From NCBI GenBank assembly GCA_963832745.1, contig CAWHVC010000002.1, positions 64,001 through 128,000 of the forward strand: DNA of 64,000 bases. The letters run 5' to 3'. Within the stretch, counting starts at the first letter, position 1. Each line of letters starts with the position of its first letter. Under the pieces are notes generated by a model, which was not told the origin of the DNA, did no database searches, and saw only the letters and a program-made list of their open reading frames with translations. Below are positions 1 to 64,000 of the stretch, piece by piece. Position numbers and translations under genes: made by a program. The stretch is from Candidatus Bathyarchaeota archaeon. Its GTDB lineage: Archaea; Thermoproteota; Bathyarchaeia; Bathyarchaeales; Bathycorpusculaceae.

Positions 1-1146
1 GCCTGCCCTGTAGGCAGTTACTGAACCGTAAAGCTTAGGGTTTCTTCGTTTTAGGTCTTCTTTAGTCCATCTAGTTATAAGCTCAGCCATTTGTCGTGAG
101 GTTGTAAAGCAGAGGGTTTGCAAGTTTTTAATTACGTTTACAGTTAGAAGGTCTTTAGTTTCTTGATGTGTTGATCGGCGAATTGTTTTTGCTGGATTAA
201 TGAAAGGCGGATTCCAAAATATGAATGATTTTTTTCCTCTTGGGGAGCCATCGTTTGAGATTATTTCAAAATCTTTTCCAGTTAGTTTCTTTGCGTGTTC
301 TTGCGGATTAGCTATGGTTGCTGATGAGAGTATGATTTGAGGGTCTGCATGGTAAAAATTGCAGATTCTTAGCAGTCTTCTTAGTAGCATGGCGACGTTT
401 GAACCAAATACGCCTCGGTAAACATGCGCTTCATCAAGCACAATGAACTTTAAGTTTTGAAAAAAACCTCGCCAGAGCTTATGCCACGGAAGGTATAGAT
501 GCAAACCATAAGGGTTAGTCAAAATTATTCTGGAATTTTCTCGTATAAATGCACGCTGCTCCTTTGGTGTGTCACCATCGTAAACGTTAGAATCTGCTTT
601 AATGCCCGTGCCTTCCTCGATTTCCAGTAAAACTTTTAGTTGATCATTTGTTAGAGCTTTCGAGGGATAAATGTAGAGTGCCGTTGCTTTTGGGTCCCTT
701 GTGAGGGCATCAAAAACAGGGATATTAAATGCCAAAGTTTTTCCTGAAGCCGTGTGGGTAGTAATAATCACGTTTTTGCCTTGCCGTGCTTTGTTTATGG
801 CTTCTGCCTGATGACAATAGAATTTAATTTTCATGTTTAGCAAATAATTACTTATATTTTCTGGAAGAGCTTCTTCCAGTTCTCCGAAACATGCGTCTTG
901 TGCAGGAATTTCTTGAGTGTGCACAATAGGGTTTTGGGAGGATTGCACTATTTGCGGAATGGTTTCTTTCTTTGGTAAGTTTACTGGTTTAGTTTGTGAC
1001 GTATTATTGATTGAGGGATGTCTGAAATTATTTGGTTTGCTGCCTCGTGTAAGAAAGCTGCCGCATTCTTTGCAGAATAAACTCTGGGAGTATTCCTGAT
1101 GACTGTGGATTTTGCCACATTTTTTGCAATAGTAAGAAATCGGCAA
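1..1146 (-). CDS. DEAD/DEAH-box SF2 helicase, MrfA/YprA/SftH-like, with N-terminal zinc finger; runs off the window
   Basis: Manual translation from TTG at 1146: MPISYYCKKCG...CKECG, HTASGKT, YPSKALTNDQ, YDGDTP, DEAHVYRGVFGSNVAMLLRRL, SATIANP, AYRAG. Confidence 0.9.
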   Translation of the reverse strand, partial: MPISYYCKKCGKIHSHQEYSQSLFCKECGSFLTRGSKPNNFRHPSINNTSQTKPVNLPKKETIPQIVQSSQNPIVHTQEIPAQDACFGELEEALPENISNYLLNMKIKFYCHQAEAINKARQGKNVIITTHTASGKTLAFNIPVFDALTRDPKATALYIYPSKALTNDQLKVLLEIEEGTGIKADSNVYDGDTPKEQRAFIRENSRIILTNPYGLHLYLPWHKLWRGFFQNLKFIVLDEAHVYRGVFGSNVAMLLRRLLRICNFYHADPQIILSSATIANPQEHAKKLTGKDFEIISNDGSPRGKKSFIFWNPPFINPAKTIRRSTHQETKDLLTVNVIKNLQTLCFTTSRQMAELITRWTKEDLKRRNPKLYGSVTAYRAG

Positions 1147-1261
1147 CTTTTTCCAGCTACAACTACTTTTATTGTTATAAAAGCGCTATTGCAGAAATCC
1201 GCTTTTTACTCATTTAAGTGCTGGAAAAGGGGGCAATGCTCCAAAACCTGTTTGTTTTAAT

Positions 1262-1286
1262 TGGTGCAGGGGGTGGGATTCGGACC
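1262..1286 (-). repeat. att site: copy of the tRNA-Leu 3' end
   Basis: tggtgcagggggtgggattcg(g/a)acc matches 24801-24825; 21 nt exact, 25 nt with one mismatch. Confidence 0.9.
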
Positions 1287-1411
1287 TCCAAAAAGCTACT
1301 GCTTCTTTGGGTCAGTCGTCAGTGGCGATGTTTCTCCGCAGCTTCTCTCCCTTTTTTCTTTTTCAGAGCGCTAAAAAATTCACTTGTTTCTTTTTTCAAG
1401 GAGGTTTCTGA

Positions 1412-1615
1412 TTGAAAGACGACTCCTTGAGTGTTGTTTATCGCCGTGGGAACAACGGTCAACTTTACGTTTGGCTATACCGTGGAAAGCTTCACCTGGG
1501 TACAGTTGAGGTTAACAACTTTAACTGCTTGACTGTTTTTCGGGGAAAGGGCAATCGCTCGCCTATTTTTATGAAGTATTTTCCAGCGGAGCCTCTACTG
1601 GAGAAAACGCCATGA
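1412..1615 (+). CDS. small hypothetical protein
   Basis: 67-aa ORF preceded by an aggagg RBS. Confidence 0.55.
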   Translation: MKDDSLSVVYRRGNNGQLYVWLYRGKLHLGTVEVNNFNCLTVFRGKGNRSPIFMKYFPAEPLLEKTP

Positions 1616-1740
1616 CTAATATGCCCAAAACAGACCAAAGAGGTTACTGCATTTTTTGGTGTGAACGCTGCCCTGGCTTGGCTTTGAGTAGTAACCGCTC
1701 AGTTAACCGGCTGGAGCTTTTCATTTAGGAGTTGTTTTTT

Positions 1741-2720
1741 GTGGCCGCTGATCGAACCGTTGAACCCAATTCACGTAAACAAGTTCAACAGTTCAAGGGC
1801 AAAATTGAACTCTTAGGGTTCTCACAGCGAGGCCTGAAGATACTTCGCATTTTAGGTACGCCTGACTGCACCGTAGCGATGCCGCCAAGATAGTTGGGTG
1901 CTCAAAGAGCCTGGTTTCCCATTGGAAGGACCATGCCCTAAAAGTTGGCGCCTTACGGTTGCAGATCGATGGGATAGTAAAGTATTATGAGTTAACGCTT
2001 TTTGGAGCTAAACTTCTTGCGAGTTCAACGGATTTCACTACGGGTGAGAGCTGTTGCGCGATGGGTACAGTGCATGTCTTGGAGGATCATGCAATGAAAT
2101 TTGAGCTTCTCAAGGAAGAAGACAAGTCTCATCCTATCGATTGGGAAAAGCTTGGCAAGCCACGTAATTGGGTTAAGCTGGGCTTTAAGCTTGGAAATGT
2201 CCGGGTAGTTAGAACTTCACAGCATATTATTATTCATCCGGGGAAGCTTCGGGATTTTAATGCTGATCGTCTTTTGGTTATGGCTGGTGAGATTGTTGGT
2301 CGGGTTCGTTTGGAGCTTATGCCGCGGTTTGGTATGGTTCTAGGTGAGGAGGGTATTCCAGTGCATGATCCTATTTGGGAAGTTTTCACTCCAGAGGCTG
2401 AAGCACTAAATGGCGCTGGAACATTCAAGGTGCACATGGCTGAGGGTGCTATAGGCGGGTTGGATAATAGTCCGCCTGATCGCAAAAGGCATTTTGAGTA
2501 TAATCGAAAAGAGTTAGCGGTGGCGGCTGTACGTAGTCCGGAGCTTTTTGTAGAGTTAGCTCAAAAAGTGGAAGTGTTGATTCAGACTGTAAGTGGTTTG
2601 GTTACTGTTAACGAGAAGCTGGTTGGTTTACTTACTCAAGCTTTCGGTTTAGTGGGCGAGGGCGAAAATGGTAACAAAGCAGTGAGGGTTGGAGATGGGG
2701 TGAACAGCTATGTCTCTTAG
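1741..2720 (+). CDS. HTH-domain backbone protein, possible replication/regulatory protein; frameshift near 1878
   Basis: GTG at 1741 after aggag; a frameshift joins LKILRILG to DAAKIVGCSKSLVSHW (HTH), in frame with ORF 1959..2720. Confidence 0.6.
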
Positions 2721-2890
2721 ACGGGTTAGGGCGTTTTTGGCTGTTAAAACCTGTTCAAAAGCCATTTTGGCACTATGTCGAGGGTATGGGAAAAGTCCAT
2801 GCTTTTTGGAAGTTGCTTTTCTACGATTGCTTGGTGTAGATGTCCGAATGCTAAAAGTGCTGTGCGTTTATGGAGTGAAAACCTTGGAGT

Positions 2891-3428
2891 GTGCATTTTG
2901 GCATGGAAGCAAGCGATGAACCTGTTCAAAACACGGCAACTTTAGCCCAAAAGGAATCGAAAAAGAAACGTAGCCAAGCTGACAAGGTTGGAAAGCTCAA
3001 GTACCTGCTTGCCAAGGACAAGAAACTCGACCGAGACGTAGCCGAAATAAAACTCTTGCTTAAGGTAATCTTTGCTGGATTGAAAGATTCCTTGCATTTT
3101 GAGAAGTCGCTTATTGAAGAGGCGGCCTGCCAAGACGAGGTTGACAAAGCCATTCTTCAGCTGCTGTTTGAAGCGGGGCGCTCCTGGGATGTTGCCTAAA
3201 GACATAGCCGCCAAATTAACTGAATTCAAGATTGCCCGGCATCAAGTGACTCGACGCATTGTTCGCATGAATAAGCGGCTGGCTAAGGAGTTGGATTCAG
3301 CGGTTGTTGAGCGGCGAGGTTGGTGCTGGGCTATGACAAGCTTTGGGGTAGATGCTTACAAGGCATCAGAGAAGGACTTACTAGCCGAAGGTGTAACTAT
3401 GCATAGCGCTTCTGAAGAGGAGACATAG
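2891..3428 (+). CDS. winged-helix backbone protein, frameshifted
   Basis: ORFs 2891..3199 and 3099..3428 join near 3180 (ILQLLFEAG / APGMLPKDIAAKL...HQVTRRI). Confidence 0.55.
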
Positions 3429-3431
3429 TTA

Positions 3432-3617
3432 ATGGCGTTGACGGAGCGGGAGCGGAAGATTTTGCAGTTAAACGCAGAGGGTCTAAGTGATTATCAGATT
3501 GCCAAAAAGCTGAAGATAGAAACACCGAATGTCTACCGCGCTCGAAAAACTGCATTCAGAAAAATAGATTGCGCTAGGACCGATTTGTCATTTGTTGACA
3601 ACTTAAAACGCAAATAA
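3432..3617 (+). CDS. LuxR/GerE-type HTH protein
   Basis: LTERERKILQLNAEGLSDYQIAKKL. Confidence 0.8.
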   Translation: MALTERERKILQLNAEGLSDYQIAKKLKIETPNVYRARKTAFRKIDCARTDLSFVDNLKRK

Positions 3618-3645
3618 CTTTGTATAAAAAAGAAGAGAGTAAGAC

Positions 3646-3810
3646 TTAATCGTCATCATCGTCTTCGTTTTCTTCACGTTGGTTTTCCCGGTTTTCTTGG
3701 TCTGCATCATAAGCATCGTTGTTCGGATTCTTAACGTCAGACCTATCGTCGTTCGGGCTTCTGTCTGGGCTACTACCGCCCCGACCGCCACCACCATGAC
3801 CACGTCCCAT
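3646..3810 (-). CDS. 54-aa Gly-rich/acidic microprotein
   Basis: MGRGHGGGGRGGSSPDRSPNDDRSDVKNPNNDAYDADQENRENQREENEDDDDD*, with a gaggcg RBS; too short for the ORF track. Confidence 0.7.
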   Translation of the reverse strand: MGRGHGGGGRGGSSPDRSPNDDRSDVKNPNNDAYDADQENRENQREENEDDDDD

Positions 3811-3939
3811 TTTGATTATCGCCTCAAAAGCAAAAGAGTTAGCGCATATAATTAAATGTTAACTGAGCTTGCTTTATTAAATTGGTCATGAAAAAAGAGT
3901 GATTATGTATTTTATTATGATCTAATGTGAAAAATGTTA

Positions 3940-4625
3940 TCAACTTTCTTGTTTTGTAAAGCGATTGAAGCTCTGGCTGAACTGCGATACCTGGTTACAC
4001 AAAATTGCTATAGTTAGTTTTCCGATTAATGGTGCTATCCAATGTGGTCCAGAAGAACCTGTGCTCTCGAACAAACGTATGTTTTGCCTTTCATCTGCTA
4101 TCCAAGTTTTGCTGTTTTTAAAGAAAGTAGAATAGTCGTTGCTCCCAAAGAAGAAAAGCCAGTCAGGGTTAAATTTTGTAACTGTTGAATCAATAATGTT
4201 GCTAAGGCTGTCTTTCCATTGATTAGTTGTGTATGAGATCTTATTTTGATAGGCGATAGTTCGATTGAAGGATGCTTGATAGCTCATTGCAGGTTCTAAT
4301 GCATGAATTATGCCATATCCTGCCGAAAGGAAAAGCCATGAGAGATTGTTTGAAGTTATCCGCCGTTTTAATTGATTTCTATAATTTGGTGTTAGCTGTC
4401 GGTAAGCAAAGCCTGTCTGGGTGTATAGGTCAAAAGCGTATGTTGTTTTGTTCCAGCTTTTGTACTAGGGTTTTTGAAGATCGTTTCACGGGTTTGCTTT
4501 AGCTGTCTGACAAGATGATCATCATTTAGGTAATCAACTGGAGTGACGCGATAGGCATTATCTGAAATTGGAATTGAGTCATTCTTACTGGCCGAGCAAC
4601 ATGATATAATGATAATACGTTCCAA
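3940..4625 (-). CDS. YaaA/DUF6884-like protein, frameshifted
   Basis: IIIISCCSASK N-terminus, then after a frameshift DLYTQTG and WLFLSAGYGIIHALEPAMSYQAS. Confidence 0.6.
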
Positions 4626-4626
4626 T

Positions 4627-5637
4627 CTATTGCATACCTCTATGCTCCATGTTCCATTGGGCTACTTTTTCTCTATACTCTTCTCCGTGAATGCCCTGTT
4701 GTTTAAGTTGATCGATAAATGCTCGGAAGTCGGCTTGTTGCTTGGTAATTTGTGGCTCTGTTGTTTTGAATATGATTGGTTTATCTTCGATCACTATACC
4801 TCTTGTTTCTTCGTTATTTCTTGTTCCTACCTCCATACCGGTTTTAGCTGGGTCGAATGCAGTGAATTTTTTTGGGCAAATTCCATGGAAGATGCAACCT
4901 ATACAGTTAGGATTGACAGGGTAACAATGACCGCCATCTCGGCGCATTCTTCCTGTACTCCATAGCGGTTCGTCTACAATCCATACATTTGAGGGAAATG
5001 CCTTTCTGACAAGTGCTTGAATCTTGATGTCGCCAGGGCTACTATCACCAGTATATTTGTCTAAAGATGGGTCAATTATTCCCAACCGAGAAGTAACACG
5101 GTAGACTAGTCTATCAATGGGGCTTTTGTAATTGGTCATATCTATGGGTATCGCTGGGACAAGTTCATGTAACCATCGCACAGCAAGCCTAGAAGTTTTA
5201 ACGCCCAGGTCAGGTGCCTTACCATCATGCAGCATAAAATAGAGTAATTCTGAAGCATCCCAACGTTTCTTCTTAACTATTTCAGTAGCCAGTTGCCGCA
5301 AGAAAGGCAAAGCAGTGATAAAAGCCTCAGTCCATGATTCCGAATTGTCATATTGGGTGCCATTTAATAATGGAATATCTTTTTTACAAAGAGTCTTTCT
5401 TAGAGCGCCTCGCCTAACAACAGCGATTGTATTTGCTAGTGCTTGGTCAGCTGTTGTTACTTGATCGAAGCGAGAGTCTATTAGGACTGCTAAGATTCGT
5501 TCATGGGTGTCTTGAAAATTACCCTCAAGTTCTTGTTGCCGGAACCATTGCATAAAAGGGTCAGGTTGTCTTTTATTATTATACGCTCTAATAATGCTCT
5601 GAAATCGTTCAAGCCAATCATTGCCTGTGGAGTCCAT
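4627..5637 (-). CDS. HhH-GPD/endonuclease III-like DNA glycosylase with 4Fe-4S motif
   Basis: PDLGVKTSRL (HhH), PIDRLVYRVTSRLG (catalytic Asp), CYPVNPNCIGCIFHGIC (CX6CX2CX5C). Confidence 0.75.
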   Translation of the reverse strand: MDSTGNDWLERFQSIIRAYNNKRQPDPFMQWFRQQELEGNFQDTHERILAVLIDSRFDQVTTADQALANTIAVVRRGALRKTLCKKDIPLLNGTQYDNSESWTEAFITALPFLRQLATEIVKKKRWDASELLYFMLHDGKAPDLGVKTSRLAVRWLHELVPAIPIDMTNYKSPIDRLVYRVTSRLGIIDPSLDKYTGDSSPGDIKIQALVRKAFPSNVWIVDEPLWSTGRMRRDGGHCYPVNPNCIGCIFHGICPKKFTAFDPAKTGMEVGTRNNEETRGIVIEDKPIIFKTTEPQITKQQADFRAFIDQLKQQGIHGEEYREKVAQWNMEHRGMQ

Positions 5638-5749
5638 GCTAATACTTGTCTGTTTGAATTAAAAACTAACGTTTCTGATCTTATCCGTTTTATCTGTTGA
5701 TTTAACATTATCCTGCTTTTGATACTATCCTGTTTAGGCTCTCAAGCCA

Positions 5750-6100
5750 TTAAAGCTGTGCGTTCAAAGGCTAAAGCGTCTTTGGCTTGCTTGATGATGA
5801 CCATAAGAAAAAAAATCGCTGTTCATCATCATCTATTACAGCTAAGCTTATTTTGCCCAAGGAGCTGTTTAGTGTTAAGGGGATCCTAAAGGATCTACGT
5901 TCTGCTGTGATGGGCTTAAAGGCGCCTGGATTGGATAAGACTGAGGTCATCGTTTGGGGGGGATTATTGCGGATTTTAAGGTGTACTAGGAGATGCTTGT
6001 TGGTTACATTGATTATCGTGGTATTGAGGCTGAGTTAATGGCGTGGAAGGTGAAATGTGCTGACCTGTCAAAGGCTATGGGAGGTTTGGCAAAACGGGTT
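5750..6100 (+). pseudogene. degraded MGE backbone gene
   Basis: Fragmented frames (LILPKELFSV...LKAPGLDKTEV...YIDYRGIEAEL). Confidence 0.4.
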
Positions 6101-6155
6101 GGTTGAAGAGTGTTTTTGTTGTCTTGTTGTTAAGGCTTAAATGTGACTTTATGAT

Positions 6156-6195
6156 TTATATCATAACATCACAAAAAAGTGATATTGTGATATAA
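6156..6195. promoter_or_regulatory. inverted-repeat operator upstream of abiEi
   Basis: ttatatcataacatcac-aaaaaa-gtgatattgtgatataa; arms match at 15/17. Confidence 0.65.
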
Positions 6196-6837
6196 ATGAT
6201 AAAATCCAATTTCCTACTAAAGAAACTAAACATAGATAAAAAAGAATTCATCACCTCAGAAGAACTAAAGCATTACTGCAAATCAATGAATCTAAACTAC
6301 GAGATAACAATAAGACACCTACTTTCCCGAGGATACTTAATCCGAATTTTTAAAGGAATATTCTACATAAAATCCCTAGAAGAAACAAAACTCGGCAAAA
6401 CCAAATACAATAATCTAGGACTGGTCGCCAAAGGCCTAGAACTCAAAAGCGTCAAAAACTGGTACTTCGGATTATACACAGCCCTAAAATTCAACAACAT
6501 GACACACGAGTCCTTTTCTGTTGATTACGTGGTCAATGACAAACTGTTGCGGTCTAAGCCCATAAACATCGCTGGATACAAGTACAGATTCATCAAGCTA
6601 TCACCAAAACTTTTACAATTTGGCATAATCGATGACAATCTGAGGTATTCGGATCCTGAGAAAACTATTTTGGATTTTATTTATACTTGGCGATATAATG
6701 GCGTTCCAAGGGAGAAGATAATTCTTGACGTTTCAGATTGGGCTAAGGACATATCAGGTGAAAAAACCATAAGGTATGCAGGTAACTATCCAAAAACAGT
6801 CCGAGAAATCGCTCACGAGGTGCTTAGATGCGAATAG
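6196..6837 (+). CDS. abiEi: AbiEi-type antitoxin / transcriptional regulator
   Basis: N-terminal wHTH (GYLIRIFKGIFY), YFGLYTAL, YSDPEKTILD; overlaps the downstream NTase gene. Confidence 0.8.
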   Translation: MIKSNFLLKKLNIDKKEFITSEELKHYCKSMNLNYEITIRHLLSRGYLIRIFKGIFYIKSLEETKLGKTKYNNLGLVAKGLELKSVKNWYFGLYTALKFNNMTHESFSVDYVVNDKLLRSKPINIAGYKYRFIKLSPKLLQFGIIDDNLRYSDPEKTILDFIYTWRYNGVPREKIILDVSDWAKDISGEKTIRYAGNYPKTVREIAHEVLRCE

Positions 6838-7769
6838 ACTTTGTAAATGAAGTAGCTAGAACGCAAAACGTCAAGAGAGCAGATTTGATAGAGAAAGACC
6901 TTATCCTTCACCAAGTGCTCATCGACCTGTCTAAGAATAAATTTTTCCATGAAAATTTTGCTTTCAAAGGTGGCACCTGTTTAGCTAAATGCTACCTTGA
7001 TTACTTTAGGTTCTCTGAAGACATCGATTTTACTTGGAAACATCAAGACGCATTTGACGGCAAATCTCAAAAAGAAATCCGGCGGTATTTGTCAACTGTC
7101 ATCGATAACATTGGAAAAATCTTTGAAGACATAGCTCAAACGCGTGGTCTGGATTTCAGATGTATGAAGGATAACAGCGACTTTGTTGAGCTTACTGGAA
7201 ATGACAAAATGTGCACATTCAAGCTTTGGTACCAGTCTGAAGCACTCGGTCGCAGGACCTTTTTAAAAGTTCAAATTAATTTTGTTGAAAAAATATGTTA
7301 CCAATTGAAAGGTGGGAAATTGAAAAGTCTAATTTCTAAAAAACAAGAGGAACTCTTTTTACTTTTCCCAGAGTACAAAGAATACACTGAAGAAATAGAT
7401 TTTGATATTTACGATCCTCAGGAAATCTTGTCAGAAAAAATTCGAGCAATACTTACTCGTAAAGGCGCAAAAGCAAGAGACTACCTTGATGTGTACTTAA
7501 TTGAGAAGAATTTTGATATTCCATTGGATGCAATTTTTGATTGTACCGTAGAGAAGACCAGATTCATTCTCAACTTATACGCAAGGTATAGGGATAATTT
7601 AGAAAAGAAGAAGACTGCAATTATGTCCACACCTTTTAATTGGGGTGAAGAGAAAGGACTGCTGTTAAAGGAAATCGATGAAAGTGCTTTCTACCAGTTC
7701 ATTGAGAAATTGCGGGCTTTCCTAAAGAAGGTTATAGAAAGTTTGCCTGAAATGGAAAAGAGCGGCTAA
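6828..7769 (+). CDS. abiEii: AbiEii nucleotidyltransferase toxin (type IV TA)
   Basis: IEKD, FKGGTCL, RFSEDIDF, EKIRA, RDYLD. Confidence 0.9.
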   Translation: MRIDFVNEVARTQNVKRADLIEKDLILHQVLIDLSKNKFFHENFAFKGGTCLAKCYLDYFRFSEDIDFTWKHQDAFDGKSQKEIRRYLSTVIDNIGKIFEDIAQTRGLDFRCMKDNSDFVELTGNDKMCTFKLWYQSEALGRRTFLKVQINFVEKICYQLKGGKLKSLISKKQEELFLLFPEYKEYTEEIDFDIYDPQEILSEKIRAILTRKGAKARDYLDVYLIEKNFDIPLDAIFDCTVEKTRFILNLYARYRDNLEKKKTAIMSTPFNWGEEKGLLLKEIDESAFYQFIEKLRAFLKKVIESLPEMEKSG

Positions 7770-8090
7770 TCCAATATTGTAATATAGTCTATCGAGAGGA
7801 CGTGTGGTCTTTTAGCGTGGACGTTACCTCATATCGCAAGGCCAATTCCCAAAGTTTAGACTGTTTAGAAGTAGTCGTCGGTGACGCCTATAGGGACTAC
7901 TACTTCTATTAAGAAAGAACACATCATCTTGGATGTTGATGACTGTAAGGAAAATTTTCCCCGGTCATCAACTACTAACCAAGTAGAAGAAGCACAAGGC
8001 CTATCATATTGTGTCATCTTCAGTTTTGAAAGGCAAAGCCAAATGTATGTTAAATGCCATAAATGAACATCTGATATGCACTCGCAGGAC

Positions 8091-8860
8091 CGCTGGAATT
8101 TAAATGGAGGTCCATATGGCAAAGGATGCTACTGGAGGACTGGATAATAGTCCGCCTAATCGGAAGCGCCATTTTGAATACAACCGAAAAGAACTGGCAG
8201 TAGCGGCTGTGCGGAGACCAGAGCTTTTTGTACAATTAGCGCAAAAAGTCAAAACACTCATTCAGGCGGTTAATGGTTTAGTTACAGTTAACGAGAAGCT
8301 GGTTGGTTTACTTACTGAATCTTTGGGTCTAGCGGGCGAAAACGGCAACAAAACCAGCAAGCTTGGAAACGAAGCAAACAGCTATGTCCGCTAAAATTGG
8401 ACCTTTAACATGCGCTAATGGCAGTAAAAATCTGTTCAAAAGCACTTCTATCACTATGCTGAGGGCATGGGAAAAGTCCATGCTTTTTGGGAGCCTCTTT
8501 TCTACGGTTGCTTGGTGTAGATTGCAGAGAGCTAAAAGCCCTGTGTGTTGATGGAGCGAAAAACTTGGAGTGTGCACTTTGACATGGAAACAAGCGAAAA
8601 ATCCGTTCAAAACACAGGATTTTCAGCCCAAAAAGAGCCAAAAAGGAAGCGCCGCCAAGCCGACAAGGTCGGAAAACTCAAAGTACCTTCTCGCCAAGGG
8701 ATAAGAAACTAGACCGCGATGTAGCCGAAATAAAGCTACTGCTTAAGGTTATCTTTACTGGCCTGAAAGAGCTAAAGGACTATCCGATTACAGATTGTCC
8801 GTAAGCTTAGTGTGGAAACGCCAAATGTAACCCGCTCTAAGAAAAACGCTTATTAAAATT
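8091..8860 (+). repeat. degenerate second copy of backbone 2414-3087 and 3473-3555
   Basis: GGLDNSPP(N/D)RKRHFEYNRKELAVAAVR in both copies; DNA similarity continues into the wHTH and LuxR remnants. Confidence 0.85.
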
Positions 8861-9047
8861 TGATCATATGAGAGCGGGCATAGATTTTATAGGTGTGTAC
8901 CTGAAATAGTTCAGATCCCAGTAGTCCACGCTATTGAAAATAACAATGGTTTGCTAATCAAACATTTTTTCTTCGGCGATGTTACTAGCCTCTGCACAAA
9001 GTTCAAATTATTAATTGGTGGCATAGATAACTACTTGGAGGCTCTCG

Positions 9048-10215
9048 TTGAAAATCGCTTTCTTAGGCTGGGGGTCGCTCGTTTGGAACCCCAGGGAACT
9101 TAAATGTGAGGGTTCTTGGAAAAAAGATGGTCCCATTCTTCCTATCGAGTTCTCGCGTATTTCAGGCGGACAAAGACTTACATTAGTTTTACATCCGGGT
9201 GCTGACCCAGTACCTGTTCTTTGGATCATAGCGGCTCATACTAAAGTAAACTCGGCAATAAGGAACCTCGCGTGCCGTGAAGATACAAACGTTGGAAATA
9301 TTGGATATGTTGTAATTAAGAATGAAAATGACTCAAGAAGCCGAATAGACGCTGTAAAATTTACAATCACTACATGGGCTAAGGAGCGTGGGCTTGACGC
9401 CGTTGTTTGGACAGACCTTGCCTCTAATTTCAGGGAATTGCGGCATGTTGATTTCACCCCCGAAAACGCAATCAATTATTTGAAAGAGTTAAAAAAAGAT
9501 GATTTATCCGAAGCTGAAGCTTACATTAGGTATGCACCGAACCAAATTTCGACAAGTGCTAGAATAGAAATTGAAAAAGCGCTAGCTTGGAAGTGCATGG
9601 ATGACGACTATCGAAAGAGAAAATGGCTTGGTTTAAGAAAAAACTTTGAGGATGAGAAAAGGATTGTCAGAAAAGCAGTTGATGATTCATTCTGGATTGT
9701 TGTACCAGATAAGCCTGCGACTTTTGGTCATTTAATTATATTATCATGGAAGGGAATCTTTGAACAAGACATAAGCGACAAGGGGCTTATTACCGATGAG
9801 ATGCACTTTCAACGGGTAATGCAGGCTATCAATAAAATTTCAAGTGTAATGAGACAGTCACTAACATCTGATGGTACTTCAAATGGGCGCAAAATGTGAG
9901 AAAGTTTATCTCCTAAGTGAATGCGAAACTGACGATCTACCGTTCCATTTACACTTAATCCCTAGATTTGAGGATGACAAAAAAGGTAATGTCTTTCTAA
10001 TTGAACGAGAATTGGAAGAATCTCGGTGGAACATTGAAGAAAATGTGACAGCTAAGGTTGAAAATGGGATAAAGAGGCTTACCGACCTTGCATCACTTTT
10101 GGAATGTTACTGCTCTGATATTTCAAGCGACAAATGGTCAAAAGGCAATGTTGAGAGAAAAGACTTAATCGAAAAAATTGGTGAATGGGCAGAATTCTAT
10201 TTGAACACAAAATAG
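9048..10215 (+). CDS. gamma-glutamylcyclotransferase-like domain fused to a HIT hydrolase; frameshift near 9893
   Basis: MKIAFLGWGSLVW...LPIEFSRIS...RLTLV; PATFGHLII; next frame EKVYLLSECE...PFHLHLIPR. Confidence 0.65.
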
Positions 10216-10234
10216 GGGACTTTACCCTTTTTCT

Positions 10235-10413
10235 TTCGGTTTCTTCTTGGTTTGTGAGTATGATATCTATGTCTTTGGTTGCAACCTTTAGGCCATAGAT
10301 GCCATGGCGCCGCCGCCAATCAAGTAAAGTGCAATGCCCTTTTTCGCTGTGCTGTCTAGCTTGTCGAATTCTTGTTTAAGATAGTCCCTATCAAAGGAGC
10401 GCCTTTGAGCCAT
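10235..10413 (-). pseudogene. truncated DUF6036/AbiEii-like nucleotidyltransferase
   Basis: Fragments MAQRRSFDRDYL, YLIGGGAMA, GLKVATKDIDII, with frameshifts and truncation. Confidence 0.7.
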
Positions 10414-11348
10414 TACACTTCTACTCCATAATCATGGGCTTTCTCGGAAAAGTCCTCCCAAGTAGGTAACGGCTGACCTTCAGGGCGTTTATGAGTTAGC
10501 AGGAATTCAAGCATGCCTTCAATTTGGGTTTCAAGTCCGAGGCGTTCAGCTTCCCTCATGAGGTATTTTCTGTCTATTTGCTTTTCAGTTTTTTTGAGAA
10601 GCAACAGAGCGTACGTTGAGTATCGTACATTGCCTGGCTCAATCAACAGCGTATGCAAAACAGCATCCTCCGGCTTGATTGTCTTTTTTGTGGTTGAGTA
10701 GAAGTAAACATCAAATTCTGAGAACAGTGGCAGATCATAGTCGGCGAAAATTGAGGTTGCTGTCTTATGGAAATCCCCCTTTGGGGGTTTAGTAGATTTA
10801 GCGGTTCTTATCAGCAACTGCATATCACGCTGCCAAAGAATTACCGAATTCTCTGAGAGTGATTTCGCAATTTTCTTAGCAAAGAAGCTCTGGTATTCCT
10901 CTAAGAATTCTGTCAGACCTCTGAACTGGGGGTTAATATTGCATTCTTGGGTGATTATTTCCCTTGATTTGAAATCTTTCATATAGCGCCAAAGAGTGTT
11001 TCTAGGAATGCCTGTTAATTTGTTAGAGTCAGTTAAAACTTGGAAGAGAATTTCGATGGCCTTATTTTTTAGCAGGTTTTCCCAGTCAACATAATCGTAA
11101 ATCATTAGCAAGTTCCTTAGTAGTATTGCATGTTTAGTTTCGCTAAGGTATGCTTGCTTTTTAACGCCCTTATTTGCGAGTTTTATCAAACCCTTACTTT
11201 CAAGTTTTTTAAGGGTGTATGTTAGGAGCGAGGGCTTAACAGAGAGTTTTTTCTGGATTGATGATAGTCCATGGTTTCCCCTGGCTATTTCTTTTAGTAT
11301 TTGCAGTTCTGCTTTGTTGAATGCGTAGTCGCCAGCGGATGTTTTCAT
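10413..11348 (-). CDS. MarR/wHTH-domain antitoxin-like protein
   Basis: N-terminal wHTH (LTYTLKKLESKGLI); translationally coupled to the NTase pseudogene. Confidence 0.7.
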   Translation of the reverse strand: MKTSAGDYAFNKAELQILKEIARGNHGLSSIQKKLSVKPSLLTYTLKKLESKGLIKLANKGVKKQAYLSETKHAILLRNLLMIYDYVDWENLLKNKAIEILFQVLTDSNKLTGIPRNTLWRYMKDFKSREIITQECNINPQFRGLTEFLEEYQSFFAKKIAKSLSENSVILWQRDMQLLIRTAKSTKPPKGDFHKTATSIFADYDLPLFSEFDVYFYSTTKKTIKPEDAVLHTLLIEPGNVRYSTYALLLLKKTEKQIDRKYLMREAERLGLETQIEGMLEFLLTHKRPEGQPLPTWEDFSEKAHDYGVEV

Positions 11349-11349
11349 G

Positions 11350-11402
11350 ATTGTTCCATTATACTGAAATTATATTTAAGCATTTCAATTTTATGGAACA
11401 AT
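11350..11402. promoter_or_regulatory. inverted-repeat operator upstream of the wHTH gene
   Basis: attgttccattatactgaaat ... atttcaattttatggaacaat. Confidence 0.6.
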
Positions 11403-11440
11403 AAAAGTTTAATCAGTTGATTTAAAGAAAATATACTTGA

Positions 11441-14400
11441 CTACGGTTGGATTAAACCTCTATCAATCAATTTCTTCAATCGTGATCTGATGGCATTTCT
11501 TTGACGTTGGTGTTTCTTAGCTATCGCAGATATAGGCATTTTACTCTTGTATTCCGAAATTAGCTGATTCTCTTCTGCTTCGGCCCAGCTTTCATAGGCT
11601 CTAGCATACTTCAGCCTGATTTCATCAACGCTATAGGATTTTTCCAATTTAATCAAAGAAGGTTTGGTTGAAAGGGAACTGATATTGGCAGAATTGTTAA
11701 CTTTGAAAAAAGCTGGAGAACCGGTCTTTTGTGAGATATTTACAAGGTATTTTTCAGTGGCAGGAAGCATATGCAGTTTGTTCATGTCACGAAGGCTCGT
11801 TAGCTGGTCCATTCCTCGTTTCTTTCTCCGTATCTGGAATGCAGCTTTTATCTCAGGTCCTTCTTTCCAAACAACGCTGATAAAGCGGTTAACGCCATCC
11901 TGCAGAAGGTTAGGAACCTCATATTCAATATAGGCATTAAACCCAGCATCGTTACCTAATTTCCATAATCTCATTTGAGCCTTCTTTCTAACATCCTTAC
12001 CTGGCTCGACTGCTCCGAAGGCTTTAGCTATAGCATCGGGGTTTGAAATGTCTGCTTTTTGAAGCGTAATAGATGGGTGAATTTGTATTATGGTCTGTTT
12101 TTCTTGTTTGGTGCTTGGTAGGCTATAGTTAACTTGTTTTTGTTGCTGATTAGCGGTATTGCTGTTGGTGTTTTGGCTACTCAGATATTCTTTGATTATG
12201 CCATCTATTCCGAAGTATCTTATTAGCGCATTAACAGTCTTTTTTGTCCTAAACGCCATCATGCTTTCAGCCGATTCGAGCTGCGCTAATATGTTTAAGC
12301 TACCATAGTACACTACTGAGCTGTCGACAAGGGCAAGCTTGAAATGGAATTTGTCGAATTCTTCAAATCCTAAGCCTTTTGAGGCGAAAATGACTTTGAC
12401 GTTTTTTCCTATAAGGTCATCGATAACGTCGTTTTTGGGTGTTTTTCTTGTTATGACATAAATTGGGATACCCTTTTGGATACAGTTTGGAAATCGGCGA
12501 GTAGGCTTTCAACTCTTTTCCTTGATACGAAGGGGCTGAAAATGACGATTCTTGATTTAGCTTTTTTCATATCTTCTAAGAAGGTTTCATAGAAGTTTGT
12601 TTGGTCATAAATAGTAAAAGTGGTATCTCTAACATCTCTGCCAGATAGAGCGGTGTCTTCGTAGGATAGATAGTCAGCGAAGTATGAATCAATAATTTCA
12701 CCTTTTGCCTTTATCTGCTCAAGCACCTGTGGCACAGCATCTTTAACCCAAAAATGCTTAGCAATATACTCGCTGTTACCCACCAGAATGAATTTTCCTA
12801 TGGCTCTGGAGATTGCTACATTGATTAAGCGTCCTGGTTCCGATCGTTTGAATGGACCTTGCGTAAGCTTTCCGGGACTTAATGGTTCACCTTCGACTAG
12901 ATCGAATATTATGCAGTCCCTTTCGCTCCCTTGAAATCGATGAATGGTTGAGGCGACAATTTGTGTAGGGTCTGAGTCTTTGTCTGAGAGTATTCTTGAA
13001 ATAAGTTTTGCTTGAGCGTTATATGGGCTAACGATTCCAACCTTTATTTTCTGTCCTTTTTTGGCTGCTTCTTGCACACATCTTAATGCCAAATTTGCTG
13101 AAACAACTGCTGAGTATGGACTTATTCTCGAAAATGAGTTCTTGGGTCTAGCAATGTATGGGTTAGTGGTTGCTGTATCACAAAATATTAGGGCTTTTCC
13201 CTCAAACGGTGGTAATTTAGCTAGCTGTTCTTTCAAGATAGCGACATTTTGTGGAGTTTTAAGTTTGCCGTCATACACGACTTCACTTATCAGGTTACAG
13301 ATAGCTGGGTGCATTCGGTACTGCTCTTTTAACATTACCAGTCTTTCATCGTCTACGTTTGAGTCTACTTGTTGAAGTATACCTGATTGTTGGAATATGT
13401 CTCTTTTTAGCCATTTTTGGACAGCGGGTGTTCTGCCTTGGGCTATGGGTGATAGTTGGCGGAAGTCTCCTGAAATTACATAATGGGTTGAGCATAGCCC
13501 GGCTAAGTAGAAGATATTCGGCAGCGGCGCCATGCTTGCTTCATCAACAATCAAGACGTCGAATTTTTCCTTCATTATTGATGAATCGATGCATGCCCGT
13601 GCGATGGTTGTGGCAATGACGGAGCTTTCTTTTAAAATTGTTTTCTGGGCTTCCTGTTGTTTCTGCTCAAGTACGCTGATTTCATTTTCTTGATTTTGGT
13701 GTCTTGCTATTAGTTCCGTTTTTTTCTTTAGGATTGTATCAAGAGTGTCTGTTTGGTCGTTTTCTTTTTGGGCGGAGAGTTTAGCAGAAATTAGTTTTTC
13801 CTCTTGGATAAGTGAATAGAATTCCTTTTCGATGCTAAGGACTTCTAATTGGGCGATTTTATGTTTATTTTCGAAATACTTTATTTCCTCTTGGATTTTT
13901 TCCTTGTTTGTCCCTGAAAATATTCTTTTGAATACGCTTGCTTTCTCTGCGTCCTCTAGTTTTTTATGCGATGCGGTTAATTGGTTGAATAGCTGATCTC
14001 GGTTGTTTTTTGTGTTGCTTAATGCGTTCCTGAGCGTTTCGATTCTGTTCTGGGTTTTTAGTAATTCATCGTCAAGTTCCTTCCGTAACAATTGCCTATC
14101 TCTGATTTCTTTCTCCTTTCTTTCCAATTCGATAATCTTTTGTTGATCGTTTTCTATTTCTTTTTGAATACTTGCAATGGCATCATTCGATTGCCCCGCT
14201 CTTTTTTCGAGTATATTTCTTGGCACAAGTAACGCCCTTTTTTCGTCTTCACTTGTTGGAACACCAAGCCGGATTACTTTTCCTTGTTCTGCCAAAGAGA
14301 GATTTTGTTTATCATCAAGGAATTTCTTTAGCATTTCATCGACTGCCGCGTTGGTGTTTGCTGTTAAGAGAATTTTTTTACCTGAAGCGCTCAGAAGCCC

Positions 14401-15045
14401 TAATATAAACGCAAGAGTTTTGGTTTTACCGGTGCCTGGAGGACCCCAAATAAAAGTAACCTCTTGACTCAACGCTTTCCTGATGGCAATTTCTTGTTCA
14501 TAATTTGGATAAAAGTCAGCTAGCCGTTGTTCGTTAAATGGCAAGGGTGCCAAAGAGTTTGGTTGGCTATAGCCAAAAAGTTTCATGCCTCCGTTTATAT
14601 TAATCGTAAGTTGACCTGACTTGATGTTTTCAAGTTTACTGTTGAGTTTCTCGAGCAGGAAAAAAGACGAGTCTTGAATGACTGCTTCATCTATAACTTC
14701 GCCCATATCAGCGTCAAATGCTATGGTTATTGCTTTTTTGTCCGCTGAATCAAGACGTCCGAAAAATTCCTCATCGTTAATTCCAATGGTCAATTCTGTT
14801 TGCGGTTTACGATTATACCACTCGTCTGCATCATCTGATAAAAACCGATAAACATAGAGCGAGTTGCTTTTGAATATCCGTTGACCATCATAAATCTCAG
14901 TCTTTCTACCACTCTTTTGACCCTTTAACTCTTTAACCTCATCTAGTAGAGCTATTTGGAACTCAGCTATGAGTGTTTTTTCATCAGTAGAACCGGCGGT
15001 AGCCCTCCAGCCTATGCCAGCTGTAGCGTATTGTTGATCACCCAA
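11441..15045 (-). CDS. SF1 (DNA2/NAM7-like) helicase with coiled coil, PLD-like domain and C-terminal HTH; frameshift near 12470
   Basis: WGPPGTGKT, VDEASM, GDFRQL, QYRMHP, TIHRFQGSE, NVAISRA; then FSPF / FHFKLALVD..YYGSLN continuing into ORF 11441..12313. Confidence 0.8.
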
Positions 15046-15150
15046 GCGTTAACTCCAATTACAATTTAAGCCTTAACTATAAATAACTTGAGAATTCTGA
15101 GTCACGAAAAAGGAAACAAATGAAAAAGTTAACTTTATTCAATTAGGCAG

Positions 15151-16650
15151 TTACATCAGGTTAAGGCCCTGAGGTATGTCAAATAAAGGTCTTCCATTAT
15201 CCCATGAGTATGTAATGCAGTTGATATTCAATCTTTCGAGTATGGCCTTAGACTGATTATCTATGTCTTTCGGGAAGACAGTTATTAATTTGCAGGGTTT
15301 ATCTATGTTAGTAGAATGGTAAAGTAGTTGACCAATAGCACCATAAATATTAGTCGTTGATGAGTCGGTTTTTATTTCAAAAAGCGTTGTGACGTCGCCA
15401 TTCGCCATTGTAAAAAGATCAATTTGATGATTACTGCCAACTTTCACACCTTTTGCCTTCAAGGTGGCCGCTAGAGTATTGGCTATTATACCATGGTCGC
15501 ACGCCGCTTCCACTCTCTGACTAATATTGTATATTTTTTTTCCTTCATACTCGTTTGAAAAGCCTTGATTCTGCAGATTTGCATCTACAGTATGTAAAGT
15601 ATTGTCGTTTTGTTGACCACTTTTTATAGAACTTACTTGGTAAATAAAATCAGCCACCTGTTCCATAAAACGAGGGCTTTCAAAAGAGGCGATTAACGCA
15701 AGTTTAGTAAGTCTGTCGCCATCTTGAGCATAGATCCAACAGCCACGGTATTCCTTCTCAAATTTTGTCTTGCTATTACCGGGTTTACCCCCACCAATTT
15801 TTCCTCTATGTAATAGATACACTTTGTCGTCGCAGTCTATGGCGAAAACTCCAGCCATTGAACGATTGATTCCTTTAAAGGGAGGGTTTATCTCGCATGT
15901 AATATCGTGACTATGGTTACTACCCCACTGTGGTTCACCTATGCCAAAAACATTCCAATACCGGTTGTCATCTGATGTACTGTTAACCCACCAAACGCCA
16001 AGTTTCTTGTTCCATGATGCTTCAGCTTTTTCGTGTCCGCCGGGGTAGCCAACCCAGATCGTTTCACTCCTATCAGCAGCACTGCCAAGTTTACTTTCAA
16101 AAATGGATTGAGCTTTATCTATTCCAGTCTTATCTTCAATTACTCGGAGAGTCCCAGTTACAACATTAGGCGATTGCTCTTTTGTCTCTTTATCGTCATT
16201 TCGTTCTACTATTCTATTATAGTCTTTAAGCGATACTTGTTGCACGCTACCCTGAAGATAAGCACCCCAATTTTCTTTCGATTTTATAAATGAGAGAGCT
16301 TGTATCTCTACTAACGGCTGGATTGGTTTTGATCTTATCCAAACCTTAACTTGTTTGAGTCTTACTCCATGTTCTGGTCGGAAGAACTTGCCGTGCCATA
16401 ACTCAGTTTTCTCTTTTTCTGTTAAGGTGTGATAGTTAGACGCTAAAGTGGCTGTCCCTAAGAATATGTGCCCCTCGTTTCCAGCCAAATAAAAAACTAT
16501 TTTATCATCAACCTGCAGATAACTCAAATTTTTTGCATTTTCGTGTAATCCCCAGAACCTATCTTTCATTCTTTGCGTGTATACTTCGATACCTTTTATG
16601 CGCTCATTATCAACTTCATCATCATTAACCTTGAATATCCAATAGTTCAT
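15151..16650 (-). CDS. EVE/PUA-like reader domain plus PD-(D/E)XK nuclease; putative modification-dependent restriction enzyme
   Basis: MNYWIF...FWGL...DKIVFY; C-terminal IDLF...LFEIKT...AIGQLLYH. Confidence 0.7.
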   Translation of the reverse strand: MNYWIFKVNDDEVDNERIKGIEVYTQRMKDRFWGLHENAKNLSYLQVDDKIVFYLAGNEGHIFLGTATLASNYHTLTEKEKTELWHGKFFRPEHGVRLKQVKVWIRSKPIQPLVEIQALSFIKSKENWGAYLQGSVQQVSLKDYNRIVERNDDKETKEQSPNVVTGTLRVIEDKTGIDKAQSIFESKLGSAADRSETIWVGYPGGHEKAEASWNKKLGVWWVNSTSDDNRYWNVFGIGEPQWGSNHSHDITCEINPPFKGINRSMAGVFAIDCDDKVYLLHRGKIGGGKPGNSKTKFEKEYRGCWIYAQDGDRLTKLALIASFESPRFMEQVADFIYQVSSIKSGQQNDNTLHTVDANLQNQGFSNEYEGKKIYNISQRVEAACDHGIIANTLAATLKAKGVKVGSNHQIDLFTMANGDVTTLFEIKTDSSTTNIYGAIGQLLYHSTNIDKPCKLITVFPKDIDNQSKAILERLNINCITYSWDNGRPLFDIPQGLNLM

Positions 16651-16785
16651 ACCCTTAACGCCAAGCTCTTCATTGTTTCAATTAACTTTTAAAGTATTTG
16701 ACTCATACAACTGCCGTGTGTTCAGTCGGTTTTTACTTCTTTGTTAATCATAACTTTTATAGTAGTTGCACCAACAACAAATCCC

Positions 16786-17664
16786 ATGAGCCTCCAAATC
16801 CCGGATAACCTTAATTTACCACAAGAAATATTGGAAGCTCATAATCAAGGAAAACTTGCACTTTTTTTAGGAGCCGGCTTATCAGCTTCTATGGGCTGTG
16901 TGAATTGGGGAACTCTTACAAGCAATTTAGTTGCAAGATGTCTTCAATTGGGCTTCATTAATTATGCTGAGAAGCGGTATTACGACGATTTAAAGGACAA
17001 CATACAAGTAATCTCCGCTTGTTTCAACAAATTTAAACAACATAGCGCTCTTAATGAATACTATGGAACCGTAATTGCTTCTTGTCAAGTAAATCAGGAG
17101 CTTGCTAAAGGCTTTTGTATGGAACTTAAAAGCCTTGCGAGCTTTTACCTAACAACAAACTACGATGACGGATTTGACAAATACTTTTTGACACAAGATA
17201 TTATCTATAGGCATGAAGATTTTGAGAAGTTAGGTATAACAGGAAACAGCATAGAATCTGGGAAATTATATCACATACATGGCTCTATTATGGATCCGCC
17301 TTCAATGGTTCTTACGGAAGCAGACTATGCCAAAAAATATGGTATAAATGGAATGAATTTCATGTCCTTTTTAAAGAAAGTGTTCCAAGACCATTCGATA
17401 CTGTTCATTGGTTACGGGCTTCAAGAGAACGTAATTAGATACGCGGTTAATAACGCTATGCAAGTTAGGGATAACACCCATTTTATTCTGAAGGATTATT
17501 TTAGTGATGAAACTACAAAATATAATCAAGAACTCGAGTATCTTGGAGCATCAGGTATCCAAGTGGTATCTTACCTCAAGGACGTTGAAAATTACCAGAA
17601 AATGATTAACATAATCAAATCTTGGAGTAGCCAATTAACTAAGACGGAGATTAGTATGATATGA
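16786..17664 (+). CDS. SIR2-like NADase domain protein
   Basis: LFLGAGLS, TTNYD, YHIHGS, LFIGYGL. Confidence 0.85.
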   Translation: MSLQIPDNLNLPQEILEAHNQGKLALFLGAGLSASMGCVNWGTLTSNLVARCLQLGFINYAEKRYYDDLKDNIQVISACFNKFKQHSALNEYYGTVIASCQVNQELAKGFCMELKSLASFYLTTNYDDGFDKYFLTQDIIYRHEDFEKLGITGNSIESGKLYHIHGSIMDPPSMVLTEADYAKKYGINGMNFMSFLKKVFQDHSILFIGYGLQENVIRYAVNNAMQVRDNTHFILKDYFSDETTKYNQELEYLGASGIQVVSYLKDVENYQKMINIIKSWSSQLTKTEISMI

Positions 17665-20393
17665 AGTTAGCTGTAGAACAAGTCAATGAGCTAATTACTA
17701 AAGCAGATACGGACCCAATTTGGGCAGATTACATGTTCACTAGATTATCCACGATTGAAAATCCATCCTATTGGCTAGAGATTATTTATGGACGAGGATA
17801 TTTTTCACCAAATAAGAATCCTGCGCCAGTAAAGTCAGAACTAGGAGATGGTTACACAGTTCCATACTGGTATGTTTTAGGCTTTTTAGAAAATGTTGCC
17901 GCCGAGAATAAAGTCAAACCCAATGACCAAACAACTAATCTATTGATAGAGATAGCTGATGCAATAATCGACTATAAGATAAATGGAAAACGGATTGATA
18001 ATTTCCGAACTGATTTATCATTGATTAAAGTGTTATTCAGTCTACCTATTGAAAAAATAGGTCCAAAACACATTGTTTTTGTGTCAACAGTACTCCATGG
18101 AAAATTTGGACAAGAGGTTGTCTCAAATGAGATTTTAAAAACCTGTATTCCTGTTTTAGTAAACACCAGTGCAAAGTCACTTTTACTACAACTAATAGGG
18201 ATTATCCTTGAGTACAAAGAGGAAGAGAGCTCTTATTTTTCAAGATATGGGTCTATTCTAGGTGACTATTGGCTCGACGAGATTCTGACAAAGTACAAGA
18301 CTGACTTCATAAGAATCTGTGGTTTAGACCTTTACGACATTGTTAAAGAAAAAATTGATACAATTATTAAACGAAGCAATGGAACAGAGTTTGGAGGTAT
18401 TATTACCATAGAGGGAAGTTCTCAGAATTTATCGGAAGATTACAGAACACAACTTGTTTATTTTTTAAGAGACATACTCATAAGTCAAGATCCCTTGAAA
18501 GTTCGACCAATCATATATGACCTGATAGTGGATACAAAAGCGATCATGAGGCGATTGGCTATTTTCACAATTTCCGAGCATTACGATGTTCTGAAAGACA
18601 TTTTTTGGAGCATTACAACCAATCCTATTGAGGATACAGCATTAAAACATGAGTTGTACGAACTTTTTAAGAAAAATAATAACAATATGACTGAGCCTGA
18701 AATTAATCAGATTGTTCGATGGATTGAGACTGAAAGTTTCGATTATAGCCAATTATATGAATCTAACAATGACGCTCGAAAATCAATGGCTTATCATCGA
18801 AAAGAGTGGCTGTCTTCAATTATTGACTCTGGAAATAGGCAAGTTTCAGATTTGTACAAGAAATATGATGCTATATTTGGTGCTAAGTTGGAACACCCCG
18901 GTTATCTTGTTTGGTCATCAGGGGTAATAATAGAAAGCCCAAAGCCTATGAGTGAGGAAGTAATAGGAAGAACAAATAGAGAAGTTGCCGATTTCCTAAG
19001 GAGCCTCAGCTCAAAGATTGATGAGCAGTCTGATAGGTTCCGAGCATCTGTTAGAAATAATCCTCAGAGATTTTCTCAGGATATGGATGTCTTTTTACAA
19101 ATACCAATTGTTTTTCAAAAATCATTATTAGAAGGTTTAACCGAGGCAATCCGTGATAAGAAAGATATTAACTGGTCGCAAACTTTCGGGTTTATTTCTA
19201 AATTGATTAACGAGGATACTTTTTGGACCGCTACTTACAATAAGATGAATTATAGAGTTTGGATTTCTAAAGAAATCGCTGATTTGATAGAAGTTGGTAT
19301 TCGAAATAATGCTTTCACGTCTCCTGATATTTCCTCGCAAGCAAGCGAGTTATTAATCGTACTTGCCAGCCATGATAGTGCTGAGTTTAACATTGAATTC
19401 AGCTTAGATTTGGTTAACTCTGTATTAAACTCGCCAAGAGGAGCTATTTTCATGGCAATGGTTAACTTAGCACTCAAGCACCAGAAGCCAACGCCAAATG
19501 AAAACTGGAGTGGGGCAATCAAGGATTATTTCACGCGAGCAATCAAAAAGGAGGCGCAACCATCCGTCGAGTTATATGTTACATTAGGTGAATATTTAGT
19601 ATTCATGTACTATAATCTTGAACGAAAGTGGGTGAAGGATAACATCAATTTGCTTCTGCCAAAAGAAGAGGAGCTTTACTGGATTGCCGGCTTTAGCAGC
19701 TACCTATTTAGCGCTTCTCAAGTCTATAAGGACATTTTTGACCTCTTAGTATCCAATGGTCACTATGCAAAAGCGTTGAATGTTGAGTTTAATGAAAAGC
19801 TTTCAAAGGACCGTATTGCTGATCATATTGCAATAGCTTATTTGAATCAATTTGAAGAGATTGAAAATCCTCAAAGTTTGATAGCACAGTTGATTTCCAA
19901 ACAAGACCCCGAATTAGTACGTTCTATTGTGAGCCTCGTTTGGAGGTCAGCGGAAAAAATTAATGAAATACAAAAATCGCGAGCAATTATACTTTGGAAG
20001 AAATTGGTCAGTTCATTGGAAAAAGGAAATGATACTGAGTCGAAAAAAACTCTTGCAAGTCTATTTAGGTGGATAAGCATCATACAAAAATTGGACGAAC
20101 AAAGCGTTGACTTACTTAAGACTTCATTGAGAAACGCCAGCTCTGAAAGCGAAATTATGTTCGTAGTTGACGACTTAATGAAACATGTCCAATCAACCCC
20201 TCATGAGGTGGGTGAACTGTATTTAGAATTATTGCATCATGGCATGTTTCCATTTCATCCGCAAGACAAGATTCAAGAATTGGTAAAAGTGCTTTACGAG
20301 AATAAGGAAAAGAAGGCTGCAACTGAGATATGCGACTTGTATTGGAAGAAGAGATATTTCTTCCTTAAGGAGGTGAGTGATTACTATAGTTAA
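17661..20393 (+). CDS. large alpha-helical (HEAT/ARM-like) partner of SIR2
   Basis: 910-aa ORF with ATGA overlap to SIR2; no catalytic motif recognised. Confidence 0.7.
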   Translation: MKLAVEQVNELITKADTDPIWADYMFTRLSTIENPSYWLEIIYGRGYFSPNKNPAPVKSELGDGYTVPYWYVLGFLENVAAENKVKPNDQTTNLLIEIADAIIDYKINGKRIDNFRTDLSLIKVLFSLPIEKIGPKHIVFVSTVLHGKFGQEVVSNEILKTCIPVLVNTSAKSLLLQLIGIILEYKEEESSYFSRYGSILGDYWLDEILTKYKTDFIRICGLDLYDIVKEKIDTIIKRSNGTEFGGIITIEGSSQNLSEDYRTQLVYFLRDILISQDPLKVRPIIYDLIVDTKAIMRRLAIFTISEHYDVLKDIFWSITTNPIEDTALKHELYELFKKNNNNMTEPEINQIVRWIETESFDYSQLYESNNDARKSMAYHRKEWLSSIIDSGNRQVSDLYKKYDAIFGAKLEHPGYLVWSSGVIIESPKPMSEEVIGRTNREVADFLRSLSSKIDEQSDRFRASVRNNPQRFSQDMDVFLQIPIVFQKSLLEGLTEAIRDKKDINWSQTFGFISKLINEDTFWTATYNKMNYRVWISKEIADLIEVGIRNNAFTSPDISSQASELLIVLASHDSAEFNIEFSLDLVNSVLNSPRGAIFMAMVNLALKHQKPTPNENWSGAIKDYFTRAIKKEAQPSVELYVTLGEYLVFMYYNLERKWVKDNINLLLPKEEELYWIAGFSSYLFSASQVYKDIFDLLVSNGHYAKALNVEFNEKLSKDRIADHIAIAYLNQFEEIENPQSLIAQLISKQDPELVRSIVSLVWRSAEKINEIQKSRAIILWKKLVSSLEKGNDTESKKTLASLFRWISIIQKLDEQSVDLLKTSLRNASSESEIMFVVDDLMKHVQSTPHEVGELYLELLHHGMFPFHPQDKIQELVKVLYENKEKKAATEICDLYWKKRYFFLKEVSDYYS

Positions 20394-20405
20394 CCGATCA
20401 GACGC

Positions 20406-21191
20406 TTAAAAACTTAAGATATCGAAGTTGCCATCAACCTTCTCCTGAATTAATTCCATTGTGCACATAGGCGCTCGAATATACTTTGCATAAAAAGCAC
20501 CATCCTTACTTCTAACGTATGGGAAAACTTCATCATCAAAACCGCTCGTGGAAAACAACAACACTCTACTAGGATATCTTCTTCCCATCTTGGCTAGAAC
20601 GTCTATAACGTTTTGTCTAACCTCCTTGACTTGATTGATAGAAACTGGGTCAATTTGGTCAATGCGTTTTGCAAAAATACTGAGGTCTTTTGAAATAGCA
20701 AAAAAACGTCCAAATCTATCTACGTTATGAATTATAACGTCAAAGAGGTATTCTTTTCCACTTTGCCCTTTGATGCTTGAGTTCAGCTGTTTGGATTTAG
20801 GATTTTTAATAACAATCTCTCTCGTACGCTTGTCAGTCTTCACTAATTGATTGAATATTCGCTCTGGGGGAGATTCGCCTTTAACTGGAACCATGCTGAA
20901 AGAAATTTCTTGTATAGTAAATTCAAGTTTTCGTATGACTCCTGTGAGCGCTCCAGGAATGTACAAGATTGCAATATACGATACAACTGATGAGAAAACA
21001 AGAAAGGCAAATACTACAAGGTAAATAACTGAAAAACTCAGAACAAGAGCAAATATTGCGAAAACCGCTATGCCAAATATTGCTGAGGGCATAGCTAAAA
21101 GAAGCAACCAACTCATCAATTCTCTTCTTTTTCTGAATTTTGCGATTGACTCTCGTAATGGTTGTAAGGGCATATTATCTTCTTCATTCAT
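20406..21191 (-). CDS. membrane protein with Mrr-like restriction-endonuclease fold
   Basis: Two N-terminal TM segments; IKGQSGKEYLFDV, PVSINQV, LFSTSGF. Confidence 0.55.
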   Translation of the reverse strand: MNEEDNMPLQPLRESIAKFRKRRELMSWLLLLAMPSAIFGIAVFAIFALVLSFSVIYLVVFAFLVFSSVVSYIAILYIPGALTGVIRKLEFTIQEISFSMVPVKGESPPERIFNQLVKTDKRTREIVIKNPKSKQLNSSIKGQSGKEYLFDVIIHNVDRFGRFFAISKDLSIFAKRIDQIDPVSINQVKEVRQNVIDVLAKMGRRYPSRVLLFSTSGFDDEVFPYVRSKDGAFYAKYIRAPMCTMELIQEKVDGNFDILSF

Positions 21192-21192
21192 A

Positions 21193-21642
21193 TCATTTTT
21201 TCTCCTCAGGTTTTGGAAGATAAACTGAATGAGTCATGGTCATCACGGCTTGAAACCCGTTTTCAAAAATGACTCCAAATCCTTTCTCTGTCAAAACAAC
21301 ATTGCGATCGACTAGTCCACTATCTTGATTATATCGTTTGGGTTGACTCCAGCCAAGCCAATCTTGTCTTATGCCCTCATCAATAGCTTCATGCAATGCA
21401 TTGTTTTCTATGGCTCGATCATATCTATTAGCCAAACGCTTCCTAATTTCATACATGGAAATACCAGTTTCACGCACTATGTTTGAAGCATTTTTTTCGA
21501 GTAGTCGCTTATCGTCTTCCGTAAACGCGCCGTCAACAACATGCTGCTTTCTTTGCCATTGATATGCAGATTCGTAGTTTTCTCTCAGCATTTTCATTAT
21601 TAGATAGAGCCTCGCAGTGACATTCATTAGACTATTCGGCAA
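21193..21642 (-). CDS. hypothetical protein, possible wHTH
   Basis: 149-aa ORF with VVLTEKG wing motif; 1 nt from the next gene. Confidence 0.55.
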   Translation of the reverse strand: MPNSLMNVTARLYLIMKMLRENYESAYQWQRKQHVVDGAFTEDDKRLLEKNASNIVRETGISMYEIRKRLANRYDRAIENNALHEAIDEGIRQDWLGWSQPKRYNQDSGLVDRNVVLTEKGFGVIFENGFQAVMTMTHSVYLPKPEEKK

Positions 21643-22122
21643 ATCTTTTCCACGCTTGGAAGACCTCTTAGTATCTTGTTTCTAATAGTTTTTTGGCTTT
21701 TAAGCGATATTGAAGCTGGGCTTCACTATAGGTAAGGCTCGATACAATGCCTGTTAGATGGGCTTGATTGTATTGAATGCTAACTTCCACACCTGCTTTT
21801 ATTCCTGTAATGGTTGATTTTTTAATTAAATAGGAGGAAATAGAAATAGGAATCATCGATAGTTGGTACAGCTTGAGTAACTGGCGTAAGGGAATAATTT
21901 CAATACTGACCGTTATGTGGTTTGCTTTCTCCGGAAGCATAATAATTTCGCTGCAGAACTCTCTTTTGTTTGTAGTATTGGGGCTTTGTTCCCTTTGGCT
22001 TTTGTTCATCGCTGTATCATATATTGTGACCAAATTGTTCACAGAAAGCTATTGAAAAGGAGCGGCCTTTTCTTAGCTCCCCATTTTTTCTGTTTTGACT
22101 CAAAAGTGTAATAGTTTGACTA

Positions 22123-22434
22123 GTAGAACAACAACAGTTGAATAATTTTGTTTGTTGTTGTTCTTTCGATTTAGCGGAAGAAGAAGGTTGCTGCAGGGGC
22201 GTTTCTTCTTCTTTCAGTTAATTGGTGCTTCTAATTTGATCGGTAGAACAACAACAATGCACTGCGATATGTTGTTGTTCTTTCAAACTTTGGCTGCTTA
22301 AGAGAAGAAGAAAAAGTTGGCAACTGCACGAGTGTTTTTTCTTTTTTTCAGTTGGTTTATTCTTTGAGGTGCCTTAAGTTGAAAGAAGAAGAACGGGCTT
22401 TTCTGTAGGAATTCAGCCGTTTTTCTTCTTCTAC
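22123..22434. repeat. array of five palindromic stem-loop units
   Basis: Arms AGAACAACAACA/TGTTGTTGTTCT and (A)GAAGAAGAA/TTCTTCTTCT around variable loops. Confidence 0.85.
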
Positions 22435-22447
22435 ATTAACTGCTTAA

Positions 22448-23212
22448 CTAAGCTGGCTTTTCTTGGTCTGCCTTTAAGTATTTCATCCACTCGACTAATG
22501 CCTTAGCCGTCTCTAGCTGCTCCCGAGTCAAATAATCCAAAAACTCATTTCGCTTCTTCCTTAATTCATAGTCGCTTTCAACTACATGCCAGATTTTTTC
22601 AAACGCGTTCCAACCCTTCTTGCCAACGGATTCCTTAACGTAATTGATAGGGCGGTTCATGTAGAAAAAGCCCAATACTAAATTGTCAAAGGCGTTTTTT
22701 CTCAAAGTTTCGTCTTCTAGGCGGAAGTTTACCCCAACGGTTGATAGGCTCACTAGGTTGTAATAGCCAACATTGTATTGGTATTCAACGTTTAGTGCTT
22801 GTAGTATCCGGTCGAATAGTTCCTGTTCGCAATTTGCAGAAGCGAATTTGTCCCATTTTTTAAAAACGAGCAGCATCTCTTCATGCGTTTTTGCTATTTC
22901 ACGCATTTCTGAAGCGTAAAACTTCACCGTACGGGACCTTAGGTAATAAAAAACCAAACCGTAGAAACTGAGCCTGTAAAGGCGCAGTTCTTTTCCTCTA
23001 GGCGAGGTGCGCTCTAGCCGAAAACTAACGAGCTTATTCTCGCTTAGTTCTGATATGGCGCGTAGGATTGTTGAGTAGTTTTTGCCTGTTTGCTTGGCGA
23101 TTTCTTCTACGCTTGATTCTTTGTGGATTGCCAGGTAAGCTAATGGTGTGAGTAGGGATTCCATCTTTTTACCCTGAGATTCATTATGCATAGTTGCGCC
23201 TCTATTGTGCAT
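22448..23212 (-). CDS. wHTH transcriptional regulator (repressor-like)
   Basis: SVEEIAKQTGKNYSTILRAISEL; divergent from the AbrB/integrase genes. Confidence 0.7.
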   Translation of the reverse strand: MHNRGATMHNESQGKKMESLLTPLAYLAIHKESSVEEIAKQTGKNYSTILRAISELSENKLVSFRLERTSPRGKELRLYRLSFYGLVFYYLRSRTVKFYASEMREIAKTHEEMLLVFKKWDKFASANCEQELFDRILQALNVEYQYNVGYYNLVSLSTVGVNFRLEDETLRKNAFDNLVLGFFYMNRPINYVKESVGKKGWNAFEKIWHVVESDYELRKKRNEFLDYLTREQLETAKALVEWMKYLKADQEKPA

Positions 23213-23272
23213 AAAAAATGTTAATATTGCATTTAAACATTATGCATGACAGCGCATAATGGAGAACCAAGC

Positions 23273-23464
23273 ATGCCCATAATTAGAAGCATCCTCAACC
23301 TTGGCAACAGCAAAGCAGTCACCATACCCAAATCATGGCTAGCAAACGCCGAAAACCAGACAGGAAAGAAAGGAATCGCTATAGCAATGGATGTCAACGA
23401 AAGCATAACTCTGCAACCAGTTTTTGAAAAAGAAACAAAACCATTACTGCAAAGCGTACCCTAA
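23273..23464 (+). CDS. AbrB/MazE/SpoVT-type DNA-binding protein
   Basis: MPIIRSILNLGNSKAVTIPKSWL, with a ggag RBS. Confidence 0.8.
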   Translation: MPIIRSILNLGNSKAVTIPKSWLANAENQTGKKGIAIAMDVNESITLQPVFEKETKPLLQSVP

Positions 23465-23483
23465 AAAAACGGTTAGAGAGGAA

Positions 23484-24743
23484 ATGGCTGGACTTATCGA
23501 TGAAACAATTGTTCCGGATGTAAACAACGGTAAGTCACCATCCGCTAGCGAAACCAACGCTGTTACTAATTGTCCACAATGCAAATCCCAAAAAGTATGG
23601 CGTGATGGTAACAGACAATATTATGGTCAAAAAATCCAACGCTGGATCTGCAGAGATTGTGGCCTACGATTCTCAGACCCAAACGAGCTACAGCAAGCAA
23701 AGAAAGCCGTTGAAATCCTTTCAACTGTTGATACGAAGTCATTAAAAACATTCGAGGACATAGTAGCTAAAGGCCAAATATGCGTCATGGAGACGAAAAA
23801 CTTGGCGGCAGAACCTCAAACAACCGAAGTTCTGCGGAGAAACGAAAACGACGTTAAAGGAAAAATCCTCGAATACATCTGGTGGTTGAAAAAGAACGGC
23901 TACAGCGAACAAACAATCCTCGGACGCTCAAAACTGCTCTTAGTCATGGTAAAACGCGGCGCAAACCTCTACGACCCTGAAACAATCAAAACAGTCATAG
24001 CCAAACAAACCTGGAGCAACGGCAGAAAAAACAACGCAGTAGACGCCTACAGCTCTTTTCTAAAAATGGCAGGCGGCAAATGGGACGCCCCACTATACCA
24101 ATGCATACGCAAACTACCCTTCATCCCCAAAGAAACAGAAATCGACCAGCTCATCGCAGGCTGCACCCAACGCATGGCAACCTTCCTACAGATGCTCAAA
24201 GAAACAGGCGCAAGATGCGGCGAAATCTGGCCACTAAAATGGGACGACATAGACTTCGAAAGCAAAGTCGTAAACATAACAGCCGAAAAACACAGCAACC
24301 CAAGAGTCGTACACCTAACCAACAAACTCCTAGAAATGCTCCAAGCTCTACCCAAAGACTACGGCAATAGAATCTTCTCTTTCCCTCACATGCCAGTAGA
24401 TCACTTCGGAACCCTCCTAGGCATGCAACGAAAACGATTAGCCAATAAGCTCCAAAACCCAAGACTACAAAAAATCCACTTCCACACCTTCCGCTACTGG
24501 AAAGGCACAATGACTTACCACGAAACCAAAGACCTGCTTTACACCATGCAAAAACTCGGACACAAAAGCTACAAAAACACACTGCTATACGTTCAACTTG
24601 AAGAAGCGTTATTCCAAGGCGAAACCAACTACGTCTCAAAAGTCGCTAAGAACGAGAAAGAAATCTGCAGTCTAATAGAAGCCGGCTTTGAATACATTAC
24701 TGAGTTTCAGGGCGCTAAAATCTTTAGAAAAAGGAAGCTTTAA
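23484..24743 (+). CDS. int: tyrosine integrase with N-terminal zinc ribbon
   Basis: TGARCGE, K, HTFRY, LGH, Y catalytic residues; CPQC...QRWICRDC; ends 57 bp from tRNA-Leu. Confidence 0.93.
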   Translation: MAGLIDETIVPDVNNGKSPSASETNAVTNCPQCKSQKVWRDGNRQYYGQKIQRWICRDCGLRFSDPNELQQAKKAVEILSTVDTKSLKTFEDIVAKGQICVMETKNLAAEPQTTEVLRRNENDVKGKILEYIWWLKKNGYSEQTILGRSKLLLVMVKRGANLYDPETIKTVIAKQTWSNGRKNNAVDAYSSFLKMAGGKWDAPLYQCIRKLPFIPKETEIDQLIAGCTQRMATFLQMLKETGARCGEIWPLKWDDIDFESKVVNITAEKHSNPRVVHLTNKLLEMLQALPKDYGNRIFSFPHMPVDHFGTLLGMQRKRLANKLQNPRLQKIHFHTFRYWKGTMTYHETKDLLYTMQKLGHKSYKNTLLYVQLEEALFQGETNYVSKVAKNEKEICSLIEAGFEYITEFQGAKIFRKRKL

Positions 24744-24800
24744 CATGATAAAAAACCGCCTAACATCGCCAGGAAAAACCCCCTGTAGTTTATTTATATA

Positions 24801-24888
24801 TGGTGCAGGGGGTGGGATTCGAACCCACGAACGCCTACGCGATAGGGTCCTAAGCCCTACTCCGTTGACCTGGCTTGGAGACCCCTGC
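24801..24888 (-). tRNA. tRNA-Leu(TAG)
   Basis: gcagggg...taggg-ct-TAG-ga-cccta, long variable arm, ttcgaatc, ...cccctgcacca. Confidence 0.95.
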
Positions 24889-25062
24889 AAACCCTATTTT
24901 CAGTTGAAGATGATGAGTATCCTTAATATTTGTTTATCTCCCCAAAGCGCTGAAAAACTGCAAACCATGCCGTGTCGGAACAGGTAGTTCAAAGTATTCC
25001 AAATCTGACTGAGGTATTTTAATAATTTATTTGGTAACTATTTGGTGTAGCGAGTTTTTATT

Positions 25063-26223
25063 GTGAAAAATAGTGAAAAAAGCGGACGCCATGCTCGCAT
25101 TCTAGTTGTTGACTCAGAAAAAAACAGCCTTAAAACCGCTTCTTCCCAACTGAAAACTAACGGTTACTTGGTGGACACTGCCGAAAACGCGTGCCAGGCA
25201 ATACAAAAAACCCTCCACACCCGCTTCAATCTCCTGCTCATCGCAGTAACGCTTCCAGATATGCCGGGCGCTAAACTGTTAACACGAATACACGAAACCT
25301 TTCCAAAAACAAGAAAAATCATGCTCACAAACTATCAAACACTCAAGGATGCAGTATACGCGGTTCAACTGGGCGCAGACGCCTATCTTGTAAAACCTTT
25401 TGACGAGGAAAAACTGCTTCACGTTGTTGAAACGCAGATTGAAAAGCAAAGACGTAACGTTGGACAGAAGAGCAGCAAAAGTGCAAACGTGCTTTTTCTT
25501 GGTGCACACCCTGATGATATTGAACTTGGATGCGGCGGCACTTTAATTAAGCATGTGCAGCGCGGGGACAACGTTTATGCTTTGATTTTTACAAACGGCG
25601 AAAGAGGTATTCCTGAAAATGTTTTAAAAGATGGAGTTGATAGGCAGCAGGAGAGTCTTCAAGCGCTTAAACTTGCCAATGTACCATTCTCTAACATATA
25701 TTTTCTGCAGTATCCTGACACAGAATTATGGCAGCATCGTCAAGATGTAATGAATACAATATCAAAATTTTGTGAAACCTTCCAAATACAACTTATTTAT
25801 ACTCACACTAACAAGGCACAACATCAGGACCACGTTACTATCTTTGATGAGACGATGCGGGGCGCAAAGAAAGCGTGGGGTATAATGGCTTATGAATCGC
25901 TTGGTGCTACAAACCCTTCTTTTTCCCCTAACATGTTTGTGGACGTAACGGATGTTATGGCCAAAAAAATTGCTATGCTAAACTATCATAAATCCCAAGT
26001 CTGCAAAAGCTACCTAAAAGTTGAATCAGTAGTGGCGCTTGCACAGTTCAGGTCTTCGCAGTCAGAAGAATTTCATTATGCCGAAGCTTTCGAAATAATC
26101 AAAATGACGCTACGTTCAGGTTTACGTAAAGAAGAGTTTTCCGTTAGGGACCTTTTAGAGTTAGCTTCAAGTGCATTTACACAAAAGAATGGTGAAGCTC
26201 CAATTCATGGTCTATCTTTTTAA
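25063..26223 (+). CDS. receiver domain fused to PIG-L/LmbE deacetylase
   Basis: ILVVD...LPDMPG...AYLVKP; FLGAHPDDIELGCGG, HQDH. Confidence 0.85.
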   Translation: MKNSEKSGRHARILVVDSEKNSLKTASSQLKTNGYLVDTAENACQAIQKTLHTRFNLLLIAVTLPDMPGAKLLTRIHETFPKTRKIMLTNYQTLKDAVYAVQLGADAYLVKPFDEEKLLHVVETQIEKQRRNVGQKSSKSANVLFLGAHPDDIELGCGGTLIKHVQRGDNVYALIFTNGERGIPENVLKDGVDRQQESLQALKLANVPFSNIYFLQYPDTELWQHRQDVMNTISKFCETFQIQLIYTHTNKAQHQDHVTIFDETMRGAKKAWGIMAYESLGATNPSFSPNMFVDVTDVMAKKIAMLNYHKSQVCKSYLKVESVVALAQFRSSQSEEFHYAEAFEIIKMTLRSGLRKEEFSVRDLLELASSAFTQKNGEAPIHGLSF

Positions 26224-26251
26224 AGATTAATTCTTTGGAGGCAAAAATAAA

Positions 26252-27202
26252 ATGAATATTTTGGTCACCGGCGCTGGCGGACCGGCTGGTGTGGGGACAA
26301 TTAAAGCGTTAGATGGAGCACATTTTGTTGTTGCTGTTGATTCCAATAATCTTGCCCCTGGACTTTATCTCGCCAATCAAGCCTACGTTGTTCCCTCAGC
26401 AGAAGATTCAATGTTTATTTCTAAAATTTTGGAAATCTGCGAAAAAGAACATGTTTCCATGGTGATTCCAACTGTTAGTGAAGAGTTGCTGCCTTTTTCA
26501 CGTAATTTAAAGCTGTTTGAGCAGAGAGGCGTTAAGGTAGCTGTTTCAAATCCTGATTCAATCGAGGTTGCCAATGATAAGTTGAAGACTTATAGTTTTT
26601 TTAGGGGTGAATCTTTCTGTCCTGAAGTATATTCTGAAGTTAACCCCAAGTTTCCTTGCGTAGTTAAACCAATCAATTCCCGAGGTTCAAGAGGCTTTTA
26701 CATTTGCGAAAACCATGACGATTTAAAAGTTGCATTAGAAAAGAATCACCGTGCAGGATACCACTCTGTTGTTATGGAACTTCTAAGAGGAACTGAATAC
26801 TCCATTTACGGCCTCTCTGACTTAAACGCTCAACCACTGGTTTGCGTTATAAACAAAAGAATCCGCGCTTTAGGCGAATCAAAAGTTGCAAAAATTGTTT
26901 TAAGCCCTGAACTTGAAGATTTAGCCAACGACATCGCAAGAAAACTCCAGTTGGTAGGGCCTTGGAACGTGCAGTTGATGGGTTACAACTGTTTTTTTAA
27001 ACTTGTTGAAGTTAACCCCCGAGTTGCGGGTTCTTTATCGTTAGTGGTTGCTTCGGGCTTAAACTTTGTTGATTTAATCTTAAAAATTTTTACTGGTGAA
27101 AAAATTGAGGCAAAAGAACTTCAATTCAAGCCTGGATTAATCATGACTCGGTATAATGAAGAGCTTTTTTTAAATCCTGATGCGGTTATGCATATTGCTT
27201 GA
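26252..27202 (+). CDS. ATP-grasp ligase (carbamoyl-phosphate synthase-like)
   Basis: ILVTGAGG, DKLKTY, VVKP..SRGSRG, EVNPR. Confidence 0.85.
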   Translation: MNILVTGAGGPAGVGTIKALDGAHFVVAVDSNNLAPGLYLANQAYVVPSAEDSMFISKILEICEKEHVSMVIPTVSEELLPFSRNLKLFEQRGVKVAVSNPDSIEVANDKLKTYSFFRGESFCPEVYSEVNPKFPCVVKPINSRGSRGFYICENHDDLKVALEKNHRAGYHSVVMELLRGTEYSIYGLSDLNAQPLVCVINKRIRALGESKVAKIVLSPELEDLANDIARKLQLVGPWNVQLMGYNCFFKLVEVNPRVAGSLSLVVASGLNFVDLILKIFTGEKIEAKELQFKPGLIMTRYNEELFLNPDAVMHIA

Positions 27203-28637
27203 ACTATTTTTAGGCGCCCTAATACTTGTCGGTTACATAGTGATAATTCTAATACTGGTACTGATGTTGTTAGCGCCCTTTAACAAACTTAGGTACCTGC
27301 ATGTTCATTTTGACGAAGACTACCGACCGACTTTTTCCTTAATCGTGTTAGCGTATAATGAAGAAAAAGTTATAGAAAGAACAATTCAGATGTTCCTAAA
27401 AACAGATTATCCGGATGACAAAAAAGAAATCATAATAGTAAACGATGGTTCAAAAGACAAAACAGGTGAAATTGCAGCAAAATACGCCTCAAAAATTATC
27501 CAAGCCGAAACCTGCAGCACTCAACTCACCTTTTCAAAAATTAAAAACGTCACTTTAGTAAATCGAAAAACTGGCGGAAAAGGAAAAGCTTACGTTGCCA
27601 ATGAGGGTAGAAAATATGCGTCTGGAGAAATACTGTTTTTCATCGATGCTGATGTCAGGCTTACTCAAAGTGTTTTCAAAAATGCGGCAAGGCATTTTAA
27701 AGACCAAAAAGTAGGTGCTGTCGCTGGATACGTGGATGTTTTTGAGAAAAACGAGATTCTTAACAAGTTTGTAGATTTTGAATCTGCAACTGCCCAAAAA
27801 ATTGTGCGCCTCGGCTACGACACAATGGGTATACATTATATTATTCCTGGTGGTTGTGCGATTTTTCGTAAAAGTGTCATTGAAGAGTTGGGTGGTTATC
27901 AGCATGATACTTTGGCTGAAGACACTGACATTACTTGGCGAATTTCAACCGAATCAAATGTAAATATTCATTTTGACCCTTCAATAGTTGTAGTTGCGGA
28001 TGAGCCTACAACTTTAACTGGTTTATGGCATCAAAGAGTTCGTTGGGCAAGAGGCAACTTCGCTGTAACCCTGAAACACAGGGGAAAAATAGGCAAACGG
28101 CGCTACCATAAAGCTGCAACCATCGGCTACCCTTTCTGGTTAAGCAACATAATTGCTCCTTTAACTTTCATTTTTGTCTCTATTGCGTTGATTCTTAACA
28201 GTTTATTTTATATCAATTCCGAGTTTATCTCTTCTTTTGGAAGATTTTTGACTTTTTCTTTTTTCTTTATTCTCGCCGCAGGCATAATTGTCAACAGGGG
28301 TAGGTCATGGTTTGGCGGTTTCATGGCGCCCGGCGTGCCTCTTCTACTTTATTTATTGTCTAACCTTTTTGACCAAGCAGGCATAGTTGGTATACTGGAC
28401 AATTTTGGCTACTTTTATTACGCGCGTTTGGTTGGTTACTTTTTTGCGTTTTGGCTGTTTTTTTCAGTAGCTGGCACTTGGGTTTCTCTAAAAATTTATC
28501 CGAAGCATCCGAGGGTAGCTACTTTTTTGCAGCTTGGCTTTTTCGGCTACTGGATACTGCTTGTGTCTGCAGTGTTATACGGTTACTATACAGAGTTAGC
28601 AAAGAAAGATATGATTTGGATAAGAACCGAACGGTGA
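27180..28637 (+). CDS. processive GT2 glycosyltransferase (PgaC/cellulose synthase-like)
   Basis: AYNEE, NDGSKD, IDAD, AEDTD, QRVRW, C-terminal TM helices. Confidence 0.9.
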   Translation: MRLCILLELFLGALILVGYIVIILILVLMLLAPFNKLRYLHVHFDEDYRPTFSLIVLAYNEEKVIERTIQMFLKTDYPDDKKEIIIVNDGSKDKTGEIAAKYASKIIQAETCSTQLTFSKIKNVTLVNRKTGGKGKAYVANEGRKYASGEILFFIDADVRLTQSVFKNAARHFKDQKVGAVAGYVDVFEKNEILNKFVDFESATAQKIVRLGYDTMGIHYIIPGGCAIFRKSVIEELGGYQHDTLAEDTDITWRISTESNVNIHFDPSIVVVADEPTTLTGLWHQRVRWARGNFAVTLKHRGKIGKRRYHKAATIGYPFWLSNIIAPLTFIFVSIALILNSLFYINSEFISSFGRFLTFSFFFILAAGIIVNRGRSWFGGFMAPGVPLLLYLLSNLFDQAGIVGILDNFGYFYYARLVGYFFAFWLFFSVAGTWVSLKIYPKHPRVATFLQLGFFGYWILLVSAVLYGYYTELAKKDMIWIRTER

Positions 28638-29221
28638 CAAAAATGGACGATTATCACATTCACACTAAAGCCACTGACGGCAAAGCCGCCCCTGCAGAAA
28701 TCATAAAACTTGCACGGCAACTCAACATGGACACAATTGCATTTACTGAACACATTTCAAAAACTCCCACATATGACTGGTTTGAACTAAGAGAAGCAAT
28801 ACTTAGCCTTGACTGGGCAGGCGTAAACGTGCTGGTCGGTATCGAAGCAAAAGTTCTTAACGAGTCAGGGGATTTGAACGTTGACCGTGACGTTTTTTCT
28901 TCTGCAGATTTGGTGCTTGGCGCCCTTCATGGCGAAGGCCGTGTAGAGTGGCTTTTAGAATCAGATTGTGACATAATTGCGCATCCACAAATAGATAGTG
29001 GCAATGCAGAGCGATTTATTGACTGCCCCAAAGTATTGGAAATAAATTCGAAGCACCAATTGCCTTTTGAGATTTTGGACAAACTTGTTTTGGATACAAG
29101 CAACGTTTTTTGTTTTGGCTCAGACACGCATGAAATAGGTGATTTTGTTGTTGCCCAAGACTATTTTGCGGCTGTGTTGGAACGGTACCCAAAAATAAGG
29201 CTATTTAAAGCAAAAAATTAA
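28634..29221 (+). CDS. PHP-family phosphoesterase
   Basis: DYHIHT..TDG, FTEH, GIEA, AHP, GSDTH. Confidence 0.88.
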   Translation: MTKMDDYHIHTKATDGKAAPAEIIKLARQLNMDTIAFTEHISKTPTYDWFELREAILSLDWAGVNVLVGIEAKVLNESGDLNVDRDVFSSADLVLGALHGEGRVEWLLESDCDIIAHPQIDSGNAERFIDCPKVLEINSKHQLPFEILDKLVLDTSNVFCFGSDTHEIGDFVVAQDYFAAVLERYPKIRLFKAKN

Positions 29222-29459
29222 GCTCAATCGTTAGAAGAAACCTGATGATTGCCTATTTACCGCTTATTTGGTTCCTAATAGGAATTGTATGCAGAAACTT
29301 ATAGAGGGTAGGCTGGTGACCAAAAATCAAACCAAAAAAAACATGTTGTATCCCTGCTTTGCTGTTTCTGTATGCATATTTTGCTTGCTTGAACGCGTGT
29401 TTTGACCGTAAGCATTTTATTGACAAGACGCATTGTTTCACGAAGAACAACACACGTGT

Positions 29460-29536
29460 GCCTTCGTAGCCTAGCCCGGTGGGGCGTTACCTTGGTAAGG
29501 TAATGGTCGCGGGTCCAAATCCCGCCGAAGGCTCCA
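29460..29536 (+). tRNA. tRNA-Thr(GGT)
   Basis: gccttcg...ttacc-tt-GGT-aa-ggtaa...gcgggtccaaatcccgc-cgaaggc-t-cca. Confidence 0.93.
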
Positions 29537-29752
29537 ACTTTGCCCTGAATTTTGAGTTTGAGCTTGTTTTGCGACTTGATTATTGTTGCAATATTCCGCA
29601 GCACTGTTGCAGTTTTCCGCAACGCCGAGCAAACCAGATTCTGCCCGCATTTTTTCTGCTTTGACTTTCAAGCGGTGACGCAATGAGCGTTGATAATTCG
29701 GACTGAAACTGGATGGATTTCGAAGAAATTCTTGTTCTGTTTTTGAAAGCAT
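29471..29752 (-). CDS. int(N): N-terminal part of the split integrase
   Basis: Reads antisense through the att (WSLRRDLDPRPLPYQG), the same peptide that begins ORF 54677..54907. Confidence 0.8.
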   Translation of the reverse strand: MLSKTEQEFLRNPSSFSPNYQRSLRHRLKVKAEKMRAESGLLGVAENCNSAAEYCNNNQVAKQAQTQNSGQSWSLRRDLDPRPLPYQGNAPPG

Positions 29753-29778
29753 AAAAAAAATTATGGGTTGAGCGATAT

Positions 29779-30360
29779 TTAATCGCCTCTACAGGTTTTC
29801 CGTTGGCGGTTAAGGCTTGCAGTCTTTAGGGGTAACTGTGTCTCTTCCGATATTTTGTAGAGAAATCCTTGTTGGAAATCAGTCAATGGCTCTTGGAACC
29901 AAACATTGTCCAAGCGGCAGTTCATAGTTTTGAGTACATTTAGTAGTAGGAATCGCATGTTTCCTTGAGATCTTGCATCTGGAACAGTGAAAAAGTCAAG
30001 GACAATATCCTTTTGTTGTTGAATACTTACAGCTATGTAAGCGACTGCCTGTTCACTTTGGATTAGCAGAAAAGCTCTAAGATTGTTCCACTTGTTTTTG
30101 TGCAGAACTGATTTGCGATATCTTTTGCAGGCTCTGGAGCTTTGTGAAATTCTCTCGCATATTCGTTTTTCAGCTTCTGTGCTATCTGAGGTTATTTGGA
30201 CAATCAGCCGACTTTGTTTTTGCAATATCGGCGTTGTGAATTTCGGATGGCAGTTGTCAATGTGCTTAACGTGTATGTCAGCCTTGAATTTCTTGAGGCA
30301 TTTTGGGCAGACAAAAGTGCAAATTGGTGGTTTGCATTCATAAAACTCGTCAGCGCTCAT
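29779..30360 (-). CDS. C2HC zinc finger plus GNAT-fold acetyltransferase
   Basis: FVCPKC-x11-H-x3-C; IVLDFFTVPDARSQGNM (motif A-like); WFQEPLT. Confidence 0.7.
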   Translation of the reverse strand: MSADEFYECKPPICTFVCPKCLKKFKADIHVKHIDNCHPKFTTPILQKQSRLIVQITSDSTEAEKRICERISQSSRACKRYRKSVLHKNKWNNLRAFLLIQSEQAVAYIAVSIQQQKDIVLDFFTVPDARSQGNMRFLLLNVLKTMNCRLDNVWFQEPLTDFQQGFLYKISEETQLPLKTASLNRQRKTCRGD

Positions 30361-30472
30361 ATCGATTCACCTTGGCAGCGGTAGTAAAGTTGAAAAATCG
30401 CCGTTCTTCGAAAAATCAATTAGCAAATAGGTTTTAATTTGGTATTGGGTGTCGTTGCTCATATAAAAAACC

Positions 30473-31228
30473 TCAGCAGATTCTGTAATTGAGGCCTGTT
30501 TTCTTGGACATTTTGTTCAGGAACTTTTCGCCTTGTTCGCTGATGGGCTCTTGGAACCAGACAGTTTCTAAGTTGTGACCCATGGCTTTGAGAGCAATTG
30601 GCAGCAGTATTCCCATGTTTCCGTGCTTTCGATGATTTGAGGCAGTGAACATGTCGGCAACAATGTCTTTGTGCCAGAGTCCAAACTCGTCTTGTTCTAA
30701 GGAGTTTACTCGGCCTATGACGATGTAGCTCGCAATTTCTTCGCGGTCGATGAGTAAATATACATGCAGATGCCACCCGTTTCGTATCCACTTATTTTTA
30801 CGGAGAACCGGGTGAGGGTATCTTTGGTCGATTGCTGAGCACTTCGAAAGTCTTTCGCAAATTAGTTTCTCAGTTTCTGGGCTTTGAGGTGTTACTTGCA
30901 CTATGAGCCGGCTTAGCTTTCGGAATACTGGTCGTGTGAATATTGGGTGGCAAGTGTCGACGTGATGGCTGTCAATGCCGTCTTTAAATTTTCTGAGGCA
31001 CTTCGGGCAAACGTATATGTCTGCTTTTAATCGCAAATAATTGTCGCATGCAATATGACGCCAGCCGGATGTGTTTATGCAAGGACCAGGCTCCTGTAAG
31101 TCATTTGATAAATCAGCATTATTAGTAATCTTTGATGCCTCCGAGAAGGGTAAATTTGTATTAACAATTTGTAAGAATAAGGGGAAAGAATATGTTAGCT
31201 CCCCCTGTTCTGGATGTGTAATAGTGGA
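30473..31228 (-). CDS. C2HC zinc finger plus GNAT-fold acetyltransferase (paralog); frame open upstream to 31228
   Basis: YVCPKC-x11-H-x3-C; VADMFTASNHRKHGNM; WFQEPISEQG. Confidence 0.7.
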   Translation of the reverse strand, partial: STITHPEQGELTYSFPLFLQIVNTNLPFSEASKITNNADLSNDLQEPGPCINTSGWRHIACDNYLRLKADIYVCPKCLRKFKDGIDSHHVDTCHPIFTRPVFRKLSRLIVQVTPQSPETEKLICERLSKCSAIDQRYPHPVLRKNKWIRNGWHLHVYLLIDREEIASYIVIGRVNSLEQDEFGLWHKDIVADMFTASNHRKHGNMGILLPIALKAMGHNLETVWFQEPISEQGEKFLNKMSKKTGLNYRIC

Positions 31229-32652
31229 TTACTTTCTCTCAAAGCCGCAACATATTTTTCCATAGCAACCTTTCTTTCGAATTCATTCTCTATGCTTCGA
31301 ATACTTTCAAATGAAGGCAGTTGTTCGCGTATTATGGGCTTTTCAGGTGTGTATGGGCGCAATGAAACTAACTTTTCTTTTCCGGCTCCATGTGTGGTTG
31401 AAACGTATTTGTAAAGCAACAGTTTAGCAACGATTTTTTGTGCCATGCTTTGGCTAACCCCAGTGTCTTCAGCTATCGTCTTAATGTTAACATCTTTATG
31501 ATCCCGTAAATAACTAAGAATTGCAGAAGCGCATCGCTGTCGCTCAGAATCATCAAACAAGTTTGCCAGCATTGCACTTAAGTCTTCGAAAACCACATCA
31601 TTGTTAATTGTTTGCCTAGCCTAGGATTCTTTGATTGGCAACGACTTTTCCCGGTTTGCCTCGATGCACAATCCGATGTATTTTTTGAATACACGGAAAT
31701 TCCCGTTAGAAACTTCGGCGAGGTACTTCAATGCCTCATGCTCAAAGATTTCTGTATTTGGGTTGTTTAGTTCGTAACCTTTGATTAATTGATCGACAGA
31801 AAGCGGGTTGATTGTATATCTTTGGAATTTGCCCCAAAAGAAATGGTCGCTATTCATGATAAGCTCTTTTTGTGCCGTGATTATGAGATGTGTTCTTTCT
31901 TTAGCTCTCAAAGATTCATAGAACTCCTGAATCATAGCGATGTCATTATTCATTGCATTTGCATTTGAGCGGCTGTAATCAGGGAAATCCACAAGAAAGA
32001 CTCTAATGCCTGCCAAAAAGTCATTGAGTGCCTGTTCTTTCAGCGCTTTACATCGGGCCTTTCCGATAGTTTGTTCCATAAAAGGATAGTTTTTCTGTTT
32101 AATGCAGGCATCAGCGTCTATGATTCTTCGATTGCTTTGAACGATTGCTTTAAGGTTTTCTGCTTGATTTGTAAACTCTTTCTGCAATAGATCTTCGTAG
32201 AGGCTTGCAAGTTTTTCGTTGCATTGCCAGAGTTCTTCCCTCCAGTTTCTTGTCCATTTGATTTTTAGATTGCCTTTGACTTTTTGCGAAAGCTCGTATA
32301 TCAGACGGGTTTTACCGGTTCCTTGCAGCCCCTCAATCATTGTTAAGCTTTTGTCGGCAGTTTCTGTCTTGAAGACAATCGAGTGATAAAGCGGCGTTTC
32401 TAAAAATTTGTCTGTGGTTCCTACGGACTCGCCGACGTTAGATATTGCCCATCCGTAGATTTGTTTGAGGTTATCAGGTGTGCTTAGTGTCGGTATACTT
32501 CCGGAAATTGCATATCTATTATTCACTGTGCTGGTGTCCTCGTTTGCCATGGGTTGAGCTTTTTCCTGCAAAACCTCGATTTTACAATCTTTTGGCTCAT
32601 TTGAGCTTTCGTTTTGTTGGGGTTGAGATTTATTTTCTAAATTTTCAGACAT
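31195..32652 (-). CDS. AAA+ ATPase plus wHTH (Orc1/Cdc6-like architecture), with an in-frame TAG at 31621-31623
   Basis: GLQGTGKT, VFLVDFPD, SNGNFR; after the TAG the frame continues ARQTINND-VVFED into wHTH IKTIAEDTGVSQSMAQKIV. Confidence 0.65.
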
Positions 32653-32791
32653 ATTTTATACCTCAGATTTTCTTATGAATGAAGGAAAATCGGAATAGTT
32701 TTTAATACTCTACGAAAGCCCCAATCCACCAATTTCTATGGAAAATTTAATAATTTGGAGAGCCTGAGCCACTAATCAGGAGAGAGATAAA

Positions 32792-33460
32792 TTGCCGTTT
32801 AGCGATGAGCAGAAAATTGCTTATATTCAGGAAATCCTGAAGATTTGGTCTAATCGCGTTGACGAAAAACTGTCATTCACAACAATAATCAAGGAAGCTG
32901 AAAAGAAGGGAATGAAAAAGGATGCGTTGATGGATTACCTTAAAATATTGATGGGCGAAAAGGAGCTTTTTGGGGCAAAAAAGAAGGTTATTGAAAGAAT
33001 CAAAGTAGACGGAAAAAAGCCTATTTACAGGATAGCCTCCATTGATCTTTATTATGGTATTTTGGGAATTAGTAAAATTCAATGGGCGCCTCCCGAAGAA
33101 TATTTGCCGCTTTGTTACAAGGTTGGGGATGTTGTGGCTAAGGGTTTCAATGAGACCATTGAACTCCTTGGGGAAGATCAAACATTTCAGAAATCACAAA
33201 AACTGGAAAGGCTTAACAATTCAACACTTCGATTTATGGATACTCTTAAAGAAATTTATCTTGCGATTTTTTTGCTGATGCAACCTCGACTGATAAGTCA
33301 TTTAGATTGTTATGGCAAAATGTTACCGAAGTATTAAATGCTTACATGGAGTTATGGGTTTTAACGCAAGGCTTTGGGTGTCAAGACAGAATGGGCAAAC
33401 GTCTGGATGATCTAAAAGCAAAATTGATTGAGTATCTGCCGGGTGATATTGATGGTTATT
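32792..33460 (+). CDS. putative wHTH regulator, frameshifted C-terminus
   Basis: LSFTTIIKEAEKKGMKKDALMDYLKIL; divergent from the ATPase gene; 3' end approximate. Confidence 0.45.
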
Positions 33461-33750
33461 AAAACATAGATGCTATGTTTATCTAATTACAAAGCGCATT
33501 ACATGGCACTCGGTAGCCCTTGGTGCTCGAACTCGTGAATAAATTTTCTATAAACTATTGAGTATTTTTGTAAAGTTAGAAAGTTAGTGTTTTTCAAGTT
33601 GTTTGCCGTGAATGGTTACCTTGATTTCGGTTTGGGTTTCGATGGCATAGATGCATCCGCAGTCGGGCATTTGAACTGAACGATTCTTAGGTTCCCAGAA
33701 TCCTCGAGCCCGCAGATACTTGGAGTTCATTGAGGCGCATTCGGGGCAAG

Positions 33751-34014
33751 TCATTCCCATAGCCCCAACTTGTATCTTGATGTCAGGCGTTGCTCGTCAA
33801 GATAGTTTAAAACAGCCCAAATATGCTTGCACTGGGTATGGTGAAATCGGTAGTCTGGGCAGTCGCATTCCCAACTTTGCCCGGCTTTGATCACGGAATA
33901 CCCTGATTTGCCGGTTTGGGACTTGACGAAAAAGCTGCTCGGATTGATTTGTTCTATGTCTTCCGAGGAGATTTTGTCGCCCTTCTGTTTTCGGCTCAAT
34001 ATTTGGGTTGCCAT
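33751..34014 (-). CDS. SWIM zinc finger protein
   Basis: WECDCPDY......CKHIWAV. Confidence 0.85.
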   Translation of the reverse strand: MATQILSRKQKGDKISSEDIEQINPSSFFVKSQTGKSGYSVIKAGQSWECDCPDYRFHHTQCKHIWAVLNYLDEQRLTSRYKLGLWE

Positions 34015-34017
34015 ACG

Positions 34018-34082
34018 TTTCTACCTACAAATTCAATGCAAGTCACCGTATATTAGCTATTCTGCATATGTGTAGGTAGAAA
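34018..34082. promoter_or_regulatory. 12-bp perfect inverted repeat between divergent SWIM and AbrB genes
   Basis: tttctacctaca (34018-34029) and tgtaggtagaaa (34071-34082). Confidence 0.6.
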
Positions 34083-34121
34083 TAAATAAGCCTAGAAACA
34101 TAAATGTAAGCGGAGAACCAG

Positions 34122-34295
34122 ATGCCGCTAAAGTCCAAAACATCAATAGCCCGGCCCAAATCAAAGAGCCTAAGGGCAACCATACCTGAAGGAATAGTCG
34201 AATTTTTAAAATTACAACCCAGCGATACACTCGAATGGACAATGGAAACCGCTCAAGGAGAACGCGTCGCAACAGTCAAAAAAGCGAAAAATTAA
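34122..34295 (+). CDS. AbrB/MazE-type DNA-binding protein (57 aa)
   Basis: Manual translation MPLKSKTSIARPKSKSLRATIPEGIVEFLKLQPSDTLEW...; ggag RBS. Confidence 0.8.
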   Translation: MPLKSKTSIARPKSKSLRATIPEGIVEFLKLQPSDTLEWTMETAQGERVATVKKAKN

Positions 34296-34493
34296 GGTTT
34301 TTTCGAAAATTCGTTCACCAAAAATTCAACTTGACAGAAATGTTAGTCCCAAACTCCGGAGCTGGCTTGGGCACGCGGTCGCTTGAAAAAATTGCCGGAA
34401 AAATTGGGCTAAACTGAGTCATTGATTCAATGATTGGGCACCGCTCTATCTTAGGTTTCATCGTCTTTATGAAATCTTAACATTAGCACGTGG

Positions 34494-35498
34494 TTACATC
34501 GTTTTTATTGTTCCAGTCTTCATATAGAAATCAAAATAATCCTTAATCATTTTGTGCCTGCTTTCAATTGATGACCTACTGACTGCGGCTTGAATAATTA
34601 ACGATTGAAAATCAAGTATTTCCCGATATTCATGATCGTATTCCAAGCCCTTTGCCGTTTGGTAGTTAAGGGTATCCACAAAAAGTATGTAGAAATCGGT
34701 GAATTTAGAAAGAAGGTCAATATCTTTTTTCATCCGCAATTCTTCAAAGAACAGGTAACATGAAACTATGACTGCTCTGTTTTTTAGCCTAGTTAGTCGC
34801 TCTCCAAAGAGTTTGTTTAAATCGTCTAAAGTCTCTTTGATTTGTGTAACTTGCTTTTGGTGATAGGATAAGTCTTTGAAGTTCTCAAAGAAAGGAGCTA
34901 GCTCTTCGTACCTACCGCCATAAAAGATGCCATTTATCGCCCGATAAAACGAATTAATGCAAATAGTGGCAAACACCGTTTCCTTGGCAAACCTTCTATT
35001 CGGGATTCTTACTTTTATGAAGAACGGATGGTTTTTTCCAATGTCAAATACGAAATCATGGAGTTGCCCTTTTATTGCATTCAATTTTTCGCCTACATTA
35101 AGAGGAGCGCCCAATTGTAGCCTTAAGAAGAGTAATCTTAATTCCTCTTCGGTAGCTTGTGTGATTATAGCTAAAGTAAATTCATAGTTGCTGATGATTT
35201 CCCTCTCTTTTAGCGATAGATGGTCCCAATCTCGTCTGTCAGGAAGCGTAAGGTATCCATCAAAAAACTCAAACAACGACTCAATTCTCTGTCTGCCATC
35301 TATCACATCGTACTGATTATTTTTTGACTTGAATAAGTAAATTTTAGGGATGTCCAGTCCCTTTAGCATCGAATCGATTAGTAACTGTCTTTTCGCTTGG
35401 TTCCAGACAGTTGGCTCTCTTTGATAGTCAGGATATTGTATTAGAGACCGCTTCTGATAGAGCATTTCTGCTGACCAAGACTCAATAATTCGATTCAT
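34494..35498 (-). CDS. DUF262 (ParB/GmrS-like) protein
   Basis: PDYQRE..W, LIDSML.G..IP, VIDGRQR, LFLRLQLG. Confidence 0.85.
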   Translation of the reverse strand: MNRIIESWSAEMLYQKRSLIQYPDYQREPTVWNQAKRQLLIDSMLKGLDIPKIYLFKSKNNQYDVIDGRQRIESLFEFFDGYLTLPDRRDWDHLSLKEREIISNYEFTLAIITQATEEELRLLFLRLQLGAPLNVGEKLNAIKGQLHDFVFDIGKNHPFFIKVRIPNRRFAKETVFATICINSFYRAINGIFYGGRYEELAPFFENFKDLSYHQKQVTQIKETLDDLNKLFGERLTRLKNRAVIVSCYLFFEELRMKKDIDLLSKFTDFYILFVDTLNYQTAKGLEYDHEYREILDFQSLIIQAAVSRSSIESRHKMIKDYFDFYMKTGTIKTM

Positions 35499-36513
35499 TA
35501 GTTTTCTTCTCCCATTATTTTGTTAATATATTTCAATCTTTCAGTACATCGACCATTTTCCCTGAGGTAAGAAATCTTGCTCTTTAGCCAGCTTTCAAAG
35601 GGATTTTGGGTTCCATAACGTGCAATATCTTTGCAACCTTCCAATTCATTGAGGACTCTAACATTTTTCAGAAAACGGGTTCTGCCTCTTATTTCGAGAC
35701 CACCGTCTTGTGTGTTAATTAATTCGATTTGGTAGGCTTTACCGCTTTTTAATTGAGTGTTGAAAAGCAATGACATCAGACCCCAATCATTTTGGCTAAG
35801 CTTGCAACCAACTATTCTAAGGACATCACAATCTAGAATTTCAAAAGCTTTTCCCCATAGAGTATTAAAGGGATAGGAGTCTCTCACCTTTCCGATGCTA
35901 GGCGGCAACCATAACATATCGGTCTGCGTAACAGTCATAGCTTGCTCCTCGTCTATTGACACAAATGGAAAGCCTCTTTTCCAATTGAATGAGCCATGTA
36001 GTTTTATGAGGGGAATACTGTTAAAGTCTAATGTGTAATGGTGGCTTTCGCATCTGCACTTCATTACGTAGTTCACTCCATTATAGATTTCATTAAAGGC
36101 ATGGTCCAATAAGCTATCATAATTTAGAGAAATGGCGCCAACTATTCTTCGTTTTCACGAATGGATTTATGCATTTGAAGAAGTGCCATTTCAAGGGTGG
36201 GTTCTATCTGGGTATCATCTTTAACCAGATTTGCTTCAACAGTTTCACAAAAAAGAGATCTAAGAGTTTCTGCAGCTATATCATATTTCCGGGTTCTCAA
36301 AGTTTCAAGAAGGCTAATGTAATGCTCAATATCTATCTCAGACGACTCCGAAACATCTCTAAAGATTTCCTTTGTTGTCTTAAGCTTCTTAGCTTTCTTC
36401 ATTACTGCTTCTGAAATTTGAACAAGTGACAAAGGCTTCTCGAGACCATTAACGCTTGCCTCAGCCATAGTAGCCCCGGCGCCAAACAAATAAACTACTT
36501 TGATAGGGGGCAT
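35498..36513 (-). CDS. SIR2-like protein, frameshift near 36140
   Basis: YLFGAGA; next frame ISLNYDSLLD; LIKLHGSFNW; IVGCKL. Confidence 0.75.
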
Positions 36514-36650
36514 AGCGTATTATCTCTCCATGTAATTGGAACACCTTTGAAATAACTGACTTATTATTCTTGTGATAGAACAATAAAAGTCATCGAATCG
36601 GTTATTTGTTTGCTTCTACGGTAAATCGCGCTAACCATACAAGCAAAAAG

Positions 36651-37133
36651 TTACCAAGTTCCAGCTCTATCAGACCCATATATGCCACTTCTGCGCTTAG
36701 CTTTCATCGATTCAAGCAATATTTTTTGATAGTAACATTTGGGGCAAATTCCATTATTTCCATCATAGTAAGTATTAGTTATTGGATTTCCGCAATTCAT
36801 ACAAAATATGATATTTTCCACGATTGGTGTCTCTTTCTCTGGCACTTCGTTTTGGTCAATTTCATTAGAAACTGAACTGTTTTCAAGCGGCGTGGGAGCG
36901 AATATCTCTGTAATTCTCTCACGACCAGTGTCTTTTATCAACCGTTTTTCAACAAACAAGTTTGCAGGTATAAGATTCTCATGTTTGAGGTGTTCAATAA
37001 TTTTTTTTACCCGTGCTATTGGTAGATTGGTGCCAGCAGCAATTTGATTGATTTTAAATTCTGGATTATTTTTTAAACAAATGTATACTCTTCCGCAGTC
37101 CTCGAAATCTTGAACTGTAATTTGGGGTGCCAA
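36651..37133 (-). CDS. HTH plus zinc-ribbon hypothetical protein
   Basis: INQIAAGTNLPIARV; CMNC...CPKC. Confidence 0.55.
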   Translation of the reverse strand: MAPQITVQDFEDCGRVYICLKNNPEFKINQIAAGTNLPIARVKKIIEHLKHENLIPANLFVEKRLIKDTGRERITEIFAPTPLENSSVSNEIDQNEVPEKETPIVENIIFCMNCGNPITNTYYDGNNGICPKCYYQKILLESMKAKRRSGIYGSDRAGTW

Positions 37134-37221
37134 CCCTTAAACAACCTTCTATTTGATTGTTATTATTTTTATTTATAAACTTATAAAACTATGCAATATT
37201 GTGTTATTTTATATAGTAATT

Positions 37222-38253
37222 ATGAACAGTAATTGTGATTTGATATGTATTAGTGCCAAATTTTTCTTTAACGAAAGATTCATCTATGATGAAATACAAC
37301 TAACAAAAAGCAAGGGGTTATTACACGCAAGTACTGGACTTATTTAGCGGTGGTGGTGGGTTCGCTCGAGGTTTCAGCTACGAAGGGTTCAGTGTACTAG
37401 GCGTAGATTGCTCTGAATATGCTGGCAAAACTTTTGAATTAAACAGACTAGGCTGTTTTCGTTTAGCAGATCTATCAACGGAATTAATCGAAGGCAAGTT
37501 TGATGTAATTACGGGTGGTCCTCCATGTAAACCTTGGTCAGTTGTTAATACAACTAATGCCTTACCGCTCATCGAGATTTTGTTCTTGTTTCGCGTTATT
37601 TCAAGCATATAGAAAAAAATTGTCCAAAAATATTCATGCTTGAAAACGTTCCATTACTTGCCAAAGAGCCGATTATAGATCAGTATATTTCCGTTTTACG
37701 AAAAAATTTCGGTTATTCCATTCAAAGTAGAATAATTAGGTATAGTGATTACGGCGCTCCAACAAAAAGGCGAAGATTTCTACTTTTTGGTTCTAGGACG
37801 GTGAAGCAGATGACTTTTTTGATGAATTAAAAAAAAGAAAGCGTAAGCCTTCGACTGTAAAAGATGTCATTTGGCCTCTAAGAAATAGGCTACAAAACGA
37901 CTTACCTAATCACATATGGCCGAATTTAAAAACTATTGATAAATATTTGTATAAATATAAAACAGGCAAATTTGGCTGGTAAGATATCAAATTGGGACGA
38001 GCCAGCGCCATCTTTTGGCAATGTTATGAAAACGTATATTCTTCACCCCGATGCATTTTCGGGTGGAGAGAAGCGGGTTATTTCCGTTAAAGAAGCTTCT
38101 TTAATCATGGGCTTTGACAATAGTTTCCAGTTTCCAGATGATAAATTATTTGGGCATAAAATATCAAATGGTTGTCGATTCAGTCAGTCCTGTTTTTTCG
38201 AGAATAGCCGCTGAGATAATTAAAACTGACTTTTTAAGGGGGGCCAGTCATGA
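37222..38253 (+). CDS. drmMII: DNA (cytosine-5) methyltransferase, DISARM DrmMII-like; several frameshifts, ends approximate
   Basis: VLDLFSGGGG, GGPPCKPWS, MLENV, YGAPTKRRR, RVISVKEA..MGF. Confidence 0.8.
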
Positions 38254-38923
38254 TTAAAGGCGTCTCCATTTTTACAGAGCGACTCGTTTTTTGGTGGTCC
38301 AGAAATAAACGTCATTTCCCTTGGCGAGAAACAAATAACGCTTATGATATTCTTGTAGCTGAAATTTTACTTCATCGCACCAAAGCATCTCAGGTTGCAA
38401 AGTTATATCCTGAATTTTTGTGTGCTTTCCCAACTCCGCTGTCTTTGGCCGAGGGAGCACCCGATAACATTAAAAAAATACTTAACCCTTTAGGACTGCA
38501 TTGGCGTACCAAGCTAATTCATTGTATGGGTAAGGAAATTATAGAAAATTTAATGGAAGAATTCCTGAAGAAAAAAGTTTGTTGATGTCGCTTCCAGGCG
38601 TCAGCGATTATATTTCTTCGGCAGTTATGTGCTTTGCATATAATTACAATGTACCCCTTCTTGACACAAACACTGTACTAGTCATAGGACGTTTTCTCGA
38701 GATTAAAACAAATGACGGATCACGGCGAAGTAATCAATTTAGAAGGGCTTACTTGCAATTATATGATCAAACTAAGGCTACACCTAGGGAGTTCGCCTTT
38801 GCAATAATAGATTTTGCAGCACTTGTATGTTTACCCAAGAATCCATTATGCGACAAATGTGTAGTTGGCAGTATCTGCATGTACAAATCAAATATTGATA
38901 ATAAGAAAGAGGCGCTATTATGA
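38250..38923 (+). CDS. MutY/Mig-like HhH-GPD mismatch glycosylase, frameshifted
   Basis: RHFPWRET..AYDILVAEILL, LMSLPGVSDY, LDTN, CLPKNPLCDKC.....C. Confidence 0.85.
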
Positions 38924-41900
38924 GAGAAAAACTTGTCACAGAACTCGTAAAAGAAGTGCTTGGTCCACGAACAAATGACATTAGAGAAAAAATGGTTCTC
39001 AGTCCTGTTACAGAGTTTATTACTGGTGTTCTTGCTCCACAAGGCGCTCGTGAGATTCCAACGATTGATGATGACTTAGAAATTCCTGTTGAGGATACAC
39101 AAAATTATGAAGGCGAAACCGCAGACTCTGATGTCGATGCATTGCCTGTCTTTCAGCCAGCATTATATCCTAAGAGTAAACCATCTACCATAGGTTTATC
39201 TTTTGTTATAAGACACAATGGAGAACCAAGAATTGATGTTTGTTTAACTTGGGCAAGATATAAGGGAATAATTAATAAAAACGGTAAAGTTTCGGAGTGG
39301 CGAAGGGAACCAAAATTCTTTGTCCAGTCGATTCAACTATTAAAAACGACTGTTATTTTTATTGACACATTAGGCAGAATATGTGATAAAAACAATGCTG
39401 AAATATCTCTTCATATAGTCACGAATCCTCTCAGTAACGATACACGCTTAGTGCATCTTTATTTTGTTAATGAGTTACCGAATCCGCCTTCTGAGTCAGA
39501 AATAACTTCGGAAGATTGTATTTTTCAGCCACAAATACGTGTATGTAAAGGAAATACAGAACTAACGCAAGGGATAAGGAAAAAACCGGCTGGATCAGAG
39601 GAAAAAACTTTAGATTTTCTGTACAGAAATAGACCAATCCTATCTAGGGGGCATTTATGCTCAGCAGTTTGGAGAGATATTGATCCGCAAACGCCTAAAA
39701 AATGTAAATTAACATATCCCGAGTGTGCTGGAGAAATCCCATTTTTCTGGATTGATGGACCAATTCTTACAGAATATGGCTTGTCTGAAAAACAGAAACA
39801 TTTCTCAGAATGTGATGTTAGGACAGAGTTTATTCCCTTATATGCATTGGCAAATCCTGATCTCGAATGGCCAAAGGAGTTCAAGCGCGTCCCTGAACTT
39901 AAGGCATCTGCACTTTCGGAGACATGGAATATTGGCGAATTACAGTCTGCCTTCTATCCTATAATTCAAGAACTACAACAATGGATAGACGAATTAGAAC
40001 AAAAATCAAAGGATTATCTCGAAGATGATAAAGCATTAGCTATAGATTTGATCGCCGAATGTAAAGCCGCCAATAGTCGTATAGCGGATGGTATTGCGCT
40101 ATTATGTAACAATGAAGAAGCTCGATTAGCATTCTGTTTTGCAAACAAGGCAATAGCGCTCCAAGCAACGTGGGGGAAAAAGAAAGAATTCGTTTGGCGT
40201 CCATTTCAAATAGCCTTTATTTTAATGACAATCGAGTCTATATTCAACTCAAAATCCAAGCATAGATCTACCTGTGATGTACTCTGGGTTCCTACTGGTA
40301 CAGGAAAAACAGAAGCTTATTTAGCGCTTATCGCTTTTGCTATCGCTTTAAGAAGAAGAAATGCGTTGCTTAATTCAAACCAAGAATTAACCGGCGCTGG
40401 AGTATCAGTTATTACACGTTATACTCTACGATTGCTGACAATTCAGCAATTTAGAAGAACTCTATCTATGATTACTGCCTGCGAATACCTTCGAGTACAT
40501 AATTTAGGTGCAAGATCATCGGTGGGTTGGAGACCAATTAATTCTGCTAAAAAAGGCGATTTTATCTGGGGTTCAACTCCCTTTTCATGTGGATTATGGG
40601 TAGGCGGTAGTGTTTCTCCAAACAGGTTATCAGATCTTTACATACGTAAAACAAATCAGTATATCAGTGGAGCATTAAGCATATTGAAGGGGAACAGGGG
40701 TGAGGGAGAACCAGCGCAAGTACTTACCTGCCCTGCCTGCGGCGAAATCCTTGCAGTACCAGAAATGGGCCTCTCAACTGGCAATCATCAAATCCACCTT
40801 ATAATAAAACATGAAAAAGGCGATATACGCCTAATCATTCCAGCTCTTTCGGATAAATCCTTTGGCAATGCAAAAATTGTAGGTCCGCCTAGGGTTTTTG
40901 AACTTGAATCACAATCATACTACACATTAACCCTTACCTTAGCTGTCACAGGGTCGTTCAGCACTAAGGACTTAGATGCTTTTTGGGAAAAAATTTTAAC
41001 TATAATTGAGAAAAATGGTGTTAAACTTGAACTCGCCCCTATTAAGGCGTCTAGGAATGGATATTTTGAGAAAAAAACCGAAGGCTCAAAAAAGGGGTAT
41101 GATTTTGAAATATTTTGCCCTAGTCCTTCTTGTGAGTTAAACAGGATTTGGGTAGGTGGTCTACCCGCTGGTTCAATTGCAGACAATAGTCCAAGAAATT
41201 TTGCTCCGCATCCAGATGGTCATACAATTCCTTGTTTCCCTGATGGCAATAGACTCGTAGACATTCAAATGCCGTTTAGAAAAGCCGGTAACCTTCACAT
41301 TTCAAATCGAATACCGATACCCGCGCTAACAGTGGAAGAGCAAGTTTTTAGCAAATTACCTTCTGTTGTTGTAGCTACAGTTGATAAGTTTGCCCGCCCT
41401 CCATTTAATCCTCAAGCTGCAGGATTTTTTGGAAATGTGGACGCTCATAACAGTGTTCATGGATATTTTAGGAAAACGACATGGTTATCTTCGCAGGCTA
41501 AAACTCAAAAGTTAATCTATCAACTTTCTCCGCCTAACCTCATCGTGCAAGATGAGTTACACTTGATTGAAGGTCCTTTGGGAAGTTTAGTTGGCTTGTA
41601 TGAAACGGCAATAGATTTTCTTTCCAGTGAAACAAATAAAAATCCTGTCAAATATGTTGCTTCAACAGCCACTATCCGAAGTGCTCATGATCAAACTATG
41701 GCAATTTTCCACAGGAGCCTTCAACTATTTCCTCCACGAGGATTAGATGCAAGTAAACGATTTTTTATAACTGAGAAAGATACACATGTCTTAGATGATT
41801 CTTCGGCAGGTAGATTGTACCTTGGGATTTGTGCACCCGGAAGGGGACCTTTGACTCCTCTTGTGCGTATTTATAGCAGGCTATTATTCACAGTTGGGAC

Positions 41901-42837
41901 GTATACTTCTTGCCCATCAATAGACGATTTTTGGACGTTAACAGGATACTTTAACGCCATAAGAGAGCTAGGTGGTGCAAGGGCTTTGTATAGACAAGAC
42001 ATTCCTCAAAGAATTTATGCTATAGCGGAAAATGAGCGCCAACCACCTCGTAATTTAGATGACAGCAATGTAATTGAATTGTCTAGTAGAGGTAACTCGA
42101 ATGATCTTCCCGCAATTCTTCGAATTTTAGAACAAAGTTGCTATCCAAACGCTCCTGATGCATTATTCACTACCTCTATGTTTGGAACCGGCATTGATGT
42201 ATCGCGAATTGGTTTAATGATTGTAAATGGACAGCCAAAAACTACTTCCGCATATATACAATCTACAGGACGTGTTGGTCGCAAAAATGCTGCTCTTGTA
42301 GTAACATTTCTCAGAGCTTCAAGACCACGTGACCTTAACCATTATGAATTCTTTGAAGGGTATCATAGTCAACTTCATCGGTATGTTGAGCCCACGACTG
42401 TGTATCCGTTCTCTCCCGGTGCACTTGAAAGAGCCTTAGGCCCAGTTATGGTTTTCATCCTTAGAAATATGCGAACATGTGCTATTGAATGGAGTGATTC
42501 AGAAAGCGCTCATAAAATGGATACTGCACTAACCACTTGCATAGAAGTTAAAAGATTGCCGGATATATTTGAGACTAGAGCTCAAGGTCAACCGAAACAC
42601 CGTAAGCCTATGCCGACTATTGTTCAAAAACTCGCTCAATCAAGACTTGCATTATGGCAATCAATTGCGGTTATTACAAAACAAAATCTAAAGTACAGCG
42701 AATATAATCAGGTTGAAAAACACGTCGTTTTAGGTGATTATAGACATCTTCACTCTCTCAAAGAAGTAGTGTACAAAAATGCGCCACAATCTCTGCGAGA
42801 TATTGAAGAAACAACTGGATTCCAAACAAGGGGATAA
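38920..42837 (+). CDS. drmA: DISARM helicase DrmA
   Basis: WRPFQIAF, PTGTGKTEAY, RYTLRLLTIQQF, QDELHLI.GPLGS, YIQSTGRVGR. Confidence 0.92.
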   Translation: MREKLVTELVKEVLGPRTNDIREKMVLSPVTEFITGVLAPQGAREIPTIDDDLEIPVEDTQNYEGETADSDVDALPVFQPALYPKSKPSTIGLSFVIRHNGEPRIDVCLTWARYKGIINKNGKVSEWRREPKFFVQSIQLLKTTVIFIDTLGRICDKNNAEISLHIVTNPLSNDTRLVHLYFVNELPNPPSESEITSEDCIFQPQIRVCKGNTELTQGIRKKPAGSEEKTLDFLYRNRPILSRGHLCSAVWRDIDPQTPKKCKLTYPECAGEIPFFWIDGPILTEYGLSEKQKHFSECDVRTEFIPLYALANPDLEWPKEFKRVPELKASALSETWNIGELQSAFYPIIQELQQWIDELEQKSKDYLEDDKALAIDLIAECKAANSRIADGIALLCNNEEARLAFCFANKAIALQATWGKKKEFVWRPFQIAFILMTIESIFNSKSKHRSTCDVLWVPTGTGKTEAYLALIAFAIALRRRNALLNSNQELTGAGVSVITRYTLRLLTIQQFRRTLSMITACEYLRVHNLGARSSVGWRPINSAKKGDFIWGSTPFSCGLWVGGSVSPNRLSDLYIRKTNQYISGALSILKGNRGEGEPAQVLTCPACGEILAVPEMGLSTGNHQIHLIIKHEKGDIRLIIPALSDKSFGNAKIVGPPRVFELESQSYYTLTLTLAVTGSFSTKDLDAFWEKILTIIEKNGVKLELAPIKASRNGYFEKKTEGSKKGYDFEIFCPSPSCELNRIWVGGLPAGSIADNSPRNFAPHPDGHTIPCFPDGNRLVDIQMPFRKAGNLHISNRIPIPALTVEEQVFSKLPSVVVATVDKFARPPFNPQAAGFFGNVDAHNSVHGYFRKTTWLSSQAKTQKLIYQLSPPNLIVQDELHLIEGPLGSLVGLYETAIDFLSSETNKNPVKYVASTATIRSAHDQTMAIFHRSLQLFPPRGLDASKRFFITEKDTHVLDDSSAGRLYLGICAPGRGPLTPLVRIYSRLLFTVGTYTSCPSIDDFWTLTGYFNAIRELGGARALYRQDIPQRIYAIAENERQPPRNLDDSNVIELSSRGNSNDLPAILRILEQSCYPNAPDALFTTSMFGTGIDVSRIGLMIVNGQPKTTSAYIQSTGRVGRKNAALVVTFLRASRPRDLNHYEFFEGYHSQLHRYVEPTTVYPFSPGALERALGPVMVFILRNMRTCAIEWSDSESAHKMDTALTTCIEVKRLPDIFETRAQGQPKHRKPMPTIVQKLAQSRLALWQSIAVITKQNLKYSEYNQVEKHVVLGDYRHLHSLKEVVYKNAPQSLRDIEETTGFQTRG

Positions 42838-42839
42838 AT

Positions 42840-44660
42840 ATGGTACAACAAATTCGTGGATCTCAATTCATAGTAACCTACGGGCCCGGATCAATAATTG
42901 AAGGAATAGAGGGCCCAAGGGTAATTCCTAGATCAGATATTGCACTATTTTCAAATTCACTTGTGCCGAAAAATTTTGCATTATCTGATCAAAGAATGTC
43001 AAAAGGTCTATTAGACGGCGCGAATATTTATCGACTGCCTTCTAATGCTGAACTCGGTAAACAAGATTCGATGCCTATTTACCATACAAAAGCTTTTCCA
43101 ACATGGAGACTTTGTCTTAATATTAATAACCATGCAGGACCTTTTTACATTTTACATCAAACTTTCAGCTGCCCTGTCTGTGCAGGCTTAAAGGATAATT
43201 CGCATTTTAGTAACCGTGGATCTGAACCTATACGGTTTGTTAGAGCCTGCTCGGCTGGTCACATGGATGAGGTTGATTGGGCGTATCTTGCACATGGAGG
43301 CGACAAAAGCTGTAGTAACCATAAGGTGTTTAATTGGTATGGCGGGGGAGGTTCTCTTTCCAAGGTTATAATTGAATGTCCCGAATGTAAAAGAAAATCT
43401 ATTACTCTTGGTAGAGCTTACGGGCAGGACTGGTATTGCTCGGGGCGTTATCCAGAGCGCGAACAGCTTGGAGACCGAGTTCAACCACCGTTTGACTGCA
43501 ACCGCAAAGCAAGAATTGTTCAAAGACAGGCATCTAATCTTCGAATACCTGAATTAAAAACGCTCTTTGCTATTTATCCACTTCATACAAAACTGCATGA
43601 ACATTTACAGGCTGATCCAATTTATTGGAATTTGATAAATAAAATTCCATCTGAAGCTGAATTTAGGCAATTGTTAAAAAACCTTGAGATTAAAGGTGCC
43701 GTTAAAAAGCAAGTAATCACTGAAATTCTTAACTGCCCTTGGCAAGAAATTCGGACCGCTATTGATGATATCCTTAGAGATATTCCCAGCTCATATCACG
43801 AACTTATAAAAGAGGAGTTTCAATCTTTAAATGAGGGATCTGTAAAAGGAATCCCGCCAATCAGGGGACCGACACCAAAGTCACCTGTACTCATTGAAAT
43901 TAATCCCAAGTTAGTTAATCCCTGTCATGGTCCGAATAATACCTCTTTTAGAATCACGCCTGTACTTACCCTTACAACAGTAACTGTGCAAACGGGGTAT
44001 CGCCGTGAGGTTTATACTAAGAGCTTGCCCACCCGAGGTTTAGCAGAACTTGTAGATATTTCATTCCCTGACCCCTTCGACGATAGTAAGAAATGGTATC
44101 CTGGTGTTCAATATCTTGGTGAAGGCATTTTTATAACATTAGAAAACGCAAAGACATTCATATCAAATAGCAATGCTGTAAAAGCTTGGATGAATGCCTC
44201 CGATAATAATTCATTATATCCAGATCACGTATTTAGAGACCAACTGTTTAAAGAAGAACTACACCCGGGCTTTGTTTGGTGGCATACTCTTAGCCATCTT
44301 CTCATCAGAGAAATTGCGTCAGAAGCTGGATATTCATCTTCAGCAATCAGAGAAAGAATCTATCTCGAAAACACAGACATGGCCTGCGGCGGAGGTATAC
44401 TACTTTACGCAACACAACCCGGTAGCGAAGGAACACTTGGTGGTTTAACAGCACTTGTTCCTCATTTTCAAGAAATGCTTGACAATGCATTTAACCAGCT
44501 TCAATCTTGCTCTTCTGACCCTTTATGTGTTCAGCATACTTTCAAACTCGGAGATTACAATGGTGCTGCTTGTTATGGCTGTTTGCTTTTATCGGAAACT
44601 TCATGCGCCCACCGTAACATGTGGCTAGACAGGAACATTATTTTGGAGAACTTGCCTTGA
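42840..44660 (+). CDS. drmB: DISARM DrmB (DUF1998)
   Basis: SQFIVTYGPGS, HTLSHLL, GYSSSAIRER, GTLGGL, CSSDPLC, AACYGC...ETSC. Confidence 0.92.
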   Translation: MVQQIRGSQFIVTYGPGSIIEGIEGPRVIPRSDIALFSNSLVPKNFALSDQRMSKGLLDGANIYRLPSNAELGKQDSMPIYHTKAFPTWRLCLNINNHAGPFYILHQTFSCPVCAGLKDNSHFSNRGSEPIRFVRACSAGHMDEVDWAYLAHGGDKSCSNHKVFNWYGGGGSLSKVIIECPECKRKSITLGRAYGQDWYCSGRYPEREQLGDRVQPPFDCNRKARIVQRQASNLRIPELKTLFAIYPLHTKLHEHLQADPIYWNLINKIPSEAEFRQLLKNLEIKGAVKKQVITEILNCPWQEIRTAIDDILRDIPSSYHELIKEEFQSLNEGSVKGIPPIRGPTPKSPVLIEINPKLVNPCHGPNNTSFRITPVLTLTTVTVQTGYRREVYTKSLPTRGLAELVDISFPDPFDDSKKWYPGVQYLGEGIFITLENAKTFISNSNAVKAWMNASDNNSLYPDHVFRDQLFKEELHPGFVWWHTLSHLLIREIASEAGYSSSAIRERIYLENTDMACGGGILLYATQPGSEGTLGGLTALVPHFQEMLDNAFNQLQSCSSDPLCVQHTFKLGDYNGAACYGCLLLSETSCAHRNMWLDRNIILENLP

Positions 44661-45133
44661 CAGAAGCTGAAATAATTGGAACTGGTGTTGAATTTCTTCG
44701 AACCGGAATAATGGGCATGGAACCCACCATTATATCCTTGATTACCGAAGCTACTACTGAAATTCAAATAATGGCTTACGTATTTACTGAAAGTGCGCTT
44801 CCGATACTTAATTTACTTGAAAAACAAGCTTCCAAAGGTATACTGATCACAATAATAGTTAACGATCTTAATTCGCAAAGACGAGTGATAGTATCAAAAC
44901 TAAATGAAATAACAAAATATCCAAAAGTCAAGATAGTTGATTTTGTTGATAAAAGAAAAAGGCAATTGCATGCGAAGGTTCTGGTTATCGATAGAATGAA
45001 AGCCTTAGTAGGTTCTGCTAATTTTACTTGGGGCGGTATGCTAACAAATTATGAGGTCGGGATAAAAGTGGAAGGAGAACTGGCTTGGAAGCTGGCTAAA
45101 CTTGTAGATTCATTAGCTTATCAAGATACATGA
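44621..45133 (+). CDS. drmC: DISARM PLD nuclease DrmC
   Basis: LHAKVLVID...GSANFT...NYE. Confidence 0.85.
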   Translation: MARQEHYFGELALTEAEIIGTGVEFLRTGIMGMEPTIISLITEATTEIQIMAYVFTESALPILNLLEKQASKGILITIIVNDLNSQRRVIVSKLNEITKYPKVKIVDFVDKRKRQLHAKVLVIDRMKALVGSANFTWGGMLTNYEVGIKVEGELAWKLAKLVDSLAYQDT

Positions 45134-45203
45134 TTTCTTTAAATAGAATACAGATAACTTTTCCATTCTAAGCAACCTGACCGTTAGTGAGCAAATTGCT
45201 ACC

Positions 45204-45340
45204 TGCAAGGGTTTCAGAAGATTGGCGGGTAGAGAAAGAGACTGCTTGTTGTTATTTTGTATTGTTTTATATCTGATGATTAGCCAATTTACAGCAAACT
45301 TCTTTCTACTATACCTTATTTATTGAAGGCCTTTTACAAA
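45204..45340. repeat. dispersed IR-bounded repeat, copy 1
   Basis: agaaagagactgctt...ctgatgattag...ctatacc...tttattgaaggcctt, shared with 49938-50082. Confidence 0.85.
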
Positions 45341-45388
45341 CATTAATTTTTTAACTTTACAATTGAGAAAACGGTAAATAGAGAATGC

Positions 45389-45970
45389 GTGAAACAGTTA
45401 ACCATGGTTAATATATTTGGGTATGGTGAGGATGCCTTAACCTTATGGCTGCTGAAAAATCAATCGGAAGTAATTCTTCAGCGATTCAATGATAAAACTG
45501 AGCTTTCTGATTGCCTCGCGTTTTATCGGCCGAGCTTTGGCAGAAGCGGTGGTCCCGGAAATGCTGAATTCGGTGAGTTCGATGCTATCTTGGCATCCAA
45601 AGAAAAAATCTACCTGATCGAGAGCAAGTGGGACAATCATCGACAGACTAGCGGGACTGAACTCTTTTTGCGACCTGAACAAATTGAGCGCCATGAGGTA
45701 TTCAGGTGGTATCTGTGTAATTGGAATAAATCTGACCAAACTGCATTCATCGAAGGAAAGAAGATAGCTCCGTCAGACAGTCTGCTATTTAGGAATCTCC
45801 AACATATCCTGAGCCATTTGGCCCAGTGCTGCCCGAACTCTGGAAACCTTGATCACATAAAGAATGTCTTGCTTTACTTCCATGGGTCTAAGTCAAGTCC
45901 GCCCCAAAAAGTCTCAGAAGGGTTCACAATTGTGCCTATAGAATACGAGGGTAATTATGTCGACCTGTGA
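45389..45970 (+). CDS. PD-(D/E)XK nuclease-like protein
   Basis: FGEFDAIL.....YLIESKW. Confidence 0.6.
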   Translation: MKQLTMVNIFGYGEDALTLWLLKNQSEVILQRFNDKTELSDCLAFYRPSFGRSGGPGNAEFGEFDAILASKEKIYLIESKWDNHRQTSGTELFLRPEQIERHEVFRWYLCNWNKSDQTAFIEGKKIAPSDSLLFRNLQHILSHLAQCCPNSGNLDHIKNVLLYFHGSKSSPPQKVSEGFTIVPIEYEGNYVDL

Positions 45971-46047
45971 AAAGTTGAAAAATCGGTGTTTCCCAAAAGA
46001 GATAAGACTGACAAGCAGGTTAGCATTTGAGGAGGTTATGGTGACGC

Positions 46048-46632
46048 GTGTGGAAATATGGAACCTTAACTAATGAAGAACAGCTTCGAGTGAGAATGAT
46101 TGTTGATATGAGCCTTGGTTGGTCTGCGATGATGCGTGTATTTGAGAAAGACTCAAAAACAACAATAAGCAAAAAAATAATGGCCGACTTTCTTGAGAGA
46201 ATTTTCAACTGCGAATCAAAGCTCGAGTTCGACAAGCTGCATAATGAGTTTTGTGAATGGGGAACAGCGAACATTAGGCAGACAAGATCCAAAGAAAAGG
46301 CAAGTTATGGGCAGATCGCAAAGACTCTGGATGTTCTCCTGAAAGTAGCAATTTATTATTGTCATCTGCCGGATTGTCAACGAAGCAAAGAACTCTGTGG
46401 CTTGGTCAATGCTGCTGTAGATAATGCGATGATGAAAGACCTTAGAAAGCAATTCAGCATCAAATCTTCAAGTTGGCCTGATTCCTTAAAAGACGTCGGC
46501 AAGGCAGATTACTTAAGAATCCAGAAGTCGGTTAAAGAGTCCATAAGATTGAGCCATAATGATTCAATCAGCTGTCCCGAATGGGATGATATTCACTGGC
46601 AAATGGCAAACAATAAGTCAAAAGGGCAATAG
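46048..46632 (+). CDS. hypothetical alpha-helical protein (glycosylase-like motif pattern)
   Basis: SYGQIAKTLDVLLK...AAVDN. Confidence 0.5.
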   Translation: MWKYGTLTNEEQLRVRMIVDMSLGWSAMMRVFEKDSKTTISKKIMADFLERIFNCESKLEFDKLHNEFCEWGTANIRQTRSKEKASYGQIAKTLDVLLKVAIYYCHLPDCQRSKELCGLVNAAVDNAMMKDLRKQFSIKSSSWPDSLKDVGKADYLRIQKSVKESIRLSHNDSISCPEWDDIHWQMANNKSKGQ

Positions 46633-46885
46633 AATAAAGTGCTTAAAAATCGACGATAAGTGGCTCAAGCTAATATTTGCACAAAGAAAGGGATGGGAAA
46701 TCAGACGTACACCAACAAACTTCAGGGCAAAATAGCCCTCGGAAACACCAAGACCAAGAATTATGAAGGCTATGCCACAATCATTGATTGCAAGGAAATC
46801 AGCGTCAATGACCTGAAAAGGTCTGGCGATAAGCACCAAGCCTCGTCGAAACCTTTATGCGGTAAATGGGGCAATAACTGAGGGC

Positions 46886-48122
46886 ATGCCGAAAAATAAG
46901 ATTGTGAATGTGCAGGCAATCAATCAGATAAATGATAATAAAAAACTGAATGCTAAACAAAAAAAGGTCATCATTGAAAATTTTGGTAAACCTTCAGATA
47001 CACCTGATGAATTTCTCAATTCTTTCTTCCCAGCCAGCCAAGAACAATTTCTTGAAGGATTTGGATTTTTTCCGTTTGCAGTAAAAGAAGACGCCCTATG
47101 CTTCCTGATAGATCTGCAACTTGCTGAAAGGATACATTCATTGCCTGTAGAGACACGCTACCGTAATTTAGCATTATCTTATTTGCAGCAATCGAAGAAA
47201 AGAGAAAATAAGTACGCCCTTGTTGGAAGAACCATAAGTAAATTATGGACCCAATCTTCTAAAAACCCCCGTATGTTAAAAAATTCTCCCAAGTTTGAGA
47301 AAGTATTGCAGAACATTCCCGATATGAAATACCGAGATCATTTTATTCACTCCCTCTATGTTTTTCTTATGGGTCACTACATAATAAACCGGCTAACTGA
47401 AAGCCATGATTTCAATTCTACCGATGTCAATTTAACCTGGATGCTCACGTCTACTTTTCATGACATTGCTTACCCAATCGAAAGGATACATCCCTTGCTT
47501 AATTCTGTTCTTGGATATTTTATGGGAACCAAAACTAAAAACTATATTGACATAAAAGCAATTTTGCCTGAGATTTACTACGATTTTATGAGACACATTT
47601 GTTCTTTTAACCAAAATCCGATTGTAAGAGCGCATTCTATTGACATTCGATCGTACGATTTGCCCTTATACAAGAGACTCAAACTTGAGTTAATCAAAAA
47701 AAATCACGGAGTACTCAGTGCACTAATTCTGGCGAATGATTTGGCAGTTAGACAAAGATTTCTCAATTATGGAGATGGTGAGAATTTCTTCAATATGCAT
47801 TTACCCGCTTGTCATGCTATTTGTTTACATGCAATAAAGGAAGAGAGAATAAATTTTGAGACACATCCATTTGCTTTCCTTTTGGTTTTATGTGATGAAC
47901 TTCAGGATTGGGGTAGACCATCTCAGCAGGAAGCTAGAAATAATATTTGTAAAAGATATTGAAGTAAAAAGCCAAGAAATCCCAGAAATTCATTTTACTA
48001 TTTATGCATCTCCGGGGAAGCGAGAAAATCTAATAAAAGTTTTATCGACGCGCCTTGTTACCTCATCAAAAATAAAGATTTTTATTAATGAAGTTGAAGG
48101 TAGTCAAATACTTTCTCTTTAA
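46886..48122 (+). CDS. HD-domain phosphohydrolase, frameshift near 47935
   Basis: YRDHFIHS, FHDIAYP, NHG, LCDELQDWGR. Confidence 0.75.
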
Positions 48123-48492
48123 TATAGATTCTCAAGGCTCATATGAACATGTTTTCATACTTTCTTCAGTTGCCCACTCTGGCATTTGAAGCCATGATTT
48201 TTTCAAATAATATCAATTTTTTAATTTTATAGTTGCTACTAATGAGAGAGCTTTCTTTTTTTTCAATTTTTGTGCTCTTGAATCGGAAAGGTAATCCTTA
48301 AAGTAGGTGTTTACTATAAATAAAAAAAAGTTAAGTTATGGCAGCAAACATGCCCTCAAAGCGCCTTTTGTCAGAGCTTTCCCTTTTCAAGCTCAGTTAT
48401 TTCGGCTGGTTTCCGCGCCTGTCACCTGAAGGCTTGCCTGTCGTGCTTGGATAGTTTGGGGCCTTTACTTTTGCCCAAATCTTTCACTCTTG

Positions 48493-48750
48493 TTACAGTT
48501 CAAAAATGAATTGGTTGGTAGAACTATCTTTTTGAACGCTTGTCAATCTTAATTCTCGAACTAAACTAACACTATAAGCGTTCTGTAACTTTTGACCTCT
48601 GAGCACTTCACAAATCAAGGGCATTCTGCTCTTTAGTCTCATTCGATTGTGAACTTCACCTGATACTATGGTCAATTCTTTTGTTCCTGAAGCTTTCGCC
48701 GGCTTGAAATAGTTATTAAAGATGTATTGCCTTACTTCTTCGGCTGACAT
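48493..48750 (-). CDS. small hypothetical protein
   Basis: 85-aa ORF (TIVSGEVHNRMRLKSRMPLICEVL). Confidence 0.6.
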   Translation of the reverse strand: MSAEEVRQYIFNNYFKPAKASGTKELTIVSGEVHNRMRLKSRMPLICEVLRGQKLQNAYSVSLVRELRLTSVQKDSSTNQFIFEL

Positions 48751-48830
48751 TGATAACCCTTGAGCCTCTATTCCAATGTTTAAGTATAAGTAATTTGGCT
48801 TAAGGAAATCTGCGCCTTAAGCTATAAGCT

Positions 48831-49823
48831 ATGATGCCTAATGGGATAAGCATTAAAAGCGATATAGCGATATCCAGCTTAGGGGATACCGCATTGGTAA
48901 ATTTGCTTATTCCATACCGCCCAATGATTAAACATAGAGATCCGTTACTTGGAGAGTTTACATACGGTGACAGTAATGCCCGAGCTCAAAAGCTAAAAAA
49001 GGATCTTCAAAAAGGTGATTACGTTTTCTTTCACACTACAATCAGAGGGTTGAGGTATATTACTGCTTATTACGTAATTGACAGAGTTCTTGATACTGCT
49101 GTAGCTGCTTCTAATCAGGACATCGCCAGTAAATACAAAAATCCTCACATCATAGAATACCTAAAAGGAAAACGGCGTGAGGAAGCTGATGTTGTTATTT
49201 TTGGGGATCCGATTCTATCGCAAGAACTAAAAAGACCTTTGCCGTTCACCCAAGAACTTGCAATGAAACTCTCGCTTGGAATTGAGTTTAAGAAAGAGTT
49301 TACAGAGAATCAATGTATTGGCTCTTCAACACGTTCATGGAGAGTTTTAGAGAAAAGTGATGTTAAAGTACTCAAGGAAGAAATCTTGAATATTAAAGAA
49401 ACTATTTCAAAGGATACTATCATATCAACTGATGAAGTAATGGAAATCTTGGAAGCAGACCTTGAAGGGTTTATCGTCAGCAATCCGCAAATATTAGGAA
49501 CCAAATTAAAACTTGAAAAAAAACAAGAGCCCACCCAAGATGGAAGAATTGACCTAGTTTACAAAGATGAAACTGATAATTTTGTCATAGTGGAACTTAA
49601 ACTCGGAAGTATCGGGACAGCCGCTTTAAACCAATTAAGAAGATATATTCATTGGTACAAAAATCAGACGCATAAAGAGGTTAGAGGCATTATCGTTTGC
49701 AAGGATATTATGCCAGCGTTCGAAGAAAATTATGGAAAGCTAACAGATATCAAAGTACTCTGCTATGGGTGGAAACTCGCTGTCTATCCGTATACCTTTA
49801 CACTACGCCGCAGTGAAGGCTGA
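48831..49823 (+). CDS. Nmad3-like (nucleotide-modification-associated) domain plus NucS/EndoMS-type nuclease domain
   Basis: HRDP...FTYGD...GDYVFF; EADLE, GRIDL, VIVELK, ALNQLRRY. Confidence 0.7.
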   Translation: MMPNGISIKSDIAISSLGDTALVNLLIPYRPMIKHRDPLLGEFTYGDSNARAQKLKKDLQKGDYVFFHTTIRGLRYITAYYVIDRVLDTAVAASNQDIASKYKNPHIIEYLKGKRREEADVVIFGDPILSQELKRPLPFTQELAMKLSLGIEFKKEFTENQCIGSSTRSWRVLEKSDVKVLKEEILNIKETISKDTIISTDEVMEILEADLEGFIVSNPQILGTKLKLEKKQEPTQDGRIDLVYKDETDNFVIVELKLGSIGTAALNQLRRYIHWYKNQTHKEVRGIIVCKDIMPAFEENYGKLTDIKVLCYGWKLAVYPYTFTLRRSEG

Positions 49824-49937
49824 TAGTAAAGAATTGTGTGCGACCAAGCCAGCTTGTTCACTTTTTGCCAATTAGCAAGAAAGAGGAGACTGGCGAATTA
49901 TGCCTCGACACTTTTTCCGATTCCCACAATAAAAAAC

Positions 49938-50082
49938 GTTTGTAAGGCTTTCAATCGATTAACCGGTATAGAAAGAGACTGCTTATGATTATTTTATTTT
50001 GTTTTATATGTTCTGATGATTAGATAATTTACTGAAGACCTGCCTGCCTCCCTCTATACCCCCTCATTTATTGAAGGCCTTC
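49938..50082. repeat. dispersed IR-bounded repeat, copy 2 (most complete)
   Basis: Ends aaggctttcaat / attgaaggcctt; inner ggtatag / ctatacc; AT-rich core. Confidence 0.85.
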
Positions 50083-50175
50083 AACTTGTTCTATGTCAAG
50101 GGATTTTCGAGGCAGTCATTAAGCGTAAACTCTATAAGATACTTAGTATTTTACAAAATCTATGGAGTTAAAAGT

Positions 50176-50478
50176 TTGGGGCGTACTATTGGTATTGATG
50201 ATAAGACTTACAAGGAATTGGTCAGGGTTACCGCTGAGTTAATGCAGAAATCAGGCGAGCAAGTCGCGCTCAGTGATGTCCTGCGACTCTCTGTATTTCT
50301 GCTTAAAGGGTGTCTCTCAAATTACCCAGAGCTTGAAAAGCAAATCCTGAACCAAATCAGCTTTGAGGACCAGCAACCATCAACAAAAGACTTACTTTCA
50401 AAAGATATAACGCCTGAGTGGTTTGGCAAAGACTTTCTGGACTGCATCTTTGGCGTGGGAGATGAAAGAGGTGCTTAA
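50176..50478 (+). CDS. ribbon-helix-helix-like protein
   Basis: GRTIGIDDKTYKEL...LSDVLR; TTG start after ggag. Confidence 0.6.
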   Translation: MGRTIGIDDKTYKELVRVTAELMQKSGEQVALSDVLRLSVFLLKGCLSNYPELEKQILNQISFEDQQPSTKDLLSKDITPEWFGKDFLDCIFGVGDERGA

Positions 50479-50761
50479 TTTGGAGGACAAAACCAGAGCG
50501 CTTGAAAATAAATTAGACGACCTTCTATACGAGGCACGCAAACTAGAGGAAGGCGATGCAAAGAGGCTTATTGAGCAAGAGATCCGAGAAATATTCAATG
50601 TGCTGCAAAACTTTTATGCCGGCAATAATTGGCATCCTGTAAACTTCAAACAGGCTATGGAGGATCATTCGGAGCGTAAAATGACTATCAGTTGCATAGA
50701 GCTAACAATGAAACATGATATCGCCGGAAATGTTTTAGATTGGATGTCAAGAGGGAAATAA
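50462..50761 (+). CDS. hypothetical protein
   Basis: ORF coupled to its neighbours; coiled-coil N-terminus. Confidence 0.5.
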   Translation: MKEVLNLEDKTRALENKLDDLLYEARKLEEGDAKRLIEQEIREIFNVLQNFYAGNNWHPVNFKQAMEDHSERKMTISCIELTMKHDIAGNVLDWMSRGK

Positions 50762-50762
50762 T

Positions 50763-51110
50763 GTGCCAAGCGCGTTTCAGACGGCTTATCAAAGCAAGAG
50801 TAAAATGCTGGAGGATGTGCGGCTTTTATTGGGGCTAAGCAGAGAGGAGTTGGTTTCAACTTTGACGTTGTTGGAGAAGGCGGACTATGGAAGTCTGCAG
50901 TTTGCTCGGGGGCGTACAGGAATTCGCTTTCAAAGCTTTCCATCAACGCATTCCGTTTACAGTGATGTTAGCGTGGAAATAGAGTCGGCGGGAGAGGGTG
51001 TTAAGCAGACAGTGGAATATCAGATTCCCCGATCAGTGCTTAAACTATTTAGAAGAGCGAAAAAAGACAAAGTGCAAGATGGCTTGAATAGCAAAGCGGT
51101 AAAAGTCTGA
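50763..51110 (+). CDS. hypothetical protein
   Basis: 115-aa ORF in the same apparent operon. Confidence 0.45.
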   Translation: MPSAFQTAYQSKSKMLEDVRLLLGLSREELVSTLTLLEKADYGSLQFARGRTGIRFQSFPSTHSVYSDVSVEIESAGEGVKQTVEYQIPRSVLKLFRRAKKDKVQDGLNSKAVKV

Positions 51111-51189
51111 TACTGCTGGAGAGACAAATGTTACGAGTTTAATGGTTGAAAGATTATTTTGCCGCAATGTGGGCAGTTAATGATTCTTA

Positions 51190-51696
51190 CTATTCTATTA
51201 TTATTTTCCTGACAAGGCCTAAGAGTTCAAGTGTACAACCATAGTCCTGTGGTCGAGTAAACATGTTTTCTTGTGCAATTTCTTTTGTTCTCATTTCTTG
51301 ATATCTTGGAAGAAGGTGAAAATGGAAATGTTCGGTTGTGTTTGGCAATTTCTGCCCCCTTTTCCATTCTGAATTAATCTCCTTAGGTTCCCAGTGTTCG
51401 CACATAGTCATAACATATACTTTCTCGGCTTTTAGCGATTTTTTTAATTTTTTTGTTGTTTTAACTAAAATTTCCCCGAGACTTCTTGATTCTTCTTCAG
51501 TTAGCTCTGTAATGTCATTTGCATCTCTTTTTGAAATAATTAATGTATGTCCTGTAACTTTGGGATGCAAATCTAAGATTACAAAGAAATGCTCGTTTTC
51601 GCCAACCCAGCGATTCTCTCCTCCATTCCCTTCCCTGAATTTCTTCAGGTCTTTTGCCATATCACAAAATACACAAGATTCAGAATGCATTTGCAT
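51190..51696 (-). CDS. HIT-family hydrolase
   Basis: CVFC, HPKVTGHTLII, HFHFHLLPR; start at the MQMHSESC Met. Confidence 0.88.
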   Translation of the reverse strand: MQMHSESCVFCDMAKDLKKFREGNGGENRWVGENEHFFVILDLHPKVTGHTLIISKRDANDITELTEEESRSLGEILVKTTKKLKKSLKAEKVYVMTMCEHWEPKEINSEWKRGQKLPNTTEHFHFHLLPRYQEMRTKEIAQENMFTRPQDYGCTLELLGLVRKIIIE

Positions 51697-51707
51697 CAAC
51701 ACTCTTG

Positions 51708-52133
51708 TTAAAATGAAGCCCCGCAATGAGGACATTTTTCTAATGTTTCGATATAAGTGTGTTTGCAGTAAGGACAACGAACTTTAACAATTACTTCTTT
51801 TTCTTTAATGATTTCTCGGATAGAAACAATGTTAGGCGATTGTTCAGACGTATTTGTTTTCGTTATAGCCAACTTTTGCCAAAATTCAGGTTCATACTCT
51901 TTTTTAAGCAAGTCTTTCCCCTTTCCATCCATATTTGAGTTGACAAGTTCAGCACCTACAAGTTCTCCCATGCTGTAGTGAAGGAACCATTTTGCTTGGC
52001 AGTTTTGGCACAATAAATTACTTTTACGAAATCCAAAAGATTTTTTCATCGAATTTTCTTTACCACAGAAAGGACACTTTTGGAAACTATTCTTTAATCT
52101 GGATTCGAATAACTCATCCTCAAGTCTACCCAT
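51708..52133 (-). CDS. multi-zinc-ribbon protein
   Basis: CPFC..CQNC; CPYC..CPHC. Confidence 0.7.
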   Translation of the reverse strand: MGRLEDELFESRLKNSFQKCPFCGKENSMKKSFGFRKSNLLCQNCQAKWFLHYSMGELVGAELVNSNMDGKGKDLLKKEYEPEFWQKLAITKTNTSEQSPNIVSIREIIKEKEVIVKVRCPYCKHTYIETLEKCPHCGASF

Positions 52134-52493
52134 TTTCTAAATCGAGCCCACTCGCTTCTATGATAATTCTAGAATTCTAATAAGTTTTGCGAAACCGCTG
52201 ATATTGATAATTAAAACCTTTAGAACCAATTAGCTGTAAATACATTGTTTACCGATCTAAAGAGATGAGTGGTCAACTTTTCCTTGTTTAAAAATGAACG
52301 CTTGCGAGTGATGCCTCGACAGCTTTATGAGCTTGAATCGGAACATCTGCTCTTTTCAAATCCTTGCTCATGGATGACTAAAGAAGTCTTGTCTTGATTG
52401 GTGAATTTAAATTGTTAGCTAAAATGAGGTATACACGGTTGGGGCAAAGGTCTGTCGCCAGTTGCCCCCTATGGAATAAGAATGCTTCTAAAT

Positions 52494-52583
52494 TTATATT
52501 ATTTTTTTTTATGTTCTGATGATTAGCTTATTTATTTAAAACCTATTCGTTTCCTAATATACCCCCAGTTTATTGAAGGCCTT
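52494..52583. repeat. dispersed IR-bounded repeat, copy 3 (right part only)
   Basis: tatgttctgatgattag...tataccccc..tttattgaaggcctt. Confidence 0.8.
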
Positions 52584-52681
52584 TATGCCCGAAATCAACG
52601 TACATCGTGCGGGCAATGCTTTCTTGTTAACACCACAAATTACTTATCTCTAAAATGTCATAAAGAGCCGTGTGATGGCTA

Positions 52682-53293
52682 ATGGTAAATTATCCTCCAT
52701 ATGTCGACGCTTATGGAAAATTAGAAACTCTTTTCGAGAAAATAAAAGAAGCTGAGGTTCCTGTGAAAGTTACAAACGATTTCTTGCAAACAAAACTCGG
52801 CTTGAAATCCACGAGTTATAGAGCGATGATTCCGCTCATGAAGAGATTGGGTTTTATTGACGAAGCTAACGTTCCGACAGAGGAATATAGACAATATCGA
52901 GATGACAGTCAGTCGGGAGCTATTATGGCTCAGCAGATCAAAGGAGCTTACAAGGATCTTTTTGCTGCTAATGAATATGCGTTTAAATTGAATAAAGACG
53001 ATGTAACAGCAAAACTCAACACAGTTTTAGGAACTCCGGCAAACGACCCAATTACGCCTAAAGTCGCTAGCACCTTTTTAGCCCTATGCGCTTTGGCTGA
53101 CTTTGAAGGGAAAGTTTCGTCACTGCCGAAAACTCGAGAGAATATTGGAAAACCTAATGAGGGCTTTTCACAAGTTGCACTCCCAAGGCTTGGACTCTCT
53201 TACACTATTAACTTGAATCTTCCGGCTACCACTGAAATTGAAGTTTTCAACGCTATTTTCAAGGCTCTTAAGGAGAATCTGCTTAGTGAATAA
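52682..53293 (+). CDS. DUF5343-like protein
   Basis: PPY...KIKEA..P...T.DFL...LG; LSYTINLNLPAT....VFNAIFKAL. Confidence 0.75.
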   Translation: MVNYPPYVDAYGKLETLFEKIKEAEVPVKVTNDFLQTKLGLKSTSYRAMIPLMKRLGFIDEANVPTEEYRQYRDDSQSGAIMAQQIKGAYKDLFAANEYAFKLNKDDVTAKLNTVLGTPANDPITPKVASTFLALCALADFEGKVSSLPKTRENIGKPNEGFSQVALPRLGLSYTINLNLPATTEIEVFNAIFKALKENLLSE

Positions 53294-53888
53294 TGAAAGC
53301 CCTCGTGAGAAACAGCTACAAATTTTTGGCTTTAAGAATTTAGTTTTAGAAGGAGAGCTCGCCAAGTTAGAGCGGTCTGGGATTGAGATCGGTCACGTCG
53401 AGACTGTTAAAGAAAAGAATGAACTTGTTGATACTGATCTATTTGAAAGCGAAATTTTGCATAAAGCTAAAACGATGGCTGACTTCTACATCCTCTATTT
53501 TAGCTTGGAAAATAGTGTTCGAAAACTAATCACCGACGTTCTCAGCGAAAAGCATGGAGCTGATTGGTGGGAAAAACGGGTTCCTGACGGAGTAAAAACA
53601 AACGTAAAAAAATTGCAGAAAGAGGAACTGCAGACTGCCATGACGATCAGATCAGATGACAATTTGGCTTACACAAACTTTGGAGAACTTATCGACATTT
53701 TCTGTCACAATTGGGCTGATTTTACTGAAATTTTAAGAAGTCAAAAGGCTGTTCGAGATACTCTTTCCCAATTTAACAACATAAGAAATGTGATAGCGCA
53801 TAGCTGTGAACTCAGCGGCGATGAGATTCAAAGGTTCAAACTTGTGATTAAGGATTGGCAGCGAATCAGCAATAATAGCGAAGCCTAA
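53286..53888 (+). CDS. Swt1-like HEPN RNase
   Basis: LENSVR, WW...VP, YTNFGEL, RNVIAH (Rx4H). Confidence 0.85.
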   Translation: MNNESPREKQLQIFGFKNLVLEGELAKLERSGIEIGHVETVKEKNELVDTDLFESEILHKAKTMADFYILYFSLENSVRKLITDVLSEKHGADWWEKRVPDGVKTNVKKLQKEELQTAMTIRSDDNLAYTNFGELIDIFCHNWADFTEILRSQKAVRDTLSQFNNIRNVIAHSCELSGDEIQRFKLVIKDWQRISNNSEA

Positions 53889-53998
53889 CGTTTCTAATTT
53901 GAGATCCGTCTCGCATCCTTTAAGAGCATCTTTTGAGAATCCTCGATTTTTTGATTTTTCAACAATGGATCGTATTTTGGTCTGGAATCGAGAATCGC

Positions 53999-54904
53999 TT
54001 AAGTCTTTTTGTCATTATCCATTTCTTCCAAGGCCTGCAAGGTCCGTTCCTTTAGCTCCTTTATTGCCGGGGAAAAGTAGTGTCTTACGAATATGCTTGG
54101 CGGGATTCTGCCACACAATAAATCGGCTTCTTGGGCTACGAGTCCGTGCCTGATCATGAAGGTGCCGTAATAGTCCCGCAGTTCGCTGGTTCGGGTTTTG
54201 ATTTTGCGTCTTTGCAATTTTTTGGTTATGGCTGCATAAGTTACCGGTTGGCTGCTCCCGATTTCGACGATAAGGCTTTCGGGTATTATGCTGATGAAGG
54301 CATTTTTTGTTCCGCGTAGAAATGTGCTTTTGTATCTGAAGTGCTCAAGGATCCCTGTTTCAGCGCTAAGGTACTCATGCAATCTTCCTTTATTTGACAG
54401 CTCGATTATCAGGTTGAAGCTTTCAATGCCCTCGCCGCATCGTAGCCCTGTCAGCTGTAAGAATTTCAACAGTAGATTCTCCTCTGGCGTCAAAATTGGC
54501 TTGACCTCGGCGAACCATTCATCCAAGTTGCTATTGGTGTTGCTGTAGATTCTAACAAAAGCGGCAAGCGCGTCTGGCTGTTCTGTTTGATTCCGTAGCT
54601 TTTCAGGGCAGCTTTGAATTGCTCGTAGCACCCGATGTATTTTGAGATTATGATCAGGCTTTTGATTGCTCCCGATCTAGTGGTTGATGGGACAGCATTG
54701 AGTTGCCCGATGTTGCCTGATTCGAGGATTTGGTAGTAGCGGTTGGCGTAGCACATTACTCTTTTTGCGGTGGTTTTTCTGTATTTGTTTTGGACGTAAT
54801 TTTTTGAATTCGGGCCAATTAAAGGCTTTAAAGCTCATTGGCTCAATGATTTGGGCGCCTTGGTAAGGTAATGGTCGCGGGTCCAAATCCCGCCGAAGGC
54901 TCCA
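53999..54904 (-). CDS. int(C): catalytic part of the SSV1-type tyrosine integrase; two frameshifts
   Basis: ORFs 54677..54907, 54490..54756 and 53999..54631; TGLRCGE, RGTK, ELRDYY, CGR...FVRHY. Confidence 0.85.
54858..54904 (+). repeat. att site: 3' 47 nt of tRNA-Thr
   Basis: ccttggtaaggtaatggtcgcgggtccaaatcccgccgaaggctcca, identical to 29490-29536. Confidence 0.95.
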
Positions 54905-54941
54905 CAATTGCCTTGGTTCTTAAAACAGTTTGATCTAAAGG

Positions 54942-55592
54942 TTATGCTTCCGATAGTATATGGTGGAGTAAGCGTTGTTCTGCTTTCCTTAAATGCTCCC
55001 CTAACGTTGAGTTTCCAATGTTAAGTTTCTCGGCAAGTTTCTCTGATTTTATTCTTCGTGGAAGGTCATAGTACCCAAGTTTGTAAGCTGCAATTAAGAC
55101 TTCTCTTTGTTTTTCAGTTAGCTTGCTAAGTGGGGAGTCGGGTGCAAAGTTTGCTTCGGTCAACGATACTACTTTATGTCGAATCCCTAAAGCAGTTATT
55201 TTATTGACCAGTTCGCCCACTTGTTGAGTGCTTCCAAGAAAGGAAATTCTTAGTTTTTCTCCGCGAATTTCAAGTGGAGGGAACAAATATCCCCTTAAGC
55301 CTAAATAATCTAGAATTGAGGATAAACTTGGTCCTCCTTTCAAGAAGACGATATAGGTTCTGCTTTTTTCTTTTTCAAGAAGTTGCGCTTCGGATAGTAA
55401 ACCTCCATCAAGTAAATCTTCGATTTTGGATGAGTCATATTTGAATTCTATTTTAGATATTACTGCGAATTGTTCAGGGTCTTGCCTTAAGAAATGTAGA
55501 AATTCTAATGATTTTATTTTTTGAAAGGACTGCATTTCTAATCCAAATTTTAAAAGCTCTTTTTCCGAGATTTCTAAAATTAAACGGCGCAT
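54942..55592 (-). CDS. HTH_10 (bacterio-opsin activator-type) regulator
   Basis: LTEKQREVL.AAYKLGYYDLPR....LAEKL.I..STL.EHLRKAE. Confidence 0.9.
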   Translation of the reverse strand: MRRLILEISEKELLKFGLEMQSFQKIKSLEFLHFLRQDPEQFAVISKIEFKYDSSKIEDLLDGGLLSEAQLLEKEKSRTYIVFLKGGPSLSSILDYLGLRGYLFPPLEIRGEKLRISFLGSTQQVGELVNKITALGIRHKVVSLTEANFAPDSPLSKLTEKQREVLIAAYKLGYYDLPRRIKSEKLAEKLNIGNSTLGEHLRKAEQRLLHHILSEA

Positions 55593-55705
55593 AAAAGAGA
55601 CTTGTTGTCTTTTGATTTAATTCTTTCGTTAAGCCGTATCCATACGGTAGAATGTTAATCTGGTGGCAAGCCAATATGTGCCTCTACTTGGAGTTAGATG
55701 ACTAA

Positions 55706-58700
55706 TTGCATAACTCATTCTTCAATTCATATAACGTCTTCATCAGAAAGCATTTTCGGTCAGTTATTATAGCCTGGATTGTCATAGTGCTGCTTTCACT
55801 CATTCTTATTCCAAGCTTCTTTTCATCCGTTTCATATGATATCATGGGAAGTGTAGGCTCCCCCCCAAACAGTGAATCACAAACAGTATCAAACATACTA
55901 AAGAGTGAATTTCCCGAAATCAACAACGAAAGCTCAAACACTATAATTATTGTCGTTCAGGGTTCACCCGTTTTTTCTGACTCCTTAAAAGATACTGTAC
56001 TCAAATTGAATGGTACTCTTTCTAAAGATAAGGCAGTCATTAATTACACTGGCGAGTCAAGCCTTTACTCGATGGAAGCAAGCCTGCTTAACGAGTCCTT
56101 GCCTGACATAATTAATCAAACAGCAAATCTTCAATCAAACATAACCTCAATCAACTCGGGATTATATTCACTGCAGGATAACCTGTCTCTATTGAGCACA
56201 AACCTGTTTCAAATGCAAGATGGCATCAACCAAACAGCTCAGCTAGTTTATGGCATACCTGCAGCATACGTCGAAGTTTGGCAAGGCGTATCGCAGCAAC
56301 TCATTGCTTTTGGTGACACCAATCCCATTGATGCAAATAATCAAGCTAACGCTACCATGTTCAGCGTAACCTCTAATTTCGGAGGCAACGCCCAATCAAT
56401 CGGATACTATACTGCTTTCTTTAACGCTTGGAATGCCAGCTACCAAATGCTTCCAGAAAACACATCCCTCTCTGACCGTGAAGCTTACGCAGTAGGCCAA
56501 GCAGTTTCAGTTTTCCTGAATAATCCACAGCTTGATGCACAGACAAGTCAAATGCTGGGTCTTGTTGCTTCAGGCTTGACTGTTACAACTTGGAATCAAC
56601 TCAACGCAATAGAAAACTTGACGATTTCAACCATGACATCAAATATACCCTCAGAACTATCCTCGTCCCTCAAAACTTCAGCGAACAAACTTGTTAATGA
56701 ACTCTACAGCTTTGGGCCGTCACCTTCAAACACGACCCTTGGAAACTATGCAATCAGCCTCTTAGAAGCATAGCTCCTCAAACACTACAACGTCAGATAT
56801 TGGCTTTTCAATTTCAGAACTGATGAACTCTGCTTATCAGCTTGGTTCAATGCCAAGCGATGCTCAAACATGGGCTCTTGCTTGCAATTTCATTTCAAAC
56901 GCCACGCAGACGGCTTTTTCTGATTCTCCGCTCTTTTACGTAAACAGTACCTCTTTAAGCAATCTTCTTTCGAGTCTCCCACAAAACGCAAGCACTGCCG
57001 ACATAAACAATGCCATTGAAAACGAGGTAATAACTCAATCTTACCTGAATTACCCGTTCATTCCACAAAGCTCATTGACTAAGAATTTTGTAAATTCAAA
57101 TAATGATACAATGCTTATCTTTCTTAGTTTATCCTCTAGTCCAGATGCTGACACTATTGCTCAAGTAAAATCTGATGTACAAGACTCTGGATTACAGAAC
57201 TTTGGAGAGGTATACGTGACTGGTGGCTCTGTTTTATCTAACGATTTCCAGATTACGTTTATGCCTGCCCTTGAGATTACACTGTTACCCGGTGTTGCTG
57301 TTTCCCTTCTAATCGTTGGCTTATTGTTTTTAGCTCCTATAGCTGCTTTAATTCCGATATTGGTAGGCGGCTGCTCTATCGTTGTTTCTCTTGCATCAAT
57401 CTACCTTGGAATTGTAGAATTAGGTCATGGAAGCCTGACTTTTCTCACTCCAGTTTTAACAATACTTTTGATGCTAGGTCTTGCTGTAGACTATGCAGTT
57501 TTGCAGCTTAAACGCACAAAAGAGGAACGCCTCCAAGGAAAATCCATCGCAGAAAGTGTTGGTATCTCAATTAGATGGGCGGGGCAGGCAGTTCTAACCG
57601 CAGGCCTAACTGTAATAATCGCTTACATAATCATGGCAGTTGTTAACGTACCCATATTTAGCCAAGTCGGAACCGCCATAGCATTAGGGGTTATAATTTT
57701 ACTTGCAGCATCACTTACCTTGTTGCCTGCACTTGAGCTTGCCCTCGGTGACAAGATTTTCTGGCCAGGACTAAAAAAGCACTCAAAAACAAGCTCAAAT
57801 AAAAAGAACATTCTAAAAAGAGTGGCAGACGGCACACTCAAAAAGAAAGTGCCTATAGTGATTATACTTAGTGTGTTATCCCTAGGCGCCCTCTTTGTAA
57901 CGTTTAACACACCATTTACAAGTGACTTCCAAAAACTTATTCCAAACTTTTCCAGCAACCAAGGAGTAACTGTTATAGCAGACAACTTTGGAAGCGGAAC
58001 ACTATATCCAACCTACATCACTGTCACAATGCCTACGGCGATCACATATGGAGACAACCAGTTTAACCAGACGCTGCTAAACCAAATCGACCAAATAACG
58101 GCTGTAGCTGCAAGTTCAAATGGCGTTGATAGCGTTGTTAGTCTAACAAGACCATATGGTGATTCATTCAATTATTCAACTATCAAGAACATGTCCGAAC
58201 CTCTGCGTTTACAGTATGAAAGTGCAATGTTTACAATGATTGGAGAAGACAATAAGACCGTTTTAATCACCGTTGGGCTTTCAGACCCTGCTATGAGTGT
58301 GGCTGCCACTAACTCCTTAGTCGGAATGGAGAAAAACATCAACAATTTATCACTCATTAATGGCGTAGTAATTCATTTTGGAGGTCAAACGCAATCAACC
58401 TATGACAGCGATTCATTCATGGCTAACTTGCTTCCAGAAATTATTGTAATCCTCTCAGCGGCAGTGTATGTGATTCTCTTTTTCCAGCTTAGATCTGCGT
58501 TTACGCCTCTTCGTCTGATAATCACAATACTTTGCAGCGTAGTTTTGGCTTTGGCTATAGTTTCCCTCATATTCTACAGTGGATTTAACTTACCAATTCT
58601 TAATTATGCACCCTTATTCGCTGTAGTAACAATGCTAGGTGTCGGAATAGACTATGACATATTTTTCCTCACTAGGATACGCGAGGAAGTGCTAAACGGC

Positions 58701-59003
58701 AAAACAGACGATGAAGCAATAAAGTCAGCTATCGACAAAGTTTGGGTAACCATCTTTGGCCTTGGACTTGTGTTAGCTGCAGTTTTCGGTTCTCTGTTTT
58801 TAACCGGAATCGTGCTCATTCAAGAACTCAGCTTGGCCATTGCTGGAGCAGTCCTAATTGACGTCACAGTAGTCATACTATTCTTTGTACCTGCACTGAT
58901 GGGAATGGCCCAGAAATTCAACTGGTGGCCATATAAACTGTCCACTGCAAACAACAAAAAAACAATGCCGAGCAAAAATTTGGATAAAGAAACTGGTGAT
59001 TGA
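55706..59003 (+). CDS. MMPL/RND-family transporter, frameshift near 56770
   Basis: VIIAWIVIV; GLAVDY and GVGIDY; two TM sets. Confidence 0.88.
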
Positions 59004-59119
59004 CGAAATCACAAAAAACCCAGTTACTTATCTAAATTTATCCTTCCTTATTATTTTTTAGAAAAGTAGAAAAAACAAAAGCATAGACCCACCAAAAGCT
59101 CAACAAATTTTGGTTTGAT

Positions 59120-59356
59120 TTATGGAGCTTTCATGTTCGGTTGAGTCTTATTAGGTCTTGGTTCTGCTTCTCTTACTGCCCCAACTAATGCAACTACTGC
59201 ATAAACCGCGCCAGCTAATCCAATTGTAAAAAACAAAATTGTACCAATTATTTGAAGCAAATTCCAGTAAACCAGGTCCTCAAGAGGTATAGCTATCCAT
59301 GGCAAGATTGCGCCAAAAAATATTGCAATATAAATTGCTAAATAAAGTGCCGCCAA
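59120..59356 (-). CDS. small membrane protein
   Basis: Two hydrophobic helices. Confidence 0.55.
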   Translation of the reverse strand: MAALYLAIYIAIFFGAILPWIAIPLEDLVYWNLLQIIGTILFFTIGLAGAVYAVVALVGAVREAEPRPNKTQPNMKAP

Positions 59357-59607
59357 CGTGATGCTGCCTATTCTTATTATTCACTTTCACCTTCCGATTT
59401 TTTAGTGAATGCACATTTAGAACACTGAATTTCTATACAGTTCAAGGAAATGACTTAATAAAAGAATTTTTACAAGACACAAATTGACAAAACCATCCCA
59501 TAGTACCCCCCTTAATTCTAAAAACCCCCGCAATTAAGCCTTAAACTGGTTTGCAATTTTAGAATAAAACATTTTTAAGCTCAAATGCTGCAAGTGGCTT
59601 GAGATCA

Positions 59608-60243
59608 ATGAAAACCAAAATCGACATTCAAACTTGGTCACGAAAAGAATATTGGGATTACTTCGGTAGCTGTGACGACCCTTTCTTTGGTATAGTTGCA
59701 AACGTGGACTGCACTGTTGCTTATGAGACCTGCAAACGGCTCGGTTACTCATTTTTTGTGTATTACATGTTTGAATCAATAAAGGCGTTTAATAATGTTG
59801 AAAATTTCCGGTACAGACTGATTGATGACGAGGTTTGGCTTTTTGACCATGTTCACGCAAGCACCACCATAGGCAGAGCTGACAACACTTTTGGTTTTGC
59901 ACTTTTCGAATACACAAAAGATTTCTCGGTCTTCCAAAAGCAGGCCCAAAAGGAAATCTCTGAAGTCCAAAAAACCCCTGGTCTAAGAGCAAACGATGGA
60001 GCCCGAATGCTTGACGTCATCCATTACACGACCATTCCATGGATTAGCTTCACCAGCCTCAAGCACGAAAAAAATATCAGCCGAAAAGAAAGCATCCCAA
60101 AAGTTGCATTCGGAAAATACTTTGAGCAAAACGGCAAAAAACTGATGCCTGTTTCTGTTAACGCCAACCACGGTTTAGTAGATGGGTACCATGTTGCCCG
60201 GTACTTGGAGCTTTTCCAAGCGGGTCTTAACAAAAAATTATAG
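59608..60243 (+). CDS. chloramphenicol acetyltransferase (CatA-like) family protein
   Basis: W.RKEY..YF, FRYR, IPWISFTS, IPKVAFGK, NHGLVDGYH. Confidence 0.88.
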   Translation: MKTKIDIQTWSRKEYWDYFGSCDDPFFGIVANVDCTVAYETCKRLGYSFFVYYMFESIKAFNNVENFRYRLIDDEVWLFDHVHASTTIGRADNTFGFALFEYTKDFSVFQKQAQKEISEVQKTPGLRANDGARMLDVIHYTTIPWISFTSLKHEKNISRKESIPKVAFGKYFEQNGKKLMPVSVNANHGLVDGYHVARYLELFQAGLNKKL

Positions 60244-60253
60244 TTTTCTTTTT

Positions 60254-61027
60254 TTAGTTTATGGCTGATAATGGTATCACGTAGGGTATGTTGTGGCTAT
60301 AGTTTATTTCTACTTGGACGTCATAGACTGCTTTGATGTTTTCAACGTTCAAGACGGATTGGGCTGTTCCGGCAGCGTATATTTTGCCTTGCTTTAGCAT
60401 GACGATTTTGTCGCAGAATCGTGCTGCAAGGTTCAAGTCGTGAATTGCCATCATGGCGGAAAGGTTCTCAGTTTTGACCAGTTGCCGTGTTAACTCCATA
60501 ACCTCTAATTGATGTTTAATGTCTAGGCTGCTTGTAGGCTCATCTAACAGCAAAACCTTTGCTTCTTGCGCTAATGCTCTTGCCATCAGAATTCTTTGCT
60601 GTTCACCACCGCTTAACTCATAAAAATTGCGCATTGCCAAATGTTCAATATCAAGCGCTTTGAGGGTGGACCAGACTTTTTCGGCGTCTTTTTCGCTGCT
60701 TTGCCATGTGACGTGTGGTCTTCTGCCCATCATGACGACTTCAAACACTGTTATTGTGTCTTGGTTGTAGGTGCTGCTTTGGGGTACGTATCCTATGTGG
60801 TTGGCGATTTGGGTTCGGCTGAGTTTTTTTATTTCTTGTTCGCCAAGTAAGATTGTGCCTTGTTTTGGTTCTAAGATTTTGTTTATGCATTTGATTAGGG
60901 TGGTTTTTCCTGAACCGTTTGGACCTATTAGGCCGAGGACTTCTGATTTGTTGAGTTGTAGGGATATGGCGTTGAGGTTTTTGGTGCTTTTGTAGCTGAA
61001 TGTGACTTGTTGTACTGCGATGTTCAT
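60254..61027 (-). CDS. ABC transporter ATP-binding protein (FepC/BtuD-like)
   Basis: GPNGSGKT, LSGGEQQR, LLLDEPT, HDLN. Confidence 0.95.
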   Translation of the reverse strand: MNIAVQQVTFSYKSTKNLNAISLQLNKSEVLGLIGPNGSGKTTLIKCINKILEPKQGTILLGEQEIKKLSRTQIANHIGYVPQSSTYNQDTITVFEVVMMGRRPHVTWQSSEKDAEKVWSTLKALDIEHLAMRNFYELSGGEQQRILMARALAQEAKVLLLDEPTSSLDIKHQLEVMELTRQLVKTENLSAMMAIHDLNLAARFCDKIVMLKQGKIYAAGTAQSVLNVENIKAVYDVQVEINYSHNIPYVIPLSAIN

Positions 61028-61066
61028 GTTGGTTCTGTTTATGTTGTGCTTGTTTGACGTATAAAG

Positions 61067-61131
61067 GTGTTACGTTTTAATAGTTTAGTAACACAACGTA
61101 TAAGTATTACTTTAATAAACAAAAGTAACAC
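61067..61131. promoter_or_regulatory. two tandem palindromic operators GT(G/A)TTAC-N14-GTAACAC (NikR-like)
   Basis: 61067-61094 and 61104-61131, between divergent ABC genes. Confidence 0.7.
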
Positions 61132-61144
61132 GTTTGTGATTTCA

Positions 61145-62683
61145 ATGAAAAAACAAATCATAATAGGCCTAACACTAATAATCATACTAATCGCTTCATT
61201 AGCCGTAGGCTACAGCCAAAACTGGTTCCAACCAACAGAAGACAACATCAACCCAACCCCCACCCCAACAGCAACCCCCACCCAAACCCCTCAAAACTCA
61301 GAAAACCCGCAAACCACAGAAACCCCAGAACCAACAAACACAGCCCAGCCAACAACAACCCCAACTCCAACACCCATACCCTCAACCATCGCTTCAATGG
61401 ATTTAGTGCTTGAAATATACGGAAACGCCAACATGGACGACAAAATAGACCAACAAGACGTAACCTACGTGAACAAAATAATCGCTGGTACAGCAACCTC
61501 AACAACTTTTGCTGACGCAAACCACGACGGCAAAGTCGACTCAAACGACATAACCCAAATAAACGCCATCATAAACGGCGACGCATCCCAAATTGTTCTG
61601 CTCGACGGTAACGGAAACCTGCTTACAGTACATCTTCCAGTTAACCGCATAATTGTCGAATACATCCAACAAGCTGAATTGGTTCGCATCCTTGAACTTG
61701 AAGACAAAGTCGTCGGCGTTGACTATTGTGTTGACAAACTAAAATCAATTTACTTCCCAGAGAATGCTGATAACATAGTCTCAGTAGGGCAAATGTACAC
61801 ACCAGATTACGAAACAGTTCTAAGCTTAAACCCTGATGTAGTGTTAACTTTCTCTAATGCACCCGCCTCTATAGCAGAAAAAGCCTCAAAACTCCCCGGC
61901 GTCGACGTGGTCTTCTTAGGTTTATACTATCCAAACGTTACTAACCCTGAAGATTCAGCGTTCCTGCAAGGAATTTTAAAAGCTGGCTACATCTTTGACC
62001 GTGTTGAACAAGCAACAGATTACGCAAACTGGCTACTCAACTTAACCAGCACCATCCGCGCCACAGCAAACACCCTAACAGAAAGCCAAAAACAAACCGT
62101 TCTATTGACAAACTACCCCTACAACCCCTCTTCAGCAATCAAAGCTTACATGACTACTGACACCTTAGGTCAAGTATGCATTCTTTCAGGCGGAGAAAAC
62201 ATTGCCTCATCCTTGCCATCTTACCTTAACTCTTCATCGGCAACTATTGATGCAGAGTGGATACTTGAACAAGACCCTGACTACATCTTCCTACATACAG
62301 TACGTTACACTTTCAGTGGAATAACCTATTCAGACCCCGCACAAGGACTAAACGTAAATGACATCACCAGCATGCAACAATGCCTGCAAGACTACATTTC
62401 ACAGTCAATGTTTGCCGACTTAACTGCAGTCAAAAACAACCACGTCTACATTATCGCAGGCGACTTCAGAAACAACGCGATGGGCGGCGTCTTAGGCGCA
62501 GTCTACTTGGCAAAGATTCTTTATCCTGACCAATTCAGCAGCTTAAACCCACAAGAAATACATCAAGAATACATAACCAATTACTTGCGCTTAGACTACA
62601 ACCTTGACAACAGCGGCGTCTTCCTTTACCCAGCATTAAACATCAACGGAGACGTTGTAGGAATCCCTAACGGAGCCACTTAA
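61145..62683 (+). CDS. ABC substrate-binding protein (Peripla_BP_2-like) with PT-rich linker and dockerin domain
   Basis: N-terminal anchor, PTPT linker, YGNANMDDKIDQQD / ADANHDGKVDSND, YETVLSLNPD, EWILEQDPD. Confidence 0.85.
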   Translation: MKKQIIIGLTLIIILIASLAVGYSQNWFQPTEDNINPTPTPTATPTQTPQNSENPQTTETPEPTNTAQPTTTPTPTPIPSTIASMDLVLEIYGNANMDDKIDQQDVTYVNKIIAGTATSTTFADANHDGKVDSNDITQINAIINGDASQIVLLDGNGNLLTVHLPVNRIIVEYIQQAELVRILELEDKVVGVDYCVDKLKSIYFPENADNIVSVGQMYTPDYETVLSLNPDVVLTFSNAPASIAEKASKLPGVDVVFLGLYYPNVTNPEDSAFLQGILKAGYIFDRVEQATDYANWLLNLTSTIRATANTLTESQKQTVLLTNYPYNPSSAIKAYMTTDTLGQVCILSGGENIASSLPSYLNSSSATIDAEWILEQDPDYIFLHTVRYTFSGITYSDPAQGLNVNDITSMQQCLQDYISQSMFADLTAVKNNHVYIIAGDFRNNAMGGVLGAVYLAKILYPDQFSSLNPQEIHQEYITNYLRLDYNLDNSGVFLYPALNINGDVVGIPNGAT

Positions 62684-62750
62684 GAATGCCAAAAACATTC
62701 TCCTTTTTCCCTTTTTCAGACAAAAAATGAACTAACCAGTTGATTTTGAC

Positions 62751-63560
62751 ATGGTTAACGTAATAAACTGGGTTGAACTGCGCAAACTGATGCTGTCAAG
62801 CACTCATAGGCTTGAATGTACTAACGCAAGCTATTGGGATAAATGCGCAAGCAACTACAATGAAAACACCCAGCAGATGAACGAATTAACACATAACCAG
62901 TTAAGCCGCATACAACTGCAGCCACAAGACACTGTTCTAGAAGTTGGTGCAGGCAACGGACGATTAACAATACCGATGGCTCAACGTGTCAAGAGGGTTA
63001 CAGCTTTAGAGCCCTCAAAAAACATGCTCAACTTTTTAAAATCAAACGCTCAAACAGCAGCTGTCCACAACATAGGCTACATCAATAAGTCATTAGAAGA
63101 TTTAACCGGTGACGATAACGTGGGCTCTTTTGATGTTGTGGTTGCTTCCTTCTCGCTTTTTATGCTTGACATTGAGAAAGCTTTAGCGAAAATGGACTCT
63201 TTTGCTTCAAAAAGTGTTTACCTTTTCCTGTCTGCTTCACGATGGCTTGAAGATGCAGAACTGCAGAAACTGGTTCATCACGAGTCCACTTCACTTTGGG
63301 CAGATTATGTTTACATTTACAATGTTTTGTATGATTTAGAAATTACAGCAAACGTGGACATTTGGTCTCATACTTCCAAACAAGGGTATAACAGTTTAGA
63401 AGAAGCGGTTTCCCGTTTTACAGAAGTTTACAGTATATCCCCCACTAAAGAAGATTCTTTAAAATTATACCTTCAAAAAAATCTTGTGAAAGAGCACGGG
63501 AAATTTTGGTTCATTCGTAAAAGAAAGGCGGCTATGTTATGGTGGACAAAACCCCAATAA
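62751..63560 (+). CDS. class I SAM-dependent methyltransferase
   Basis: VLEVGAGNG, ALEPS..ML, FDVVVAS. Confidence 0.9.
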   Translation: MVNVINWVELRKLMLSSTHRLECTNASYWDKCASNYNENTQQMNELTHNQLSRIQLQPQDTVLEVGAGNGRLTIPMAQRVKRVTALEPSKNMLNFLKSNAQTAAVHNIGYINKSLEDLTGDDNVGSFDVVVASFSLFMLDIEKALAKMDSFASKSVYLFLSASRWLEDAELQKLVHHESTSLWADYVYIYNVLYDLEITANVDIWSHTSKQGYNSLEEAVSRFTEVYSISPTKEDSLKLYLQKNLVKEHGKFWFIRKRKAAMLWWTKPQ

Positions 63561-64000
63561 AACCCTCTCAGCAAACGAATTCTAGTGTAGCTGATGAGAA
63601 GAAAAAGTACCGCAAGCTAATGGCAAAAAGAGGCATTTTTATCGGGTTATGCGTTGTTTTACTTATTGTCATTGTCGGTTTATCTTTGGCTTTAGGGACT
63701 TCATCGCTTACTTTCACTGAAGCCTACTCTGCAATCTTTGCCAAGTTTTTTCCTAACTTGATAACCGTTAGTCCACTTGCTACTAAAGTAGTTTGGACAC
63801 TAAGACTTCCAAGAATACTATTAGGCCTTTTAGCGGGTGCAACTTTAGCCATGTCTGGATCAACCACCCAAGCGACTCTAAGAAACCCAATTGCGACCCC
63901 CTACACTTTAGGCGTTTCTGCAGCCGCAAGTTTTGGTGCAGCCATCGGTATAATTTTAGGCACTGGGTTTGGTGACGGAACCTTCCTTATTATCGGGAAC
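63539..64000 (+). CDS. FecCD/BtuC-family ABC permease (partial)
   Basis: Manual translation: VWTLRLPRILLGLLAGATLAMSG...LRNPIATPYTLGVSAAASFGA. Confidence 0.92.
   Translation, partial: MVDKTPIKPSQQTNSSVADEKKKYRKLMAKRGIFIGLCVVLLIVIVGLSLALGTSSLTFTEAYSAIFAKFFPNLITVSPLATKVVWTLRLPRILLGLLAGATLAMSGSTTQATLRNPIATPYTLGVSAAASFGAAIGIILGTGFGDGTFLIIGN

Follow-up and report, generated by a model that had tools for sequence, protein, structure and literature searches.

Co-oriented repeats of about 140 bp punctuate variable gene-cassette arrays in a genus of Bathyarchaeia

What are the three similar intergenic stretches that separate blocks of genes in a Bathyarchaeia contig, and do they take part in moving the genes between them? 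We analysed them in a window of 64,000 nucleotides of contig CAWHVC010000002.1, where an initial annotation had offered three explanations: cassette recombination sites of an integron-like system capturing defence genes, origins of accreted replicons, or MITEs.

Three repeats inside an element at tRNA-Thr

The window holds three repeats of about 140 nt, all on the + strand and all intergenic, as had been noted. Their similarity is non-random: TTTATTGAAGGCCTT had three matches at no more than two mismatches against 0.47 expected, with three or more reached by none of 100 shuffles, and TCTGATGATTAG had three matches against 0.46 expected. They are the sole copies in the whole 3,021,879-base genome (3.0 Mb; nhmmer among the searches) and fall within 7.4 kb (Table 1). 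The third had been called partial; it runs the full length, its left arm being degenerate and beginning near 52440. At the level of the family consensus, both the inverted outer ends and the inner GGTATAG/CTATACC pair hold up (columns 10–20 versus 133–143 and 34–38 versus 115–119, respectively). A second motif reported upstream of two copies does occur exactly twice, but at least two matches at up to three mismatches also arose in 2 of 100 shuffles. None was found beside repeats in the other 47 loci described below (600 kb in total), so it is not part of the repeat family.

Table 1. Coordinates of features in the window
Feature	Position	Strand	Remarks
tRNA-Thr(GGT), integration target	29460..29536	+	ARAGORN, Rfam tRNA
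Left att copy	29490-29536	+	tRNA-Thr 3' 47 nt; direct repeat D3
Integrase N-terminal fragment	29490..29650	-	attL side; ATG at 29650; from translation
Repeat copy 1	45204..45340	+	71 nt past DrmC stop codon; nhmmer E=2e-22 to 3.5e-25
Repeat copy 1 core	45264-45283	+	TTTTATA-TCTGATGATTAG
Block A	45389..49823	+	Four + strand ORFs
Block A last ORF	48831-49823	+	NucS_C and Nmad3 domains (Pfam)
Second motif GCGAATTATGCCTCGACA	49893..49910	+	Partner at 52304-52321; seen in this window alone
Repeat copy 2	49938..50083	+	Best preserved of the three; both inverted arms intact
Block B	50071..52133	both	Three small + strand ORFs, then HIT and zinc-ribbon genes
HIT gene, Block B	51190-51777	-	
Zinc-ribbon gene, Block B	51708-52133	-	
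Repeat copy 3	52440..52585	+	Full length, left arm degenerate; E=2e-27
Block C	52682..53888	+	DUF5343 plus Swt1-like HEPN
Integrase body, SSV-type	54017..54904	-	Pfam PF16795; tblastn and three-frame translation
Right att copy	54858..54915	+	Repeats tRNA-Thr 3' end; D3, 58 nt, 93% identity

The repeats sit within a 25.4-kb element integrated at tRNA-Thr, delimited by the tRNA gene, the integrase and a 47-nt att repeat whose right copy forms the right end. At attL, integration left an N-terminal integrase fragment (MRAESGLLGVAENCN...SWSLRRDLDPRPLPYQ) that reads through the att sequence and has a homologous N-terminus in another locus (L049). In particular, the N-terminus SLRRDLDPRPLPYQ is the reverse complement of the tRNA 3' end in translation. 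The body has two frameshifts by tblastn and three-frame translation, and its last five codons differ from those of homologs (EEMDNDKKT-stop versus EEMGVKGLQ-stop). Integration has split this integrase, frameshifts interrupt it, and it is now broken.

Between the repeats, the window platform carries defence-type cargo. Of the earlier gene labels, NucS_C/Nmad3, HIT and DUF5343 with HEPN agree with Pfam, and "HD" and "RHH" had no Pfam support at E up to 1; the three small + strand ORFs of Block B matched no Pfam family. Block C is the PADLOC candidate defence pair PDC-M34 A/B, with protein relatives at 35–37% only, in 2 of 119 genomes of the genus. We found no homolog of the window blocks in the other 47 loci, including at the nucleotide level for Block A. 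Block C occupies the interval from last repeat to integrase stop codon, where other elements leave 0 to 52 nt. No repeat was found on its integrase side, even by unfiltered nhmmer, so its arrival was not a simple repeat-by-repeat insertion.

Co-oriented repeat arrays within one genus

With a covariance model, 27 of 60 further genomes from this Bathyarchaeia genus gave homologous repeats, against 0 of 40 from 27 other genera; among the genomes searched, the family has so far been seen in this genus only. An exact-pattern search of Bathyarchaeia MAGs gave 13 loci, and the genomes behind five loci (L022, L027, L029, L030 and L033) each contained 3 to 24 matches grouped into arrays. In total, we collected 144 copies from 48 loci. 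Arrays comprise up to eight copies, with a single orientation throughout in 36 of 37 multi-copy loci, and spacing (n=95) has a median of 883 bp and a minimum of 239, with 54% under 1 kb. Arrays often begin directly 3' of a tRNA gene, Thr, Cys and Ala included. A tRNA lay no more than 5 kb upstream of the first copy at 18 loci, co-oriented at 17. At the other end, nine of the first 13 loci and most of the metagenome loci have a last repeat that overlaps or directly adjoins the stop codon of the integrase.

Each module of about 140 bp has conserved inverted end boxes (CAAAGGCCTTC...ATAG and CTATA...GAAGGCCTTTG), a T-rich centre and a nearly invariant 22-nt core, TTTTATAtGTTCTGATGATwAG. Folding of the strands, proposed as a check on the initial reading, revealed neither covariation nor a consistent hairpin: RNAalifold gave no consensus structure for the family, the alignment contained no covariation, and hairpin z-scores spanned -2.8 to +1.15 over 12 folds (DNA fold of copy 2, z = -1.8 and -2.0). 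Pairing between the inverted boxes was 0.65 against 0.66 in shuffled columns, showing that their sequence is kept and not their pairing.

Cassette turnover and mosaic repeats

Content between repeats is variable rather than invariant, as the cassette reading had anticipated. It differs completely between orthologous tRNA-Thr loci, and the same cassettes (among them DUF5752, Alba, AsnC-domain, HTH_45 and a 171-nt cassette) turn up in a changed order in arrays from other genomes and loci. The cassettes found elsewhere code for Alba, winged-helix, AsnC-domain and DUF proteins, which speaks against the proposed capture of defence genes specifically. In one genome, a 946-nt segment is 99.9% identical in two arrays (L042 and L048); its upstream break falls within a repeat, and its downstream boundary lies outside a repeat in one of them.

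The repeats themselves are mosaic. Among pairs sharing only the downstream flank (n=70), identity was raised solely in columns 86–140 (in one example, 0.70–0.95 against a baseline of 0.39–0.81), and among pairs sharing only the upstream flank (n=15), solely in columns 6–60 (0.64–0.87 against 0.38–0.61). The left half of a repeat thus tracks the upstream cassette and the right half the downstream cassette, which identifies the repeats as recombination joints. Change-points were scattered over columns 26–145 and 0–99 and defined no specific crossover site, favouring exchange by homology rather than at a fixed crossover. The comparison genomes are without exception MAGs, in which mis-joins at repeats could inflate apparent shuffling, although copies are near-identical over only about 22 nt.

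Readings of the module and related systems

We favour, at a probability of roughly 0.55, the reading that the modules are portable-homology junctions building cassette arrays inside tRNA-integrated elements. The modules follow one another head-to-tail with short gene blocks in between, starting just past the target tRNA and ending where a self-splitting SSV-type integrase gene has its 3' end. They would serve as portable homology through which blocks could be excised as loops, inserted and exchanged. A crossover between two repeats would release a circle with one hybrid repeat and one cassette, and the reverse would insert a cassette. Such exchange would depend on homology rather than on a fixed nucleotide, and its catalyst may be host recombination or the integrase itself, since the SSV-family integrase Int-pTN3 is reported to recombine any homologous segments of at least 104 bp (PMC5495485), a requirement that the 140-bp modules would fit. 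The T-rich, TATA-like centre and the boxes may supply transcription signals too, so that a block would be expressed wherever it landed.

Several observations weigh against this reading. Ordinary homologous recombination or gene conversion at any conserved intergenic repeat would produce an indistinguishable pattern; Block C has no repeat towards the integrase, and the 99.9% identical transfer ends outside a repeat in one array. For 30 of 48 loci, the fetched stretch has no tRNA in the 5 kb preceding the first copy, many loci are without a close integrase homolog, and integrase homologs occur in 59 of 119 genomes of the genus, some of them repeat-free. The promoter part is unproven because genes face either way with respect to the repeats and the TATA-like box on the + strand has no BRE of the host type; a promoter or operator role of the module is plausible.

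Comparable known elements are SSV-family "suicidal" integrases and pTN3-type elements (PMC7253208 and PMC5495485), which share an att site in the integrase ORF, gene splitting on integration, tRNA targets and hybrid integrase genes at tandem junctions. The known ones are plasmids or viruses found in hyperthermophilic Euryarchaea and carry replication or structural genes, and the texts consulted report no repeat-punctuated cassette arrays for them, whereas elements here go down to about 6 kb with integrase and cassettes only (L048). The repeat-punctuated cassette-array system is apparently undescribed.

It is possible, at appreciably longer odds, that the repeat is a purely regulatory intergenic module, namely a compact and perhaps bidirectional promoter or operator with a T-rich terminator. 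The AAGGCCTT-type boxes would be the target of a dimeric DNA-binding protein, and the module would have spread with genes by duplication, its mosaicism being a by-product of gene conversion without a role in mobility. This would account for the TTTTATAT conserved between the inverted boxes, the three AAG[GA]CCTT-like boxes and the conservation of boxes as sequence rather than pairing, which fits a protein on duplex DNA. Additionally, same-strand Alba, DUF5752, SnoaL and PLD genes (Pfam) start 27–130 nt past repeats, in the joined integrase gene the start codon is about 45 nt outside the first repeat on its left side, the core read on the - strand (CAGAAC-ATATAAAA) looks like the AAAGC-TTTAAA type of host tRNA promoter, and many cassettes encode small DNA-binding proteins. 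Left unexplained are the near-exclusively co-oriented arrays, often in tRNA-integrated elements, the convergent overlap of the last repeat with the integrase stop codon, and the same 140-bp module beside unrelated genes in one genus only. Several Pfam-supported genes also point their 3' ends at the repeat, and AsnC-domain genes end near its right arm at six loci (8 nt at L034, L036, L039, L041 and L043; 12 nt at L037).

We consider it unlikely that the modules are true site-specific cassette sites, equivalent to attC or dif, at which a tyrosine recombinase (the SSV-type integrase or a host Xer protein, binding the inverted boxes or the invariant core) cuts at a defined position. The layout does match integrons and Vibrio VCR arrays, in which an integrase is followed by same-orientation, imperfectly symmetric sites of about 140 bp, and cassettes here measure 0.25 to 1 kb. 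The 22-nt core hardly varies, which a shared crossover region would require; just past it, a narrow stretch (columns 95–116) contains several breakpoints, and many lie exactly at the outer boxes (columns 0 and 145). However, inferred breakpoints cover the entire repeat, what the integrase is proven to target is the tRNA att site, the same repeat family is used by arrays at tRNA-Cys and tRNA-Ala, and many arrays have no integrase in reach. Identity with attC was rejected: the repeats have no consensus RYYYAAC/GTTRRRY, covariation, consistent hairpin or fixed crossover, and the integrase is of the SSV type, not IntI.

The integron-like proposal stands for layout and outcome, with same-orientation sites, short cassettes and an adjoining integrase, yet the system is not an integron. 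Integron cassette arrays, with attC sites, the Vibrio VCR repeats and the archaeal integrons of Ghaly et al. 2022 (PMC9668308) as examples, likewise have a tyrosine-recombinase gene adjoining a same-orientation repeat array, imperfectly symmetric repeats of about 60–140 bp between short, mostly one- or two-gene cassettes, strain-variable content, and integrase-less (CALIN-like) arrays. They differ in that the integrase here (PF16795) carries an att site of its own within the ORF and targets a tRNA, the array adjoins the 3' end of its gene, and the repeats are conserved in sequence around an invariant asymmetric core. Multi-gene blocks and both gene orientations also occur here. Crossovers, fixed in integrons between the G and the TT of GTT, are spread along the repeat here, which links each repeat half to each neighbour.

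That the repeat is an origin of replication or binds an initiator in accreted replicons, or that it is a small non-coding RNA gene, is a weak and very improbable reading. Inverted boxes, each a dyad then a G-run, around an AT-rich stretch do recall origin architecture, and by eye the CTGATGA of the core resembles a C box or hammerhead core. Host origin boxes by orc1/cdc6 (TCCAGTGGAAA...GGGGTGTG) are of the classic type, unlike the arms; Cdc6_C occurs at only two genomic places, none in the window; and arrays of up to eight copies, including up to seven in the 6-kb element, have no initiator gene nearby. For an RNA gene, the putative D box is not conserved and no Rfam family matched even at E up to 10, in addition to the missing structure and covariation. 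Least probable, and largely refuted, is a MITE-like non-autonomous element with 30-nt terminal inverted repeats inserting repeatedly into intergenic DNA of mobile islands: size, AT-rich interior, imperfect terminal inverted repeats and multiple copies per genome agree, but the longest flanking direct repeats equal those of shuffled partners (107 copies versus 2,120 control pairs), giving no target-site duplication, orientation is uniform, copies are clustered both here and elsewhere rather than scattered genome-wide, and the two halves of one copy differ in history.

Site-bounded modules in varied contexts are also known from dif/pdif modules, where gene modules lie between short recombination sites, and from tycheposons, where tRNA islands accrete arrays separated by partial tRNA (att) repeats. 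The pdif sites of Acinetobacter plasmids are 28-bp Xer sites in alternating orientation, whereas the sites here are co-oriented 140-bp modules, and, unlike in tycheposons, no att copies were found between cassettes in these arrays. Common to these systems and the present arrays is that cargo, defence genes included, is amassed beside tRNA genes.

The repeat family and its arrays

The three repeats that the initial annotation had placed between gene blocks of the window are real. They align over ~140 nt with 74% mean column identity, all lie on the + strand in intergenic DNA, and each precedes a new gene block, copies 1, 2 and 3 standing before blocks A, B and C, as had been proposed. The two longest words common to the copies occur three times each in the window, against ~0.5 expected, and no shuffle gives three. 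Copy 3, first taken to be partial, is full length, with a degenerate left arm and a start near 52440. BLAST and pattern searches of the 3.02-Mb, 5-contig genome found no copies beyond these three, and profile searches, including an unfiltered run over the 25.4-kb element inserted at tRNA-Thr, found no fourth copy or remnant. The second motif reported near the repeats is indeed present twice, but it is weakly significant and does not lie beside repeats in the other 47 loci of the family.

An exact two-part pattern led to 13 loci in Bathyarchaeia MAGs, and a profile built from their copies brought out more diverged copies within those loci, all of them co-oriented, with seven in one 6-kb element. 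A sequence-only covariance model gave 3–24 matches per genome in the five genomes behind loci L027, L022, L030, L033 and L029, and had matches in 27 of the 60 further genomes searched from the window's genus and in none of the 40 genomes drawn from 27 other genera. The exact pattern had 0 matches in viral contigs; with 2 mismatches allowed it had 0 in 200 family genomes, because the sample included few of the genus's carrier genomes and the pattern was too strict. After 38 regions were added, the dataset comprised 144 copies at 48 loci. The repeats form a family, known so far from one genus, whose copies separate the cassettes of arrays within tRNA-integrated elements. An earlier description of such repeat-punctuated arrays was not found in the openly searchable literature, and the word 'cassette' is absent from the review PMC8371274.

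The consensus of 107 near-full copies reads caAAGGcCTttC.c.aAttGg..gg.ATAGaataAgtcaa.tt.aaatTtatttttT.ttTTTTATAtGTTCTGATGATaAG.Taaaacccg.aA.aCCTt..TcCctCTATa..ccccAattTttgGAAGgCCTT, and its most informative part is a 22-nt core, TTTTATAtGTTCTGATGATaAG. The inverted repeat described at the ends is borne out at the level of the family consensus, as boxes on the palindrome AAGGCCTT together with ATAG/CTAT. Genome-wide, AAGGCCTT shows no excess (20 occurrences, against expectations of 41 from composition and 23 from a Markov model). A resemblance of the arms to the tRNA-Thr 3' end (GAAGGC, CCAA) was set aside, the same arms being found in tRNA-Cys and tRNA-Ala arrays.

At least two copies were present in 37 of the 48 loci, with uniform orientation in 36 of these 37; orientation is mixed at L055 and also at the metagenome locus L088. 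Start-to-start spacing (n=95) has a median of 883 bp (minimum 239, maximum 8,328), and 54% of the spacings are below 1 kb. A tRNA, among them Thr-GGT, Cys-GCA and Ala-TGC, lies at most 5 kb upstream of the first copy in 18 of the 48 loci and is co-oriented in 17 of these 18; the other 30 have none at that distance within the stretch fetched, and many loci have no close integrase within the stretches fetched. In 9 of the 13 loci found by the exact pattern, the repeat's right arm overlaps the integrase stop codon on the opposite strand, TTTATTGAAGGCC reading backwards as GLQ*. A metagenome scan with the integrase added 18 more loci with this same junction, plus further arrays. From the junctions, the tRNA positions and the co-orientation follows a common plan: tRNA, (repeat–cassette)n, last repeat, convergent integrase, att. 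Of 119 genus genomes, 59 have integrase homologs (31–100% identity), and some of these 59 lack repeats. The repeat model is a cheap marker for accessory-gene arrays in Bathyarchaeia MAGs.

Several loci show further arrangements. Repeat groups in L056 and L039 are separated by partial att copies of tRNA-Cys and tRNA-Ala; several elements are therefore integrated one after another at a single tRNA, every one of them with an array of its own. In the metagenome loci L082, L086 and L094, a repeat lies 80–90 nt ahead of att and the 5' end of the integrase; this could be an episomal form or, equally, a tandem-integration junction, which looks identical. L052, at the end of contig G259:C15, and L053, at the start of G259:C14, carry three repeats near-identical in score, two with equal E-values, and are probably the same array assembled twice in one MAG.

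The tRNA-Thr element and its integrase

Window coordinates of the tRNA-Thr element's main features
Feature	Position	Strand	Remark
tRNA-Thr(GGT)	29460-29536		integration target; 3' 47 nt = att
Integrase, N-terminal part	ATG at 29650	-	the missing 40 codons, at the attL end of the element
NsnA/GmrSD_N-like gene, 334 aa	within 34494-36109		adjoins a 203-aa ORF with a weak SIR2 match (PADLOC)
C-5 methylase fragment, short	37936-38214		just ahead of the DISARM core
Vsr/EndoIII-like nicking endonuclease, split in two ORFs	38250-38585, 38579-38923		just ahead of the DISARM core
DISARM DrmA/B/C	38920-45133		upstream of copy 1, which follows DrmC
Repeat copy 1	45204-45340	+	
Block A	45389-49823		
Repeat copy 2	49938-50083	+	
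Block B	50071-52133		
Repeat copy 3	52440-52585	+	
Block C	52682-53888		
Integrase body	54017-54904	-	Pfam PF16795, 'archaeal phage integrase'; directly inside the right att copy
Right att copy	54858-54915		repeats 47 nt from the tRNA-Thr 3' end

The integrase body carries two frameshifts in the window. PF16795 was its sole match in the Pfam search, and it had no match among PDB sequences. Homologs of the integrase start ...SLRRDLDPRPLPYQ, which is exactly what the tRNA-Thr 3' end encodes, in frame, when read as its reverse complement; att therefore lies inside the integrase ORF. That position is a hallmark of SSV-type 'suicidal' integrases (PMC7253208). The window's integrase is of this self-splitting type, with att in both ORF and tRNA and the N- and C-terminal parts at opposite ends of the element. 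A second integrase of the same family, at G000:C3:70174-70956 in the window's own genome, has 41% identity and an open frame of 344 aa, with no repeat copies nearby.

The 25.4-kb element is a defence island. Its DISARM core is complete, with DrmA of 1305 aa (PADLOC 1533 bits), DrmB of 606 aa and DrmC (PLD) of 170 aa, and it also encodes a NucS/Nmad3 protein and the PADLOC candidate pair PDC-M34 (DUF5343 + HEPN). The C-5 methylase fragment and the split Vsr/EndoIII-like ORFs look like a decayed methylase/repair module, and the NsnA/GmrSD_N-like gene with its 203-aa neighbour may be another defence pair of the same island. PDC-M34 makes up block C, which lies between copy 3 and the integrase and reaches the integrase 3' end; it has no repeat on the integrase side, and the last five codons of the integrase are replaced. 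In L021 and L030, a common insert of ~45 nt separates the right arm from the integrase stop codon, at the same junction that the window's 1.43-kb block C occupies, which suggests that the outer edge of the right box is a preferred insertion point.

Cassette turnover and mosaic repeats

Whether cassettes between the repeats vary in content or order had been put forward as a check, and they vary in both. Orthologous tRNA-Thr loci carry 3–7 repeats with differing content, and the same cassettes turn up, in changed order, in arrays of other genomes and at other tRNA sites. The re-used cassettes include a DUF5752 gene, Alba, a stand-alone AsnC ligand-domain gene, an HTH_45 winged-helix gene and a 171-nt non-coding cassette. 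The AsnC ligand-domain gene is always reversed, and at most loci that carry it a gap of 8 nt separates its end from the right arm. Blocks A–C have no nucleotide homolog in any of the 47 other loci, and the block C protein has relatives of 35–37% only, in 2 of 119 genus genomes. A 946-nt segment with the HTH_45 winged-helix gene is 99.9% identical between L042:5715-6660 and L048:9186-10131, two arrays located on separate contigs of a single genome. On the upstream side the segment ends inside a repeat, just after the core; on the downstream side it ends ~25 nt short of the next repeat in one array and away from repeats in the other. The near-identity points to a very recent transfer between arrays or a duplication. 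The comparison genomes are all MAGs, in which chimeric joins at repeats could exaggerate shuffling, though the copies share only ~22 near-identical bases.

We classed all pairs of near-full copies by the homology of their 70-nt flanks, and used these flank-conditioned analyses because a plain histogram of BLAST end points is confounded by repeat-to-repeat matches. Pairs with only the downstream flank in common (n=70) were alike above background only in columns 86–140 of the repeat alignment, and pairs with only the upstream flank in common (n=15) only in columns 6–60. The four pairs with both flanks in common were essentially identical. Such a mosaic is what would be expected if cassettes swap by crossovers inside the repeats. 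A circle of one repeat and one cassette would insert at a resident repeat, the upstream hybrid repeat retaining the right part of the incoming copy and the downstream hybrid its left part.

Maximum-likelihood change-points fell in columns 26–122 for integrase-proximal pairs, 64–145 for other downstream-sharing pairs and 0–99 for upstream-sharing pairs, with clusters immediately past the core and around the outer boxes. A spread of this kind argues for exchange guided by homology rather than for a fixed site-specific cut. Int-pTN3, an integrase of the SSV family, has been shown to catalyse homology-dependent exchange on segments of at least 104 bp (PMC5495485). By analogy, we infer that the window-type integrase may perform a similar homology reaction.

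Several observations do not fit such exchange at repeats: block C lacks a repeat on its integrase side, one boundary of the L042/L048 segment lies away from repeats, many loci have no tRNA or close integrase in the stretches fetched, some genomes have integrase homologs but no repeats, and L055 and L088 are mixed in orientation. Taken together, the arrays could be an integron analogue put together from unrelated parts, a tentative reading to which we give a rough probability of 0.3. An SSV-type integrase would anchor the element at the tRNA, modules of ~140 bp, perhaps promoter-bearing, would separate the cassettes, and integrase-catalysed homology exchange of module-plus-cassette circles would maintain a stockpile of defence and small chromatin or regulator genes. 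If the modules prove to be recombination joints, cassette capture would have been independently invented here, the odd homology-type activity reported for an SSV-family integrase would have a natural substrate, and the movement of defence systems and small DNA-binding genes within the genus would be explained.

Alternative readings of the repeat

A regulatory module, with a promoter or operator role, is a plausible reading of the repeat and is compatible with a recombination joint. Archaeal promoters consist of a TATA box with an upstream BRE, ~25 nt before the start site. A conserved TATA-like TTTTATAT lies between the inverted boxes, Pfam-supported same-strand genes start 27–130 nt past repeats, and the start codon of the joined-form integrase lies ~45 nt beyond the left edge of the first repeat. 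The - strand of the core is closer to host tRNA promoters than the + strand, and genes lie in both orientations around the repeats, which would suit a two-way promoter. The host-type BRE (AAAGC/AACC), however, is absent on the + side and loose on the - side. These statements on gene orientation use Pfam-supported genes only, since raw ORFs are too noisy to give a polarity: around 71 copies, 39 same-strand starts and 51 opposite-strand ends fell within 200 nt. The arrays are best described as a variant of repeat-bounded cassette platforms with a putative recombination mechanism and a putative promoter role.

Cassette sites of an integron-like capture system were among the original proposals. 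Like integrons, the arrays have co-oriented sites, short cassettes and a tyrosine recombinase gene adjoining the last copy. The outer core sites R'' and R' of attC follow the consensus RYYYAAC ... GTTRRRY, whereas the family consensus ends (107 copies) are caAAGGcCTttC and GAAGgCCTT, and the AAC|GTT of copy 2 is not conserved. An attC site conserves a single-strand hairpin, kept by compensatory change, more than its sequence. Complementarity between the inverted ends was 0.65, against 0.66 after column shuffling (104 distinct copies), with compensatory change nearly absent; RNAalifold predicted 0 pairs, a helix scan found no covarying helix, and single-strand DNA folds had z from -2.84 to +1.15, with 7 of 12 above 0. 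Conserved in sequence, with hardly any compensatory change and no consensus pairing, the inverted boxes resemble sequences that proteins recognise on double-stranded DNA rather than folded RNA or an attC-type hairpin. Unlike in integrons, the integrase is PF16795 and, by Pfam, not IntI-type (PF00589 plus an IntI-specific domain), and the change-points are scattered (columns 26–145 and 0–99), with no fixed crossover point. The integrons so far reported from archaea combine IntI with attC sites of the bacterial type (PMC9668308). The repeat arrays are integron-like in layout and outcome, as had been proposed, but lie outside the attC/IntI class.

Integrons are the classic example of a system that stores and reshuffles single genes. 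In an archaeal lineage abundant in sediment and peat, the same outcome is seen here with other components: next to an integrase, co-oriented repeats divide an array into short cassettes that differ between strains and are used again elsewhere.

MITEs or replication origins had also been proposed. MITEs do not agree with the data: flanking direct repeats equal a shuffled-partner control (107 copies, 2,120 control pairings), giving no target-site duplication, the window genome has 3 copies, all within 7.4 kb, and elsewhere the copies form clustered, uniformly oriented arrays. With origins, the repeats have only a general layout in common, inverted boxes around AT-rich DNA. The host origin upstream of orc1/cdc6 (G000:C3:484300-484900) has classic TCCAGTGGAAA...GGGGTGTG boxes, at least three of which (TCCAGTAGAAGCGTAGGGGTGTG, its inverted partner and TCCAGTGGAAATTTTGGGGTGTG) surround AT-rich DNA, and the repeat arms differ from them. 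Cdc6_C occurs at only 2 genomic places, neither in the window, and the 6-kb element with seven copies contains no initiator gene.

RNA readings were dismissed: the CUGA 'D box' of a C/D-box RNA is not conserved, nor are the partner elements for K-turn, hammerhead and leader-peptide readings of CTGATGA made by eye, and besides the empty RNAalifold result, Rfam gave only tRNA at gathering score and nothing relevant at E up to 10. One variation within the repeat concerns model columns 120–126, where some copies have a C-run (CTATACCCCC) after CTAT(A) and others a G-run (CTATGGGGGTA), which looks like the inversion of a short segment; both versions can be adjacent within one array, for example in L048.
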